Positions 1 to 64,000 of a stretch of DNA of 64,000 nt are shown one piece after another. The position numbers and the translations under genes were made by a program. Numbering within the stretch: position 1 is the stretch's first letter; each line of letters begins with the position of its first letter. Source of the DNA: Candidatus Poribacteria bacterium (GTDB taxonomy: Bacteria > Poribacteria > WGA-4E > WGA-3G); contig OY730443.1 in the NCBI GenBank assembly GCA_963422705.1, forward strand, positions 2,697,327-2,761,326. The letters run 5' to 3'. Under the pieces are notes generated by a model, which did not search any database, was not told where the DNA came from, and was given only the letters and a program-made list of their open reading frames with translations.

Positions 1-3000
1 CCCATCAACCCACGAACCGTTGGTAACGAAGGCGATTACCCCCTCTTCGCCAATTCTGTCGCTTGCCCACCGGAGTGCCAGTTTGTAGGTGTCGTAGAGG
101 CTCCCTTTATATGTCGCTAGAGACGATTTGGCATAGGTGTCCCGGATGCGTTTTTCAAGCGCCGGATAGTCCACGTTAGGGTTGTCATCGGCAGCACTCC
201 TCTGCCCAACGGACCACGGTGGGTTACCGACGATGACACGGATGCCCCGTTCCTGTTGGTTTTCGGTGCGTTTGTTGTTATCCATCAGCCAGAGCAGGGG
301 TTCTGTCTCTCTGTCCGGGGTTGGTGTTGTGTTGAGCGTGAAAGTATCGGTGAGGGCGATGCCGTTGAACAGTTCGTGCCGTGTGTCTTCAGGGCACCTG
401 CTGCGGAAGGCTTCGGCGATATTGATGGCGGCGATGTAATAAGCGAGGAGTACGATTTCGTTGGCGTGTAGTTCATGCCGGTATTTCCGTTCCACGTCCG
501 CGGGCGCGATGAGTTCAGATTGGAGCAGGCGCGCCAGAAAGGTGCCGACACCGGCGAACGGCTCTAGCACATGAACACCTTCACCGGAGATGCTTCGTCC
601 GAATTCATCGGTGAGCACGTCGTCGGCGCTTTTCAAAATGAAGTCGACGATGTCAACCGGCGTGTAGACGATACCGAGTCGTTCCGCCTCTTGTTTCAGC
701 GCCGTGGCGAAAAATTTCTCGTAGAGTTCCAACAGCACGCGCTGTTTCCCCGCGCTGTTATCGATGCCGCGGGCGCGCATGCGGACGCTGTCGTAAAAGC
801 CTTCCAAGTCCCGCGTCTCGTCTAAGAGTCCGAATTCGGCGAAATCGGCCCGGAGCGTGTCCAGCGCTATCGCCACCGGGTTGCTAGAGGCGAATACGTC
901 ATTCTCAAAGAGTGCGTCGAAAACGGGGTTTGTGATGATATGCTGCGCCATCATATCGATGGCGTCGCCGCGCGTGATAGCGCCATTTATCGCGCGTTTG
1001 AGTTCGGTATGGAACGCGTCAAACCATTCTTGCAGCGCCGTGTTTGCTGGATGTCGCAGTAATCCCTCAATGCGTGCGACGACGCGCAAGAAAATATCGG
1101 CGACGTCCTTCGCCCAGCTCTCCCAATATTTTCTATCGCCGCACTGTTCCACGATTTGCGCGAAGATAGCGTCCGCGGGGATATCCAGCGGCAACGTCAG
1201 CTGTGAGGAAAACGCCGCATCACCGTTAAACTCGCCCTTAAACTCGCCCTCAAAGATGATGCGTTGGGTGGGCGTCGTGTTAATATCGATGCTGTTGATT
1301 TCCGCGTTGAGTCTATCGTCGTGTGAACGGAGGGCGCGGAGCACATTCCACACAGATTTGAAGCGTTCGGTATCATTGAGGATTTGGGACGGTTCGGCGC
1401 CCTCCGGTATCGCCACAGGCAGGATAATGTACCCATAACTCTTCCCCGGCGATTTGCGCATCACGCGTCCTACCGCCTGCACGATATCGACGTATGAGTT
1501 CCGCGGCGTCATGAAAAGCACCGCGTCGAGGGCAGGGACGTCGATACCTTCGGAGAGACACCGGGCGTTTGAGAGGATGCGGCAGACGTCATCGCCACCA
1601 CCTTTCAACCATTCAATCCGTTTTTTTCGTAAGAGCGCATTATCTTTGCCGTCAACGTGTTCGGTTTGGCACTCAAACGGCGCCACTGTTTGCGTGTCGG
1701 GCAGCCGCTGTAGCGCGCTATCGATAACACCGTTCCAATGTTTGACAAGGCTTTTCGACGCGGCGATGGTATTGGAGAACGCGATGGCACGCGTCAACGG
1801 CTGCCTATCGGTATCAGATTTTCTTTCAGGGTTTTGTAGCGCCCGCCAGCACCCCACAATTTTTGTCGCGTCGCTAATGTTAATCTCCCCGCCACCCGCG
1901 GCGATGTATTTCTGCAGTACGGGGCCCACCCCTTGCTCCGACATCGCGAGCACAACTACCTTGTAGTAAGAGAGTAAGTCCTGCTCAACCGCGCGCGAGA
2001 AGGGCAGCCGGTGAAATTCTGCCCCGTAGGTAGCCGCATCGTCCATCGAATAAACGTCTCTCTCATGCCGCGCTGCCTTCGCTTTGGCCCCGGCGGTATA
2101 GAGGCGGGATGTCGCCGTCATGTATAGGCGTCTCTTTGCGTGAATGCGCGCCGCATCGTGGATGAGCACGAACGGCGAGGTGGTATCGTCCGGGGCTTCG
2201 ACACCCGTGGTGCGATGCGCTTCATCACACAGCACGATATCAAACGGCGGCGCCCCCTCTTTTTGCGCGGTTTCCACAATCGGCAGCGACTGATAGGTGC
2301 AGAAAACCACCCGCATATTATCGGCATCCGGTTGCTGTAGCGCCGCGGAGATGTCGCCCACAGCTGTCGTCACAGGGAGTTCGAGTTCGAGGAAGGATGC
2401 ATCTTCAGCGGTTTTGCCCGCCTTTGTATCAGAGCAGATACCGATGTATCGGTGCGGTATCGCCTGCTGCTCCGCCCATTCGCGCATCGCTTGCGAAAAG
2501 AGCCCAATAGACGGCACAAGATAGAGCACGCGCCCGCCGACACCGGCGAGATGTTCGGCGATGCGGAGTGCCGTGAAGGTTTTCCCCGTGCCACACGCCA
2601 TCAGCAGTTTACCACGCGCAGCGGTTTTGAACCCGTGAACCACATCGTCAAACGCCTCCCGCTGATGCGTCCGGAGGCGGAACGTCTCGTGTCGATACGC
2701 CAGCTGTTCAGGCGCTTGACGACTGAGTTCCGGCCAGGTTACCGGGCGGCTGGCGAGTTCCGCGGCACTGATGCGTTGACATGCCGGGCGCAGCCCATCC
2801 AGCGTTTTACGCACATTCGCGCTCCAGGTATCGCTCGTATCCACGAAGATGCGCGCGGTAAACGGCTCCCGCGCCGACGCGGCGATAAAGGTGTCGACAG
2901 CAGCCTTCGTAATACGCGTATTTTCCGCATAACATTTGCATTGGATGGCGCAGTAGCCACCGGCGCGTTCTTCGGCGACAATGTCGATACCGGTATCAAC

Positions 3001-3237
3001 CGCGTCAAACTCCGGCCGGCGTTCCGCCCAGTCCGCCCAGAGATACACCGCCGAAAAGCGGTTCTTGTAGAACGCATCTTCGAGAAGATAGCTTTGTATC
3101 AACCGCTCAAACAGTCTCCCCTTTCCGTATTCGGTATCCGCATGCTCACGAATGTAAGTGAGCGCCCTGTTAAATCCGTTATCCGGTTCCGCCGTTTCGC
3201 TTCCCAATTCGAGATAAGCTTGTGTCACTTCTGACAT
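1..3237 (-). CDS. Type ISP restriction-modification enzyme (Mrr-like nuclease + SF2 helicase + N6-adenine methyltransferase), truncated by the window edge
   Basis: Manual translation from ATG 3237 (MSEVTQAYLE...). Same frame at all positions checked: DTGIDIV..AIQCK nuclease motif, MACGTGKT Walker A, DEAH, GIVYTPVDIVDFI, LEPFAGVGTF (motif I), IVGNPPW (motif IV). Absent from the ORF track because there is no stop codon inside the window. Confidence 0.92.
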   Translation of the reverse strand, partial: MSEVTQAYLELGSETAEPDNGFNRALTYIREHADTEYGKGRLFERLIQSYLLEDAFYKNRFSAVYLWADWAERRPEFDAVDTGIDIVAEERAGGYCAIQCKCYAENTRITKAAVDTFIAASAREPFTARIFVDTSDTWSANVRKTLDGLRPACQRISAAELASRPVTWPELSRQAPEQLAYRHETFRLRTHQREAFDDVVHGFKTAARGKLLMACGTGKTFTALRIAEHLAGVGGRVLYLVPSIGLFSQAMREWAEQQAIPHRYIGICSDTKAGKTAEDASFLELELPVTTAVGDISAALQQPDADNMRVVFCTYQSLPIVETAQKEGAPPFDIVLCDEAHRTTGVEAPDDTTSPFVLIHDAARIHAKRRLYMTATSRLYTAGAKAKAARHERDVYSMDDAATYGAEFHRLPFSRAVEQDLLSYYKVVVLAMSEQGVGPVLQKYIAAGGGEINISDATKIVGCWRALQNPERKSDTDRQPLTRAIAFSNTIAASKSLVKHWNGVIDSALQRLPDTQTVAPFECQTEHVDGKDNALLRKKRIEWLKGGGDDVCRILSNARCLSEGIDVPALDAVLFMTPRNSYVDIVQAVGRVMRKSPGKSYGYIILPVAIPEGAEPSQILNDTERFKSVWNVLRALRSHDDRLNAEINSIDINTTPTQRIIFEGEFKGEFNGDAAFSSQLTLPLDIPADAIFAQIVEQCGDRKYWESWAKDVADIFLRVVARIEGLLRHPANTALQEWFDAFHTELKRAINGAITRGDAIDMMAQHIITNPVFDALFENDVFASSNPVAIALDTLRADFAEFGLLDETRDLEGFYDSVRMRARGIDNSAGKQRVLLELYEKFFATALKQEAERLGIVYTPVDIVDFILKSADDVLTDEFGRSISGEGVHVLEPFAGVGTFLARLLQSELIAPADVERKYRHELHANEIVLLAYYIAAINIAEAFRSRCPEDTRHELFNGIALTDTFTLNTTPTPDRETEPLLWLMDNNKRTENQQERGIRVIVGNPPWSVGQRSAADDNPNVDYPALEKRIRDTYAKSSLATYKGSLYDTYKLALRWASDRIGEEGVIAFVTNGSWVDG

Positions 3238-3392
3238 ATCGGTTTCCAATTCACGTTCAGCTGTTTATGATGATGATGATGATTGAGTTGATTCAGCGTC
3301 CACATTGCGGACAGGTTTGAGACGTATATGCCTCGTCTATCTGCGCAACCTGAATACCGCAGACTTTGGCTTTATAGGTTATCAAGAACGTT

Positions 3393-3438
3393 CCTTTACG
3401 AAATGCTGTACTGAACCTTTACCAAATGCTGTACTGAA
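3393..3438. repeat. 23-bp tandem direct repeat upstream of the R-M gene
   Basis: cctttacgaaatgctgtactgaa followed directly by cctttaccaaatgctgtactgaa (1 mismatch). Confidence 0.85.
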
Positions 3439-3572
3439 AATGGCAAATGCCTTAATCTCACGGGCATGCACTTTGAAATCCAACTCGGTTTGTTTATTTT
3501 ACTTTCTGTAATATCGTATCACATATTTTTGAGATAGTGCCAAATATTTTTGATAAAAAAGCAGGAGTTAGC

Positions 3573-3623
3573 CGGGGTGGCCCCGAAGCCTAAAGGCTTC
3601 GGATTGTTAGAGAATTCCCTTCA
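3573..3623. repeat. Dispersed ~50-bp hairpin repeat with TAAA loop, copy 1
   Basis: ccgaagcc-TAAA-ggcttcgg hairpin plus gattgttagagaattcccttca tail; related copy at 17843-17892. Confidence 0.7.
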
Positions 3624-3652
3624 GCAACAAAATGTCAAACGCAATAAACCTT

Positions 3653-3681
3653 TTGACAGAAAACTGCATGCATGCTAATAT
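3653..3681 (+). promoter_or_regulatory. sigma70-type promoter
   Basis: TTGACA-17bp-TAATAT with upstream TG, ahead of RBS gaggag and ATG 3709. Confidence 0.6.
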
Positions 3682-3708
3682 ACCTCAAAAACGCCTTGAG
3701 GAGAGAAA

Positions 3709-4479
3709 ATGTTACCCATCTGTTATGACATTTATGTTGGCACCTTAGGCAGATTTACCCGCGCTGAGATTTTCTCACTTGTGGGTGAAGCGGGATATGA
3801 AGGCATCAATATCCCTGTGAATTCCGCGTTTCTCGGCGAATTCTCACCCGCAGAAATAGAAGATGCAGTAACCCTTGCTGAGAAACACAATCTGAGCGTG
3901 CCGACAATCGGTTTTGGCAACCACATCTTGACAACCCCATCCCGAAAAACCGCGGCATTGCAACACTTTGAAATTGTACTGGATGTCGCCCGTCGTTTTG
4001 ATGCAGAAATCATTGGGGTATGGGTAAACCCACCGGAGAACGCCTCTCGAGAGGCAGCGCTGGAAACCCTCACCGAGAACCTGTCGGACATGATAGCGCC
4101 GTGCGAAGCACATGGCATGAAAATCGCGCTTGAGTTTGAGAAGGGATGCCCACTTGATAACTACAGAGACGGCGTTGCGTTTATCGAGCAGACAGGATTG
4201 CCTGTCTATTTGACATGCGATACGTATCACCTTTTCAACGATGGCGCAGCGCCACATGTGGCGGCGCATGCGATGAAGGGATGCTTGGGCGATGTGCATG
4301 TCTCCGGCAGCAATCGTGGGGAACCTGGGGGCGGGGTTTTCGATTTTAAAGCGTTCGCACAAGGATTAAAAGAAATCGGCTTTGAAGGGCCGCTCGTTGT
4401 CCAATACAAGATGGAAGATGTCGCAAGCATCGCACGCAGCTGCGAGTTTACCAAACAATTTCGGGAAATGATACAGTAA
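3709..4479 (+). CDS. Sugar phosphate isomerase/epimerase (xylose isomerase-like TIM barrel)
   Basis: Metal-site motifs IALEFE, CDTYH, DVHVSGSNRGEPG, GFEGPLVV; RBS present. Confidence 0.85.
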   Translation: MLPICYDIYVGTLGRFTRAEIFSLVGEAGYEGINIPVNSAFLGEFSPAEIEDAVTLAEKHNLSVPTIGFGNHILTTPSRKTAALQHFEIVLDVARRFDAEIIGVWVNPPENASREAALETLTENLSDMIAPCEAHGMKIALEFEKGCPLDNYRDGVAFIEQTGLPVYLTCDTYHLFNDGAAPHVAAHAMKGCLGDVHVSGSNRGEPGGGVFDFKAFAQGLKEIGFEGPLVVQYKMEDVASIARSCEFTKQFREMIQ

Positions 4480-4505
4480 CCTCAAAAGAATGGAGGACAC
4501 GATAC

Positions 4506-5609
4506 ATGGAACAACGGATTTTTGGGTATTTAATTGTCATCATGATGTTGTCAATTGGAAACAGTTATGCACACGTGGTAGAACATTCACCGAGAGGGAA
4601 CTTCCAATTCGTAGCGCATCACGAAAACATAGCAATGAAGGTGAGCGGGCAGGGCACCCTGAAGTTCAAAGTGTTATATACGCGGAACCACTTTCCGGAA
4701 AATGTCGTTTCCGCGATAGATAAGGCACATGGCGGGTTTGATGTAGACAGGCGTCCTGGAAAAGGTGAAACCTATTTTGCTTTGCCCGGCGTCGGTATCA
4801 TCCAAATCAGCGCGGAGCTCAAAACGACGAAGTTGATAGAAACACCGCCGTCTTTAAAACAAGCCAACGCGCACTATACCACCGTCTGGACTGCCCCGGA
4901 TGGGAGCGCTTATCTCTCTTTTCCCGCAAATGATGTCGGAAAGGTGTTTACAACAACATTGGGTGGGAAGCTGGTGCATACGTTAGAAGCGCCGGACGCG
5001 ATGACAGATTTTCAGCATCAAGGCGTCAATACCTATTTTAGTGAAGGCGGGAAATTCGTGCCTACCGGCGTAACACACGTCAACGGAATGCTCTACGTGA
5101 CTACGGGTTATTCTGATTTAGATTACATTTTAGGCGCCAAGATTACGAACTTCGCGCCCTTTGAAGCAAATTGGCACCCAGTAGCCTTCGGTGGCAAAGG
5201 GACAGAACCCGGGCAATTCGGAACGGGGCATCATATTACAGTCCCTTATGGCACGGAACGATTGGACATTGCCGACAGGGCAAACGCGGAAGTAGAACGT
5301 TACTCAGCAGATGGTACCTATTTAGAGACACTATCCCTCATCAAGGGTTGCTTTCCATGCAGCATTGACTACGAAGCTGGATACGCTGTCGTTGCCTGCC
5401 TCTATGGGCCCAATCGGGAAAAAGGGGCACCCCTCTACATCTTAGAAGGGAACAATTTAGTATCAACCGTGATGCTGAAGGAAGAACTGGGGCTGGACAC
5501 CTTCCACCATTTGCACGGCGCTGTGCTTCGGAAGATTCATGGCAAATTTTACATCATCGTGCAATCCTGGAACCCCGGTGATATTGTCATTTTAGAGCAA
5601 GTGCAATAG
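4506..5609 (+). CDS. Secreted NHL-repeat/beta-propeller-like protein
   Basis: Signal peptide; FGGKGTEPGQFGTGHHI and LDIADRANAEVERY resemble NHL repeats. Confidence 0.65.
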   Translation: MEQRIFGYLIVIMMLSIGNSYAHVVEHSPRGNFQFVAHHENIAMKVSGQGTLKFKVLYTRNHFPENVVSAIDKAHGGFDVDRRPGKGETYFALPGVGIIQISAELKTTKLIETPPSLKQANAHYTTVWTAPDGSAYLSFPANDVGKVFTTTLGGKLVHTLEAPDAMTDFQHQGVNTYFSEGGKFVPTGVTHVNGMLYVTTGYSDLDYILGAKITNFAPFEANWHPVAFGGKGTEPGQFGTGHHITVPYGTERLDIADRANAEVERYSADGTYLETLSLIKGCFPCSIDYEAGYAVVACLYGPNREKGAPLYILEGNNLVSTVMLKEELGLDTFHHLHGAVLRKIHGKFYIIVQSWNPGDIVILEQVQ

Positions 5610-5778
5610 TTCCGTAACCACTCATGACTGGAAATCAGCACACGTTCGCTGAGATAACCTCTCTCCTCACATGACTTAAGAAACGGAGATAAGGGAACGG
5701 GAGCGGTAGGTTTTGCACGGCGCTCCCTCGCAGTTTTGACAGTGCGATAATTGTCGTTTATCCGTAAAACCTACATCC

Positions 5779-7440
5779 TCAAGGATTAACAGATAACGCC
5801 TTGAGCCTATTGTCCCGCGGTACATATAGATAAGCATCACGTCCCGTGAAATACTGCTTATACACCGCTTTCCAATCGCTATTGGTGAGCTTCCACTGTT
5901 TTGACGGGCCCAATTTAAAATAGACGATATCTGCCTCATCAAGCTTCTGAAACGGATAGTCCCCAATTGGCGCATCGCGGGATGCTGATATAAATATGAC
6001 GGCGTTGTGGATGTTCTGCTCATCGACAATTGATGGCAGTTTTTGATAGATAGGACTCCAATTCTGATACACTTTTCCGATACGCACATAACTCCACACG
6101 GTATTAACGCTGAGGAGAAGCAGCAATACACTCACTGCAAGCGTGATGGGTTGTAGGAAATTCTTGTCAGACGGTTGCATCAGGCGTTTCAGCTTTCCGT
6201 AAACGAGAACCATTCCGCGCGCCACTAACGGAATGAAACCGAGTAGCGTCGATTCTGTGTAATAGCGAGCATTTACGGGGGTAAAGCCCCATGTTGAACC
6301 TTCAAAGTAGAAAAAGGCATAGAGCAGTAGATTCCCTAACAAGAGTGCAAGGCAGAACCAATCGTACCTATGACGCGAAACGTGGAAAAAAGGCACGAAC
6401 ACGAGTCCCCACGGTATCATCAACGGCACAAAGGCGATAAACCACCCTAACGATAGATTAACCTCTTTGAGCAGCATCGGGTGGTAACTCCCCCAACCGA
6501 GCGCGTTGAAACTGATGCACGGTAGAATGTGGCGCCACGTCCGCTCAATTGCCCAGGCAGGCGTAAAAATAGACGCGTTTTCAAGTGCTGGTTCGTAACC
6601 TTCGGTGCGTTTGCCGAATCCGATTTTGTCGTAAGGCTGCGCGACGGTATGGGTAAATGTGAACGGCTCTTCCGTAAAATGGGTATTCCATGCCAGGCAT
6701 ACCCCAACCATCGCAAGAAACGGGATGAAGAAAAGTCCCAATCGAACCACTAATCTTGAGGGTGCAGGCGTGACATCCAATTCATCGTTTTTCCCCCGAC
6801 GACATGCAACAAGAAGCCGGTACAACGTCAAACCGGCAGAGACAATACCGAACACGATGGCGGAAAGCGGGCGCGTGTTAAACGCATACCCCAAAGCAAA
6901 ACCGGAGAGCAGTGGATAGCCGATGCCCCCCTTTCCATTCAACGTCCGCAGGAGCGTGAATAGATGGAGAGAAAGGTAAAAGCAACTCACCGGTTCGCTA
7001 AACCAAGTAGAACCCATACCGAGCGTTGCAGGCGAAATAAGCCCAATTACGGCGGCGATGAGTGCAACCGATTTCCCATGCATTTCCGTGACGATGTGGT
7101 AAAGCAAAAAGAGTGTGCCACCCATCGCTAAGGCAGGAATTATCCAGGGCGCATTGATAAATACACCGAAAACTAGCATCAAGGCGTTGCCGAACGGATA
7201 CTTTGAGTACCATTTGCCGTTCAGGATGTTAATATGCGGTGAAGAGGAAAATCCATGCTCCGGCGGTGCCGGCACCGAGATTTTGCCGTCTGCGAATAAT
7301 TTCGCCTGAAATAGGTACGAGACAGTATCTGGCTCAAAGTAGGAAAATTGGAAATAGACACCGCTCAAAAGCACCGATAACAGCACACCAAGTATAGATA
7401 TAATGAGTATAGGTTTATCAACTTTCATATTTTTATCCAT
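5779..7440 (-). CDS. Polytopic membrane GT-C-fold glycosyltransferase (ArnT/PMT-like)
   Basis: EPDTVSYLFQAK acidic loop after TM1, SKYPFG, many TM helices, NTRPL and ARYYTE motifs. Confidence 0.7.
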   Translation of the reverse strand: MDKNMKVDKPILIISILGVLLSVLLSGVYFQFSYFEPDTVSYLFQAKLFADGKISVPAPPEHGFSSSPHINILNGKWYSKYPFGNALMLVFGVFINAPWIIPALAMGGTLFLLYHIVTEMHGKSVALIAAVIGLISPATLGMGSTWFSEPVSCFYLSLHLFTLLRTLNGKGGIGYPLLSGFALGYAFNTRPLSAIVFGIVSAGLTLYRLLVACRRGKNDELDVTPAPSRLVVRLGLFFIPFLAMVGVCLAWNTHFTEEPFTFTHTVAQPYDKIGFGKRTEGYEPALENASIFTPAWAIERTWRHILPCISFNALGWGSYHPMLLKEVNLSLGWFIAFVPLMIPWGLVFVPFFHVSRHRYDWFCLALLLGNLLLYAFFYFEGSTWGFTPVNARYYTESTLLGFIPLVARGMVLVYGKLKRLMQPSDKNFLQPITLAVSVLLLLLSVNTVWSYVRIGKVYQNWSPIYQKLPSIVDEQNIHNAVIFISASRDAPIGDYPFQKLDEADIVYFKLGPSKQWKLTNSDWKAVYKQYFTGRDAYLYVPRDNRLKALSVNP

Positions 7441-7559
7441 CGCGATGATGAGGACGGTTTGGCCATTTTTATCGCCTGTTCACCTGGCGATGTTTATCCG
7501 TGCGCTGCAGAGACGTTTTGACAAGTAACGTTGTAACCCGTGTTCAGCCCACGTCCACC

Positions 7560-9497
7560 TCAAATCCAACTGTACACGGCGGAGCGCAAGGCTAAACTCA
7601 GCAAGGGCCAGAAACACCCTATCAACGCCTCCCCTAATACCAAGCCGATGAAAAATGGCACTGCCCGGCGATACGCATTGATACCGCCATGGCGCAGGAT
7701 AAGCCATTTCGTTATCATCGCGAGAAAGAGCGGGAACCAGATTACGTCCGTGGTACCCGGCGCCACGCCGATGACATATCCCGCAGGATGCAAGGGACAC
7801 CACACAAAACGCGAGCGCAAAAACATAATACCCAAATTCGCAGCAAATGCTATGCCGAGCACCGATGTCGCTAGCCAATCCGTCGGTTTCGGACTGACTA
7901 ACCACGACGAGAGGAAGTTATACGTATCCGCACCACCGGCGTGTATCTGCTCCGAGCCCGCCGCGACACCCTCCTTGTAAATTGCATACGGATAGAGAAT
8001 CAGGCTGGACAGAATTCCCACAAGACTCGCAATCACCAACACAATAAACATCGTCCGGTTCCGGATGCCACTCCGTTCCGCCAGCTTGAACGCCTCCAAC
8101 TGTTCAGGCATCGGGTGTGTCCGGAAGGACGCATAACTCGCACCGCTCAGCCAATTCAGCAAGGATAGCATTGTGAGATTCCCCGTTCTAAGTCGTTGTG
8201 TACCGAGTAACGAAATCATCATATATTGTGGCGTGAGATACCCAATGGCATGCATCGGTGGCCCCAATTCCGCGCGCATCCGTGTCAATCCCACGACAAT
8301 CATCAAGTAGATGCTGATGAAAATCGCGAATGCCCATAGGGACATCCCACCACGGATACAGAATATCATCAGCAAAAGTAGACTTATCCCTAATACGATT
8401 ACCGCGCTGCGGTGAGAAATCGCTTCGGTTCGTGATGCCTCGCGATTCGGACGAAGAAACTGCGATAATACGGAGGCGAAATGGTGTCGCGCATGCCAAC
8501 ACGCAACCGCAAGCAGCGCCAGTAATGCCCCAGCGCCCTGCTCCCCCAAAAACGGGTAGCCCCGCAACGTAGCGACACCTATCATGCTACCAAATAGCAG
8601 CTGCGCCTTTTTCATAAAATAGAAAAAGGTACATGAAAACGCTAAATCCAACGGGAGAATAAACGAAAAGCCTATCAGATACGGATGAAACCGGAGCGGC
8701 ATGCTCCCTATCGCATTCCACGGCTTCTGCGTGAAGTAGATGTCGAGATTATACTTCCTCACCGGAATTTCTGGCAGCACCGGGAAAAAAAACTGTAACC
8801 CATTGAGCAGATTTATCCCAGCCGCTATCCCCAAACCGAGCCACAGCAAACGATTCCTGAAAACCGCGCGGCCCGCTGTAATCTCCAACGGAATTTGGAT
8901 AATCGGATACGCCAACTTCTCCTTCTCAATCCACTGCTTACGGATAAGGGACGTAAGACATAAGAAGATGAGCATCAATAGGAAAATCACCGCTGTCCAG
9001 GATAAGATTGGCACAACCCAATACTGCACATACCCCTCAGTAAAGAAGTTCACCTTGCCTTCGTAGAAAGCGTTAACGGTTTTCGTGTGTTTGACGACGA
9101 GCCATTCCGGCAAGTGATGGAAAAGCAGTGCCTCCCAATCATTTTCGGGCGTAGCGAACCGAAACGCATAAGGGATTAGCCCCATCAGGCGCGGAATACA
9201 ATCATGTCCTGAAAAGGCACTCCCCACAGCTAGCATCGCGTAAACAACAAGCTTGTCACGTTGCCGGAGCGCCGCGCGCGGGAAAACACTTTGGACACCT
9301 AGGTTCAGCAGCGTAATTAACAAAATGCCGAACATCACATTTACAGACATCGCAACCGTTGTCAGATGGGCAGTGTGCCAAATCATCTCTACATAGGCTA
9401 TCCAGTAACTATTGGCAATAATCAGCATCGCACCAATGAATACTGCCCGTTTTGCAATGGATTGTTCAGTCTGAATGGTGGGAACGGATTTTTCCAT
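7560..9497 (-). CDS. Large polytopic membrane protein (DUF6785/DUF6784-like, putative transporter)
   Basis: Many TM segments; RKQWIEKEKLAYPI, RMRAELGPP, WCPLHPAGY motifs. Start uncertain (9497 or 9563). Confidence 0.65.
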   Translation of the reverse strand: MEKSVPTIQTEQSIAKRAVFIGAMLIIANSYWIAYVEMIWHTAHLTTVAMSVNVMFGILLITLLNLGVQSVFPRAALRQRDKLVVYAMLAVGSAFSGHDCIPRLMGLIPYAFRFATPENDWEALLFHHLPEWLVVKHTKTVNAFYEGKVNFFTEGYVQYWVVPILSWTAVIFLLMLIFLCLTSLIRKQWIEKEKLAYPIIQIPLEITAGRAVFRNRLLWLGLGIAAGINLLNGLQFFFPVLPEIPVRKYNLDIYFTQKPWNAIGSMPLRFHPYLIGFSFILPLDLAFSCTFFYFMKKAQLLFGSMIGVATLRGYPFLGEQGAGALLALLAVACWHARHHFASVLSQFLRPNREASRTEAISHRSAVIVLGISLLLLMIFCIRGGMSLWAFAIFISIYLMIVVGLTRMRAELGPPMHAIGYLTPQYMMISLLGTQRLRTGNLTMLSLLNWLSGASYASFRTHPMPEQLEAFKLAERSGIRNRTMFIVLVIASLVGILSSLILYPYAIYKEGVAAGSEQIHAGGADTYNFLSSWLVSPKPTDWLATSVLGIAFAANLGIMFLRSRFVWCPLHPAGYVIGVAPGTTDVIWFPLFLAMITKWLILRHGGINAYRRAVPFFIGLVLGEALIGCFWPLLSLALRSAVYSWI

Positions 9498-9820
9498 GGA
9501 ATTGAAAAACAGTCTACTGGGTACAAGTTGCGAGCTGGAAATCGCTGCTGAGACGCTTTCCAAGCGTGTGACGATGACAATTGCAAATACTCAACTTGTT
9601 CGAGAAATCTTGGCAGGAATTCAACCTGAATTCGCGTAGAATTTTCTATGAAAAACAGAGGTAGCTTGCTAATTTGCGGTAATTTTTCCTATAAATATGG
9701 TATCATTAAAATAAAAGGATGTCAAAGGGGAACCAGAGTAGCGCGTTCTATTTCAACCATGCCCCCGGCGAAATCAAAAGTCCGAGGTTCACGTCAATTG
9801 AAACAGATTTGAGCACCGAT

Positions 9821-9840
9821 AAAAAACCCCGAAAGGGGTT
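9821..9840 (-). terminator. Putative intrinsic terminator hairpin overlapping the dnaN -35 box
   Basis: aacccc-gaaa-ggggtt hairpin preceded by an A-run (T-tail on the minus strand). Confidence 0.4.
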
Positions 9841-9868
9841 GACAACTACGTGCTATTTAGGGTATAAT
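9839..9868 (+). promoter_or_regulatory. Consensus sigma70 promoter for the dnaN pair
   Basis: TTGACA-18bp-TATAAT. Confidence 0.8.
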
Positions 9869-9897
9869 CTGATAATCATTAATAGGAGAATTTGAGA

Positions 9898-11001
9898 ATG
9901 GAATTAACTTTTGATAAAAATGAACTTTTGCAATCGCTACAGCTCCTACAAGGCGTTGCGAGTGGACGTAATACCTTACCAATCCTGTCAAACGTCCTGA
10001 TTAACGCCAGTGCAGGCAATATCGAATGTATCGCAACCGACCTTGAAGTCGGCATCCGTATTAGCGTCGCAGGCACCATTCAGGAAGAGGGGGCCATCAC
10101 CGTTTCTGCCAAAAAACTGGCGGATATTGTCAAAGAACTGCCGTCGGAAAAAACGATAACGGTGGCAACTATCGCCAACGACAGGGTTGAAATCACCTGT
10201 GGTGACGGCGTTTATACGATTATCGGGCTCCCGGATGAAGAGTTCCCCCAACTCCCTACGGTAGATGGCGAGGCATTGAGCATTAACGGAGATACGCTGC
10301 GTTCAGTTATCCATAAAACAGAATTTGCTGCTTCCACGGAAGAAGTCCGATACTTCCTAAACGGACTCTATTTTAATCTGGGTGACGTAAAAACAGAGAT
10401 TGTCGCAACGGATGGGCGCCAACTCGCGCTTGCACACTGCGCCCCACTTGTTTCGGTTGAAAATAAGACAGGTTTTATTCTGCCCCTCAAAGCCGTCCGA
10501 GAAATCGCTAAAACCTTCGCGGATTCCGCGTCGGTGAGCATCGCCGTTTTTGAGAACCAGATTCTCTTTTCAGATGGAACCGCAACATTGACGACACGCT
10601 TAGTTGAAGGAGAGTATCCCCCCTATCAGAAAATTATTCCCGACGCCGCTGAAGGGCGCACTGTTGTCGACAGGGAAGCCATTCTCCGGGCAACCCGACG
10701 CGTCTCCTTATTGTCTAATCCCAAGAACTATGCTATCTGCTTAGAAATCGATTCCGAGAGTATTCGCGTCTCTGCGAAGACACCAGAGCTCGGTGAGGCG
10801 CATGAGACAGTCCAAGTCGAATCATCAACAGGTACTGTCCGAATCGGTTTTGACGCACGCCTGCTGATAGATGCTTTGTCACACATTGACACAGACTCAA
10901 TCGTCCTGGAATTCTCTGGGGAAGTTAATGCTGTCGTTTTTAAACCGACTGATAATGATGAACACATCTGTCTTATCATGCCGATGCGCCTACAATCCTA
11001 G
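9898..11001 (+). CDS. dnaN: DNA polymerase III beta sliding clamp, copy 1
   Basis: TLPILSNVLI, ATDLEVGI, RYFLNG, VATDGRQLA, RLVEGEYPPY, C-terminal LIMPMRL; RBS aggag. Confidence 0.95.
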   Translation: MELTFDKNELLQSLQLLQGVASGRNTLPILSNVLINASAGNIECIATDLEVGIRISVAGTIQEEGAITVSAKKLADIVKELPSEKTITVATIANDRVEITCGDGVYTIIGLPDEEFPQLPTVDGEALSINGDTLRSVIHKTEFAASTEEVRYFLNGLYFNLGDVKTEIVATDGRQLALAHCAPLVSVENKTGFILPLKAVREIAKTFADSASVSIAVFENQILFSDGTATLTTRLVEGEYPPYQKIIPDAAEGRTVVDREAILRATRRVSLLSNPKNYAICLEIDSESIRVSAKTPELGEAHETVQVESSTGTVRIGFDARLLIDALSHIDTDSIVLEFSGEVNAVVFKPTDNDEHICLIMPMRLQS

Positions 11002-11056
11002 AAGGAACGTTTAACTCGGTTTGGGATTAACGCTCCATTGATAGGAGAATTTGAGA

Positions 11057-12157
11057 ATGGAATTAACTTTCGATAAAGAAGAACTTTTAAAGTCCCTTCA
11101 GATATTACAAGGTGTCGCCAGTAGACGCACTACCTTGCCGATTCTGTCAAACGTCCTGATTAACGCCAGCGCAGGCAATATTGAATGTATCGCAACCGAC
11201 CTTGAAGTCGGTATCTGTATCAAGGTGAAAGGCACCATTCAGGATGAAGGCTCGATTACCGTCGCCGCTAAAAAATTGGGTGACATCGTCAAAGAATTGC
11301 CAGCAACCGAAACGATTACCCTGACAACCACTTCCAACAACCGGGTTGAAATTACGTGTGGTGCCGGCGTTTATACGATTATCGGGCTTCCTGATGAAGA
11401 ATTTCCGCAACTCCCCACGTTCGACATTGAGCCATTGAGTATTGATGGTGAAACCCTACGCGCCGTGCTGCGAAAAACCGAATTTGCGGCATCTACTGAG
11501 GAAGCCCGCTACTTTCTCAATGCCCTCTATTTCAACCTTGGCGCGGAGCGAACTGAAGTTGTCGCAACCGACACACATCAACTCGCTGTCGCATATTGTG
11601 AGCCGCTTGTCCCGCCTGAAAGTGCGACAGGTTTTATTGTTCCACTCAGGGCAGTTCGAGAAATCGCTAAAACCTTCGCGGATTCCGCGTCGGTGAGCAT
11701 CGCTGTTTTTGAGAACCAGATTCTCTTATCAGATGGAACGGCAACAGTGACGACGCGCTTGATAGAGGGGAACTATCCGCCGTATCAGAAAATTATCCCT
11801 GAATTTTCCGATGGACGCGCTGTTTTAAACAGGGAAGCCGTACTACGCGCTACAAAACGGGTTTCCCTTTTGTCTAACCCCAAAAACTATGCTATCTGCT
11901 TAGAAATCGATTCTGAGAACCTTCGCATCTCCGCGAAGACACCGGAGCTCGGTGAGGCGCATGAGACAGTCCAAGTCGAATCATCAACAGGTACTGTCCG
12001 AATCGGTTTTGACGCACGCTTCATCATAGATGCGCTATCGCACATTGAGACGGACGATATTGTGGTGGAATTCTCCGGGGAACTCACACCCGTCGCCGTG
12101 AAACCGACTGATGACGAACAGATATGCATCATCATGCCAATGCGCTTACAATCTTAG
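11057..12157 (+). CDS. dnaN: DNA polymerase III beta sliding clamp, copy 2
   Basis: Full-length paralog with the same RBS/start context (ataggagaatttgagaATG); VATDTHQLA, IIMPMRL. Confidence 0.93.
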   Translation: MELTFDKEELLKSLQILQGVASRRTTLPILSNVLINASAGNIECIATDLEVGICIKVKGTIQDEGSITVAAKKLGDIVKELPATETITLTTTSNNRVEITCGAGVYTIIGLPDEEFPQLPTFDIEPLSIDGETLRAVLRKTEFAASTEEARYFLNALYFNLGAERTEVVATDTHQLAVAYCEPLVPPESATGFIVPLRAVREIAKTFADSASVSIAVFENQILLSDGTATVTTRLIEGNYPPYQKIIPEFSDGRAVLNREAVLRATKRVSLLSNPKNYAICLEIDSENLRISAKTPELGEAHETVQVESSTGTVRIGFDARFIIDALSHIETDDIVVEFSGELTPVAVKPTDDEQICIIMPMRLQS

Positions 12158-12325
12158 GACTTTCTCCTATCCGATTAAAGTTGAAATTTCATAACGATAA
12201 AAATTCGGATGTGGCAGAATCCGCTGATAACCCCAGCCAGTCATTGTCTTCAACAAGTCCCGGCGTCATTTCGGCACGATAAACGAGAAACCGAAATGCC
12301 CCTAGGACTTTATCCTGAGCGATTC

Positions 12326-13231
12326 CTAATTAACTTCTGTGCCTGACATCTGCTCCAACGCTAACATCAGTGCTTGCGTGCCTAAGCGTCCATGTCCCTG
12401 TGCTTGCACCGCGGTATAGAGTTGATGCACCAAGGCGAGCCCCGGTAAACTCAGATTCATCTTCCGTGCTTCGTCAAGGGCAATACTCATATCTTTGATG
12501 AAATGTTCGACAAAGAACCCCGGTTCAAAGTTCCGCTGGAGTAAGCGTGGGGCTAAATTGTCCAAGCACCAGCATGCGGCGGCGCCGCCACTAATTGATG
12601 ATAACATGGTTTCCAAATCCAACCCCGCTTTGTATCCGTAAATCAGGCTTTCACAGACACCAATCATCGTTCCGGAAATCGTAATCTGGTTGCACATTTT
12701 GGTATGTTGTCCGGCGCCGGCTGCGCCTTGGTGGACGATGTTCTTCCCCATAGCAGAAAAGAGCGGCATCACCGCTTTCACAGCCTCAACATCGCCACCT
12801 ACCATAATGGAGAGTCTGGCCTCGCGTGCGCCAACATCACCGCCGGAGACGGGGGCATCTATGGAAGCACACCCGTGCGTTTTCGCTGCAGCGTAAATCT
12901 CTTGTGCGAGAGAGGGTTCCGTCGTCGTCATATCAACGATAATGCTACCGGATTTTGCTCCGTTTAAGATGCCGTTCTCGCCAAGGTAGACTTCGCGGAC
13001 ATCCGGCGGAAACCCGACAATCGTGAAGATTACCTGCGCATTCGCGGCAACCTCACTTGGAGAATCTGCCCATGTCGCGCCTCCCTCAAGCAGCGGTTCC
13101 GCTTTCGCTCTCGTACGGTTGTAAACCGACACCTGGTATCCCAAATCCATGAGGTGTTGGCACATCCAACGCCCCATCACGCCGGTACCAATCCAACCGA
13201 GTTTCGTTTTAGTGGGTTCAATGTTCTGCAT
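12326..13231 (-). CDS. NAD(P)-dependent oxidoreductase, 3-hydroxyisobutyrate dehydrogenase / tartronate semialdehyde reductase family
   Basis: [36 protein letters not shown]. Confidence 0.9.
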
Positions 13232-13257
13232 CGAACTAAATTCCTCCTTCTATCTGT

Positions 13258-14094
13258 TTATAGGTGGAGCGTCAAACTGATATCCATCGGCATAGCTGAG
13301 TGTGTTAGCGCCCCAATAGAAATGAGATTGACGCCGGTTTGGGCGACGGCTCGCACGCGTTCAAGCGTGATTCCACCGGATGCCTCTATTACGGCACGAT
13401 TGCCAATCCATTCAATAACGTCTCGCATGAGCGCGACAGACATGTTATCAAGCAGCAAAATGTCCGCACCTGCTTTCAAGGCTTCGTCTGCTTGCTCCCT
13501 GTTTTCAACCTCAACCTCAATTTTCGCGGTGTGTGGCGTCTCAGCCGTGGCTTTTCGAACGGCGTTGGTGATGTTTCCAGCGGCGACAATGTGATTATCT
13601 TTGATGAGCACACCATCGTAAAGTCCGAAGCGGTGGTTATGCCCGCCGCCGACGCTTACCGCGTACTTCTGGATTGCACGCCATCCCGGCGTCGTCTTCC
13701 GCGTATCCACAATTTTGACATCATAACCGGCAACAGCGCTGACAAATTGCGCGGTTAATGTGGCGATGCCAGAGAGGCGCTGGAGAAAATTAAGCGCGGT
13801 TCGTTCACCAATTAGAATACTTTTTGCACCGCCGTGCACTTCCGCAATTCGGGTACCTACTCTTACCGCGTCCCCCTCTTTAACCAACGCCTGAAAGGTG
13901 ACGGTAGCATCCAATTTCTTAAATACCCGGGCGGCAATCGGCATCCCAGCAATGATGCCATCGCCTTTCGCTAAGATAACTCCTGTCCCCCGCTGATTAA
14001 TGGGTACCGTCGCCTCGGTAGTTATATCACCGGGGCCGATGTCTTCCTCAAAAGCGAGTTCAAGCAACCCGTCGATTGAACGCAAGTTTAGCAT
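13258..14094 (-). CDS. nadC: Nicotinate-nucleotide pyrophosphorylase (quinolinate phosphoribosyltransferase)
   Basis: EDIGPGDITT, ERTALNFLQRLSGIAT, DTRKTTPG, LIKDNH, LLDNM, EASGG. Confidence 0.95.
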   Translation of the reverse strand: MLNLRSIDGLLELAFEEDIGPGDITTEATVPINQRGTGVILAKGDGIIAGMPIAARVFKKLDATVTFQALVKEGDAVRVGTRIAEVHGGAKSILIGERTALNFLQRLSGIATLTAQFVSAVAGYDVKIVDTRKTTPGWRAIQKYAVSVGGGHNHRFGLYDGVLIKDNHIVAAGNITNAVRKATAETPHTAKIEVEVENREQADEALKAGADILLLDNMSVALMRDVIEWIGNRAVIEASGGITLERVRAVAQTGVNLISIGALTHSAMPMDISLTLHL

Positions 14095-14170
14095 GGCTTC
14101 AACTGTCCTCTCACCCTTGTAATTGAAAGGTAGCGTGCGTCCCAAGCACGGTGTAATCTGCTGGCTAGGG

Positions 14171-15085
14171 CTAATACCTTTCCAGATACGGCGTGAGGAA
14201 CTTCTTCGCGTTTTCGGTAACTTCCCACGCCTCCGGCCAGAAACAGAGGTCTATCGAGAACCATTCTCCATCGTAGCCAGTCTCTTCCATAATGACAGGA
14301 ATAATTTCGTCAAAGTTGAGAATTCCTTGCCCGAAAGGTGCGTGCGTGCTTGTTTCATCGTGGTGTAGCGTGTTATCGGAATCGATGAGATGGAAGTGCC
14401 CAATCTGCCCTTCGAGTTGCCGTGCCAAGTCAACGACACCGTTATCGCCGAGCGTTTCCTGCTTACCTACCTGGCGTGCGCCCACGACAGCACACATCTG
14501 CGCATGACATGTATCAAACATCACTTTGAAATTCGGGTGCTCGACATCTTGGGGCATCGCGATAATATCGCTCGGTTTATTGAACATGAACCCCGGTTCA
14601 AATTCCCATAGCATGAGGACACCGTGTTCTTGGGCAACTTGGGCACAACGTTTCCAGACGGCGACAATCCTGTCCCAAGCGGTTTTCCTGTCAACGCCCG
14701 GAATTTCGGTTTCCGCATCGGTGACAGTATCAACCCGTATCGCGGGTGAGCCTAAATCCAAAGCAAGTTGGAGATTTGCCTTAAAAAGCTTGTAATATTT
14801 ATCGTCCTCTTGCGCTTCATCGGTAGCCGGCCCGGGGTGCGCCCAGAAATCGGCTGCCAGTCCAGAGACTTCCAAACCGTAGGAAGCAATGAGTCCTTTA
14901 ACGGCATCCCTGTCGCTTTTCATCGGGTAATCATTGATATCAATGTGCGGTTTAAATGCCCCGATTTCAACACCATCAAATTCCAGTTCACTGAGCCGTT
15001 TGACAACGGTATCAAACGGGACGGGGTTATCTTCATAGGGACCGAAAGTGTAAGCCCAGCTTCCAATTGACAATTTTTTAGCCAT
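14171..15085 (-). CDS. Sugar phosphate isomerase/epimerase (TIM barrel)
   Basis: WEFEPG, FDTCHA, HFHLIDSD, HAPFGQG motifs. Confidence 0.85.
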   Translation of the reverse strand: MAKKLSIGSWAYTFGPYEDNPVPFDTVVKRLSELEFDGVEIGAFKPHIDINDYPMKSDRDAVKGLIASYGLEVSGLAADFWAHPGPATDEAQEDDKYYKLFKANLQLALDLGSPAIRVDTVTDAETEIPGVDRKTAWDRIVAVWKRCAQVAQEHGVLMLWEFEPGFMFNKPSDIIAMPQDVEHPNFKVMFDTCHAQMCAVVGARQVGKQETLGDNGVVDLARQLEGQIGHFHLIDSDNTLHHDETSTHAPFGQGILNFDEIIPVIMEETGYDGEWFSIDLCFWPEAWEVTENAKKFLTPYLERY

Positions 15086-15171
15086 GATTTGTTTCCTTCG
15101 TTATGATAGGCACCCTTCTGCTCGTTGTTCAAAAGGGATAAACTTCTTTAATGCTGTAGGCGGTGCAGTGC

Positions 15172-16470
15172 CTACTCGGACTTTCCAGCAACCAGATTCT
15201 GAACTGTTGTTTCCAGTTCAACCGTAATCTGCTCTACGGTTTCCCTTCTCTGGGTTCTGTAATGCTCGTAATAATTCGCGAGATTCATGGGGTTTCCGAC
15301 ACGGATTGATGCGGAACGAGGGCCGCGCATTTTTGCGGCGCCAAAAACCTCTTTTTCCAATCGCGTAATGACATCAAGGTACCTTTCAGGGGATGGTTTT
15401 TCAGCGACGTATCCATCAGAAATGGCGATGAAATTAATCAATCGTTCCAAATCTGGATAGAATAATTGGAATTTCTGAAGTTGTTGTTCATGAATTTTGC
15501 GTTCATAAGCCGTCATCTGTTCAACGTCTCTATAGACTTCCGCATCAACGAGATTTTTCAGGTTCCGGACACGTGACAGAATATCCCCGGTGGGTTGGAT
15601 TCCCATGATATTCTCCGCGTGTGAAAGAATATGCTCTTTGAGTGCTTGAATTTGCACAGTGAGAGATGCTGTTTCGACATCGCCGGTTTTCGGCGTGAGA
15701 TTTAAATGATACTCCTTTGCCAAAGCGCCTAACATGGCTACGCCAATGCGGCGCAGCCGTTCGTACCGTTCTAAGCACTCGATTTGTAAGTCTTTTACGA
15801 AGGCATCTGCTGGCAAAATCTTATATTCCAATCGTGTCATCGCGGCATCAATGGCATTCCACATGTTTTTGGTATAGCGATATTTAATGCCGATTGGGAA
15901 CACATAGAGGGATTTGCTGACGTTTGCTTTTTTCATGTCGTCCAATGCCCAAAAGCAGAGCTGGATGGTTCCACGCTCAAAGCGCATGACGGTGTCATTC
16001 TGTCGTGAAATCTCGCCTTCAGCAAAAATTACCACAGGGGATGTCCCTTGTGAGAGCAGCTTCCGCGTCATCCGGAAAGCGTTTCTATCCGAGGTGCCGC
16101 GCACAATTGAATACGCGCCCATCCGTTGTAACAGAAAACCCTGGATAGTCCCCAGGCGCCCTTTATCAAACGTTTCTCGAGCTGCCATATAGTAGAACGT
16201 CTGAGAGAGCCGTTTTGACAAAAGAAACATAACCGCCGGGTCCGCGTGAGCGGTATGATTCGGTGCCAAAACCGTTGGATGGGCGCATGCAGCTTTTAAA
16301 CGTTCGATTGATTCCGCATCAATATCTAAGGTAAGCCCCTTCAGGTACCAACGGTTGACGAACGGCAATAGAATTTTTGCTATCTGAATTGCAGCCGTAT
16401 TCGGTTTTGGGGCTTTAAAATCCTTCGTCGGCAACGAAACCTCACAACACGTGCCGTACCTGATACTCAC
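15172..16470 (-). CDS. Phospholipid/glycerol acyltransferase (PlsC-like)
   Basis: NHTAHAD (HX4D), MAARETF, IFAEGE motifs. Confidence 0.85.
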   Translation of the reverse strand: MSIRYGTCCEVSLPTKDFKAPKPNTAAIQIAKILLPFVNRWYLKGLTLDIDAESIERLKAACAHPTVLAPNHTAHADPAVMFLLSKRLSQTFYYMAARETFDKGRLGTIQGFLLQRMGAYSIVRGTSDRNAFRMTRKLLSQGTSPVVIFAEGEISRQNDTVMRFERGTIQLCFWALDDMKKANVSKSLYVFPIGIKYRYTKNMWNAIDAAMTRLEYKILPADAFVKDLQIECLERYERLRRIGVAMLGALAKEYHLNLTPKTGDVETASLTVQIQALKEHILSHAENIMGIQPTGDILSRVRNLKNLVDAEVYRDVEQMTAYERKIHEQQLQKFQLFYPDLERLINFIAISDGYVAEKPSPERYLDVITRLEKEVFGAAKMRGPRSASIRVGNPMNLANYYEHYRTQRRETVEQITVELETTVQNLVAGKSE

Positions 16471-16495
16471 CAGATACCATTAGATACGTTACGCC

Positions 16496-16640
16496 CACAA
16501 TTTGCTAAAGCGTTATTGACTTCCTCCCACAGCTAAAGCAGTGGGATTCCTCCGTTCTTGTTTCAACGTTTACTGCCCCCAAACGAGGTCTTACACAAAC
16601 TCCACAAGCATTTTAACTCTCCGCCAGCCCGACGGCGAGG
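16496..16640 (-). ncRNA. TnpB omegaRNA (reRNA) scaffold plus predicted guide TAACGCTTTAGCAAATTGTG
   Basis: tnpB 3' end and right end ...gaatcccactgctttagctgtgggaggaagTCAA; the flanking bases 16515-16496 would form the guide. 5' boundary approximate. Confidence 0.7.
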
Positions 16641-17701
16641 TGCTTTAGATTTATCGCAGCGTTTTGGTCTCTGTCTATAGAAATACCACATGCACCGCAA
16701 TTATATTGGCGTTCTGATAACAATAACTTTTCTTTCTTGTGTCCACAACTGCTACACGTTTTACTTGAGGCATAGAATTGTGGTGCTTCTTTGATAGGTA
16801 TTGCAAGTATATCTGCTTTAGAGTTGAGCAGCGCGAGAAACCCACCTAACGCACTATCTGATAACGCTTTGGCAAGCTTCTTGTTCTTAAGCATGTTTGT
16901 AATCTTCAGCGTTTCTATTCCAATGACGCTTGCCATATTGACGATGTCTGTAGTCGCTTTATGGTGAGCGTCATTTCGGAGACAAGCGATTTTGTAATGG
17001 ATACGTTCTACTTTACGTTTTTGCTTATAATAGTTGTTAGATAGATACTCTTTCTTACTCAACGAACGTTGTTCACGCTTCAGTTTTTTCTCAAATCGTT
17101 TTAGCTGTCTCGGATTCAGATACTGTTTACCTGTATCAAGTGTAGCAAGCGCGTTGATACCTACGTCTATCCCGACAACAGGGAGTCCACGGGTGTCTCG
17201 TGGCGCAGTAGTTTTGCCTGTGCCAACGGTTATAGAGACGAACCAACGGTGTGCTGTCTTTGATACCGTCACCTTTTTAATCTCACCTTTGAATCGCAAC
17301 TTCTGAAATGTCCGCACCCATCCGATTTTAGGTAATCTAATACGCTTCCCTTCTGTTATTACCGAACCAGGGTGGGTGCTATACGATTGTCTGTCTCTCC
17401 TTCTCTTTTTCTTTGGAAATCTATTTTGCCCGCTTTTATACCGTGATATCGCATCACCAAAATGTTTTATCCCAAATAACGCAGCACGTTGATCTAACTC
17501 TTTCGTCCAATCTATTTCCTTTTTTGCGATATTAAAACGATTATTAAGTTCTTTCCAGTGGCGAGGTGTGTCTTGGTAATCCGACACAGCGTAATTGTAG
17601 GAAAAACGCGAATAACCGCATTGTTTAGAAAAGAATACAGACTGCTCGGCTGTCGTGTCTAATGCTATTTTATGTGATTTAAGCGCCATTGGAATGCTCA
17701 C
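16613..17701 (-). CDS. tnpB: RNA-guided endonuclease TnpB
   Basis: RuvC triad intact (GIDVG, IGIETL, DRDQNAA); Zn finger CSSC/CGAC; LPKIGWV. Confidence 0.95.
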   Translation of the reverse strand: MSIPMALKSHKIALDTTAEQSVFFSKQCGYSRFSYNYAVSDYQDTPRHWKELNNRFNIAKKEIDWTKELDQRAALFGIKHFGDAISRYKSGQNRFPKKKRRRDRQSYSTHPGSVITEGKRIRLPKIGWVRTFQKLRFKGEIKKVTVSKTAHRWFVSITVGTGKTTAPRDTRGLPVVGIDVGINALATLDTGKQYLNPRQLKRFEKKLKREQRSLSKKEYLSNNYYKQKRKVERIHYKIACLRNDAHHKATTDIVNMASVIGIETLKITNMLKNKKLAKALSDSALGGFLALLNSKADILAIPIKEAPQFYASSKTCSSCGHKKEKLLLSERQYNCGACGISIDRDQNAAINLKHLAVGLAES

Positions 17702-17702
17702 G

Positions 17703-17816
17703 TATCACGCTTTTATCCTCTGCTAAGTAGGAGGCAGACACATTGTCTTGCGACAACGCTTAGCATGTCTGCCTACGTGATATTCTATTTATACTACATT
17801 CCATAGCAAATGTCAA
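17703..17816 (-). promoter_or_regulatory. tnpB promoter and structured 5' leader
   Basis: TTGACA(17816-17811)-17bp-TATAAA(17793-17788); leader 17782-17703 has four complementary segment pairs. Confidence 0.7.
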
Positions 17817-17842
17817 AACGTTTTTTATTTCGCATGAGGCAA

Positions 17843-17892
17843 CGGGTTGGACCCAAACCTAAAGGATTGGGATTGTCAGTTAATTCCCTTCA
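17843..17892. repeat. Dispersed ~50-bp hairpin repeat with TAAA loop, copy 2
   Basis: cgggttggacccaaacc-TAAA-ggattgggattgtcagttaattcccttca; overlaps the stop codon of the adjacent gene. Confidence 0.7.
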
Positions 17893-18998
17893 TCGGAAAT
17901 CGGCGGATAGCAACAGATAATCTCCATTGCCTCGTTACCCGTGCTAACGATGTCATATCCGGGTAAACACCGCGGAATAAAAACGGATTTACCGCGGGAA
18001 AGTTGGACATCATCAAATGGGCCACGGAGGGTACCTTCCCCGCCTAAAGTCACGAGGCAATAAAACCCTTTCCCGGCGAGCATACTTAACGTTGACGTGA
18101 CAGTCAACCGGGAGCAACCGAAGTACTGCAATGCTGCTTCAGGGACAATCCTGTCTTCGCGGTTATCGCCTTCTGCCCTGATGAGTTCCGGGGTGCGTCG
18201 AATATAATTATTGAGGTAGTCTAATTCAAGTTTATCAAACTCGGCTGCATCAACCGCCAGCTCCCATCCAAGGCCAAGATGTCCGTCCTCTCTACCGTAT
18301 GGGAAACCCTCCCATTCCGCGAGAATGTTCCAATCGGTAGGTTCTTGTGGTTCGAGGACACAAAGCCCGGTACCGAGGGAATGAACAATCGGCGTGCGTA
18401 AGAAGTATACCTCACCTACCTTCGGTTCAACGACGTGCATGAGGTTTCGGAGGGTTTCCACATCCTGTTCCTCAATGAGTCGGCGGAATTCGGCCTTGTC
18501 CATTGATTCCTTCCACCCTATCCAGGCCTTGGCGCCCGGGCGCGTCCCGATTAAAATCCATGCCTCATTTTTGCCGAAGGCGGAATTGAGATGTTCTTGT
18601 GCGAAATCGGGATTCGGATGCCAATGGATAGGGATATGTGCCCCTTCCCCTACATCAAAAATTTTGAGGAGTACCCCCAAGTCGGTGCCATATTTAGCGA
18701 CATGTGCGCTACCAAGCGTTTCATCCGGAAACGCATCCAATAACGCTTTCAGTAGCACAACTTCACCACTTGGTGATTTAATGAGGCTGAACCCTTTTTC
18801 TGGAGGATTTTCGCGCCCCGGCGTAATCGCCCTGTTTGTAGAAAAAATCCATTCTTCGGAATAATAATCGTCCTTCGGCTCTGGTTCCCCCATAAACGCT
18901 GCTCTGAGTTTCCCACCGTTATAGAAGTGCAAATAGGTGTTCGGCTCCAAGGCGATGGGCGCGTTTAACAGTGATTTTAATTCGGCCTGTGATGCCAT
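17880..18998 (-). CDS. Mannose-6-phosphate isomerase class I-like cupin
   Basis: SEEWIFS, LLKIFD, PIHWHP, GKNEAW, VHSLG, LEPQEPTD; start MASQAEL after RBS aaggaa. Confidence 0.8.
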   Translation of the reverse strand: MASQAELKSLLNAPIALEPNTYLHFYNGGKLRAAFMGEPEPKDDYYSEEWIFSTNRAITPGRENPPEKGFSLIKSPSGEVVLLKALLDAFPDETLGSAHVAKYGTDLGVLLKIFDVGEGAHIPIHWHPNPDFAQEHLNSAFGKNEAWILIGTRPGAKAWIGWKESMDKAEFRRLIEEQDVETLRNLMHVVEPKVGEVYFLRTPIVHSLGTGLCVLEPQEPTDWNILAEWEGFPYGREDGHLGLGWELAVDAAEFDKLELDYLNNYIRRTPELIRAEGDNREDRIVPEAALQYFGCSRLTVTSTLSMLAGKGFYCLVTLGGEGTLRGPFDDVQLSRGKSVFIPRCLPGYDIVSTGNEAMEIICCYPPISDEGN

Positions 18999-19019
18999 AT
19001 TGTATTCCTTTTTTTGTTT

Positions 19020-19852
19020 TCGTCTTTTCGTCGTGCTTAGTCCGTTGAGCTTCTCCTGTTTTTGGCAATCCTTTGGGAATCTCGTCGGAGATTTCTCATG
19101 CAACTTTTTTTTTAGTTCAGTTGCAAGCCTATATTTGCGACGCATATAAGCTTATCATGTTCTGCAGAATTTTGTCAATTTTTTACCGAGTCTGCATGCT
19201 GTCGGCAGAAATCGTTTTGGCAGTTTTCGTCGTGTTCAGCCTGCTCAGCTTCTGCTGCTTTTCGTCGTGTTCAGCCTGCTCAGTTTCTGCTGTTTTTCAC
19301 AATCCATTTTTCGTCGGGTGCAGTGCGCTCAGCTTCTGCTGCTTTTCGTCGTGTTTAGCCTGCACAGCTTCTGCTGTTTTTAGCAATCCGCTGATAATCT
19401 CGTCGGAGATTTCTGATGCAACGCTTTTTCGTCTTTTCGTCGTGTTTAGCCTGCACAGTTTCTGCTGTTTTTAGCAATCCGCTGATAATCTCGTCGGAGA
19501 TTTCTGATGCAACGCTTTTTCGTCTTTTCGTCGTGTTTAGCCTGCACAGTTTCTGCTGTTTTTAGCAATCCGCTGATAATCTCGTCGGAGATTTCTGATG
19601 CAACGCTTTTTCGCTTTTTTCGTCGTGTTCAGCGTATATAAGCTTATCATGTTCTGCAGAATTTTGTCAATTCTTTACCGAGTCTGGATGCTGTCGGCAG
19701 AAATCGTTTTGGCAGTTTTCGTCGTGTTCAGCCTGCTCAGTTTCTGCTGTTTTTGGCAATCCATTTTTCGTCGGGTGCAGTGCGCTCAGCTTCTGCTGTT
19801 TTTAGCAATCCACTGATAATCTCGTCGGAGATTTCTGATGCAACGCTTTTTC
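19020..19852. repeat. Modular non-coding tandem repeat array
   Basis: About 10 copies of a ~35-bp unit (ttttcgtcgtgttcagcctgctcagcttctgctg), 5 copies of a ~56-bp unit containing aatctcgtcggagatt, and 2 copies of an ~80-bp promoter-bearing unit; 91-bp period x3 at ~19343-19615. Confidence 0.95.
19148..19178 (-). promoter_or_regulatory. Promoter inside the repeat array (second copy at ~19639-19670)
   Basis: TTGACA-18bp-TAAGCT with extended TG. Confidence 0.55.
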
Positions 19853-19869
19853 GGAGGTGTCCCTCACCT

Positions 19870-20961
19870 TCATTTAAAGATGATAATCAGCTTTCGTGCC
19901 ACAGCATGTTGCGAACCCGCCTTCGCGTGAATAATCAGCAAATACCGCCCGTTGTGCGCGAGATTTCCGTCATCAGTCAAGCCATCCCATTGCTCCGCGT
20001 TATGCCCAATATAGCGAGCGGCATGATTTAGCAGCCCTCGAATTCGTCTCTCGTGTAAGTCAAAAATCTCCATGCTTACAAATGCTTGGTGCACATCCCT
20101 AGCATTTAGGCGATAGCCTATGGTAAGTCGATGTTGCTCAGGTTCAAAAAATACGCGCGGAGAGAGCGTTACCGCTTCAATCTTGAGACGAAGAGACCTT
20201 TGTGGAACAATTTCTGGTGCCATTAAAGTATAAATTCCCAAGTGATTAATAGAGCTGGTGACAGTGCCTTCAAAAGCATCAGACCGGCCACTCACCGGCA
20301 CCCATCTTTGCTGAAATTTCTCCCAAAAATAGATATTGAAAGGCCCCGGCTGCAACGGATTCTGGTATAAAAACCGCAATTGCGCCGGCTGTTTCAAAAC
20401 GAGCACTTCAGGCGACAACCGTACCACGTGGACGAGGCGCTGTGCCGATAAGTGGGGTGCCGGAGGTACCACAATATCGGCATGTATCCGCGTTGTATTC
20501 AAAAGGGAACCCGGTGGAAACCGGAGTTCTATACCGGCCGGACTTCTGAACGTCCCGCCTTCAACCCCAATCGTCTGAGATGCAGAAGCAATCCGAATTG
20601 CGACAGATTGTTCGACAGAAGCACCGTTGGCAATAAGTCTCCCTTTACCAACGAATACCGCTTCCAATACTGCGTTTCTCCCCGGAGCGCCTAACGGGTT
20701 TTGGATAATTCTACCCAGGTTTCCTGAGAGAAACCAGCGGGCAGCAACCGATGTTCCACCGGCAGACACTGCCGCGAGTCTATATCTTTTTCCAGAAATT
20801 AGGGTATACGGTGCGCGAAGCTGTGCGGTGCCATCAAATAACTGAATCTCAAATTGCGCGCCAGCCGTATCAATCGAGAGACAGCGTATCGGACAAAACA
20901 AGATTGTGAGGCACAACAGGCGAACCGATTTAATAGCGTAACATTGCATAGACGTTTCCAA
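19870..20961 (-). CDS. Secreted protein with ZU5-like region and C-terminal FlgD-Ig-like domain
   Basis: Signal peptide; IGVEGGTF..GIELRFPPGSL..INHLGIY; MEIFDLHERRIR..WDGLTDDGNLAHNGRY. Confidence 0.65.
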   Translation of the reverse strand: METSMQCYAIKSVRLLCLTILFCPIRCLSIDTAGAQFEIQLFDGTAQLRAPYTLISGKRYRLAAVSAGGTSVAARWFLSGNLGRIIQNPLGAPGRNAVLEAVFVGKGRLIANGASVEQSVAIRIASASQTIGVEGGTFRSPAGIELRFPPGSLLNTTRIHADIVVPPAPHLSAQRLVHVVRLSPEVLVLKQPAQLRFLYQNPLQPGPFNIYFWEKFQQRWVPVSGRSDAFEGTVTSSINHLGIYTLMAPEIVPQRSLRLKIEAVTLSPRVFFEPEQHRLTIGYRLNARDVHQAFVSMEIFDLHERRIRGLLNHAARYIGHNAEQWDGLTDDGNLAHNGRYLLIIHAKAGSQHAVARKLIIIFK

Positions 20962-21000
20962 AACAGTATAACAGACGGAAAAAGAAGAATGCTTCTCCCT

Positions 21001-21554
21001 TTACACGCCAAAAGGGGCGGTTTCACCTCTGACATAAAAATCATGGATGCGGAGAATGCCCGCGGAAACGCGAAATCCGACACAGCCAAAGGGCGCTTTT
21101 CCGTACAAGAAATGCTTGACGGCTCTGTTCTCAAGCAACACGACGCAACGTTGCCCTTTGCGAATCAATTCAAACGTAAAAGGCACCTCGGGCGGAATCC
21201 ACTCAGGCAAAAGAGACATCTGTTGCATCGTCTTCGGTGCCGGAGAAGTTAATTTTTCGGACTCATTCGCATAAACACGCCGGAACCCGTTGATACCCAT
21301 AGTGCCGGTGTCAATAAAAAATTTAACGTCCGCCCAGCACGTTTCGTCAACCGAATCGGAATTCGGAAAAATGCTGAGTACCGCTTTGAGGTGAACATCC
21401 CCCGTACCAATAGCGACGCTACTGTAGATAAGTACATCTGGAGAGGAAGGATTCCCACCAACAATTCCAATGTAACCCCGCCGCGTCTCACTGTTCCACC
21501 AGTATGTTTTATGTTTATCGGTTCGCCTGCTTGGACGAAGTAGTTCCGTTGCAT
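21001..21554 (-). pseudogene. Hypothetical gene with an apparent early frameshift
   Basis: Promoter TTGACA-17-TACACT (21589-21561) lies 6 nt before ATG 21554. A second frame (TYWWNSETRRGYIGIVGG...) is open to 21001 but has no start codon until 21300. Confidence 0.45.
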
Positions 21555-21703
21555 GCCCAAAGTGTAAAACATTTTAAGCAAATTGTCAATTCAAAAATCC
21601 GAAGTCGTCTGGGTGAGTCGTGCTGTCAAACTCACTCTGTTCCTAAATCAACTCTCTGTCAAAAATTTGCATCTCGTCCCAAGTTGTGCTAAATTGGTTT
21701 CTT

Positions 21704-23770
21704 ATGAAAACGGAGCCAAAAATCGATGCGCTCATTAAAACAGACAGGCTGCTAGAACCTTATGCGCCACAGTTGCAAAAACGCGTCAGGCACTACCACG
21801 CCCGAAAATCCGAAATTAATAAAGCTGAACCGCACTGTGGCGGGCTGCTCGGACAGATAAGTCAAGGGCACCGATATTTTGGATTGAACCGCGGCCAAAA
21901 TTCCGGACAGACGGGTATCTGGTATCGCGAATGGGCCCCCGCGGCACACGCGCTCTCTCTCATCGGCAATTTCAACGAGTGGGACCGTGAAGCAAATCCG
22001 ATGACAGTTGACGAATGGGGAATCTGGCATCTCTTTCTCCCAGATAGCGAATACGCCGATAGACTCACACACGGTAGCAGGGTTAAGGTACATGTCGCCT
22101 CCGAATTGGGTGGACAAGATCGGATTCCCGCCTATATTCAGCGCGTTGTGCAGGAAGGTGACACCGGTTTTGCTGGCCAGTATTGGGCAATGCCAGTTCC
22201 ATATCAATGGAATCATTCACAGCCACAATGGGACGGAGAATCTGAAGGGTTGCGGATTTACGAAGCGCACGTTGGCATGGCACAAGACGTGGAAAAAGTC
22301 GGCACGTTCACTGAATTTACGCGAAACGTCTTACCACGTATTGCCACACTTGGCTATAACGCTGTACAGTTGATGGCAGTCATGGAACACCCGTATTATG
22401 CCAGTTTCGGGTATCATGTTAGCAATTTTTTTGCAGTCTCAAGCCGGTTTGGTACACCGGAAGAACTCAAGGAATTAATTGATACAGCACACGGCATGGG
22501 GTTACAGGTGATAATGGATTTGGTGCATAGCCACGCTGTCAAAAATTTTCAAGAAGGGTTAAACCGTTTTGATGGCACAGCGCATCACTATTTTCATAGC
22601 GGGGCAAGGGGCGAGCACGTCGCATGGGATTCACGCTGTTTTGATTATAGCCAATATGAAGTACTGCGATTTCTGCTGAGCAATCTCCGTTATTGGTTGG
22701 AAACCTACCGGTTTGATGGATTCAGAGTTGACGGTGTCACCAGTATGCTCTATAAAGGCCACGGCATCGGACGTCACTGGAGCAGCTACGCCGATTATTT
22801 TCGTGAAGATAATATCGATATAGATGCCATGACGTACCTCATGTTAGCAAACGATGTGATTCACACCGTTAATCCACATGCCATTTCAATTGCCGAAGAC
22901 GTGAGTGGCATGCCTGGGCTCGCACGCCCAATCGCAGAAGGCGGACTCGGTTTTGACTACCGGTTGGCTCTGGGGATTCCAGATTATTGGATTAAACTAC
23001 TCAAGGAAAAAAAAGATAAGACATGGCACCTCGGCGAGATTTACGGTATGTTACTCAACCGCAGAGCAGGTGAGAAGCATATTGCTTACGTCGAAAGCCA
23101 CGATCAGAGTATTGTCGGCGATAGAACGCTTGCAACGCAATTGATGGAGGCAGAACTCCACACGAATATGAGCATCTTTTCTGACAGCCATATTATCGCC
23201 CGTGGGATTGCGTTGCATAAACTCATCCGCCTCCTGACGTTTAGCCTCGGCGGCGAGGGGTACCTTAACTTTATGGGCAATGAATTCGGGCACCCTGAAT
23301 GGATTGACTTCCCACGCGCAGGCAACGGCTATTCATACAAGTATGCCCGGCGGCAGTGGCATCTTGTCGATAACAACACACTCCGCTATCAGTACCTTAA
23401 CGCTTTTGATACGGCGATGCAGCGCCTTGACACAGAACACTATCTCCTCACAAACACAAGCATCGAATTCTTGTTCATTCATGAGGAGGCGAAACAACTT
23501 GTTTATCAACGCGGCGGACTCATCTTCGTATACAACTTCCATTCAACAGCATCGTACAGCAATTGGCGTATCCCTACGCCCCAGAAGACAGATTACCGTC
23601 TCATTCTCAATACAGACGACGACGTCTACGGAGGACATGGGAACGTCTCCGGGGAAGTCTATTATCCGTGGCAGGACGTTTCAATGTATCCGCATGCCCA
23701 ATCAATTCAGTTGTACATTCCGGCACGTAGCGCGCAGGTGTTAGTACCTACTTGCCCGAAAGCTGGTTAG
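21704..23770 (+). CDS. glgB: 1,4-alpha-glucan branching enzyme, GH13_8 (eukaryote/Bacteroidetes-like) type
   Basis: YREWAP, MEHPYYASFGYHV, FDGFRVDGVTSMLY, AEDVSGMP, YVESHDQ, LNFMGNEFGHPEWIDFPR. Confidence 0.93.
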   Translation: MKTEPKIDALIKTDRLLEPYAPQLQKRVRHYHARKSEINKAEPHCGGLLGQISQGHRYFGLNRGQNSGQTGIWYREWAPAAHALSLIGNFNEWDREANPMTVDEWGIWHLFLPDSEYADRLTHGSRVKVHVASELGGQDRIPAYIQRVVQEGDTGFAGQYWAMPVPYQWNHSQPQWDGESEGLRIYEAHVGMAQDVEKVGTFTEFTRNVLPRIATLGYNAVQLMAVMEHPYYASFGYHVSNFFAVSSRFGTPEELKELIDTAHGMGLQVIMDLVHSHAVKNFQEGLNRFDGTAHHYFHSGARGEHVAWDSRCFDYSQYEVLRFLLSNLRYWLETYRFDGFRVDGVTSMLYKGHGIGRHWSSYADYFREDNIDIDAMTYLMLANDVIHTVNPHAISIAEDVSGMPGLARPIAEGGLGFDYRLALGIPDYWIKLLKEKKDKTWHLGEIYGMLLNRRAGEKHIAYVESHDQSIVGDRTLATQLMEAELHTNMSIFSDSHIIARGIALHKLIRLLTFSLGGEGYLNFMGNEFGHPEWIDFPRAGNGYSYKYARRQWHLVDNNTLRYQYLNAFDTAMQRLDTEHYLLTNTSIEFLFIHEEAKQLVYQRGGLIFVYNFHSTASYSNWRIPTPQKTDYRLILNTDDDVYGGHGNVSGEVYYPWQDVSMYPHAQSIQLYIPARSAQVLVPTCPKAG

Positions 23771-24600
23771 AAGGTTCTATTTTCCAATGAATACTCGCGA
23801 TTGCCGCCGGGAGCCCCCCCGATTGCCCATGTTCCACGGAACAACGATTGTCGCTTCGGCGGCATCGCCTTAATATCTTCATGGCTCAAGTTAAGTCGAT
23901 GCCACTGTGCCCATATCGAGTTATAACAGTTAAAAACTGCGCACCGTGGATTGCCTGAATCTGTCCAATCATTCGCCGCATGGACAAGACTTTCAGTAAA
24001 GATAACCACGGAGCCCGGCGGGCAGCTATATTCATCCATCGCCTCGCGCATCTCGGCTTCCCACGGTGAGCCGCCAATGTTTGGCCGATACATGTCGGGG
24101 CCCCCGTAGTTGAAATGTGCTTTGTGTGAACCACTGAGAAATGATGTCCCGCCCTGTCCAGCCCTCACCTCCTCAAGCTCCCAGACGACGCGTGTCAGCC
24201 CTGAGAAGATTTTCCCGCCCGCCACCTGATACCTCATCGCGTTCGCCTGCTGTGGTGGACGCACGACATGCGGCATTCCGTTATCCCCACGTTCGGAAGT
24301 ACGCCATCCTGCATGTCTTACCGTGGTGAACGAACCTTCACACCGAAAACTGTAGCTATCGTCTCGGACAAAAGGTGCTTCAGATAGAATCTCATTTAGG
24401 ATTCCGACAATTGCCGGATGATCGAGTAGATTCTGAAGAGCCCCTTGGTAACTCTGTCTAGCACCCGCATAGACTTCCGCTTTCATCTTATCAATTTCCG
24501 CTTCAGAGAGCACTGCCGGAAACAGAATCCAGCCGCGAAGATCAAAGAAGAATTTTTGCTCCGGTGTCATCGGCACCGGGACGTCATATAATGTTGTCAT
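23767..24600 (-). CDS. Phytanoyl-CoA dioxygenase (PhyH) family protein
   Basis: EQKFFFDLRGW, GGTSFLSGSHK, PGSVVIFTESLVHA, RCAVF. Confidence 0.8.
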   Translation of the reverse strand: MTTLYDVPVPMTPEQKFFFDLRGWILFPAVLSEAEIDKMKAEVYAGARQSYQGALQNLLDHPAIVGILNEILSEAPFVRDDSYSFRCEGSFTTVRHAGWRTSERGDNGMPHVVRPPQQANAMRYQVAGGKIFSGLTRVVWELEEVRAGQGGTSFLSGSHKAHFNYGGPDMYRPNIGGSPWEAEMREAMDEYSCPPGSVVIFTESLVHAANDWTDSGNPRCAVFNCYNSIWAQWHRLNLSHEDIKAMPPKRQSLFRGTWAIGGAPGGNREYSLENRTF

Positions 24601-24777
24601 TTTTCCACCTTTAGCATTCACCCTGAGTGATAAAAACTAACATCTCATCTTGCAACTCATACTTACAACAAAATTAGCAATCCCATTTCAAGTAACAGGA
24701 CTCCATGGTGATAAAGTGCGCGTACTTCCATTTTTTCAGTTCTGAAACAGATTCGCTTTAATCGAGAATTAAGGAAA

Positions 24778-26583
24778 CTAACTCGTCGCAAGGGCACGCT
24801 GCAAGCCGGGTAAGAAATAGTCCTTAACCACAACCTCCCACCCCATCCGGGAAGCAATCGCGTACCCATCCCGAATCATCTCCTCAACATCCCGGGGTTT
24901 ACGTGGTAAACGGCCGAGTAGCTTGGCGGCGATGTCACGACTATTTTCTGATTCAATGCTGTCCCGTTCGTCGAAACCGATTTGGAGAATTGCGTCTAAT
25001 GATTCTGGATGCGATTCGCCTAAGTCTGTATAGTCAGCGATGACGATATTGGCAACATCTTTCTCGTCTGTTGCGCGTCGGATGAAACCACAACAGCCAC
25101 AGATGTTGCTGACAACACAGATAGCGCCAAAGCTCAAAGGCTCGACTTGCGCGATGCCGAACGGTTCATAAATGGATTGCCCGAATTCAGCATCACTCCC
25201 TTTCCTGATGTCCATAAATTCCATCTCCATCGGCATCCGTGTCCCACATGTCGCTTGACTCCATCCAAACTGATTCACAAACACGACTTTAATCGCCTTC
25301 GCGTTAAAATTGAAAGCGGAAACACCATTGTTTAGCGCAATTTCGGCACCCACCAGGTCTGGATAGCCGAGCTTGTGATAGACGGGCCAGCCGTATTCTT
25401 GTTCCATGTGGTGAATACTTTCGTTAGAGCGCCCCGTTGCAATTTCGGTGGAGAGAATAAACAGGACAGCCGTTTTGTCATTCGAGGCGAGTAGGGAATC
25501 CAGATGCGCAAGTACCTGTAAATCGCGCCATAACCCCTTGCTTTTAACAAGGCGCGTTACGTGCGTAAACACATAATCTGGATGATAGCCAAGTAACGTT
25601 TCCGCGTATCGTTGGAGCCGGACTTTGGACGTTAACTTTTCCTGTAAATTCACCTCAAACGCCGGTACCCCGTTGTAAACGAGATTAATGGGATACGCCT
25701 CAAACGGTTTCGCGAGAAAGCGGAGCTCCTCTACCACAAAGTCACCAACGGCAAAGATAGCATCGCAGAGGTGCGCTTTATCAATAAGGGCGTGCTTAAA
25801 GTACCAGAACGGGTCATCAAATACATCGCGAAGGGATTTATCCTCTGCCCTAGCCCGCTGTAACGCATTGTAGAACCGCACGTCGTGGCCGGGGTGCCCT
25901 TCCACAATTGGCCTCACCGTAGCAACTTCGTGGGCATAGAAGACAGTCCGCATGTTCACCGAAGCCGCGTCCTCCTTCTTTCTTTCAATAAGCGTTTTGA
26001 GCGCTAGTGGCATCCCCATAAACTCATGGGAAACGACGAAGACATCCTTGGGCTCGCGAGACGCTGGGGGCGCCGCAATCTTTGAAACAGGATTGCTGCC
26101 TGTGTTCAGGAGAACTTGTAGCACAGCATAAGCAGGTTCAGCCAGGCGAATATATTCCTCAAATTCCCATTCACTCTCGTAACGACTCGATTCAATACCA
26201 AACTGTTCATAAAGACGCCATTTGAAATCCGCGGTGAGATGTTTATTACTATTTGAGACATTGACGAGGATGACCTCGGTAGCTGTTATGATATTCCGGT
26301 TTTTATCTTCAAATCGCCGTTCGCCGTAGACGATTTCAACGTCATAGTTCTGCTCAATCTGGCTGAGAGAACCCGCATAGGACGTATTTTTTACGCCATT
26401 GGAGGCGTGATATCGTACCGATTCCAACGCCCCTAAATCGGCACCGGTGAACAGTGGGCCAACGAGAAAGGTGCGCTCAATCGCTTCATTATAACTGTGG
26501 GTTGTCAGCAATCCCTCTAAAACCGCACCGATACCGCCCATTTTATGGAGGGCTTCGTGCGTAACGTGCACAACAATACTCAA
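24778..26583 (-). CDS. Glycogen synthase-like glycosyltransferase (GT3-like)
   Basis: THEALHKMGGIGAVL (KxGG), SHEFMG, VYNG, YEPFGIAQVE (EX7E); TTG start after RBS gaggtg; lies in a glycogen cluster. Confidence 0.7.
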   Translation of the reverse strand: MSIVVHVTHEALHKMGGIGAVLEGLLTTHSYNEAIERTFLVGPLFTGADLGALESVRYHASNGVKNTSYAGSLSQIEQNYDVEIVYGERRFEDKNRNIITATEVILVNVSNSNKHLTADFKWRLYEQFGIESSRYESEWEFEEYIRLAEPAYAVLQVLLNTGSNPVSKIAAPPASREPKDVFVVSHEFMGMPLALKTLIERKKEDAASVNMRTVFYAHEVATVRPIVEGHPGHDVRFYNALQRARAEDKSLRDVFDDPFWYFKHALIDKAHLCDAIFAVGDFVVEELRFLAKPFEAYPINLVYNGVPAFEVNLQEKLTSKVRLQRYAETLLGYHPDYVFTHVTRLVKSKGLWRDLQVLAHLDSLLASNDKTAVLFILSTEIATGRSNESIHHMEQEYGWPVYHKLGYPDLVGAEIALNNGVSAFNFNAKAIKVVFVNQFGWSQATCGTRMPMEMEFMDIRKGSDAEFGQSIYEPFGIAQVEPLSFGAICVVSNICGCCGFIRRATDEKDVANIVIADYTDLGESHPESLDAILQIGFDERDSIESENSRDIAAKLLGRLPRKPRDVEEMIRDGYAIASRMGWEVVVKDYFLPGLQRALATS

Positions 26584-26958
26584 ATTTTTCACCTCACGTG
26601 TATTTTCGATTCGTAAAATGCCCAAATAAGACGGAAATGCCCGGACGCCTCTCCGCCTATTTTTCTTAAAAATTAGCATGCAAAAAGAAAGGATGTCAAG
26701 TGTTTTTGACAAAGGGCAGAACCATTTATCGTGAAAAAGAAGGTGTTTGAAAGAAGGTGTTTGCAAACGACAACGAAAGGTTCCTATTGGGTACGGTATC
26801 AATCATTCTCAAATCTACTATAGTTCCCTGTTAAGAACGGACTGAAAATCACAAGACTCCCCGATAGGACGGTTTCTTCACTTGGATTCTCACGTTGCCC
26901 TGAACCCGGTGGCAAATCTACAAAAAGTCTAAAACGGAATGATTCAGTTCAGTTTATC

Positions 26959-26987
26959 TTGACAACAGTACAAAAAGCAGCTATAAT
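26959..26987 (+). promoter_or_regulatory. Consensus sigma70 promoter
   Basis: TTGACA-17bp-TATAAT. Confidence 0.8.
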
Positions 26988-27109
26988 ATATCTTGGGTTT
27001 ACGCAGTACTGTTTTAATGCCCCAATTTGCATAAGATAATTGACGACGAAATTTGGCAGGCTTCTAATCTGATACCAAACAGACGCAATCACAAAGTTGT
27101 GAGGTAGTT

Positions 27110-27328
27110 ATGCAGAATGATATCGGAAAAATCGCTGGGGAAATCTGGCATTACTTAAAAGAAAACGATGCGGTAACGGTGAGTCGATTAGTACGCGAAA
27201 TTGATGGCACGGAACGGATAGTTTTGATAGGCATCGGTTGGCTAGCGTGTGAAAAAAAATTGGATTTCAAAAAACAAAAACACCGTACCTACGTCACGCT
27301 TAAAACCTCAGAAATAGAGGACACATAA
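27110..27328 (+). CDS. Small winged helix-turn-helix protein (DUF2582-like)
   Basis: IGKIAGEIWHYL...IGIGWLACEKKL pattern; RBS gaggt. Confidence 0.8.
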   Translation: MQNDIGKIAGEIWHYLKENDAVTVSRLVREIDGTERIVLIGIGWLACEKKLDFKKQKHRTYVTLKTSEIEDT

Positions 27329-27351
27329 AGCTAGGAAGGAAAGCGCATTAG

Positions 27352-30027
27352 ATGAAGCCACTTCGCCAATTGACTGTAGTCCCGGCCCTGCCTGAGAATC
27401 TCGAACCGCTACGTGAACTTGCCCTCAATCTATGGTGGACTTGGGAACGTGAGGCGTTAACACTTTTCGTTCACCTTGACACGGAACTTTGGGAAAAAAC
27501 TTATCACAATCCGATTGCGATGCTCAGTCAGATTTCTCAAAATCAATTAGAGGCCGCCGCTAAAAACGAAGCTTTTCTCGCTCGGCTTGAAGTCATTTAT
27601 AAAAAGTTTAAAGCCTATCTGACAACCCCTTCGTGGTTTGAAACCAATTTCGGAAAAGCGCGTCATCCGGTTGATGAAGCGCAGACAGATGAGGTTTCTG
27701 ACATTCAAATCGCCTACTTTTCAATGGAATATGGGCTGACAGAGTGCATGCGTCTCTATTCCGGTGGCTTGGGTATTCTTGCCGGGGACTATCTAAAATC
27801 AACGAGTTACTTGGGGCTGCCTTTCGTTGCAGTCGGGCTACTCTATCAACACGGCTATTTCCAGCAAAGGCTTTCATCGGACGGTTGGCAGATGGCGGAG
27901 TACCCTACCAATGATTTTTATCACATGCCGATTCAACAGGTACTGTCCGAAGATGGAACGCCCCTTCTCGTTGAAGTTGATTATCCGGAGGGTAAAGCGT
28001 TCGCAAAGATTTGGCTTGCTCAGGTTGGCCGCGTTCGGCTATATTTACTAGATACGAACATCCCCGAAAACCAAAACGATGCATTGCGCGCTATCACCGA
28101 TTATCTGTACGGCGGCGATGAAGAGATGCGCATCAAACAGGAAATTCTACTCGGTATTGGTGGGTACCGGGCCCTAACGCAATTGGGGATTTATCCGACC
28201 GTTTGTCACATGAACGAGGGGCATGCAGCATTCCTTGCTATTGAACGGATCCGGCACTTGATGCAAGAAACCGATATCCGCTTCGAAGAAGCGTGTGAAG
28301 CAACCAAGGCTGGAAATATCTTTACAACACACACACCGGTTCGCGCGGGGATTGATTGGTTTCAGCCGGATATGGTAAATTATTATTTCAGTGGGTATTA
28401 CAGTGCCCTTGGTATTTCAGAGGAGACGTTTCTCGGGTTAGGCAGAAACAATCCGTGCGATACCAATAGCGAATTCAGCCCAACACTGCTTGCAATACGG
28501 TTGTCCTCAATGTGCAACGCGGTGAGTCAGCTGCATGGCCGCGTTGCACGTAATATGTGGAAAATGCTCTGGCCCAGGCTCCCAGTGCATGAAATCCCAA
28601 TTGATGCAATTACCAATGGAATTCACACTCGCTCCTGGGTTTCAGAGGATATGCAGAGCCTCTTTGACCGGTACCTAGGCCCTCAATGGATTGTTGCTCT
28701 GACAGACCAGGGTGTATGGACGCAAATTGGGCGGATACCGGATACAGAGCTCTGGCGCACGCACGAACGACGACGAGAACGGCTTATTGCTTTTGCGCGG
28801 CAGCGGCAAGCTCACAAACGCGGAATAGCCGCCGGGCGTGATGCGCTAAATTCAAACCGATTGAATAGGCAAAACGATACTCCTGATACTAAAATACTCA
28901 ATTCGGCGGCATTAACCATCGGGTTCGCTCGCCGATTTGCAACCTATAAACGCGCAACACTGCTTTTCCAAGATGTCGACCGGCTTGACAAGATTCTCAA
29001 TAACCCAGAGAGGCCAGTTCAACTCATTTTCGCGGGAAAAGCACATCCGCATGACTACGAAGGAAAACGGTTCATACAGGACATCTGTCGTATCGCCGCA
29101 GAACCGAGGTTCCAGCATAAAATTGTTTTCATTGAAAATTACGATATCTGTGTTGGGCGCTACCTTGTTGAAGGGGTTGATGTCTGGCTCAACAATCCGT
29201 TACCCCCGAATGAAGCGAGTGGAACCAGCGGAATGAAAGCCGCTGCAAATGGCGGGCTTAACCTTAGCATCGCCGACGGATGGTGGGCAGAAGCGAATGA
29301 ATTAGGCGGGGGGTGGACAATTGACACAAGCCCTGCAGCCGCCGATTCGACATCAGTGGATGAGGTACATGCAAATGCTATATATGAGCTCCTTGAAAAT
29401 GAAATTGTGCCTCTCTTTTACCAACGCCACCCTGTCGACGATATACCCTACAAATGGGTTGAACGTATGAAGGATGCAATGCAGAACCTGTCACCCATTT
29501 TTAACACAAAACGAATGGTTTCGGAATATGCAGAGAAACTCTATTTTCCTGCACATCGCCGGTGGCGGTATCTCAATCAGGACGGGGCAAAGCGCAGCAG
29601 CGCATTGGCACACTGGAAATCTCACATCCGCAATCATTGGCATGGCATCCGGATTGAGGAAATCGAGGACGAGTCTGAAGGTTCAGCTCAAAAATCGATT
29701 GATGCGCAATCATACAGAAAAATTGAAAATACGGCGTTTGGTGTCGGAGAATCTTTAAAAGTGCAGGCAGTCATCTACACCGAGGCACTATTTCCACACG
29801 AACTGGCTGTCCAGATTTACCATGGTGTCCTCAACCAAGAGGGTGAAATTGAAAACGGAAACGTTAGCCCAATGACGTACCAAAGAGAACTCACCGGAGG
29901 TTCCTATCTTTTTGAAGGAACCCTCAATTTCCAAGAAACAGGGCTGCATGGTTATACATTGCGCGTTCTTCCGTATCATGAAGATTTGCATTCCCTACAT
30001 GAACTCGGACTCGTAGCTTGGGCATAG
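27352..30027 (+). CDS. glgP: Alpha-glucan (glycogen) phosphorylase
   Basis: YFSMEYG, YSGGLGILAGD, HMNEGH, FTTHTP, ARRFATYKR, EASGTSGMK (PLP lysine). Confidence 0.95.
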   Translation: MKPLRQLTVVPALPENLEPLRELALNLWWTWEREALTLFVHLDTELWEKTYHNPIAMLSQISQNQLEAAAKNEAFLARLEVIYKKFKAYLTTPSWFETNFGKARHPVDEAQTDEVSDIQIAYFSMEYGLTECMRLYSGGLGILAGDYLKSTSYLGLPFVAVGLLYQHGYFQQRLSSDGWQMAEYPTNDFYHMPIQQVLSEDGTPLLVEVDYPEGKAFAKIWLAQVGRVRLYLLDTNIPENQNDALRAITDYLYGGDEEMRIKQEILLGIGGYRALTQLGIYPTVCHMNEGHAAFLAIERIRHLMQETDIRFEEACEATKAGNIFTTHTPVRAGIDWFQPDMVNYYFSGYYSALGISEETFLGLGRNNPCDTNSEFSPTLLAIRLSSMCNAVSQLHGRVARNMWKMLWPRLPVHEIPIDAITNGIHTRSWVSEDMQSLFDRYLGPQWIVALTDQGVWTQIGRIPDTELWRTHERRRERLIAFARQRQAHKRGIAAGRDALNSNRLNRQNDTPDTKILNSAALTIGFARRFATYKRATLLFQDVDRLDKILNNPERPVQLIFAGKAHPHDYEGKRFIQDICRIAAEPRFQHKIVFIENYDICVGRYLVEGVDVWLNNPLPPNEASGTSGMKAAANGGLNLSIADGWWAEANELGGGWTIDTSPAAADSTSVDEVHANAIYELLENEIVPLFYQRHPVDDIPYKWVERMKDAMQNLSPIFNTKRMVSEYAEKLYFPAHRRWRYLNQDGAKRSSALAHWKSHIRNHWHGIRIEEIEDESEGSAQKSIDAQSYRKIENTAFGVGESLKVQAVIYTEALFPHELAVQIYHGVLNQEGEIENGNVSPMTYQRELTGGSYLFEGTLNFQETGLHGYTLRVLPYHEDLHSLHELGLVAWA

Positions 30028-30134
30028 GCTGATACGATATTGATAGGGGACACAATGGCTCTCAACAGGAGCGGAAATAACAGAGACAATTAAGAAATCT
30101 AAAGTTTCTTAATATGCGGCATTTAGGAAAACAG

Positions 30135-30743
30135 ATGACAGTAAACGATACAGACCCCCCCCGAGAAGCGGAAATTGTCCGAGAAACAGCAGAAACACGT
30201 ATCCGCCTCCGTCTCAAACTTGATGGGACGGGACGTTCCGATATTAAAATAGGCGTAGGATTCCTTGAGCACATGTTGGAACTCTTTTCCAAACACGGGT
30301 TTTTCGAACTTGAGGTTGAAGCCACCGGGGATTTACACGTGGATGCCCACCACACAACAGAGGATGTCGGTATTTGTCTCGGTATGGCACTCAACAAAGC
30401 CGTCGGAGATAAAGCCGGTATGCGGCGGTTCGGTAGCTTCACAGTACCGATGTACGAATCCCTAGCCCACGTCGACTTAGATGTTTGCGGACGTCCTTAC
30501 CTGCACTATAGGACACCACTCACGTCCGGTAAGGTTGGAGATTTTGATATTGAGCTAGTCGAAGAATTTTTTCATGGATTTGTCAATCATAGCAGGACAA
30601 CATTGCATGTCAACGTTCCTTACGGCACAAATCAACACCATATTATTGAAGCAATTTTTAAAGCGGTTGCAAAGGCATTAGATGTTGCGACTCACCTCGA
30701 CAAACAGATTACCGGCGTTCTTTCAACCAAAGGGAGTTTGTAA
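30135..30743 (+). CDS. hisB: Imidazoleglycerol-phosphate dehydratase
   Basis: RETAET, DAHHTTED, NQHHIIEAIFKA, STKGSL. Confidence 0.95.
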   Translation: MTVNDTDPPREAEIVRETAETRIRLRLKLDGTGRSDIKIGVGFLEHMLELFSKHGFFELEVEATGDLHVDAHHTTEDVGICLGMALNKAVGDKAGMRRFGSFTVPMYESLAHVDLDVCGRPYLHYRTPLTSGKVGDFDIELVEEFFHGFVNHSRTTLHVNVPYGTNQHHIIEAIFKAVAKALDVATHLDKQITGVLSTKGSL

Positions 30744-30823
30744 CCTTTAGCCCTTTAAATGAGTCCTAAGGCACAATAGACACAATATCCTTCACTGAAC
30801 TCTAGAGAAAAATGGGGAATTTC

Positions 30824-32116
30824 ATGAGCAAAGGGAACGTTATTGCAGTTATCCTTGGCGGTGGGCGCGGTGCCCGCCTATTTCCACTGACACGCGACAG
30901 GGCGAAACCGAGCGTCCCGATTGCAGGCAAATTTCGGTTGGTTGACATACCCATCAGTAACTGCTTCCACTCCGGACTAGAGCGAATCTATATTTTAACC
31001 CAATTCAACTCTGTCTCCTTGAACCGGCATATTGCACAGACATACCGGTTTGATACATATCGCCGCGGTTTTGTTCAAATTTTGGCAGCACAACAAACGT
31101 TGATGGGCGAGGAATGGTACCAAGGCACCGCGGATGCTGTCAAACACAATCAACCCTACATTCTAAATCCACGTTTTCCTGACGATTACGTGCTGATTCT
31201 TGCCGGTGACCATCTCTATCGGATGGATTATCGCAAAATGTTGCAGGTACATGCCGAGAAAAACGCCGACATCACGGTGGCTGTCATCCCTGTCACTGAA
31301 GGAGCGACGAAGGGGTTGGGCATTCTACAAGCAGATGCACAGGGGCGCATCGTCGATTTTGTGGAAAAGCCTGATACCCCAGAAGAACTACATCCACTAC
31401 GGGTTAAACCCGAGGTATTCACCTCGCGTGGGATACAATCTCGCGGCAGAGAATATATCGCTTCCATGGGAATCTATATTTTTAACCGGGCAGTGTTGCA
31501 AGAAGTTCTCCAAGATGAATCAAACGTAGACTTCGGCCAGGATATTATTCCAAAATCAATCGGGCACCGGCACGTTGCGGCATATTTTTTTGATGGGTAT
31601 TGGGAGGATATTGGTACCATCCGTTCGTTTTATTCGGCAAATATTGCGCTCACTGATGTTGCACCTGCATTCAATTTTTACGATGAACAGGCACCTATCT
31701 ACACAAATCGCCGTCATTTACCCAGTACGAAAGTCAATAGCAGTAGTATCCGTTCCTCTATTCTTGCCGAGGGTTCAATCATTGATGACTCGGAACTGGA
31801 CAGAACAATTGTGGGGATACGGAGCATCATCTCCACCAGCAGTCGAATTTACCAATCCGTGTTGATGGGTGCGGACTACTATGAGTCAGATGAACTCAAG
31901 GTAGAAAATGCGATATCAGGAACGCCGAATGTCGGGATAGGGCGCGGCTGTCTCATTCAGAATGCAATTATTGACAAGAATGCGCGTATCGGTGAGAATT
32001 CCTTGTTAGTCAACCGGGACAATATTGATAATTACGATGGCGATAATTACTACATTCGGGACGGGATTATTATTGTGCCCAAAGAGGCGACAATTCCGCC
32101 AGAAACACAGGTTTAA
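30824..32116 (+). CDS. glgC: Glucose-1-phosphate adenylyltransferase (ADP-glucose pyrophosphorylase)
   Basis: ILGGGRGARLFPLT.DRAKP, TQFNSVSL, WYQGTADAV, FVEKP, YWEDIGT, IIDKNARIG. Confidence 0.95.
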   Translation: MSKGNVIAVILGGGRGARLFPLTRDRAKPSVPIAGKFRLVDIPISNCFHSGLERIYILTQFNSVSLNRHIAQTYRFDTYRRGFVQILAAQQTLMGEEWYQGTADAVKHNQPYILNPRFPDDYVLILAGDHLYRMDYRKMLQVHAEKNADITVAVIPVTEGATKGLGILQADAQGRIVDFVEKPDTPEELHPLRVKPEVFTSRGIQSRGREYIASMGIYIFNRAVLQEVLQDESNVDFGQDIIPKSIGHRHVAAYFFDGYWEDIGTIRSFYSANIALTDVAPAFNFYDEQAPIYTNRRHLPSTKVNSSSIRSSILAEGSIIDDSELDRTIVGIRSIISTSSRIYQSVLMGADYYESDELKVENAISGTPNVGIGRGCLIQNAIIDKNARIGENSLLVNRDNIDNYDGDNYYIRDGIIIVPKEATIPPETQV

Positions 32117-32319
32117 GAAGCGTAAACGCGCTCTGCCTGAAGGCGTTTGGCGGATATGAAGCGTGCCCACCCTTCACCGGCGCCACAGGAGGATTTCGGC
32201 GCCTGGACTTCATGCCGCGCGGAGAAGCGCTGAATCTCTTTTTTGTTCTGATATCGGGCACGAGGTGTCTTAACCCGTCTACATTCCGTTAGAAATCGTA
32301 TAGAAAAGGAGAAGTACTC

Positions 32320-33099
32320 ATGGATAAAATGCTCATGTTTTTAACGCTGAGTCTGTTTGCAATATCGTCGTCCGTCAGGGCACTAGATACAGATGGACTC
32401 GTCGGGGTATGGCTAATGGATGAAGGGAAAGGCGAAGCGGTTACCGATTCCTCCGGTAACGGTTTGGATGGCAAAATCGCGCAAGGAAAGCCAAAATGGG
32501 TGAAGGGAAAATTTGGTGGGGCCATGGAGTTTAACGGTAGCGATATGGTGACAGTGCCCGATGACGATGCGCTTGACATCGAGAATTTTACGCTCGCCGC
32601 CTGGGTGAACATCCCTAAAATTTCCGGAGCGTGGCAAATCATTGCGTCCAAGGAGACGCGCAACCCTACCGGGCGCAACTACGGACTATTCGGCAATATC
32701 AACACCGGCGTTGTCCACTACTCCTTCACTAGCAACGCAGGGTGGCAATCCTTTGATGCCGCAACCCCTGTCACCGATGGCGATTGGCATCATGTTGCCG
32801 GGACTTATGACGGTTCCGACTTCAAACTCTATCTTAATGGAGAAATCGATGCACAAGTTTCGCCCGGTACAAAACCGGATACCAGCGATAACCTCCTCTT
32901 TATCGGCGGATGCGACATCGGTAATTACTGGATGAGCGGGACAATTGACGAGGTGGTTCTCTATGATAGGGCCCTCGACGAAAAGGAAATCACCGAATTA
33001 ATAGAAGACGGTATGTCGGTAACCTTGGACGTCCACCCCGGTGGGAAACTTGGGACGACATGGGGGGAAATAAAGGAAAAATTGACGCCGGATTCATAA
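32320..33099 (+). CDS. Secreted LamG/concanavalin-like domain protein
   Basis: Signal peptide, WLMDEGKG..DSSGNG, WHHVAGTYDG, GTIDEV; C-terminal GGKLGTTWGEIK. Confidence 0.9.
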   Translation: MDKMLMFLTLSLFAISSSVRALDTDGLVGVWLMDEGKGEAVTDSSGNGLDGKIAQGKPKWVKGKFGGAMEFNGSDMVTVPDDDALDIENFTLAAWVNIPKISGAWQIIASKETRNPTGRNYGLFGNINTGVVHYSFTSNAGWQSFDAATPVTDGDWHHVAGTYDGSDFKLYLNGEIDAQVSPGTKPDTSDNLLFIGGCDIGNYWMSGTIDEVVLYDRALDEKEITELIEDGMSVTLDVHPGGKLGTTWGEIKEKLTPDS

Positions 33100-33198
33100 A
33101 ATTTCTAGCGGGCGGAATTCAATACGCGCGCACCACCCCGCTTCAACCGCTTGAACACTAGCAGGAAAACGCGAACAATTGGAAGGTTAACAGTTAAG

Positions 33199-33477
33199 AT
33201 GTCTGAATTAAGACAGAAACTCTTAGTGCTGTATTTACATACACCGGAACTAAACAGCAGTGTTGTCGCCTGGGCCATCTACGATGGAACAGGGACTGTC
33301 AAACATACCACCGGGGACAGCAATACCCCTCCATATAACTCAGTTCTTGAGGCGATGAAAGAGGGGTGGCGCGTCATTCAATTCCCACAACAATTCCCTG
33401 CCTATCCCGGCATGGAATATCACACTTCATATCTCAGATTTGAGTACATTCTGGAGAAATTGGAGGCAATTCAATGA
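33199..33477 (+). CDS. Hypothetical protein coupled to the PhyH gene
   Basis: ATGA overlap with the next gene; PYNSVLEAMKEGWRVIQFP. Confidence 0.7.
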   Translation: MSELRQKLLVLYLHTPELNSSVVAWAIYDGTGTVKHTTGDSNTPPYNSVLEAMKEGWRVIQFPQQFPAYPGMEYHTSYLRFEYILEKLEAIQ

Positions 33478-34292
33478 GTGACAAACAGCATTTGCTCACG
33501 ACAGAACAGATGGCGAATTTCGTATCCGACGGGTACCTCCGCTTTGATGAATTAATCCCGCGCGAATTAAACGAGGCGGCGCATGCGGAAATGGAAGCTG
33601 GGGTGATTGTCCGCGGGGGAGCCGGCACGGTTTTAGACGAGGTTTGGGATGATGATTCCGCTGTTGCGAAGGTTTTCCGGATGCCCAAAGTGCGGGGGAT
33701 TCTCCACAGCCTTGTCGGCCCGTCGCCCCTCTATGATCACCATGCCGTGCATATCGTCCGTCCTCAGAACGAGATGGGGCAAATTTGGCACGCCGACGCA
33801 ATCATCGATTTGCGGATGCACTTTGACATCCAATTCTTCTATTTTTCGCACGATACGCCGCGCGAAATGGGCGGTACGATGATTCTTCCAGGCAGCCACT
33901 ATCGCCGCGTATGCGAAACCGACATCGCCCGCTACCAAAACTTCCTCGGGCAACTTCCTGTCGTCTGTAAGGCGGGTACCCTGCTAGTCGTACATCACGG
34001 AATGTGGCACTGCGCCCAACCGAATCTAACCGAGCAGACACGCTATATGTTTAAACTTAGGCTCAACCCAACCGTCCGTCAACTCCGCCTTTGGAATACG
34101 GATGATATAGAAACCGCACCAATCCACGGTATTCTCGGACGGAACCATAGATGGTATGGAAATGATGTGAGGCTCGAAATCGTTAACCGCATCAAGCAGT
34201 GGCGCTTCCTCATCGGCGATAAATCGTTTGATGTGAGTTACTGGTTATCTCGGCTTGAAAATATGCCTGAGAACACGCGCGACGTCGCCTAA
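33474..34292 (+). CDS. Phytanoyl-CoA dioxygenase (PhyH) family protein
   Basis: FVSDGYL, WHAD (HxD), GGTMILPGSH, GMWHCA, RYMFK. Confidence 0.88.
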   Translation: MSDKQHLLTTEQMANFVSDGYLRFDELIPRELNEAAHAEMEAGVIVRGGAGTVLDEVWDDDSAVAKVFRMPKVRGILHSLVGPSPLYDHHAVHIVRPQNEMGQIWHADAIIDLRMHFDIQFFYFSHDTPREMGGTMILPGSHYRRVCETDIARYQNFLGQLPVVCKAGTLLVVHHGMWHCAQPNLTEQTRYMFKLRLNPTVRQLRLWNTDDIETAPIHGILGRNHRWYGNDVRLEIVNRIKQWRFLIGDKSFDVSYWLSRLENMPENTRDVA

Positions 34293-34328
34293 ATCATTGA
34301 CGCTAGCGCAGAACACCTCATTTAAATG

Positions 34329-34359
34329 TTGTAGGCGCGCTAAAAAAACGCGCCTACAA
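34329..34359. repeat. GTAG-type REP-like palindrome / possible bidirectional terminator
   Basis: ttgtaggcgcg-ctaaaaaaa-cgcgcctacaa between convergent genes. Confidence 0.65.
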
Positions 34360-34458
34360 GAACAATCCCTGACATTCGTGATAACTCCGGAACGCGCAGC
34401 ATCGTAGCCAAAGGCTGCCTCCATCATATTGAGATATTATCGGAACACCGCCAAAAAC

Positions 34459-35337
34459 CTAGCGTCCGCGGCCTCTATCTCCGCGCCTTCTACGGGCTTC
34501 AGTCCGTCTGATTTCCACCCGTTCTCGCCTCTTTGATTGTTTTTCCTTGAATTCCATCATCATCCGTTTGCGCTCTTCTTGGGAAGCGTTTTTAAATTTC
34601 GCCGCGAGTTCCTTACGCATCTTTTCCATCGACTCCCCCTGATTCCCTGAGCTCATCCTGATATCGCCTTTTTCGTCTCCTCTATTTTCACCCACCTTTT
34701 CCGAGCGTGTGTCGCGTCTGCTTGAACTATAACGCGATGCTGAGAGAAACTGCAGGCCGCCTCCGCTTAGCCTCATCTGTTTTCCCGCCTTATCCAATAT
34801 AACCGTTTTCGATTGGATATCCTTGACGGTTACATCACCGAGTGATTCCCCGACGCTCAGAACGGAATACCGATTCGAGCGCTTCTCCAAGATAATCGCT
34901 TGTGCGATGGCGTTGCTTTCATCAATAACAGTGCCAATCAACGAGTACTCCGGCTCAACCTTTCTCGGAACCCAACCGAGCGGCCGAAAAAGATTGTTGT
35001 CAATAATAACTTGATAAAATGCGGCGTGTTTACCGTAGTCAACCCCGCCACCGCTTCGACGGGTCCGTAAACGTGCTCGTTGTGACACAGCTTTTTTATT
35101 TTCGATGGTATTTCTCTTCTCTGCCATCGTCTCCTGTTCTATTTCCGCTATGTCCTTTAGTGACTCATCGCCCAAATTAGGTTTTGTGGCAATCACATCT
35201 CTCTTTGTCCGCTCCTGCGCCTGGATGCACAGGGCAAAAATCAGAAATAGGCATATCGCACAGCCGAACCCAATTCGAAATATTTGTCGTGAGCCGCCAA
35301 TTTTCAATCCCGAATTCATTTTTCCTCCTATCCCCAT
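34459..35337 (-). CDS. Membrane-anchored protein with GspC/PilP-like domain and charged tail
   Basis: N-terminal TM; NNLFRP..LIGTVI..AIIL..VGESLGDVTVKDIQSKTVILDKAGK. Confidence 0.6.
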   Translation of the reverse strand: MGIGGKMNSGLKIGGSRQIFRIGFGCAICLFLIFALCIQAQERTKRDVIATKPNLGDESLKDIAEIEQETMAEKRNTIENKKAVSQRARLRTRRSGGGVDYGKHAAFYQVIIDNNLFRPLGWVPRKVEPEYSLIGTVIDESNAIAQAIILEKRSNRYSVLSVGESLGDVTVKDIQSKTVILDKAGKQMRLSGGGLQFLSASRYSSSRRDTRSEKVGENRGDEKGDIRMSSGNQGESMEKMRKELAAKFKNASQEERKRMMMEFKEKQSKRRERVEIRRTEARRRRGDRGRGR

Positions 35338-35637
35338 CTACGCTGATTGCAGGTATAACCAGAAAGAATAATTCTGACAACCACAACAGACAGAGCTTCA
35401 CACCCAGATACCGTTTTAGCACAATCTACAAAGCAAAAAGTTGAACGGGCCCGTTACAAAAAATTTCGTCACAACACCCCATCTGATTATATCACATTCC
35501 TTGTCAGAAGTCAAATCTGAAACAAAACAGATGATTATCGCCACCTATAGAAGCTAACAAAAAACCGTTGACTTTCAACGAGAGATACGTTACACTTTAA
35601 GGATAATCGGCTCTATCTAACTCAAAGGAAAAACATC

Positions 35638-36168
35638 ATGAAACATCAAAGATGTCTAGCACTCGCGTGCTGTTGCGCATTCACCTTGTTAATAACGAGT
35701 GGACATGCAGAGGCATTCAGACGCTCGCGTGTGTTAACGGCTGTCCTGTTTGCCGCCGGCACGAGCCTCCATTTCGGGGGCAGTTTGCTCAAGGGTTCCG
35801 CACAAAATCGTTACGACGATTATCTCAACGCCGCAATTCAAGCCGATATCCAAGAACGTAGAAGTGCATATCTCGCAAGACGAAATGCCAGTAACATCAT
35901 GTCACGCGTTGGGTTCGGGTGTATCGGATTCGCTGTACTTTTCTCAATCTCTAGCCAATTGAACGCCGAGACAAACGCTTCGGATTCGGAAAATGCACTG
36001 AAAAATCCAGAAAAAGGGTTTCTCAAAGGGTGGCAAACTCACACGACGGTTGCAGCAAATCGCTCTTACAGAAACTCGCACAGCATACTTCAAATCGTAA
36101 ACAGAATACGGCCCCACTATGATTGGCAAACGCGAAAAACAAGCCTAACCTTCCGGCACATTTTCTAA
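35638..36168 (+). CDS. Hypothetical exported/membrane protein
   Basis: Promoter TTGACT-17-TACACT and RBS aagga upstream; hydrophobic segments. Confidence 0.65.
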   Translation: MKHQRCLALACCCAFTLLITSGHAEAFRRSRVLTAVLFAAGTSLHFGGSLLKGSAQNRYDDYLNAAIQADIQERRSAYLARRNASNIMSRVGFGCIGFAVLFSISSQLNAETNASDSENALKNPEKGFLKGWQTHTTVAANRSYRNSHSILQIVNRIRPHYDWQTRKTSLTFRHIF

Positions 36169-36262
36169 AGGAAAAACGCCAATGCATTTCTCCCAATTTG
36201 CAATTTTGAAATTCCGAGTCCTACAGCCTGTTTCCCCACCGTCGCGAGTACAAAAGAGAGAC

Positions 36263-37372
36263 ATGAACGCGAAGAACCCCCGGCTTGAGACGCTATCCCC
36301 CAAAATAACAATACCCCTCCTGCTCATTTGCGCGACACTAACGGCTTCTTGTACGAATAGTGATGATTTCACGAACCCACTGGACCCCGAGAACCTCCGC
36401 ACCGCAGGCGCGCCCGACGGACTCACCCTTTACGCCGGCGACAGGCAAGTGCGGGTGACATGGAACGATACAGGACAGGAAGGGACTAAGGCTTACCGAA
36501 TTTACCGCCGTTCTGTCGACACTGATGAGTTCACAAAAGTCGGCACCGTTGAAGCGCCGGCAAACGAGTTTATTGATACCCGAAATCTGGAAAATGATCG
36601 ACGCGATGAGCTGGGACGGGTTCTCGCCTATGAATATCGCATCTCCCATATAGATATCAACGGCGTTGAAACACCAGAGCCGAATAACCCACCAAGCGAG
36701 ACTGAAGAACCACGACGCCTATGGCAAACCGCTTTCGCCACACCGAGTGTCCCACCACCAGTACCCGTTGTAACCCTTGGGGAACCAACAGATCTCACCG
36801 TTAAACTCTTTTGGGAAGATTACGTGCTCCCTCATGATTTCTCAATCTTTCGCGTTTATGCAGCACGTGACACAGACAGTGATAAACCCCTAAAATTTAA
36901 ACTTATTGCTGAACCGAAACGAGATAAACGCTTCTATTTTGACTTTGATTTTGAGGCGGATGGCACCCGAAAAGTCTATCGTATTGCCGCCGCCGATGAA
37001 TTTGGGGCAGAGGGCGTCACCACACTCAGTGTGACATCCCCGAATTTGCCACCCGCACCCCCTAAAGACGTCCGGGTACGCTACCAGCCGCGCTCCTTGT
37101 TTAACACAAAATACGATGCCGTCATTTCCTGGAAACCTAACCGCGAATCCGACCTCGACGGCTATCAACTCTATACTGCAGACGCGGAAGGTAGTCTTCT
37201 TCCACGGCCAGCCGTTGGCCCGAAAGAACGCAGCTTCACCATACCCGGCGAAGACCCAATTCTCGTTGGCCAATCTCTGGAATTTAGGCGATACTATATA
37301 ACAGCTTACGATGACACCCCCGGCCCAGATGGACGCCGAGATGAGAGTGCCTTAGTTGAGGCACGCCCCTAG
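36263..37372 (+). CDS. Lipoprotein with fibronectin type III-like domains
   Basis: Lipobox TASC; NPLDPEN; VTWND..YRIYR; YEYRI; ISWKPN.ESDLDGYQLY. Confidence 0.75.
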   Translation: MNAKNPRLETLSPKITIPLLLICATLTASCTNSDDFTNPLDPENLRTAGAPDGLTLYAGDRQVRVTWNDTGQEGTKAYRIYRRSVDTDEFTKVGTVEAPANEFIDTRNLENDRRDELGRVLAYEYRISHIDINGVETPEPNNPPSETEEPRRLWQTAFATPSVPPPVPVVTLGEPTDLTVKLFWEDYVLPHDFSIFRVYAARDTDSDKPLKFKLIAEPKRDKRFYFDFDFEADGTRKVYRIAAADEFGAEGVTTLSVTSPNLPPAPPKDVRVRYQPRSLFNTKYDAVISWKPNRESDLDGYQLYTADAEGSLLPRPAVGPKERSFTIPGEDPILVGQSLEFRRYYITAYDDTPGPDGRRDESALVEARP

Positions 37373-37489
37373 TTTTTCGGGCCTGTTTTCAACTCGTTAT
37401 GCTTTAACTTTAGCATGCTTCATCACAAAAAGCCGCTGACGCAACCGTGTTTAAGAACAAATACAAAAAACTCGAAAAAGGATACATCT

Positions 37490-38482
37490 ATGTACAATAA
37501 ACACATCGCCCCAGAGCGCCAAAGAGAAACTTCATCAAAAAGCGTCTACGGGTACATTATCTGCACCTTATTTGTACTTGGGTTGGTGACGCCCGTCTCT
37601 GCGCAATTCCCACCCCTACCATACCTGAGTACCATTCAGACAGCGGAACCGATTGGCAAAGGTGGTTCTGCCACGAACTTCGGGCTTTTTCAATACTCCA
37701 AAATCGACCTGATTCCTAAACACAGCCAAAAAGTCGACATTGGCGGGTTTGAAGAATCTCATCGCGTATCACTTGAAATTGAGACGTTCCTAATCCCCGT
37801 TAGATTCACTTATGGGATGACGGACGAACTCGACTTAGTGTTAGGTGGCACTTTTTCAACGGGAGGTGTCCGGAAAGTTATTCACAATTTCTATAATTTC
37901 TCTGGAGAAAACGGGAATCAGAATGAACTATCGCGCGTCTATGAACAGCCTCTATTTGATGGGCTCATCGGGATTAAGTATAACATCAAACCCGAGCAGA
38001 ATGACAATCTTCCGAGTCTCTCCGTTGGTGGCGACGCGCATTTCGGCTTTACAGCAGATGATAGACTCAACACGGACAATGAATTTCTTGACCATAGTCC
38101 CGCCGACGGCTTTCCGTTCGTCGGTATTAATACATACCTCGTTGGAACACAAAGATTCAGCAATCTCTTCAAAGTTCACGCCGGGGTAGGGCTCTTTTTA
38201 ACGTCAAAAGCGCTAAAAACAACTGACTTTTTTACGCTCAATTGGCAGGTGGGCGGAGAAATCGCTATCGCCGATAACATGCGATTGGTAGCCGATTTTT
38301 CGCGCGAACTCCCTTACGCGGGATTGAATGTCACCAATCTACTCGGGCTCGGATTCCGCTATGAAGTTAGCAACACGTTAGCGTTTCAGGTTGGATACGT
38401 AAGTCAACCCGGTTTCCAATTTAACCTCACCCTCGGCGGCGAACAGGCACAAGCACTTGAAGGTGAGAATCTGCTGTTTTAA
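37490..38482 (+). CDS. Exported beta-strand-rich protein (possible outer-membrane barrel)
   Basis: Signal peptide ending VSA; alternating amphipathic strands (VRFTYG, LIGIKYN, LGFRYEV). Confidence 0.6.
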   Translation: MYNKHIAPERQRETSSKSVYGYIICTLFVLGLVTPVSAQFPPLPYLSTIQTAEPIGKGGSATNFGLFQYSKIDLIPKHSQKVDIGGFEESHRVSLEIETFLIPVRFTYGMTDELDLVLGGTFSTGGVRKVIHNFYNFSGENGNQNELSRVYEQPLFDGLIGIKYNIKPEQNDNLPSLSVGGDAHFGFTADDRLNTDNEFLDHSPADGFPFVGINTYLVGTQRFSNLFKVHAGVGLFLTSKALKTTDFFTLNWQVGGEIAIADNMRLVADFSRELPYAGLNVTNLLGLGFRYEVSNTLAFQVGYVSQPGFQFNLTLGGEQAQALEGENLLF

Positions 38483-38560
38483 GATGGCAAGAGGCAAGAA
38501 AGCGAATCCCCGCAGTTCTCCCCACAACAATTAGAGGCTTTACAATAAAGAGGATAACCT

Positions 38561-39010
38561 ATGCGAGCAGTCATTCAACGCGTCAAATCTGCGAGTGTGA
38601 AAGTAGAAAACAAACTCATCTCTGAAATCGGAGCAGGATTGCTGATTTTTCTCGGGGTTGCGCATGACGATACCGAAGCGGGAATAAAATATATCGCAAA
38701 CAAAACCGCTAACTTGCGTATATTTGAGGATGCCGGGGGGCGAATGCACCATTCGCTTCTTGAAACAGGTGGAGAAGCACTTGTCGTCTCCCAATTCACA
38801 CTGTACGCTGATTGTCGAAAAGGTAGAAGACCGGGTTTTATCAACGCCGCTCGCCCCGAACAGGCCAATGCCCTTTATGAACAGTTCATTACCGCACTTC
38901 AAGGGAAGAATGTTCCAACGCAGGGGGGCACCTTTCAAGCAATGATGGACGTGCAATTGATTAACGACGGCCCCGTCACCATACTGTTGGATAGCAGTAA
39001 ACAATTTTAG
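38561..39010 (+). CDS. dtd: D-aminoacyl-tRNA deacylase
   Basis: MRAVIQRV, VSQFTL, KGRRP, NDGPVT. Confidence 0.95.
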   Translation: MRAVIQRVKSASVKVENKLISEIGAGLLIFLGVAHDDTEAGIKYIANKTANLRIFEDAGGRMHHSLLETGGEALVVSQFTLYADCRKGRRPGFINAARPEQANALYEQFITALQGKNVPTQGGTFQAMMDVQLINDGPVTILLDSSKQF

Positions 39011-39059
39011 CGCTCGACACATCATGTTAACAAAAAAGAATATTAACACAGTAGAGAAA

Positions 39060-39492
39060 TTACGGTTCTAGCACAAAACATGCCACAGGTTTGAGAGTAT
39101 AGTCCGGTGCGAAAAAGAGCACCGACACAATGAAAAATAGGATAGCAAAAGGAATCTGAATTCTTGACATGATACACCTCATTTGTATCGGCGATATATC
39201 AGATATCTGGTTGTCGGAAAGATGCAACCGTGTCAGTTTTACCAACCCTTGTATCGGCGATATATCAGATATATCGTTGACGGAAAGAGACAAGTCTGTC
39301 AGATTGGTTGCAAACTCAAGTCCGGTTAGATTGCGAATTCCGGACTTACACGCAGAAAGCGTTGTTAAAGTCGCCATATCCGCCTGCGTAATGGCCGCCC
39401 CTGCAGCTTTGTCTAACGTATTCTCAAGGACACGGCGTAGATTCGTGTCGGGAATGTTCCAGAATGTCTATATTCCCATCCTGATTCACATC
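39060..39492 (-). pseudogene. Mosaic relic: dockerin fragment + LRR cap/repeats + orphan signal-peptide start
   Basis: DVNQDGNIDIL (39492-39459); IPDTNLRRVLE..LEFATNLT duplicating the upstream gene; MSRIQIPFAILFFIVSVLFF with its own RBS at 39170. Confidence 0.7.
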
Positions 39493-40163
39493 CCAGGTGG
39501 AGAATTGGTTTGGTTGCTGTATTCATCCAGATTATCTATCAATCCGGCAATTGGCGAGAAATCGGATATCTGGTTGTTGTCAAGCCACAAGTGTGTCAGT
39601 TTTATCAACCCTTTTAGCGCCGAGATATCTGATAGCTCGTTGGTTTCAAGCCCCAACGTTGTCAGTTTTACCAACCCTTTTAGCGGCGAGATATCAGATA
39701 TATCGTTGTAGCCAAGATACAACGTTTCCAGTTTTACCAACCCTTTTAGCGGCGAGATATCAGATAGCTGGTTATCGTGAAGCCCTAAGCCTGTGAGTTT
39801 TACTAACCCTTTTAGCGGCGAGATATCAGATATATCGTTGTAGCCAAGATACAACGTTTCCAGTTTTACCAACCCTTTTAGCGGCGAGATATCTAATAGC
39901 TCGTTGTTGTCAAGCCCCAACGTTTCCAGTTTTACCAACCCTTGTATCGGCGAGATATCAGATATATCGTTGACGGAAAGAGACAAGTCTGTCAGATTGG
40001 TTGCAAACTCAAGTCCGGTTAGATTGCGAATTCCGGACTTACACGCAGAAAGCGTTGTTAAAGTCGCCATATCCGCCTGCGTGATGGCCGCCCCTGCAGC
40101 TTTGTCTAACGTATTCTCAAGGGCATCGCGTAGCTTCGCGTCGGGAATCTGAATTCTTAACAT
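39486..40163 (-). CDS. Internalin-like leucine-rich repeat protein (probably degenerate)
   Basis: IPDAKLR cap, LTGLEFATNL, 22-aa repeats ISDISPLKGLVKLETLYLGYND encoded by 66-bp repeats. Confidence 0.85.
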   Translation of the reverse strand: MLRIQIPDAKLRDALENTLDKAAGAAITQADMATLTTLSACKSGIRNLTGLEFATNLTDLSLSVNDISDISPIQGLVKLETLGLDNNELLDISPLKGLVKLETLYLGYNDISDISPLKGLVKLTGLGLHDNQLSDISPLKGLVKLETLYLGYNDISDISPLKGLVKLTTLGLETNELSDISALKGLIKLTHLWLDNNQISDFSPIAGLIDNLDEYSNQTNSPPGM

Positions 40164-40177
40164 GATACGCCTCTTTT

Positions 40178-40444
40178 TTATAAATTGATAAATAGTGCCT
40201 GCCGTCGGTGAAAACGGCCGGCGCCGAACTGAAAACGGTCAGTGCCTTCAGGATAAAACTCCGAAGACGTTAGAAGTCCTGAATTGTCCAAGTCCCATCG
40301 CCATTTCCGCAAGAAAGCCGCATGATAACACCGTCCTATCATTTGGGCGTTTCTCATTCTTCGTAGCGGTAGCGCTGCCTCCAGTAACGTCTGGTGAATC
40401 ATGCGAATTCTGCCGTCTGCCCATTCAATCGTTGAAATTGCCAT
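40178..40444 (-). pseudogene. mtnA: N-terminal remnant of methylthioribose-1-phosphate isomerase (MtnA-like)
   Basis: MAISTIEWADGRIRMIHQTLL matches the MtnA N-terminal pattern; the sequence after it is unrelated. Confidence 0.55.
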
Positions 40445-40637
40445 AATATCGTTCGTTTTCTCTCTTTAACTTGCGTATGAGAACTCGCTCCGGCAATGAC
40501 AGCGTTCTGTTCTTGAATATACTTGGTATGCTAAGTGAAATTAAAAAGCTAAAAACTGCCGGTTTTCTTTACAAACAATTATTTTTCCTCGCCCGTTTAA
40601 CAACCGGTGCTAGTTTGAATGAGGAGCAGACATGATG

Positions 40638-41867
40638 CTAGTACCCAAACCATTCCTTTATCCGCCGCATCAGTGAACGCAAAGCACCAGACTTTTGTCG
40701 TGATGCCTGTTCCTGTTGTTCACGCCGCAAAGCGCTGCTGTAAAGGACTAGTCCGGTACTTGTCGCATACATAGGATGATTCACCCTGTCTATAAGCCCT
40801 TTGAGTCCCTTCGGGTAACCGATTTGCACGCGGAGGGGTAAGATTTCGGATGCGAATTCTGTTATACCGTCCATGAGTGCCGTTCCGCCTGTCAGTATCA
40901 ACCCGCCCGGAAGTTGCGTGTCGCCGATTTCATCCATAATGCCTTCTAAGATATCTTCGATGCGGTATTCGATGATTTCGGCGAGTTCAATCCTGTCTAT
41001 AAAACGGGTGCGGTTGTCCCCTTGTTGTATTGGGATTGGCTCTGCGTTATCTGCTTCCACCCATTCTGCCCAGGCACATCCACGGTTAATTTTCAGTTCT
41101 TCAGCTTCAGGAAGGGTGATTTTTAGGTATTGGGCGATGTCGCCGGTGACGTGTTTTCCACCGACAGGCAGGACAACCGCGTGTCGGATAGCATCTCCTT
41201 TGTAGACAATAATTTCAGTGGTGCCGGCGCCAATGTCTGCCAATGCGATACCGACTTCGCGTTCTGCGTGCGATACGACGGCTTCCGTTGATGCTAACGG
41301 AGCAGCGACAAGCGCCTCCACTTCCTGCACCCCCGCTTTTTCTATACTATTCAGTAAATTTTGAGTTGCGGTTACTCCGCCGGTAATGATATAGACGTCA
41401 GCTTCCAATCGCGCGCCGGACATCCCCAGAGGTTCCTTTATTCCTTCCTGGTTGTCAATAGCAAAATTCTGCTCAAGGACATGCAGAATCTCTTGTCCGG
41501 CGGGCACAGAAATAGCGCGTGCCGCTGCCAGCACGCGAGCAATATCGTCTTCCGAAATCGCGGGTACACTCGCGGAAACAACACCGTGTGATGTTTGCCC
41601 GAAAAGATGTTCACCGGAAACACTAACACAGATGTTATCTATGTTAACTCCTGACATGAGTTCAGCGGCAGCAATCGCTTTGCGAATAGATGCGGCTGTC
41701 TGACTAATATCAACCACAATGCCTCTTCGCACCCCTTCCGAAGGAGCATGCCCAACGCCGATAATTTCAACGTCGCCTCTGTATTGTCCCGGGGACGTGT
41801 TCCCCACGACGACAGAAATCTTGTTTGAGCCAATATCTAAGCCGGCGATAATACGTTCATTAGCCAT
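40638..41867 (-). CDS. ftsA: Cell division protein FtsA
   Basis: GLDIGSNKI, GVRRGIVVDI, DIGAGTT, GGKHVTGDI, LTGGTA, C-terminal amphipathic helix. Confidence 0.95.
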   Translation of the reverse strand: MANERIIAGLDIGSNKISVVVGNTSPGQYRGDVEIIGVGHAPSEGVRRGIVVDISQTAASIRKAIAAAELMSGVNIDNICVSVSGEHLFGQTSHGVVSASVPAISEDDIARVLAAARAISVPAGQEILHVLEQNFAIDNQEGIKEPLGMSGARLEADVYIITGGVTATQNLLNSIEKAGVQEVEALVAAPLASTEAVVSHAEREVGIALADIGAGTTEIIVYKGDAIRHAVVLPVGGKHVTGDIAQYLKITLPEAEELKINRGCAWAEWVEADNAEPIPIQQGDNRTRFIDRIELAEIIEYRIEDILEGIMDEIGDTQLPGGLILTGGTALMDGITEFASEILPLRVQIGYPKGLKGLIDRVNHPMYATSTGLVLYSSALRREQQEQASRQKSGALRSLMRRIKEWFGY

Positions 41868-41869
41868 GA

Positions 41870-42901
41870 CTAGTTGTCTCTCCCCCAGTAGAGTGCATCT
41901 TCAAACCTTGCGTCTAAATACATTTGTCCCCCTCTCGTCGTCGTGTCGATTGGTGCACTGTGATTATCTCTATGTTTCAAGAATAGCGCGATATGATGGA
42001 GCCCAGTGTCTACCGCGTCTTTTGCAATCCACGCCTGCGCTGCGATGCCACTAATCTCCAATTTAACCTTGTGTTCCTCACTGGCATCAATCGTCACAAT
42101 CTGCTTGGCAAGCTCCGGTTCGCGAAGCAAGGCGGTGCTAAAAATACGCAAACCTAACTTCACCGCGGGGATTTGTAGTGCACCCCCAGGTGCCGGAAAC
42201 ACATCGCCTTCTGCAATAAGGACAGGCATGCGGGCATGCTTTTCAACAGCTTCCGGGACTTTTGAATTGCCACTCGGGGCGACTTCAAGGGGTTTTCTAG
42301 GGAATTGCCCACGCTTATTAAACCAATACCGCTTTCGCAGCGGAAATTCGTCTATTACAGATTCTAACACGTATCCATCTTTATCTATCAAAAAAAAATC
42401 AGTATGGGCACTAGCGCGCACGCCACTCGGGGGGCAACGGTATTCAAGCAGGGCAAACTGTTCACGCTCTGTCACCCGGATAGTAAACATCCGCCTCATC
42501 AAATGCTTTGATATGTAGGCATCCTTAATGTAACTGAGATTCTCCTTGAGATATAGCGCCGTCTGTTCTTCAGATTCCGTAAAGATATTATCGAGATTTT
42601 CGGCTAAAACATCATAGATGTGTACTTTTGTATAGTGTTTATTACCGTAAACTTCCAACGAGACGTATTCAACGTTGAAAAAGGATAGCACCGTCTTACC
42701 GATGAATGCCAAAGTAACGACAACAGAAATCCCGACGATGAACCGCCGCCACAGATAGACAGTTGAATTTCTCTGCTGCAGTCTCCGGGTTTTTAACGGA
42801 TTCGGTTGACTGGCGTCCTTTATCGGGCGCGGTTGAGTCTTGCCACGCCCGTCGGATGACTGCTGGGTACGCCTTTGCTGCGCGTGCGAAAGTACTTTCA
42901 T
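41870..42901 (-). CDS. ftsQ: Cell division protein FtsQ/DivIB
   Basis: Single TM, POTRA-like LEVYGNKHY..IRVTERE, YLDARF; located before ftsA. Confidence 0.8.
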   Translation of the reverse strand: MKVLSHAQQRRTQQSSDGRGKTQPRPIKDASQPNPLKTRRLQQRNSTVYLWRRFIVGISVVVTLAFIGKTVLSFFNVEYVSLEVYGNKHYTKVHIYDVLAENLDNIFTESEEQTALYLKENLSYIKDAYISKHLMRRMFTIRVTEREQFALLEYRCPPSGVRASAHTDFFLIDKDGYVLESVIDEFPLRKRYWFNKRGQFPRKPLEVAPSGNSKVPEAVEKHARMPVLIAEGDVFPAPGGALQIPAVKLGLRIFSTALLREPELAKQIVTIDASEEHKVKLEISGIAAQAWIAKDAVDTGLHHIALFLKHRDNHSAPIDTTTRGGQMYLDARFEDALYWGRDN

Positions 42902-42962
42902 TTTCTTCCTTTTTCCCTTTCGCCCTAATTTTTCTGACAGTTTTGTCGAGAGTGCAGATTCA

Positions 42963-44363
42963 TTACGAAGGACTCCGCGTCGACGTCGAAGCCAAAAGGG
43001 ATTCCAAAAACTGGCGGCCGACTTTACTGATATCGCCTGCGCCGAGGGTGATGACGATATCCCCGGATTGCGTTATTTGAGTGAGATATTGCGTAATTTC
43101 ATCGGTATCCGGCATGTAAATGACGTGCCGGTGGCCATGTGCCCGGATTGCCTCTGCAAGGTTTTCTGCTGTCACGTTTTCAATCGGGGCCTCGCCAGCA
43201 CCATAAATAGCGGTAACAATCAGCACATCGGCTTGATAAAAAGAGCGGCAGAACTCGTCTGCTAAATCTCTGACTCGCTGGTATCGGTGCGGCTGAAAGA
43301 CTGCCACGATGCGTCGTTTATATCCTTCCCGTGCGCCGTTGAGTGCGGCTTTTAATTTCGCTGGATTATGGGCATAATCATCAACAACGATGATATTATT
43401 AACTTCACCGAGCACTTCAAAACGTCTATGTACGCCTTGAAAGGATTCAAGGTTATCGCGAATCTGTTCAAAAGGAATGTCCAATTCCAATCCGACGGCT
43501 ATCGCTGCTAAAGAGTTGGCGATGTTATGTCGCCCCGGCATTTTGAGGTGGACGCTCCCGAGCGCACCCGCTACGCGTAAATTTTGCGATGCGCGCACGC
43601 GATAATGCGATGTTGGCCCCTTCACAGTGATTTCTTCTGCAATGATGTCCGCACCTGTTTCAAGCCCGTAGGTAAGATACCGCTTTTCAATCCGTGGAAT
43701 GAATTTCTGAATGTTTTCGTTATCTAAGCAGAGCACCGCGGTACCGTAAAACGGGACTTTATTCGCAAATTTAAGGAACGTTTCGCCGATGTCATCGACG
43801 CTGTCGTAATAGTCAAGATGATCGGCATCGACAGAAGTGATAACAGCAATTGTCGGGTAGAACATCTCAATCGAACCGTATGCCTCGTCTGCTTCGATTA
43901 CCATAACATCGCCTTCTCCGGTTCGCGCATGAGTACCGTCGACTAATTTACCCCCAAGCACAACGGCCGGGTCCAACCGCTTCAATACGGCTGCCATCAT
44001 CGCTGTTGTCGTTGTCTTCCCGTGTGTCCCACTGACAGCAACACTATAGCGCATTCGGGTAATCTCATTAAGCATTTCTGCGCCCCTGACGATAGGGATT
44101 TTCCGTGCAGTGGCAGCAACGAGTTCAGGATTATCCGGCGGAATCGCGGGCGATTTAACCACGACATCAGCACCATTAAGATGCTCCGCAGCGTGATTGT
44201 AGTATATATTTGCGCCACGGGCACGCAGGTGCTCTGTTATCTCTGAACACTGCAAATCGGAGCCCGTCACTTGAAAACCGAGTTCAAGTAGAATTTCAGC
44301 GATACCGCTGAGGCCGGCACCACCGATGCCGGTTAAATGGATATGTTGCGTTTTTCCAAACAT
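42963..44363 (-). CDS. murC: UDP-N-acetylmuramate--L-alanine ligase
   Basis: GIGGAGLSGIA, GTHGKTTT, IEADE, DHLD, DDYAHNP, FQPHRY. Confidence 0.95.
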   Translation of the reverse strand: MFGKTQHIHLTGIGGAGLSGIAEILLELGFQVTGSDLQCSEITEHLRARGANIYYNHAAEHLNGADVVVKSPAIPPDNPELVAATARKIPIVRGAEMLNEITRMRYSVAVSGTHGKTTTTAMMAAVLKRLDPAVVLGGKLVDGTHARTGEGDVMVIEADEAYGSIEMFYPTIAVITSVDADHLDYYDSVDDIGETFLKFANKVPFYGTAVLCLDNENIQKFIPRIEKRYLTYGLETGADIIAEEITVKGPTSHYRVRASQNLRVAGALGSVHLKMPGRHNIANSLAAIAVGLELDIPFEQIRDNLESFQGVHRRFEVLGEVNNIIVVDDYAHNPAKLKAALNGAREGYKRRIVAVFQPHRYQRVRDLADEFCRSFYQADVLIVTAIYGAGEAPIENVTAENLAEAIRAHGHRHVIYMPDTDEITQYLTQITQSGDIVITLGAGDISKVGRQFLESLLASTSTRSPS

Positions 44364-44460
44364 TTTGTATTCACGCTCGCTGTTCCGTTTAGTTTTGTTA
44401 GGTTTTCAAGGCAAATGCGCGGGATAATAACCCCATCAGAGCGCTTTGATGCCCTCTCCA

Positions 44461-45582
44461 TCACAATTGTGCCAGAATAGAATTAGCAATTTCCTCACTC
44501 GCTTTTGGTTTCCCGATTGCCCGGCTTGCGTCTGCCATCGCTTGATGTGTTTTGGCATCAGTAGCGATGCGGAGCAGGTGGCTAACGAACTCGTCAGTTG
44601 TAAAGGCGCCCTGCTCAAGCACGATTGCGGCACCAGTGGCGGCAACAGTGTCCGCATTTAATACCTGATTGTTCCCAGCTTGAGCAGGTAAAGGAATGAA
44701 AATCGTGGGGATACCACACGCCGTTACCTCAGAAACTGTCATTCCGCCAGCCCTACACACCATAACATCGGCGATACTATAGACTTCTTCGATTGCATCA
44801 AAGAAAGGCTGCACCCGATGCGGCAAGCCGGGTTCGAGTTTTTGATATGCAACCTGAACCATTTCTGCGTCCGCGGCCCCGGTTTGGTGGATAATTTGTA
44901 GACAATCAAGTCCGTTTCTATGAGCCTGATGAACTAAGAGAGGCAGGCTCTCAATGACGCTCTGATTAATCGCGTGGGCCCCTTGACTTCCCCCCATGAC
45001 AAACACCGTTTTCCGATTAGGGCACAATCCGAGTTTCTGATAGCTTGCAGCGGTTCGTTGACAATCCGCGATTGCGGGCCGAATCGGGTTGCCTGTTACA
45101 GAAACAATATTTTCAGGGAACCTCGCCGCGGCAGGTTCCAAAGCGAGATAGGCAGCTACAGCCCAGCGCGCCAAAATCGCGTTCGTCACGCCAACGGACG
45201 CATTCTGTTCCTGCACCGCGACAGGAATTTTGCGGATAACCCCAGCAAAAAGCACGGGGCCAGAGACATATCCCCCCGTTCCGACAACAAAATCTGGTGC
45301 GAGTTCCCTCATGTAACCCAACGATTGCTGCACGCCGCGCGCAGCTTTCCAAAGCACCGGAAGCCATTGAAAAGTGATTCGACGCGGAAATCCTTCAACA
45401 GGGATAGGTAAAAAACGAAACCCGTGCTGGGGAACGAGCTTCGCCTCCAAACGTTTCGCACCGCCGATGAAGATGATATTAAGCTTTGTGTCTAATCGTT
45501 TTAGTGCTTGGGCAATACCGATGGCAGGGTAGATATGCCCACCGGTGCCCCCACCTGAAATCACTACCGTGCGGTTTTTCAT
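44461..45582 (-). CDS. murG: Lipid II GlcNAc transferase
   Basis: GGGTGGHIYP, GGYVSGP, EQN, GNPIR, GGSQGA. Confidence 0.95.
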   Translation of the reverse strand: MKNRTVVISGGGTGGHIYPAIGIAQALKRLDTKLNIIFIGGAKRLEAKLVPQHGFRFLPIPVEGFPRRITFQWLPVLWKAARGVQQSLGYMRELAPDFVVGTGGYVSGPVLFAGVIRKIPVAVQEQNASVGVTNAILARWAVAAYLALEPAAARFPENIVSVTGNPIRPAIADCQRTAASYQKLGLCPNRKTVFVMGGSQGAHAINQSVIESLPLLVHQAHRNGLDCLQIIHQTGAADAEMVQVAYQKLEPGLPHRVQPFFDAIEEVYSIADVMVCRAGGMTVSEVTACGIPTIFIPLPAQAGNNQVLNADTVAATGAAIVLEQGAFTTDEFVSHLLRIATDAKTHQAMADASRAIGKPKASEEIANSILAQL

Positions 45583-45631
45583 CTATGGCACCAAAAACAG
45601 TTCTAAAGTCGATAAATAGGCACCGGAGGCT

Positions 45632-46888
45632 TCAGCCCCGGCCTGACTTATTTTTTTGTAAACGAAAGCGTGAAATATTCAGGAGAATCCCGACACTGAG
45701 TAAGCTCAACACAATTGAAGAGCCGCCATAACTGATAAATGGCAACGTAATCCCTTTCGTAGGTAAGACACCTGTCACAACGCCAATGTTGATGAACGCC
45801 TGTAAACCGATAAGCGTTGTCAGCCCAACAGAGAACAACGCACCAAATAAATCTTCAACATCACGAGCAATGTGTAACCCACGCCACACAAATAACATGA
45901 AAAGGAGCGTTACACAGGCGGTACCGAAAAACCCAAATTCTTCGCCCAGGATAGCGAAAATGAAATCGGTGTGTGGATACGGCAGATGCCCCACTTTCGC
46001 AACGCTGTTATCAATACCTGCCCCGAAAAAGCCACCCCAGCCGAGGGCTTTGAGCGAGTGTTCCAATTGGTAGTTTGCCCCCTCCGGGGATTTCCAAAGG
46101 GCGATGTAATCCAGGAATCGTTTCAACCGGTACGGATTTCGAAGGATGAGGAAGCTTAGCACCCCGACACCAGCCCCCCCTAGCAGCAGCCCTTGCCAGA
46201 TGCGAATACCACCCACAAATAAAACGAGACAAACTGATGCAGCCAATAGAAGTGCAGAGCCAAAGTCTGGCTGCTGTGCAACGAGCCCGAAAGCAGCACC
46301 TAGAATCAGCACATTCGGGAGAATCCCATTGAAAAAACTTTTCGCCTTTTGTGGATTCCGACTGATAAATGTTGCTACATGGATGATGAGCGCGATTTTG
46401 GCGAATTCTACCGGTTGAAAATTGAACGGGAATCCGGGTAACCTAATCCAACGGTTAAATCGTCCACCGCCCGCCCCCTGCACGCTGACACTAAAAAATG
46501 GCACAAATACTAACAATAACCCGACAAACGCTACAATCAAAATTGTGGTGGAATACCGCGCATAAAACTGATACGGTATGTAAGCAGTTAGGAACATACC
46601 GAGAAAGCCGATGGTACATGCAATCATGTGTATCCGCAAATACTGGTAGCTGTCACCGTTATATTCCCTTGAAGACAGGAGGTGGCCAGAACTATAAACC
46701 ATCAATATGCCCACCGCTACAAGGAGAGAGGTAAGGACAATGAGAACAGTGTCCATTTTTTTAGGCTGCTGGGTTTCACCAATGGGTGCATCTGCTTCCC
46801 CGAATTGTCCATGTTCAGGGGCATTTCTACCGCGACGTGAATGTTCCGTGGCGTATATATTCCCCCCATTTTTACGATTGAAGCGCAT
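45632..46888 (-). CDS. ftsW: Peptidoglycan polymerase FtsW
   Basis: MVYSS, RWI, FQPVEFAK, QPDFG, HTDFIF, KGITLPFISYGGSS; start uncertain. Confidence 0.93.
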   Translation of the reverse strand: MRFNRKNGGNIYATEHSRRGRNAPEHGQFGEADAPIGETQQPKKMDTVLIVLTSLLVAVGILMVYSSGHLLSSREYNGDSYQYLRIHMIACTIGFLGMFLTAYIPYQFYARYSTTILIVAFVGLLLVFVPFFSVSVQGAGGGRFNRWIRLPGFPFNFQPVEFAKIALIIHVATFISRNPQKAKSFFNGILPNVLILGAAFGLVAQQPDFGSALLLAASVCLVLFVGGIRIWQGLLLGGAGVGVLSFLILRNPYRLKRFLDYIALWKSPEGANYQLEHSLKALGWGGFFGAGIDNSVAKVGHLPYPHTDFIFAILGEEFGFFGTACVTLLFMLFVWRGLHIARDVEDLFGALFSVGLTTLIGLQAFINIGVVTGVLPTKGITLPFISYGGSSIVLSLLSVGILLNISRFRLQKNKSGRG

Positions 46889-48362
46889 AAACTGCCTCTT
46901 TAAATGCGTTTCCACGCGCTTTATAGTCAGTATACATATCAAAACTGGCATTTGCCGGGGATAATAGCACGACATCGCCCGGGCCAGAATGTTGGTATGC
47001 CACACACACCGCTTCCCCCATTGTTGTGACAGGCAAAATGTCTGTGTGCGCCTCAAGCGCCTTTTGGATACGTTGTGTGTGAATGCCTAGCATAACCACC
47101 TTCTTCACTTTTTTCTTTACCAATGCAAGGAGCGGGGTATAGTCATTTCCTTTATCGTACCCACCCATAATGAGGAGAACGGTTTTTCTCTCATCGGGCG
47201 CAGGGATTGATTCAAGCGCAGATTTCACAGAATCTACATTCGTCGCTTTTGAATCGTCAATGAATTGAACCTCGTTCACTGTGAGAACCTGCTCAAATGC
47301 ATGCTTGAACGCCGGGTGCGCCCGGTTGAGCCCCTGAACCCCTGTCCGGATTTGCGACGGGGTGACGCCAAGGATTAGTCCTACCGCAGCGGCAGCAAGT
47401 GTATTCCGCACATTGTGCGCCCCCGGAAGAGGAATATCCTTTACATAACATAAAAATTGCGGTTTTTTGTCTGGTACCGCAGTGTATGCCGTGGCCGAGG
47501 CAATATTCCCAAAAAGGCACAAATTTCCGTTTTCATCATTTTGAAGATAGGTTCCTTGACGCCGGGCCCCTCCGCCAGCCGGAACCTCCTCCGGGCACGA
47601 AGAAGGATGAAAATAGATAGGGCGCGCCCGTATCATCGTCGCGAAGCCGGCAACCCGTTTATCGCAAGCGTTTAGGACTATCCAATCCGTCGCGTTCTGG
47701 TTCGCGCATATCTTCTCTTTCGCCTTGGCATAGGCGGACATCGTGCCATGCCTATCCAAATGGTCGGGAGAGATATTTAGGACGACGCTCACGCTTGGCC
47801 GGAACGTGACAGTGCTTTCAAGTTGGAAACTGCTCGCTTCAAGGACAACGATGTCTTTGCATGTCAGATTCTGCACCTCGGCTGCCAAAGGTACCCCGAT
47901 GTTTCCTGCAACACAGACATTCTCAAACCGCCTGCCCGCTTCGAGAATCGCCGCTGTCAAAAGCGTTGTTGTTGACTTCCCCTTTGTTCCAGTAATCGCG
48001 ACGATGGGGGCAGGACACACACTCGCGGCGAACTCCAATTCGCCGAGAATCGGAATCCCTTGTGAACGCGCCTGGCAGAGAATCGGAATATCCAACGGTA
48101 CACCGGGCGACACAACAATCAGTGCTGCCTCTACTATACATGCCTCCGGGTGTCCCCCGAGATATAAGGTAACCGTTCGTTGATGACTTATCTGCTCAAG
48201 CCGCTCAATTTCTGCAGATAAGTCCGCGCTATCACGGGAATCTGTCACTGTCACTGTCGCGCCGAGTGCAACAAGTAATTTTGTGACAGCCACGCCGCTC
48301 CGATGCAATCCAAAAACGGTTACGTTTTTCCCGTTGAAAATATCCGGGTTTCGCATTCCCAC
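46872..48362 (-). CDS. murD: UDP-MurNAc-L-Ala--D-Glu ligase
   Basis: SPGVP, TGTKGKSTT, LEASSFQL, DHLDRH, DSKATN, LLSPA. Confidence 0.95.
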   Translation of the reverse strand: MGMRNPDIFNGKNVTVFGLHRSGVAVTKLLVALGATVTVTDSRDSADLSAEIERLEQISHQRTVTLYLGGHPEACIVEAALIVVSPGVPLDIPILCQARSQGIPILGELEFAASVCPAPIVAITGTKGKSTTTLLTAAILEAGRRFENVCVAGNIGVPLAAEVQNLTCKDIVVLEASSFQLESTVTFRPSVSVVLNISPDHLDRHGTMSAYAKAKEKICANQNATDWIVLNACDKRVAGFATMIRARPIYFHPSSCPEEVPAGGGARRQGTYLQNDENGNLCLFGNIASATAYTAVPDKKPQFLCYVKDIPLPGAHNVRNTLAAAAVGLILGVTPSQIRTGVQGLNRAHPAFKHAFEQVLTVNEVQFIDDSKATNVDSVKSALESIPAPDERKTVLLIMGGYDKGNDYTPLLALVKKKVKKVVMLGIHTQRIQKALEAHTDILPVTTMGEAVCVAYQHSGPGDVVLLSPANASFDMYTDYKARGNAFKEAVYALQS

Positions 48363-48471
48363 ACCTCAAAAACGTTCAAAACTGTAAAACGCCTAAATCT
48401 CTAGAGGGGCCAAAGATTTGATACCGGTGGCAACCGTTCCAGCTTTAACAGACTTCTAAAGTTGCCTGAGT

Positions 48472-49581
48472 TCACCGCAATTTAACGGTGCTTAAGGCAA
48501 CCAGGACAAGAATAAATCCGACAATCCAGAACCGGATAACCACTTTGGATTCCTTCCAACCGGATAATAGGAAATGGTAATGGATGGGCGACATCTTAAA
48601 GACGCGTTTGCCAAAGGTTCGGAAGGACCAGACTTGTATGATAACCGATAGCGCCTCTGCAACGAAAATCGCGCCAACGATAACTAGCAGAAATTCCTGC
48701 TTTATGAGGAGTGCTACAGTTCCAAGCGTCGCGCCTAGGGCAAGGGAACCCGTATCCCCCATAAAAACCTGGGCGGGATGGGAATTGTACCATAAGAAAC
48801 CCAACCCTGCACCCACCAGGGCAGAACAAAAAATCGCAGTTACCTCACCGGCTACCGGAAAATGAAGAATGTTCAGGTAATTCGCTATCTGATGATGGCT
48901 TGCCATATAACCTAGCGCCCCCAATGTCCCCGCAACAAATATTGTGCAACCGATTGCCAAGCCGTCCATTCCATCTGTGAGGTTCACCGCATTTGACGTC
49001 CCCACGATGACTAAAGTAGCAAATGGAATAAACAGAAAACCCAACTCTGGTTGCACTGTTTTGAAAAAGGGGAGGGTGAGCGAAGTGCGTGTCGCTACAT
49101 CGCCCGTCGCTACAGGGCCCCACTGGTAAAGATATCCCGCGATTGCCAACGCGCCCAAAGTCTGAAGCCCAATCTTATGCCAGCCGCGAAGCCCTAAAGA
49201 CTGCTGTTTAATGAGTTTACAATAATCATCAAGGAAACCGAGCCCACCAAACCAAAGCGTTGTCAAAATCATCAGATAGAGGAACGATTGATCTAACCTG
49301 CCCCAGAATACAACAGATACCAAAATGGAGACAATGATGAGGATGCCCCCCATTGTCGGGGTACCCGCTTTGTTATCCCATTCCTTGGAGCTCGGCCCAT
49401 CTTCAATCAGGTACTCGCCGATACGCAGCTGCTTTAGGCGCGCTATCACCGATGGGCCTAAAACTAATGATATGATAAGTGCTCCGGTAGTCGCGGAAAT
49501 CACGCGAAAACTGATATAGCGGAAGATGTTGAACGGTGAAAATGTGTCGACTAACCCTTCAAAAAGGAGATGATAAAGCAT
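48472..49581 (-). CDS. mraY: Phospho-N-acetylmuramoyl-pentapeptide transferase
   Basis: KAGTPTMGG, DDY, NAVNLTDGMDGL, FMGDTGSL. Confidence 0.95.
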   Translation of the reverse strand: MLYHLLFEGLVDTFSPFNIFRYISFRVISATTGALIISLVLGPSVIARLKQLRIGEYLIEDGPSSKEWDNKAGTPTMGGILIIVSILVSVVFWGRLDQSFLYLMILTTLWFGGLGFLDDYCKLIKQQSLGLRGWHKIGLQTLGALAIAGYLYQWGPVATGDVATRTSLTLPFFKTVQPELGFLFIPFATLVIVGTSNAVNLTDGMDGLAIGCTIFVAGTLGALGYMASHHQIANYLNILHFPVAGEVTAIFCSALVGAGLGFLWYNSHPAQVFMGDTGSLALGATLGTVALLIKQEFLLVIVGAIFVAEALSVIIQVWSFRTFGKRVFKMSPIHYHFLLSGWKESKVVIRFWIVGFILVLVALSTVKLR

Positions 49582-49657
49582 TTTAAATTTCAAATCCTGA
49601 GCAAATTTCTAAAATTTCAAGATTTTTGATTTTAGAACTGTCACTCATTTACAGCCG

Positions 49658-50968
49658 TTATAGCTTTGCTCCATCTGCCTGCAATTTAGCCATCCCAGCC
49701 CCGGCATGGCTCAGCAGATTTGTTTCATAAGAATAGGTTAAACCGTTTTTTTCCTCATGAACTTGGAATGCTAAATCGATGAGTTGCGCGAGGAGCCCTG
49801 AAAATTCAATGCCGTTGTGCTCCCAGAGATAAAAACTGAATGAACCGGGAAGTGTATTAATTTCATTGACGTAAACCTGTTCCGATTCATCCACTAAGAA
49901 ATCAATACGTGCAATCCCCGTGCAGTCCAGTGCCTGAAAAGTTCGCATAGCGAGTTCTTGAATATGTAACGTCAATTTTTGCGAAATGGGTGCAGGAATT
50001 TTTCGCTGGGAGCCTACCATACCGGATGGGGATAGTAATGCCTTCTCATTACTCTTATCCTTGCTATCATGCCCTTTCGTCGCGGTAGGGACCGTTTCTA
50101 CGGCGCCATCCGGAACTGCAACTGCACTATCTGCTCCAACCGCTTCGTTTTTATGGATGTATTTATCTTCAAAGGTTAGAAACGCGGCTTCTGTCATCGG
50201 TTGTTCACAAACCGAAGCTGTTAACCGCTCGGCGCCCATCACAGCGCAGTTAATTTCAGTGGGTTTTTTTACGGCTTTCTCGGCAAGGATTCTGCGGCAA
50301 TACTGCTCAGCGAGTTGCATGGCGGGGAGGAATTCTTCGTTATTTTTTGCCCGGCTGACACCGATACTCGAACCACTGAGCGCCGGTTTGACGAAAACCG
50401 GGTAACCAAGGGATGCCTTGACTTCTTTCAGAATATCAGAACGAAACGCGTTCCACTGAGGTTTTGTCCACGACAAATAGGGAACAACCGGAAGGTGATT
50501 CTCCTTGAGAACCGCTTTCATCATGATTTTATCCATGCCGACAGCGGAGCCGATAACACCCGCACCGACATAAGGCAGATTCATCAATTCCAGGAGCCCT
50601 TGAAGTGTACCATCTTCGCCATGTGAGCCGTGTATCGCAGGAAATACAACATCAACGTTGAGTGTGCGCGGTGTCCGCCGGCGAAACCAGGTGGTTTTTC
50701 CTTTTGGGACGACGCTGAACTTTGGGGCACTACCTAATTCAATAGCCACCACTTCAAAATCGGATGGGCGAGGGAGATACCCCTTTGTGAAAGTACTCAG
50801 TTGGCCCAGCTCATCCCCGGTTAGCCATTCGCCACGCTTTGTTACGTAAATCGGGGTAACATGATGCGTTTCTTTCAAAGCAGCACAGAGCTGCTGTGCT
50901 GTTACGATGGACACTTCGTGTTCAGGCGAACGTCCACCAAAAATAAGGGCTACGTTATGTCGTTGCAT
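49658..50968 (-). CDS. ddl: D-alanine--D-alanine ligase
   Basis: GGRSPEHEVS, HGSHGEDG, GMDK, VKP..GSSIG, FEDKY, RIDF, NEINTLPG. Confidence 0.92.
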   Translation of the reverse strand: MQRHNVALIFGGRSPEHEVSIVTAQQLCAALKETHHVTPIYVTKRGEWLTGDELGQLSTFTKGYLPRPSDFEVVAIELGSAPKFSVVPKGKTTWFRRRTPRTLNVDVVFPAIHGSHGEDGTLQGLLELMNLPYVGAGVIGSAVGMDKIMMKAVLKENHLPVVPYLSWTKPQWNAFRSDILKEVKASLGYPVFVKPALSGSSIGVSRAKNNEEFLPAMQLAEQYCRRILAEKAVKKPTEINCAVMGAERLTASVCEQPMTEAAFLTFEDKYIHKNEAVGADSAVAVPDGAVETVPTATKGHDSKDKSNEKALLSPSGMVGSQRKIPAPISQKLTLHIQELAMRTFQALDCTGIARIDFLVDESEQVYVNEINTLPGSFSFYLWEHNGIEFSGLLAQLIDLAFQVHEEKNGLTYSYETNLLSHAGAGMAKLQADGAKL

Positions 50969-51059
50969 TATCCTACTTACCTTCCTTTTGGTAGCGTTTT
51001 TGGGATAAAATCTATTGATGCGAGCCAAGACAAAGGGGGTGAACGGGGCGCACGAAATC

Positions 51060-52688
51060 CTATTCGTTGTAGGTATCGGGCAAATCATTCTCAAAAAGGA
51101 CTATATCCCCGGGCCTCAGCAGTTTTGCTAAATATTGTTTGACTTCAGCAAGGTTTAGGGCAATAATGAGTTGTTCGTGCGGATAATTAGCGCTGTTCAG
51201 CCCATCTACAATCGGTGTCGTTTGTGTGGGGCCGACTAAGATAACCAAGTCACATACTTCGGCAGCATGTATCCCGAAGCGTCTATTTTCCTCATATTCC
51301 TTTTCTCCGAGTTCTACCATGCCCGGTGTTACCAACACCTTTTTGCCCCCGGCTGTCTCACGGCCGCGGCTGATATCATCGAGGACTTCTAGCGCGGCTT
51401 TTGCACCGACGGGATTGGCGTTGAAACTATCGTCAATAATCGTTACATTGCCGGCACCGGCTATCAATTGCAAGCGGTGCGGAACGGATTCTAAATTTGC
51501 CACAGCAGAACGTATCTCTTCTAACGTCATCCCGCATTCGGATGCCACTGTCATCGCCGCCAGAATGTTGGAGACGTTATGTCTCCCTAAAAGTGGGCTC
51601 TGAATTTCAATGTGTTGTTCCTGATTGTGGACAGTAAATGCCAATCCGTTCTCGGTTTGCTGAATGTTGGTTGCGTTCATGACATCTGTCAATTCGGCGG
51701 GTATTGGATTAATGCCGTATCGGAGCACCTTTCTGTTTTCCGTGGTATCCGCCAGTTTTGCGCAAATTTCGTTATCACAGTTAAATACAGCAATGCCAGT
51801 CACGGGGAGTGATTCAATGAGTTCATATTTTCCTTTTGTGATATTCTCAACGCTCTTAAATCGTTCGAGGTGCTGTAACCCGACAGCAGTAAGTACGCCG
51901 ATTTCAGGGCTTACCAGCTCGCATAATTCTTTGATGTCGCCGCGCCGATAAGCACCCATTTCAACGATAAATATTTCGTGTTCCTCAGCTAATGTCCCAC
52001 GGATAACTTTGCAGATACCCATCGGGGTGTTATAGCTGTCCGGCGTCATTAACGTGTTAAATTTTTCAGACAGAACCTGTTTTAAAATAGATTTGGTACT
52101 CGTCTTGCCGTAGCTGCCAGTAATCCCGATGACTTTGGGCCCCAACGTTTTTATACGTCTTTTAGCGGAAAGCAGATATCCCCAGTTAATAGCGCGTTCG
52201 AGTGGATAGATAAGCAGGGTGGCTATTATTAAATTAACTATCGATACTTCGCTAAACAGAAAGAGCCCAACTCGCCACGGATGCCCCTTGGCAATCAGGA
52301 TGAGACTCACGGATAGTACCACAAGTAGACAAATTGAAAGACAGAATAGACGTTTTGCGCGTGCTGTGTAAACAAGAGGCTTTTTTGCCTCCACTTTTTT
52401 CTTTTTAAAACTCCTATAAAGCTGTAAGCTCGCCCAAGTGAGACAGAGTCCCCCAAAGAGCCATGTCTGCTGATATCCGGGATAGATAAGGGTAAAACCT
52501 AACAGACATCCAATTGCGAGAATCTCGGCGACGTCAAAGCAGCTTTTCAAATGTGCATGCACCCACTTGACGTAACGCGCCGTTTTGTAACCATCAAGCT
52601 GAAGGATATGGAGTCCATCGTTTGTTCGAACGATGGCTCGGAGCAGACAGGCGACGATTGTGAGATAAAACAGTGTATTATATACCAT
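51060..52688 (-). CDS. murF: MurF-type ligase with an N-terminal multi-TM domain
   Basis: About 160-aa hydrophobic N-terminus, then GITGSYGKTSTK, SYNTPMG, VEMG, QHLERF, DDSFNANP, PGMVELG, FENDLP. Confidence 0.85.
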   Translation of the reverse strand: MVYNTLFYLTIVACLLRAIVRTNDGLHILQLDGYKTARYVKWVHAHLKSCFDVAEILAIGCLLGFTLIYPGYQQTWLFGGLCLTWASLQLYRSFKKKKVEAKKPLVYTARAKRLFCLSICLLVVLSVSLILIAKGHPWRVGLFLFSEVSIVNLIIATLLIYPLERAINWGYLLSAKRRIKTLGPKVIGITGSYGKTSTKSILKQVLSEKFNTLMTPDSYNTPMGICKVIRGTLAEEHEIFIVEMGAYRRGDIKELCELVSPEIGVLTAVGLQHLERFKSVENITKGKYELIESLPVTGIAVFNCDNEICAKLADTTENRKVLRYGINPIPAELTDVMNATNIQQTENGLAFTVHNQEQHIEIQSPLLGRHNVSNILAAMTVASECGMTLEEIRSAVANLESVPHRLQLIAGAGNVTIIDDSFNANPVGAKAALEVLDDISRGRETAGGKKVLVTPGMVELGEKEYEENRRFGIHAAEVCDLVILVGPTQTTPIVDGLNSANYPHEQLIIALNLAEVKQYLAKLLRPGDIVLFENDLPDTYNE

Positions 52689-52714
52689 TTTTTTTCTGTA
52701 TCAGCTGCTCCATC

Positions 52715-53506
52715 TTATCGCCGTTTCAATTTCCGCTCTGGCATTCCCAAGAAACTGGCTACAATCCTACAGAATTGCGGAAATTCGTCAAGGTAAGAGA
52801 AGTGCCCTGCCCCTTTTAGTACAACCAATCCGGCATCCGGTATTTCCTTTTCCATGATTTTTCCGTAAGAGACAGGGGTATCTGTATCTATCTCACCCCA
52901 AATTAACAGCGCGGGTACGACTATGCGTGCCAAGAGTGGACGTAAGTCTTCGTTGACGATTTTCACAAGCGTTGCGCGCATTGGCCCGGCGTTCTGATAA
53001 TCCGTGGAACCCATGTGACGGGATACCGTATTTGCGAGATATGCACCATATTTGCCGCATCGTCGTAGTACTTTGCCAATTTTCGCGAGGCCGATTCGAA
53101 AATAATATCGCGTCGTTCGCCGCGGTTTAATGCCTGCGCTGTCAACAAGGATGAGTTTATTAACTTTTTCAGGATATTCTGCTCCGAGGATGATTGAGAT
53201 TCTTCCGCCAAAAGAGTGCCCAATGATGTGCGCTTTTGAGATATTCAGCTTCTCAAAAAAAGTTTTAACACAGTGCGCGTAATCGTCAGTGCACCACGCT
53301 ATAGACGGGATTTCACTCCGCCCGAATCCCGGAAGATCCAGGGCATAAACTTTATGCGACGCTGCAAGCCATTCAAAAACAGGCTTAAAACTGGCGGCTT
53401 CCCCACCCCACCCATGCAGAAGGACAACCACATCACCTTCTCCGGCGACTTGATATGCAATTTTGAGATTGTTAACTTCTATGTTTTGATAGTTGCTCTC
53501 AAACAT
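52715..53506 (-). CDS. Alpha/beta hydrolase
   Basis: LHGWG, DLPGFG, GHSFGG nucleophile elbow, WGEIDTD, GAGHF. Confidence 0.92.
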   Translation of the reverse strand: MFESNYQNIEVNNLKIAYQVAGEGDVVVLLHGWGGEAASFKPVFEWLAASHKVYALDLPGFGRSEIPSIAWCTDDYAHCVKTFFEKLNISKAHIIGHSFGGRISIILGAEYPEKVNKLILVDSAGIKPRRTTRYYFRIGLAKIGKVLRRCGKYGAYLANTVSRHMGSTDYQNAGPMRATLVKIVNEDLRPLLARIVVPALLIWGEIDTDTPVSYGKIMEKEIPDAGLVVLKGAGHFSYLDEFPQFCRIVASFLGMPERKLKRR

Positions 53507-53537
53507 AGCGATTTTGTCCGGAGCGAATAGAATTTCG

Positions 53538-55013
53538 TTATCCTATCGGTTTTTTATTTTCCGCAAAAGCTTCAGCTGCCACTTGCCTATCATCAAAGGG
53601 GTATCTTTTGCCGTGTATTTCTTGATAATTTTCGTGTCCCTTTCCTGCAATGACGAGGACATCTCCGGGCTTTGCGATAGAGATTGCATAATCGATGGCT
53701 TCCCGTCTCTGCGGAATACACACATAGTCGGTATCATGTGGTAAATTTGACACAATCTGTGCAATGATGTCGTCTGCATCTTCAGTGCGCGGATTGTCAG
53801 AGGTAACGACGGTATAATCCGCGAGTTTTGCCGAAATTCGCCCCATTTTTGGACGTTTACCTGCATCCCTGTCCCCTCCACACCCGAACAGACAGCACAA
53901 GGTATTTTCGGTAATCCGTCGCGCTGCCCTCAATACATTTTCCAAACCATCGGGGGTATGCGCATAATCGACGATAACGGTGAAATCTTGTCCCTTATCA
54001 ACTAACTCAAAACGTCCTGGTACAACCGTGTTTGAAAGCCCTTCTTGGATTGCAGAAATGGGACAATTGTAGCGAACGCCAACCCCAATCGCCGCCAACG
54101 CATTGTAAAGGTTATATTCACCAAGCAACCGAATCTGGGCCGGAAATTCGCCACGCGGCGTAACCGCTGTAAATGCCAACCGATTGTGAGAAAGTTTTAC
54201 ATCCTTCACGTGGAGTGCTGCGTTTTCAATCCGGCTGTATCTCAAAATCTGGTGTATTCCTAACACCGAAGCAATCCGTGCTGAAGCCGGTGCATCGCTA
54301 TTGAGAATCGCAACCCCATCACCGTTGAGTTGCAAAAACAGCATTAATTTTGCTTTGAGGTATTCCGCCATGGTTTCATGGTAATCAAGATGCTCTTGGG
54401 TTAAATTCGTGAAAACAGCCGTATCAAACGTCAGTCCGGCTAACCGTTGCTGTGCGAGTCCTTGCGAAGATGTTTCCATCACCACATATTCCAGGCCCCG
54501 CTCAACGAATTGCTTGAAGAGCCCATGGAGCGCAAACGCATCTGGGGTTGTCAGGGAGGCGGGGATAACCGCTCCGTCATATTGGTGCCCAACCGTTCCA
54601 AGTAGGGCTGCTTTTCGGTGACTGGCTGTTAAAATTGCGTAGATGAGATGTGCAGTTGAAGTTTTCCCATTAGTCCCGGTAATCCCGATGAGTTTGAGAC
54701 GGTTGGCAGGGTTCCCGTGCCAATTCGCTGCGAGCAAGGCGTTTGCCCGCCGTCCACTTGACGTTTGCAAGTAGGTAACGTCCATTTTCTTCAGTTCAGC
54801 AGGGCATTGCTTCTCGCCTATAACCGCCGTGGCGCCGTTTTGAATCGCGGCACGGATGTAGCGGTGGTTATCAACCGTAATCCCGGGATAACAGACAAAA
54901 AGGTTACCAGGGGTAACGCTTCGACTGTCCCTGGTGACACCGGTAATCTCTCGGTTGAGCGTCCCGGTAATTGCCATCATGTCAATCCGACTCAGAAGGT
55001 GCTCCAATTGCAT
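53538..55013 (-). CDS. murE: UDP-MurNAc-dipeptide--meso-DAP ligase
   Basis: GITGTNGKTS, LTTPD, METSS, HLDYH, DYAHTPD, DNPR (meso-DAP specificity), AGKGHE. Confidence 0.95.
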   Translation of the reverse strand: MQLEHLLSRIDMMAITGTLNREITGVTRDSRSVTPGNLFVCYPGITVDNHRYIRAAIQNGATAVIGEKQCPAELKKMDVTYLQTSSGRRANALLAANWHGNPANRLKLIGITGTNGKTSTAHLIYAILTASHRKAALLGTVGHQYDGAVIPASLTTPDAFALHGLFKQFVERGLEYVVMETSSQGLAQQRLAGLTFDTAVFTNLTQEHLDYHETMAEYLKAKLMLFLQLNGDGVAILNSDAPASARIASVLGIHQILRYSRIENAALHVKDVKLSHNRLAFTAVTPRGEFPAQIRLLGEYNLYNALAAIGVGVRYNCPISAIQEGLSNTVVPGRFELVDKGQDFTVIVDYAHTPDGLENVLRAARRITENTLCCLFGCGGDRDAGKRPKMGRISAKLADYTVVTSDNPRTEDADDIIAQIVSNLPHDTDYVCIPQRREAIDYAISIAKPGDVLVIAGKGHENYQEIHGKRYPFDDRQVAAEAFAENKKPIG

Positions 55014-55045
55014 CAGTTTTCTTCGGGATAGGCACCGAATTGTAC

Positions 55046-56866
55046 CTACAGTCCCTCTCCTTCCGCGGCGTAGTGGCGAGGTTGCGTACGTTGAAGCTCT
55101 GTTACAGTTGGAAGCGTTGTCGGTAAATCGGGGGTGAAGAAATCGGTTTGCTTTAAGTATCGCATCGTCTGCTCAGCAACTTTTTGAAAAAGTGGCGCGG
55201 CAATTTGCCCACTGAACCGCGCGCCCGTCGGCTCATCGAGCATGACGAGAATAGAAATCTGCGGATTATCCGCCGGAAGGAATCCCATAAACGACATAGT
55301 CTCCTTCCCGCTTGCATACCCGACGCCTTTTTCTGCCTTTTGCGCGGTGCCAGTTTTACCAGCAACGCGATATCCCTCAACACGCCCACGCCGGCCACTT
55401 CCCCCCTCAACAACGCCAACCAATATCTCCGTCATCTGTCTCGCGATTTCCGGACGCAACACCCGGCGTATTTCAATCGGATACATCCTTTTAAGCGAAC
55501 GCCCATGGCTGTCAAGTATCTCTCGGGTAATGTATGGACGAAGCAATTTGCCGCCAGTCGCGATAACATTCAACGCATTTACCATCTGGAGAGGGGTAAC
55601 AAGGATACCTTGTCCAAACGGCACTGCCCCAAGTGAATTGCTATCCCATCGCTTCACAGCATATAGATTCCCGCTATGCTCGTGAGGCAAATCAATCCCT
55701 GTCCGTCTACCAAATCCATACTTTTCAATGTACGCTCTAAAACATTCATGCCCAATCTCCTGGACAACCTTAATCATCCCGATATTGCTCGATTTGTAAA
55801 GCACCTCGGCGAGACTTAACCACCCTTTTCGTGAGACATCCTTGATAACCCGCTGTCTACTGAGGCGATATCTACCGTTTTCACAGAAAATAGATGTAGA
55901 CGGTGTCATCACCTCTTCATTGAGCGCAGCCGACGACGCAATAATTTTAAAGATGGAACCGGGCTCATACGCATACCATACCGCCAGATTCCGCTTCGCT
56001 TCCTCATTCGCATCAGTATAAGCATTCGGATTAAATGATGGATAGTTCGCCATCGCTAACACCTCACCTGTCTGCGATGCCAAGACGATGACTGTGCCTC
56101 TTAGCGCCTTCCATTTTTCACACGCCGCAGCCAATTCCTTCTCCGCAATATACTGAATGTATTCATCAAGCGTCAGCAAAACGTTATATCCAACATCGTT
56201 CGAAGACTCATCAGCACTGAATAATAGGTTGACATACCCTTTTTGGTTTACGTCGCTCGGCGCGTGTGTCGGGTATGGCAAGTGTCGTTCGAGTCTACCG
56301 CCCGGCACCCCTTGCAGTACATCACTGTACTCATATTCAATTCCTTCACCTACATTTTCAGCGTTGACATGCCCAATCACATGCGATGCCAATTGTTCCT
56401 TCGGATAAGCCCGTTTCTGCTCTACTGAATAGGTAATGCCACGAAACCTTTTCTTCAATTCCCGTATCTCAGGCAGCATTTGGTAATCAACACCCCGTTT
56501 TAATATGACAAAACGTTTATTTTTTCGCTTGAGTTGTGCCAACAATTGTGTCTCCGGTACCCCTAAAATCGGAGCGAGGCACTTTGCGACGTCCTTCGGA
56601 ACTGCCTTCAAATACGCCGGATCTGCCGAAACGGTGAGAGTTCGCCGGCTCAACCCTAACACCGTATCGTGCCTGTCGAGAATTTTACCCCGTTTTACCT
56701 TCGTAGACTTGCGAGAAACCGCACTGTACCGTGCCCTACCCGTGTCTGAAACATCCCGAATTACCTGCAAGAACAATAACTTGCCGATTAGCAGCAGAAA
56801 GCAGACTTGAAGGGCAATCAGGACGACAACAAGTCGGCGTATAGATAGGATTCCCTTACTTTTCAT
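55046..56866 (-). CDS. ftsI: Class B penicillin-binding protein (FtsI/PBP3)
   Basis: RGKILDR, EPGSIFK (SxxK), KSSN, KTGT. Confidence 0.92.
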   Translation of the reverse strand: MKSKGILSIRRLVVVLIALQVCFLLLIGKLLFLQVIRDVSDTGRARYSAVSRKSTKVKRGKILDRHDTVLGLSRRTLTVSADPAYLKAVPKDVAKCLAPILGVPETQLLAQLKRKNKRFVILKRGVDYQMLPEIRELKKRFRGITYSVEQKRAYPKEQLASHVIGHVNAENVGEGIEYEYSDVLQGVPGGRLERHLPYPTHAPSDVNQKGYVNLLFSADESSNDVGYNVLLTLDEYIQYIAEKELAAACEKWKALRGTVIVLASQTGEVLAMANYPSFNPNAYTDANEEAKRNLAVWYAYEPGSIFKIIASSAALNEEVMTPSTSIFCENGRYRLSRQRVIKDVSRKGWLSLAEVLYKSSNIGMIKVVQEIGHECFRAYIEKYGFGRRTGIDLPHEHSGNLYAVKRWDSNSLGAVPFGQGILVTPLQMVNALNVIATGGKLLRPYITREILDSHGRSLKRMYPIEIRRVLRPEIARQMTEILVGVVEGGSGRRGRVEGYRVAGKTGTAQKAEKGVGYASGKETMSFMGFLPADNPQISILVMLDEPTGARFSGQIAAPLFQKVAEQTMRYLKQTDFFTPDLPTTLPTVTELQRTQPRHYAAEGEGL

Positions 56867-57203
56867 AAATTCTCCTTGCCGCTTCCGAGGGCTCAACCAG
56901 TCCAAGTTCATCTACCAAGGACCGGATACGTTCAACGGAAGTTAAGGCAGCTTCCTCCAATTCAAGTTGATGAATTTCATCTTGAATGTAGTGCTTTTGT
57001 CTCTGATAGGCAGGCATACGTTGTAATGCCACGTTCTTCGCGTATGATGAAAACCAGACGCTGCCGGCAAAGATGCAGAAACATAATCCCAAAACGATGT
57101 AGATATACGGAAAGCTTCTTTTCCGTGGGGATTCCGCCGTTTTGGATTTGCGTGATGTATATTGATGTGAGCTCTGCATGAATTGTCCTGACTTAGACAG
57201 CAC
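56856..57203 (-). CDS. ftsL: Cell division protein FtsL-like
   Basis: Basic N-terminus, one TM, coiled coil LELEEAALTSVERI; lies between rsmH and ftsI. Confidence 0.75.
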   Translation of the reverse strand: MLSKSGQFMQSSHQYTSRKSKTAESPRKRSFPYIYIVLGLCFCIFAGSVWFSSYAKNVALQRMPAYQRQKHYIQDEIHQLELEEAALTSVERIRSLVDELGLVEPSEAARRIYEK

Positions 57204-57449
57204 ATTGGCTCATCCATAGCGTGCTGCTCGTACATTCGCCTAGTTCTAACATAGCCAGTACACGCTATATAACCCGTTTCATCTTTTCTCGTTCTAAATT
57301 CTAAACGCTAAACGTGGCAATCAAGATACACTTTTTTATTTATCAGAGATTGCGCAACATTCTCATGCAAAATAAGGGGATGAGATAATTACCAGAGTTG
57401 CCTAGCATGCCGGCACAAAATCTATTCCTGCCCATCCAAGTCAAACGTG

Positions 57450-58412
57450 CTAACAACATGTCGCAGATGAGATTTTCTCTGCTGCTCTTAATTTTGCGCT
57501 CCGCGCACGTGGATTGTGTTGAATTTCAACTTCGGCGGGACGCACAGGACGTTTCGTCAGAATCTGTAGTGACGGATTATGTCTACAAATACAGATAGGT
57601 GCTTTGGGTGGACAAACACAGGCACGCGCACATCGCTGAAATTGGTGCTTTACTATCCTATCTTCAAGAGAATGGAACGTAATCACACACAACCGAGCGC
57701 CCGGCTTCAGCAGCTGTACCGCCGCATCTAAACCGGTAGCCAGGTTATCCAACTCGCTGTTAACATAAATTCGCAGTGCCTGGAAAACCCGCGTCGCAGG
57801 ATGAATTCTGCTGCCACCGGAACGGCGTTTGTGAGGTGGGAGCGAACCTTTGATGATTTCAGCGAGATGCCTCGTGGTTGTTATCGGCGCCTTCTGTCTC
57901 GCTTCAACGATACCCCCGGCAATCCGCTTCGCAAAACGTTCTTCCCCGTAGCACTTGAAAATATCTGTGAGTTCATCACGTCTGCTTTTGTTAACGACTT
58001 GGGCTGCCGAAAGCGACTGGCGAGAATTCATCCGCATATCCAACGGGCCTGCATCATAAAAACTAAACCCGCGGCTTGGCGTGCCCAATTGTAACGATGA
58101 TACGCCTAAATCCAATAAGACACCGTCCACACCGGAAACGGAATGCGCTTCCAGTAACGACGGAATCTGTGCGAAGTTGCCATGAATCAAGAAAAACCGT
58201 TTTTTGAAGGCATGCAACCGCTGCTCGGCAATGGCTAACGCCGTCTCATCGATATCAATACCGATGAGACGGCCGTTCGGCGCGGATTTTTCTAAAATCG
58301 CAGCAGTATGCCCACCCAAACCCACAGTAGCATCTACGTAAATGCCACCAGACTCCGGGTGAAGAATCTCAAGTACCTCCTCCCGTAAAACCGGGATGTG
58401 TTGTATCTCCAT
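57450..58412 (-). CDS. rsmH: 16S rRNA m4C1402 methyltransferase
   Basis: HIPVL, DATVGLGGH, DLGVSS, PLDMRM, FQALRI, FHSLEDR, NPRARSAKLR. Confidence 0.95.
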   Translation of the reverse strand: MEIQHIPVLREEVLEILHPESGGIYVDATVGLGGHTAAILEKSAPNGRLIGIDIDETALAIAEQRLHAFKKRFFLIHGNFAQIPSLLEAHSVSGVDGVLLDLGVSSLQLGTPSRGFSFYDAGPLDMRMNSRQSLSAAQVVNKSRRDELTDIFKCYGEERFAKRIAGGIVEARQKAPITTTRHLAEIIKGSLPPHKRRSGGSRIHPATRVFQALRIYVNSELDNLATGLDAAVQLLKPGARLCVITFHSLEDRIVKHQFQRCARACVCPPKAPICICRHNPSLQILTKRPVRPAEVEIQHNPRARSAKLRAAEKISSATCC

Positions 58413-58915
58413 TGTCTTATCCCCTATCAGCATAATATAGCAAGAAGTATGCCAATCTTAGGCACCAATCTGATTTTGATAGATAGCCACCCAATTCCAT
58501 CGTTTTAATCCCATCAGTGAAAGATGATGTCAATCCCTTAGGACTCACAAAAATGCGGAAACTTGACAGAGACAACGCTATGATTTGACGGAGCGGTTTC
58601 GGCATCCACACGAAAAAACCGCCAGTATCTACGAGAAAATCAAAAGGCTCCTTGATATTCTCTCGACTGCGGAAACACCGTCAAGGTTTATCGCAGATGT
58701 TCAGACGTGGATAGACAGTATCGATGACTTGAAAGCACGCGATAAGAAAATAGAAAAACACCCCGTGGGTGTGGTGTTTTTCAAAACGCCCGAAAACGCA
58801 GAACACGATGGGTTTCCCTTTCAGGAATATTTCTGACACGCTATCACACTTTTTGTTTACAATTAACCATAAAGCTTAAAAAAGTAAATAAAAAAGTGTA
58901 TAATTAAGAACAGTC

Positions 58916-58944
58916 TTGAATTTCAGACGGAATTCATGTATACT
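58916..58944 (+). promoter_or_regulatory. sigma70-type promoter
   Basis: TTGAAT-17bp-TATACT in an AT-rich region. Confidence 0.55.
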
Positions 58945-59115
58945 TTTTGGATGAGGTAAAAAATCTAAAGTTTTTCAAGTCAATCAACGACTTTCTGAAA
59001 AAATGCTAAAGTTTTCACAACTATACGCATATTATAGAGGGAGATTCATTCGTGGCAACACCGCTATATGCATCTTCCTGGTTTCATAGGCGTTAACGAA
59101 GAAAGGAGACATCTT

Positions 59116-59886
59116 ATGTCACGGCAAAAAATGATAGCTTTTATCCTCGTGCTAACCCTCGCAGTCGTTGGGGTCCTGATTTCCACGCGAACGCCACCGG
59201 CGACGGTGAAAATCTACAAGACGACAACACCGCTACCCCAGTCAACCGACATCGGCGAGCAAACACCGGCGAGCACACCCCCCGTGTTCGTCGATGACAC
59301 GGCACTCACGTCGAAAACATCCGATACGGCTTCCGAAAACGGGAGCGATGCTGCAACACCAGAGACACAATCCGTTGATGCGTTAGAACCCCTTGATGCC
59401 TTCAGTGATGTTCCGGGTGAAATAGAAGTCAATGATGCATCAGAAAACGATGACGCATTCGCACGTTCGCCTTTCGGTTTTGGCGACTTTCCAGAGATCC
59501 CGAGTGATTTTCCTAGGCAAGATGTTTGGACGTACTATTGGAAACTCTACGATGTAGATTCAGCGGCTGCGAAAAAGTATGAACTCATCAATCGGGTGGT
59601 CATAAACCTCTGGAAGGAAGGCAGTCGCGCCCGAGGTGGTGTTCTCGAGAACGGCAAAGTCTATCCGCTCGATGACAATACCGCCTATATTACATGGAGC
59701 ACGGCTGAAAGTCCGGACGGTTCCGAGGTAAGACGCTATATCTCTAACGTCACAACAACGCCCGCTATAGGGCACCAGTATCGAGACAGCCACTTCAGAA
59801 AAGGACGGCTACCCCCCGGTGTCCGTGTCATAGAACACGCCGAGGGTGGCTATAACCCCTATGATTTTGTCAATCAGAATCCATAA
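59116..59886 (+). CDS. Membrane-anchored hypothetical protein (cassette gene A-type)
   Basis: RBS aaggag; N-terminal TM, T/P/S/D-rich linker, SPFGFGDFPEIP domain. Confidence 0.8.
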   Translation: MSRQKMIAFILVLTLAVVGVLISTRTPPATVKIYKTTTPLPQSTDIGEQTPASTPPVFVDDTALTSKTSDTASENGSDAATPETQSVDALEPLDAFSDVPGEIEVNDASENDDAFARSPFGFGDFPEIPSDFPRQDVWTYYWKLYDVDSAAAKKYELINRVVINLWKEGSRARGGVLENGKVYPLDDNTAYITWSTAESPDGSEVRRYISNVTTTPAIGHQYRDSHFRKGRLPPGVRVIEHAEGGYNPYDFVNQNP

Positions 59887-59899
59887 GGAGATCAAAAAT

Positions 59900-60112
59900 T
59901 TGCGCATCAGACACAGACTCGAAAAGCCCCTCACGCTGATGATTGTCCTTATTCTCACGGGTATTACCCTCTTTGCTATCCACAAGGCGCTCGCTGAGAT
60001 AGACGGACCCGATGTAGACGGCCCCCTACGTGCCTATGTCAAACGCAGCGTCAACGGCGCATGGATGAACGGGTATACAGAAGCTGAATGCACGGAATAT
60101 GGCGTGTATTAA
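59900..60112 (+). pseudogene. Short, probably truncated secreted protein (cassette gene B-type)
   Basis: RBS taaggag + TTG; signal peptide ending ALA; stops after ~70 codons where it meets the convergent gene. Confidence 0.55.
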
Positions 60113-60119
60113 AAACGCC

Positions 60120-60938
60120 TTATTGGTTATTATTGAAAAATTGACGTTCATAAAACTCAAAGAGGTGCTCAATGCCCATGAGTTGGTAAAGTTCTCGGGT
60201 GGCCTCCTCTTTATGTGGAATTCCATCCTCAGGAGAAAATGAGTTGCCATAAGTCGCATAGGAATAAGGGCGTGCAGGAAGTACTCCTTGGTAGTTGTAA
60301 ACCAGTTTCTGCATCACTGCCAAAAGCGATTCCGTTTTGAGGGTGTCGCCAGCATCTTCTGCACTACGATATTCCGCTTGTAATTGCTGATACTGCTGCA
60401 ATACATTGGGGGGTGGGGCGAAGCCGATTCGGGTTTCATAGTCTGTCAGCAAGGCTTTATTCTCGTAGTGTCTGCGGATCCTGCCCTTCTTGTCGTAAAT
60501 GTGCCTATATTCCCCGTTTCGAGATGGCTCGTCTCCCCATTTCGCTCGGTAGGCTTCATTCCATATCCGAGTCCTTTCTTCCTGAGAAAGTTCATCCCAG
60601 TTTATAGGTACCTTGTATTCTCCGGTATCCGTCACGGCAGGCACCGGTGGAACAGGTTTCAAGTCGTCTACAAAGAGGGGCTGTTCCACCGGCGTGGACT
60701 CCCCGTGCCCCGTCCCGTCGCCGTGTGAGTGTCCACCCTGTCCTGTCTTCTCAACAGATGCTTTTTCTCCCTGCTTTTGGGCCGCTTCCCTTTTATTGAT
60801 TTGTTCTGTGGTGCGCTCAACCTCCTGCTGCGTCTGCTTATCGATGTGGTGCATATAGAGAAAGCAGCCTGTCACAAAAAGGATAAAGACACCAAGCGTG
60901 CTCATAAAGAAACGCTTGGTAAACAAATATTTCAACAT
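60120..60938 (-). CDS. Cassette gene A copy 3 (shared N-terminus, unique C-terminal domain)
   Basis: RBS aaggag; MLKYLFTKRFF-TM-coil-GGHSHGD, then a C-terminus unrelated to copies 1 and 2. Confidence 0.8.
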   Translation of the reverse strand: MLKYLFTKRFFMSTLGVFILFVTGCFLYMHHIDKQTQQEVERTTEQINKREAAQKQGEKASVEKTGQGGHSHGDGTGHGESTPVEQPLFVDDLKPVPPVPAVTDTGEYKVPINWDELSQEERTRIWNEAYRAKWGDEPSRNGEYRHIYDKKGRIRRHYENKALLTDYETRIGFAPPPNVLQQYQQLQAEYRSAEDAGDTLKTESLLAVMQKLVYNYQGVLPARPYSYATYGNSFSPEDGIPHKEEATRELYQLMGIEHLFEFYERQFFNNNQ

Positions 60939-61040
60939 TGTAAACGCTCCTTTATTGAGTTCGACACATGGCTGTGTCCGGTTGTATATAACTTCTGGGG
61001 GAATTGCCGGCACGCAGATGAAAAGAAATGTTTGCTTTTC

Positions 61041-61221
61041 CATTGTCTAACGCGCCTTCGGCATTACGATACTCGTCTTTCTTTTTATCAAGCTCTTTTG
61101 CTGTGATGCCTTGTGCAGCTGCAGTGAGCGGGAGTAAAGACAGGGCAAAAATACAAACAAAAATAACCCAAGTGATTGCGCGGATTTTTGAGATAGCGTA
61201 ACTCTTATTGAATTTTATCAT
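61041..61221 (-). pseudogene. Cassette gene B copy 2, truncated after ~60 codons
   Basis: Near-identical to the start of the 62874 gene, then joined to the upstream region of gene A copy 3. Confidence 0.8.
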
Positions 61222-61227
61222 CGGTGT

Positions 61228-61842
61228 TTACCTCGGCCTCCCCCCGAGTTGGCGACTTCGTTCGTTTAAGAGCCGAAACCTTTCTTGTGACGCTTTCACT
61301 TTTTTCTGATACTTTTCCCACCATAAATCGCCGGCTTTTTCATACTCCTCAAGGGAGTGCCATTTTCCAGCGCTCCCTGGTGGCTTCGGAAAAAGTGCAA
61401 GTTTGCCATCATGTTTCCGGGCGATTCCCCAGTCGTCACGAGGTAGGTTTTCCCATTCAACGATTTGCTGCGCGTATTCCTCAAAGGTAATAAAACCGAG
61501 GGGACTGCTCTGCCAGACATTCTGCATATCTTTTGTTAGGGTTTCCGTCGCGAGAGTGGAAGTATCTGGTGGGTTGCTTACCTGTGTGGTGGGTGGCTCA
61601 TGCGGTTCGGCATGCCTTTCGTCGCCGTGCGAGTGTCCACCCTGCGCCGTCTCCTCAACAGGTGCTTTTTCTGCGTGCTTTTGAGCCGCTTCCCATTGCT
61701 TGATTTGTTCTGTGATGCGCTCAATCTCCTGCTGCGTCTGCTTATCGACGTGCCGCATATAGAGGAGGCAGCCTGTCACAAAAAGGATAAAGACACCAAG
61801 CGTGCTCATAAAGAACCGCTTGGTAAACAAATATTTCAACAT
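61228..61842 (-). CDS. Cassette gene A copy 2
   Basis: MLKYLFTKRFF-TM-coil-GGHSHGD...SSPLGFITFEEY; RBS aaggag. Confidence 0.8.
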   Translation of the reverse strand: MLKYLFTKRFFMSTLGVFILFVTGCLLYMRHVDKQTQQEIERITEQIKQWEAAQKHAEKAPVEETAQGGHSHGDERHAEPHEPPTTQVSNPPDTSTLATETLTKDMQNVWQSSPLGFITFEEYAQQIVEWENLPRDDWGIARKHDGKLALFPKPPGSAGKWHSLEEYEKAGDLWWEKYQKKVKASQERFRLLNERSRQLGGRPR

Positions 61843-62103
61843 TGTAAACGCTCCTTTATTGAGTTCGACACATGGCTGTGTCCGGTTGTATACAACTTCT
61901 GGGGAATTGCCGGCCGTCACGCAGATGAAAAGAAATGTTTGCTTTTAATCAACGTCAAAAACATTATCGAAAAAAATACACTTTTTGTCACGTCAAAAAT
62001 TTAACAATCCGCGGTGTGCGATAGGAAACGCTGTAGTAAGGAAAACGCGGAGCAAATATAAGAAGCAACGGGCGCCTTAGTCACCCGCGGTACAGCATGC
62101 GTT

Positions 62104-62360
62104 GTGGGCATCCATGACTACAGGGGTTGGCAAGAAGAGCGACCTATTCTGATTGTAGAGGGTATCATGGACGCTATCCTTGCTTGGCAGGAGTTATCGG
62201 AGAGTTACGCTGTGCTCTCACCCGTCACCGCGCGTATGAACGCGACAGACATCGCTAAGATCGCAGAACTGCTCTCTCAACGCAAGCAGACGGTGATTTG
62301 ATTATAATGACACGGAGAATAGCACTGTAGGGCATAAGGGGGCGTTGTCGACGATGCTTG
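62104..62360 (+). pseudogene. TOPRIM (primase-like) fragment
   Basis: ILIVEGIMDAILA motif; shifted-frame continuation NDTENSTVGHKGA resembles the second TOPRIM motif. Confidence 0.55.
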
Positions 62361-62874
62361 ACGGTACATCATTGCGTGCTTTGACTAACCCGCTGTTTTC
62401 ATCGCCAATCTCACTCTGTTTAGAGTTTACCGCGCTGATGGCAATCGTTAACAACGCATCCAACGTGATTTGCTCTCGAATATCAAATGCTGTGAGACTC
62501 GCACTTGTTATTGCAGTGCTGAGTGCGCTCACCAATCCATCGGGGGCGATTGGAAAAAGGAGTATCATGGTTGCCAGCGACACAAGGTTACCCGCCGCTG
62601 TAATGCCTGCATCGCGTAACTCTTCGCGGTTGTCATCCCAAGCGTTTTTTGTGACATCGCGTGTTCTTGCCAGAGACCCCAGATGGTCGACTGCATTGCC
62701 TAACGCGCCTTCGGCATTACGATACTCGTCTTTCTTTTTATCAAGCTCTTTTGCTGTGATGCCTTGTGCAGCTGCAGTGAGCGGGAGTAAAGACAGGGCA
62801 AAAATACAAACACAAATAACCCAAGTGATTGCGCGGATGTTTGCGATAGCGTAACTCTTATTGAATTTTATCAT
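62302..62874 (-). CDS. Cassette gene B copy 1: secreted helical protein, probably 3'-truncated
   Basis: Signal peptide ending AAA, coiled coil, hydrophobic stretch, coiled coil; last ~20 codons are antisense to the TOPRIM relic. Confidence 0.7.
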   Translation of the reverse strand: MIKFNKSYAIANIRAITWVICVCIFALSLLPLTAAAQGITAKELDKKKDEYRNAEGALGNAVDHLGSLARTRDVTKNAWDDNREELRDAGITAAGNLVSLATMILLFPIAPDGLVSALSTAITSASLTAFDIREQITLDALLTIAISAVNSKQSEIGDENSGLVKARNDVPSSIVDNAPLCPTVLFSVSL

Positions 62875-62880
62875 CGGTGT

Positions 62881-63495
62881 TTACCTCGGCCTCCCCCCGA
62901 GTTGGCGACTTCGTTCGTTTAAGAGCCGAAACGATTCTTGTGACGCTTTCACTTTTTTCTGATACTTTTCCCACCATAAATCGCCGGCTTTTTCATACTC
63001 CTCCCGGGAGTGCCATTTTCCAGCGCTCCCTGGTGGCTTCGGAAAAAGTGCAAGTTTGCCATCATGTTTCCGTACGATTCCCCAGTCGTCACGAGGTAGG
63101 TTTTCCCATTCAACGATTTGCTGCGCGTATTCCTCAAAGGTAATAAAACCGAGGGGACTGCTCTGCAAGAAATCCTGCATACCTTCTGTTAGGGTTTCTG
63201 TCGCGAGAGTGAAAGTATTTGGTGGGTTGCTTACATGTGTGGTGGGTGGCTCATGCGGTTCGGCATGCCTTTCGTCGCCGTGCGAGTGTCCACCCTGCGC
63301 CGTCTCCTCAACAGATGCTTTTTCTCCCTGCTTTTGGGCCGCTTCCCTTTTATTGATTTGTTCTGTGGTGCGCTCAACCTCCTGCTGCGTCTGCTTATCG
63401 ATGTGGTGCATATAGAGAAAGCAGCCTGTCACAAAAAGGATAAAGACACCAAGCGTGCTCATAAAGAAACGCTTGGTAAACAAATATTTCAACAT
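62881..63495 (-). CDS. Cassette gene A copy 1
   Basis: Same architecture and RBS as copies 2 and 3. Confidence 0.8.
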   Translation of the reverse strand: MLKYLFTKRFFMSTLGVFILFVTGCFLYMHHIDKQTQQEVERTTEQINKREAAQKQGEKASVEETAQGGHSHGDERHAEPHEPPTTHVSNPPNTFTLATETLTEGMQDFLQSSPLGFITFEEYAQQIVEWENLPRDDWGIVRKHDGKLALFPKPPGSAGKWHSREEYEKAGDLWWEKYQKKVKASQESFRLLNERSRQLGGRPR

Positions 63496-63717
63496 TGTAA
63501 ACGCTCCTTTATTGAGTTCGACACATGGCTGTGTCCGGTTGTATACAACTTCTGGGGAAATTGCCGGCACGCAGATGAAAAGAAATGTTTGCTTTTCAGA
63601 GAGAAAGCAAAGGCCGGGTGAGGCAATACGTCTCAAAGCCTATAATCAACGTCAAGGACATGATAAAAAAAAATACACTTTTTGTCACGTCAACAATTTA
63701 ACAATCCGCGGTGTGCG

Positions 63718-63777
63718 GTAGTGAACACTATTTGCCATTCCGCCTGCTCGGATTAAGGCGACATTAATCGGTTTCAT
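63718..63777 (-). pseudogene. 5' remnant of a Gfo/Idh/MocA-type oxidoreductase
   Basis: RBS ggagg + MKPINVALIRAGGMANSVHY (degenerate Rossmann GxGxxA), cut at the cassette boundary. Confidence 0.65.
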
Positions 63778-63965
63778 GTCGTACGCCTCCTAAAATCATT
63801 TTGATTGCATGTTACAAGCGGGCATGTTACAATACAAGCCGTGTCTCTAATTTGTCCTTCCCTAACGGGAACGGGCGGATGAAGCAGTTTGAGTCGACAG
63901 CCGTTTCGCGCTAGAACGGCTCGCTTCCCCGGGCAAGCAATCATCAATGCTAAGCATTTTATCTT

Positions 63966-64000
63966 GTCAAGGCACCCACTGCCTAAAGGCAGGGGCTTGT
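63966..64000 (+). mobile_element. Probable start of an IscB-type (IS200/IS605 superfamily) element / omegaRNA
   Basis: GTCAA.gcacccactgcc-TAAA-ggcaggggCTTGT resembles the 5' hairpin of IscB/HEARO omegaRNAs; truncated by the window edge. Confidence 0.55.

Follow-up and report, generated by a model that had tools for sequence, protein, structure and literature searches.

The beta clamp is usually encoded by a single gene and serves as a strongly conserved hub, with a peptide pocket that drugs can target. The locus described here, part of a window of 64,000 nucleotides from a Candidatus Poribacteria genome, carries two clamp genes (dnaN) side by side. It raises the question of whether the two proteins have come to prefer different partners, are simply interchangeable, or include one that is insensitive to an agent directed against the clamp.

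Two adjacent clamp genes away from dnaA

The organism is sponge-associated and its genome is closed (4.0 Mb, single contig, 95% complete); a genome-wide search returned these two genes as its sole dnaN matches. They correspond to the open reading frames 9892..11001 and 11051..12157 of a program-made list, both on the plus strand, and are accompanied by the following features (window positions):

9839..9868, plus strand: predicted sigma-70-type promoter (TTGACA at 9839-9844, 18-nt spacer, TATAAT at 9863-9868; 12/12 consensus)
9884..9888, plus strand: ribosome-binding site AGGAG of copy 1, as read from the sequence, 9 nt 5' of the ATG
9898..11001, plus strand: dnaN copy 1, 367 aa, likely ATG at 9898, pocket hairpin ATDGRQL
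10405..10425, plus strand: codons of the pocket beta-hairpin of copy 1, ATDGRQL, equivalent to E. coli 171-177
10498..10544, plus strand: identical stretch of 47 nt in copy 1, matching 11657-11703; gene-conversion tract
10786..10860, plus strand: identical stretch of 75 nt in copy 1, matching 11945-12019; core of the longest conversion tract (aa 297-321)
11002..11056, plus strand: intergenic spacer, 55 nt, with a second AGGAG at 11043-11047
11057..12157, plus strand: dnaN copy 2, 366 aa, likely ATG at 11057, pocket hairpin ATDTHQL; the faster-evolving copy
11564..11584, plus strand: codons of the pocket beta-hairpin of copy 2, ATDTHQL
11657..11703, plus strand: copy 2 partner of the 47-nt identical stretch (exact-match script)
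11945..12019, plus strand: copy 2 partner of the 75-nt identical stretch (exact-match script)

An earlier note on this DNA had described two intact dnaN paralogs following one consensus promoter, and this description holds: the upstream element matches the consensus at all 12 positions, and a sequence scan of the 55-nt spacer found neither a promoter-like nor a terminator-like site. The promoter-bearing region as a whole contains 3 promoter-like sites, compared to 3.5 expected in shuffled sequences, and thus it is the perfect match alone that is notable. The ribosome-binding and start context was also correctly described as common to both genes, as the 30 nt at 9882-9911, which comprise AGGAG and the start codon of copy 1, recur unchanged at 11041-11070 around those of copy 2. 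The two copies are probably co-transcribed from the single predicted promoter.

There is little doubt that both genes encode clamps. The proteins align with 294/369 identities (80%) and one gap, and each contains the three beta-clamp Pfam domains (PF00712, PF02767 and PF02768) in order over ~366 residues, with E-values of 1e-21 to 5e-34. Scores against the TIGR00663 dnaN equivalog model were 288.3 bits for copy 1 and 282.9 bits for copy 2 (NCBI equivalog cut-off, 137.65 bits), and matches of both copies to solved clamps had E-values of 1e-45 to 1e-59. Both resemble canonical DnaN (E. coli 1MMI-type structures) in their three-domain fold and length, and in R24, the R152-Y153-x-L155 loop, the T172/L177 hairpin, P242 and the C-terminal MPMRL pocket strand. 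Unlike canonical DnaN, the clamp of this genome is present as two probably co-transcribed copies, lies outside any dnaA-dnaN-recF linkage and shows six pocket differences between the copies.

The usual dnaA-dnaN(-recF) gene order, which is typical rather than defining, is absent here. The single dnaA lies at G000:C1:3162919, about 455 kb from the pair, whose neighbours are genes for a DUF6785 membrane protein and a 3-hydroxyisobutyrate-dehydrogenase-like protein, and nadC; the earlier observation that no dnaA, recF or gyrB lies alongside was thus correct. The dnaA-dnaN linkage is retained in families f2 and f3, and is missing from every family f1 genome in which both genes lie on one contig. 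As the genome encodes one dnaE and one delta subunit, no clamp partner has been duplicated. No match to a Y-family or B-family polymerase was found in this single-contig, 95% complete genome, and for this reason the idea of a clamp serving translesion polymerases was rejected.

Origin of the duplication

The pair is not confined to one strain, nor is it an assembly artefact. A sister species (G001) carries the same dnaN pair, with homologous TTGACA and TATAAT elements upstream and a homologous spacer. In addition, the junction between the copies is bridged, with 0–1 differences, by 856-nt contigs from runs X2 and X6 and by a 1788-nt contig from run X7, perhaps an RNA run, the last of which covers copy 1 and reaches into the beginning of copy 2. 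Contigs of X2 and X6 break at the 47-nt identical stretch, with two contigs per run fitting the two places at which it occurs. In a metagenome scan with copy 2 as query, none of the 16 loci exceeded 70% identity, and the spacers that separate tandem copies in other genera could not be aligned by eye with that of this pair. We propose that a tandem duplication took place at the dnaN locus that is conserved in the family (DUF6785, dnaN, 3-hydroxyisobutyrate dehydrogenase, nadC) before the split of the two known species of the genus.

Gene conversion between the copies

Since the duplication, parts of both copies have been overwritten again and again by gene conversion. The longest run of identical codons between the paralogs is 27 in the genome studied (p=1e-4) and 56 in the sister species (p=2e-4), compared to p=0.75 and 0.54 for such runs in ortholog comparisons, and the synonymous difference between paralogs is 0.00–0.23 inside the tracts against 0.5–0.9 elsewhere. 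A repeat finder reported a single 300-nt family at 79% identity, and the exact identical stretches listed above were taken from the script. The combination of near-identical tracts amid saturated synonymous divergence and clustering of paralogs within each genome is that of concerted evolution. In both genomes the hairpin (aa 168–200), the linker (228–276) and the C-terminal strands (326–367) lie outside the tracts.

The earlier note had asked whether a tree would show the copies as two stable clades. Within this genus it does not, since conversion draws the copies of each genome together; in unconverted segments, which were selected post hoc with the data already seen, the four sequences of the genus form an unresolved polytomy.

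Selection and rate of evolution

Both copies are under purifying selection, with dN/dS relative to the positional ortholog of 0.096 (copy 1) and 0.106 (copy 2), at saturated synonymous sites. Neutral evolution of copy 2, which the earlier note had raised as a possible objection, is thus contradicted by a dN/dS of about 0.1 in both copies. The two nevertheless differ in rate: unique substitutions in this genome number 34–37 in copy 2 compared to 18–22 in copy 1 (p 0.027–0.051), and in the sister species 25–26 compared to 8–14. Nonsynonymous to synonymous counts in the sister species are 22:10 for copy 2 and 7:20 for copy 1 (p=0.0016), and copy 1 has the shorter branch in the tree. Copy 2 evolves at ~1.7 times the rate of copy 1, and purifying selection has retained both. 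The principal clamp for replication is probably copy 1, whose hairpin still carries the signature seen in the canonical clamp of the family.

Peptide pocket and dimer interface

The residues considered here are those taken to make up the peptide pocket and the dimer interface. The list of pocket-core residues comes in part from PMC11621423.

The motifs from which a difference between the pockets had been proposed are present at the places given, namely ATDGRQL at 10405 and ATDTHQL at 11564, together with RYFLNG compared to RYFLNA and GEVNAV compared to GELTPV. The pocket core (R152, Y153, L155, T172, L177, P242 and M362-P-M-R-L366) is retained in both copies, with the gating Met362, the core hydrophobic pocket and MPMRL all unchanged, and the pocket differences fall at E. 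coli positions 174, 175, 323, 344, 346 and 360. The proposal stands insofar as 6/24 pocket positions differ, but the pocket has not diverged more than the remainder of the protein (68/342 positions, Fisher p=0.60).

Six copy-specific residues are common to the two species (175 R/H, 323 L/F, 345 N/T, 348 V/A, 237 and 258), of which three are at, or one residue away from, a pocket position (p=0.022); this signal is thin, with six such positions compared to four showing the crossed pattern. The histidine at E. coli position 175 is also found in single-copy clamps, including those of E. coli itself and of two relatives (G033 and G039). At the dimer interface, 18/19 of the positions taken to form it are identical between the copies, which makes heterodimers of copy 1 and copy 2 plausible.

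Clamp paralogs across the family

The question of dnaN copy number in related genomes, which the earlier note had raised, has a clear answer: at least two clamp matches are present in 94/98 genomes of the family, compared to 15/52 other genomes of the phylum. Clamp paralogs have radiated throughout this family of Poribacteria, and the studied pair is a mild instance of that process. The pocket, nearly invariant in single-copy relatives, is diversified among the paralogs of the family, with 9/24 of its positions ranking among the 40 columns, out of 366, that are most over-variable (p=3.5e-4), and the changes include the gating Met362. Genus g3 has tandem copies at this locus too, and there they fall into two stable clades, each with a fixed pocket unlike that of the other. 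The additional genes found beside dnaN in relatives encode LRR, WD40 and Fic proteins, with no replication proteins among them.

Relatives also have clamp paralogs that form fusion proteins with an ECF sigma factor or with FtsZ. The library of literature that was searched yielded no description of Poribacterial clamp paralogs or of sigma-clamp fusions.

Competing explanations for the pair

The most likely reading, to which we assign a probability of about 0.55, is that the locus is an operon encoding two functional beta clamps whose preferences for partners differ in part. Both proteins would be made from one transcript and would form homodimers; heterodimers would form as well, given how little the interface differs between the copies. 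The altered pocket may then shift which clamp-binding proteins each ring or half-ring favours. Candidate partners include DnaE, the delta subunit, mismatch repair proteins, ligase and Pol I, but not translesion polymerases.

Plain redundancy is a strong rival to partner preference, and one that we regard as possible rather than probable. It holds that the clamps are interchangeable and maintained for supply or robustness, that conversion slows their divergence and that the pocket differences are neutral. The sharing of one promoter and of identical translation signals, the extensive conversion tracts, a pocket that differs no more than the remainder of the protein and the presence of His175 in single-copy clamps are all consistent with this, as is the lack of any duplicated partner (one dnaE, one delta subunit, no Y- or B-family polymerase match). 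Deletion of Bacillus dnaN-2 is reported to be without phenotype (PMC3290774). However, these copies differ at 20% of residues with saturated synonymous sites outside the tracts, in contrast to those dosage pairs which remain nearly identical; the downstream copy is the faster in both species, copy-specific residues near the pocket are common to both, and sister genera possess stable paralog clades with fixed, different pockets. It is unlikely that one copy is instead a spare, insensitive to a clamp-targeting natural product, phage protein or toxin of the sponge habitat, which is rich in both chemicals and phages, in the manner of GriR. In its favour, the pocket is a hotspot of change among family paralogs, gating Met362 included, and a Met-to-Leu change at the gating site of a Rickettsia clamp lowers griselimycin affinity (PMC11621423). 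However, Met362 and the hydrophobic pocket are retained by both copies here, and the variant pockets are fixed within clades rather than turning over. Furthermore, no NRPS or PKS domains were found in the 48 of 54 window ORFs scanned, PADLOC gave no match for either clamp or the three upstream neighbours, and the genome has no further dnaN that could serve as the housekeeping copy. Decay of copy 2, or a tandem arrangement produced by assembly, is very improbable; the faster evolution of copy 2 would be expected of a decaying gene, but its frame is open over the full length with dN/dS near 0.1, its score is at equivalog level, independent contigs bridge the junction and the same pair is found in the sister species.

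GriR and the related extra dnaN genes of griselimycin and mycoplanecin clusters likewise provide a second dnaN per genome with changes in the drug- or peptide-binding pocket (PMC11621423; PMC10817943). The Poribacterial pair differs in that it lies at a conserved dnaN locus; the self-resistance of GriR type that had been put forward for it finds no support, there being no biosynthetic cluster among the 48 of 54 window ORFs scanned and no third, housekeeping dnaN, and the gating Met362 being kept. Bacillus dnaN-2 is an extra clamp paralog in a genome with one replicative machinery, as here, but is ~40% similar to dnaN-1 and lies at a separate locus (PMC3290774), whereas the Poribacterial copies are 80% identical, adjacent and exchanging sequence by gene conversion.

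A bolder extension of the partner-preference reading, which we consider doubtful, is that of a multi-clamp system in which dnaN left the dnaA operon and gave rise to partner-specific rings. In the genome studied these would be asymmetric heterodimers with different partners at each pocket, a hard-wired toolbelt, and in relatives the sliding ring of the sigma and FtsZ fusions would keep transcription initiation or division proteins attached to DNA. The PCNA1/2/3 proteins of Crenarchaeota offer an analogy, as these paralogous subunits have different partners within one ring; however, PCNA1/2/3 is a trimer, a different fold family member and an obligate heteromer, while the Poribacterial heterodimer is a predicted one.

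A family that carries several clamps in nearly every genome, and whose clamps diverge chiefly in the pocket, offers a natural experiment on how one hub is divided among partners and on which pocket changes a working clamp tolerates. The studied pair is its simplest case, with two subunits, one promoter, one DnaE and one delta subunit, and since there is also no Y- or B-family polymerase match it is tractable for work on heterodimeric clamps in vitro. The pair also shows selection and gene conversion opposing each other within an essential gene.

Two dnaN genes behind one promoter

The window carries two intact dnaN genes in tandem behind a single promoter, both under selection and exchanging sequence with one another, the downstream copy evolving faster than the upstream one:

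9839-9868 (+), predicted promoter TTGACA-18-TATAAT, 12/12 consensus positions
9892..11001 (+), dnaN ORF, copy 1, likely start ATG at 9898
11051..12157 (+), dnaN ORF, copy 2, likely start ATG at 11057

The two proteins share 294/369 identities with one gap, and each contains the three beta-clamp Pfam domains, exceeds the cut-off of the NCBI dnaN equivalog model (288.3 bits for copy 1 and 282.9 for copy 2; cut-off 137.65) and matches solved clamps over its full length (best E-values 3e-59 and 8e-58, respectively). An AGGAG motif lies 9 nt 5' of each likely start, within 30 nt that the two genes have in common without a difference. Promoter-like sites in this region are no more frequent than expected by chance (3 found, 3.5 expected), so that only the perfect 12/12 match is notable; the 55-nt spacer between the genes contains no promoter-like or terminator-like site, and the two copies are probably co-transcribed. 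The earlier note had described two paralogs behind one consensus promoter with a common ribosome-binding site and start context, a description borne out here, and the pocket motifs that it quoted lie where it placed them. A CCCC-GAAA-GGGG hairpin at 9825-9840 abuts the -35 box and has a terminator-like score on the minus strand.

The genome is closed (4.0 Mb, one contig) and has no dnaN matches other than these two; its single dnaA (G000:C1:3162919) is ~455 kb from the pair, consistent with the earlier description of the genes as lying away from dnaA. At least half of the sampled words from the stretch are contained in 10 sequencing runs, and the junction between the genes is bridged, with 0-1 differences, by one 856-nt contig each in runs X2 and X6 and, in X7, by one of 1788 nt. 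The breaks in the short contigs fall exactly on the two stretches shared without a difference by the copies, 10498-10544 (47 nt) and 10786-10860 (75 nt). Among 40 relatives, the tandem pair is also present in the same-genus sister species G001, with promoter and spacer homologous to those of the window's pair, indicating one duplication older than the split of the two species; the pair is thus neither strain-specific nor an assembly artefact. In the G001 spacer (L034:7101-7181), 21 nt from the ribosome-binding site and start region are duplicated in tandem.

Gene conversion and unequal rates

In a tree of 77 clamp domains (80 hits minus three partial), the four dnaN sequences of the window's genus form one clade (support 99), within which the G001 copies pair together (support 99) and not with their positional partners in the window's genome, G000. 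Informative nucleotide sites group the copies by genome in 68 cases, by position in 19 and in the crossed pattern in 14. The longest run of identical codons between copies is 27 in G000 (aa 297-325, p=1e-4) and 56 in G001 (aa 110-167, p=2e-4), and no such long runs occur in ortholog comparisons (p=0.75 and 0.54). Synonymous difference between the paralogs is 0.17-0.23 within tracts and up to 0.9 elsewhere in G000, and ranges from 0.00 to 0.75 in G001. The converted parts (729 nt) reject a tree that pairs copy 1 with its ortholog (AU p=9e-13); the 372 nt free of conversion in either genome give a four-sequence polytomy with neither grouping rejected (p=0.19, 0.26). This split is descriptive, since the segments were picked after the profiles were seen. 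In both genomes the tracts reach neither the hairpin nor the C-terminal strands. The two stable clades proposed as a check are therefore not found in the window's genus, but tandem copies at the same locus in genus g3 do form two well-supported clades.

Copy 2, whose neutral evolution would have refuted the earlier note's reading, is not neutral: dN/dS against the positional ortholog is 0.106, compared to 0.096 for copy 1, with synonymous sites saturated. Unique substitutions number 34-37 in copy 2 vs 18-22 in copy 1 in G000 (three outgroups; p 0.027-0.051) and 25-26 vs 8-14 in G001 (p 0.002-0.078). Nonsynonymous:synonymous counts of polarised codon changes are 30:19 (copy 2) vs 17:16 (copy 1) in G000 (p=0.50) and 22:10 vs 7:20 in G001 (p=0.0016).

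The peptide pocket

Residues were numbered by alignment to E. coli DnaN, using a list of 24 pocket positions drawn partly from PMC11621423, which names R152, Y154, L155, G174, H175, D243, R246, V247 and M362. Six of these positions differ between copy 1 and copy 2 (174 G/T, 175 R/H, 323 L/F, 344 V/L, 346 A/P, 360 L/I), compared to 68/342 elsewhere (p=0.60), so the pocket is no hotspot of divergence in the G000 pair; R152, Y153, L155, T172, L177, P242 and MPMRL are kept in both. Copy 1 agrees with the relatives' canonical residues at the hairpin and copy 2 at 344 and 346, and neither is simply ancestral. Copy-specific residues common to G000 and G001 occur at six positions (175, 237, 258, 323, 345, 348), against four with the crossed pattern; two of the six belong to the pocket list, and three are no more than one residue away from a listed position (p=0.022).

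Across families f2-f4, represented by 17 clamps from 16 genomes (two of them from G037), the pocket is almost invariant. Among 44 non-fused copies from the window's family, f1, variation is greatest at pocket positions: 9/24 belong to the top 40 of 366 columns ranked by over-variability and several others adjoin those columns, although the p-value (3.5e-4) overstates the case because the relatives are non-independent.

Possible roles of two clamps

Extra dnaN copies as such are already known, including GriR (PMC11621423) and Bacillus dnaN-2, which is ~40% similar and is described as of unknown role (PMC3290774). Our literature search found nothing relevant on Poribacteria dnaN or sliding clamps, sigma-clamp fusions, or clamp paralogs with gene conversion.

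The earlier note proposed that two clamps sort partners through asymmetric pockets, or that one is a GriR-like resistance copy. Copy 1/copy 2 heterodimers are plausible, since 18/19 positions taken as dimer interface are identical, and mixed rings are conceivable given that a single cleft in the E. coli clamp dimer is reported to be enough for viability (PMC3022782). Partner preference may be shifted between the clamps; the presence of only one dnaE and one delta subunit in G000 counts against partner sorting. Plain redundancy of the two clamps, with divergence slowed by conversion, is a serious rival. The resistance reading lacks its context: a scan of 48 of the window's 54 ORFs gave no NRPS/PKS domains, the clamps and three upstream neighbours have no PADLOC match, and there is no third dnaN. 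A split between replication and translesion clamps is ruled out by the lack of any Y-family (PF00817) or B-family (PF00136) polymerase match in the G000 genome (closed, 95% complete).

Clamp loci and fusions across Poribacteria

In a phylum-wide count of clamp N-terminal domain matches, which are not exact copy numbers, 94/98 f1 genomes have at least two (range 1-6); in the other families 15/52 genomes have at least two, 36 have one and 1 has none. Extra matches outside f1, in a smaller genome set, are 24-28% identical, except for one tandem pair in G037. The locus of the window's pair is conserved across f1 as DUF6785(-), dnaN, 3-HIB dehydrogenase(-), nadC(-), and at least one flanking gene was found at 42/114 loci searched (genera g1, g2, g3 and g5). 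Linkage of dnaA and dnaN is kept in f2 and f3 (1-3 kb) and lost in f1, where the distance is >100 kb in every genome with both genes on one contig; Bac_DnaA matched in 0/5 f4 genomes.

At locus L128 of G017 (C21:21880-32458) three dnaN genes lie in tandem, preceded at ~6 kb by an extra dnaE-like gene. G007 has both a clamp of 34% identity and an additional dnaE-like gene on a separate 144-kb contig (C2). Fic, LRR-dockerin and large WD40-repeat genes are inserted at the dnaN locus of relatives (L034:2146-3270, L034:8629-11019, L075:8459-10348, L096:8905-13074), and resemble repeat proteins of the eukaryote-like type that is typical of symbionts of sponges.

Fusions of clamps to other proteins occur in relatives and are absent from G000:

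L115:2374-4107 (+), ECF sigma-clamp fusion
L123:2986-4728 (-), ECF sigma-clamp fusion
L124:2263-4107 (+), ECF sigma-clamp fusion
L113:2350-4104 (+), ECF sigma-clamp fusion
L112:2041-4161 (-), clamp-FtsZ fusion, g2
L116:2059-4140 (-), clamp-FtsZ fusion, g2
L145, partial clamp-FtsZ fusion, g2

A Pfam scan found fusion domains in 6/6 examples, with sigma-70 regions 2 and 4 in the four from g3 and g5. In these genera a full ECF sigma factor (both regions) is N-terminal to one clamp paralog in a single frame of 570-615 aa, and the fused copies form one clade with strongly altered pockets. Each of the 120 best database matches listed combines a clamp with sigma-70 domains; where a source name is given, it is 'DNA polymerase III beta subunit'. 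In g2 the FtsZ GTPase core directly follows the clamp C-terminal MPMKL, then FtsZ_C, for a total of 694-710 aa; the frame stops where FtsZ_C stops (residue 710 of a 710-aa frame), and 13 database clusters have all five domains (687-710 aa). Ordinary Poribacterial FtsZ is ~430-436 aa.

Other features of the window

A cell-wall and division cluster (mraW, ftsI, mur ligases, ddl, mraY, ftsW, murG, ftsA) occupies 40638-58433 (-) and ends with ftsA without ftsZ behind it, the next gene encoding an LRR protein (39486-40163). The single FtsZ match in G000 is ~2.2 Mb from this cluster (G000:C1:494688). An IS605-type TnpB-like ORF with OrfB_IS605 and Cas12f1-like TNB domains lies at 16613-17701 (-).
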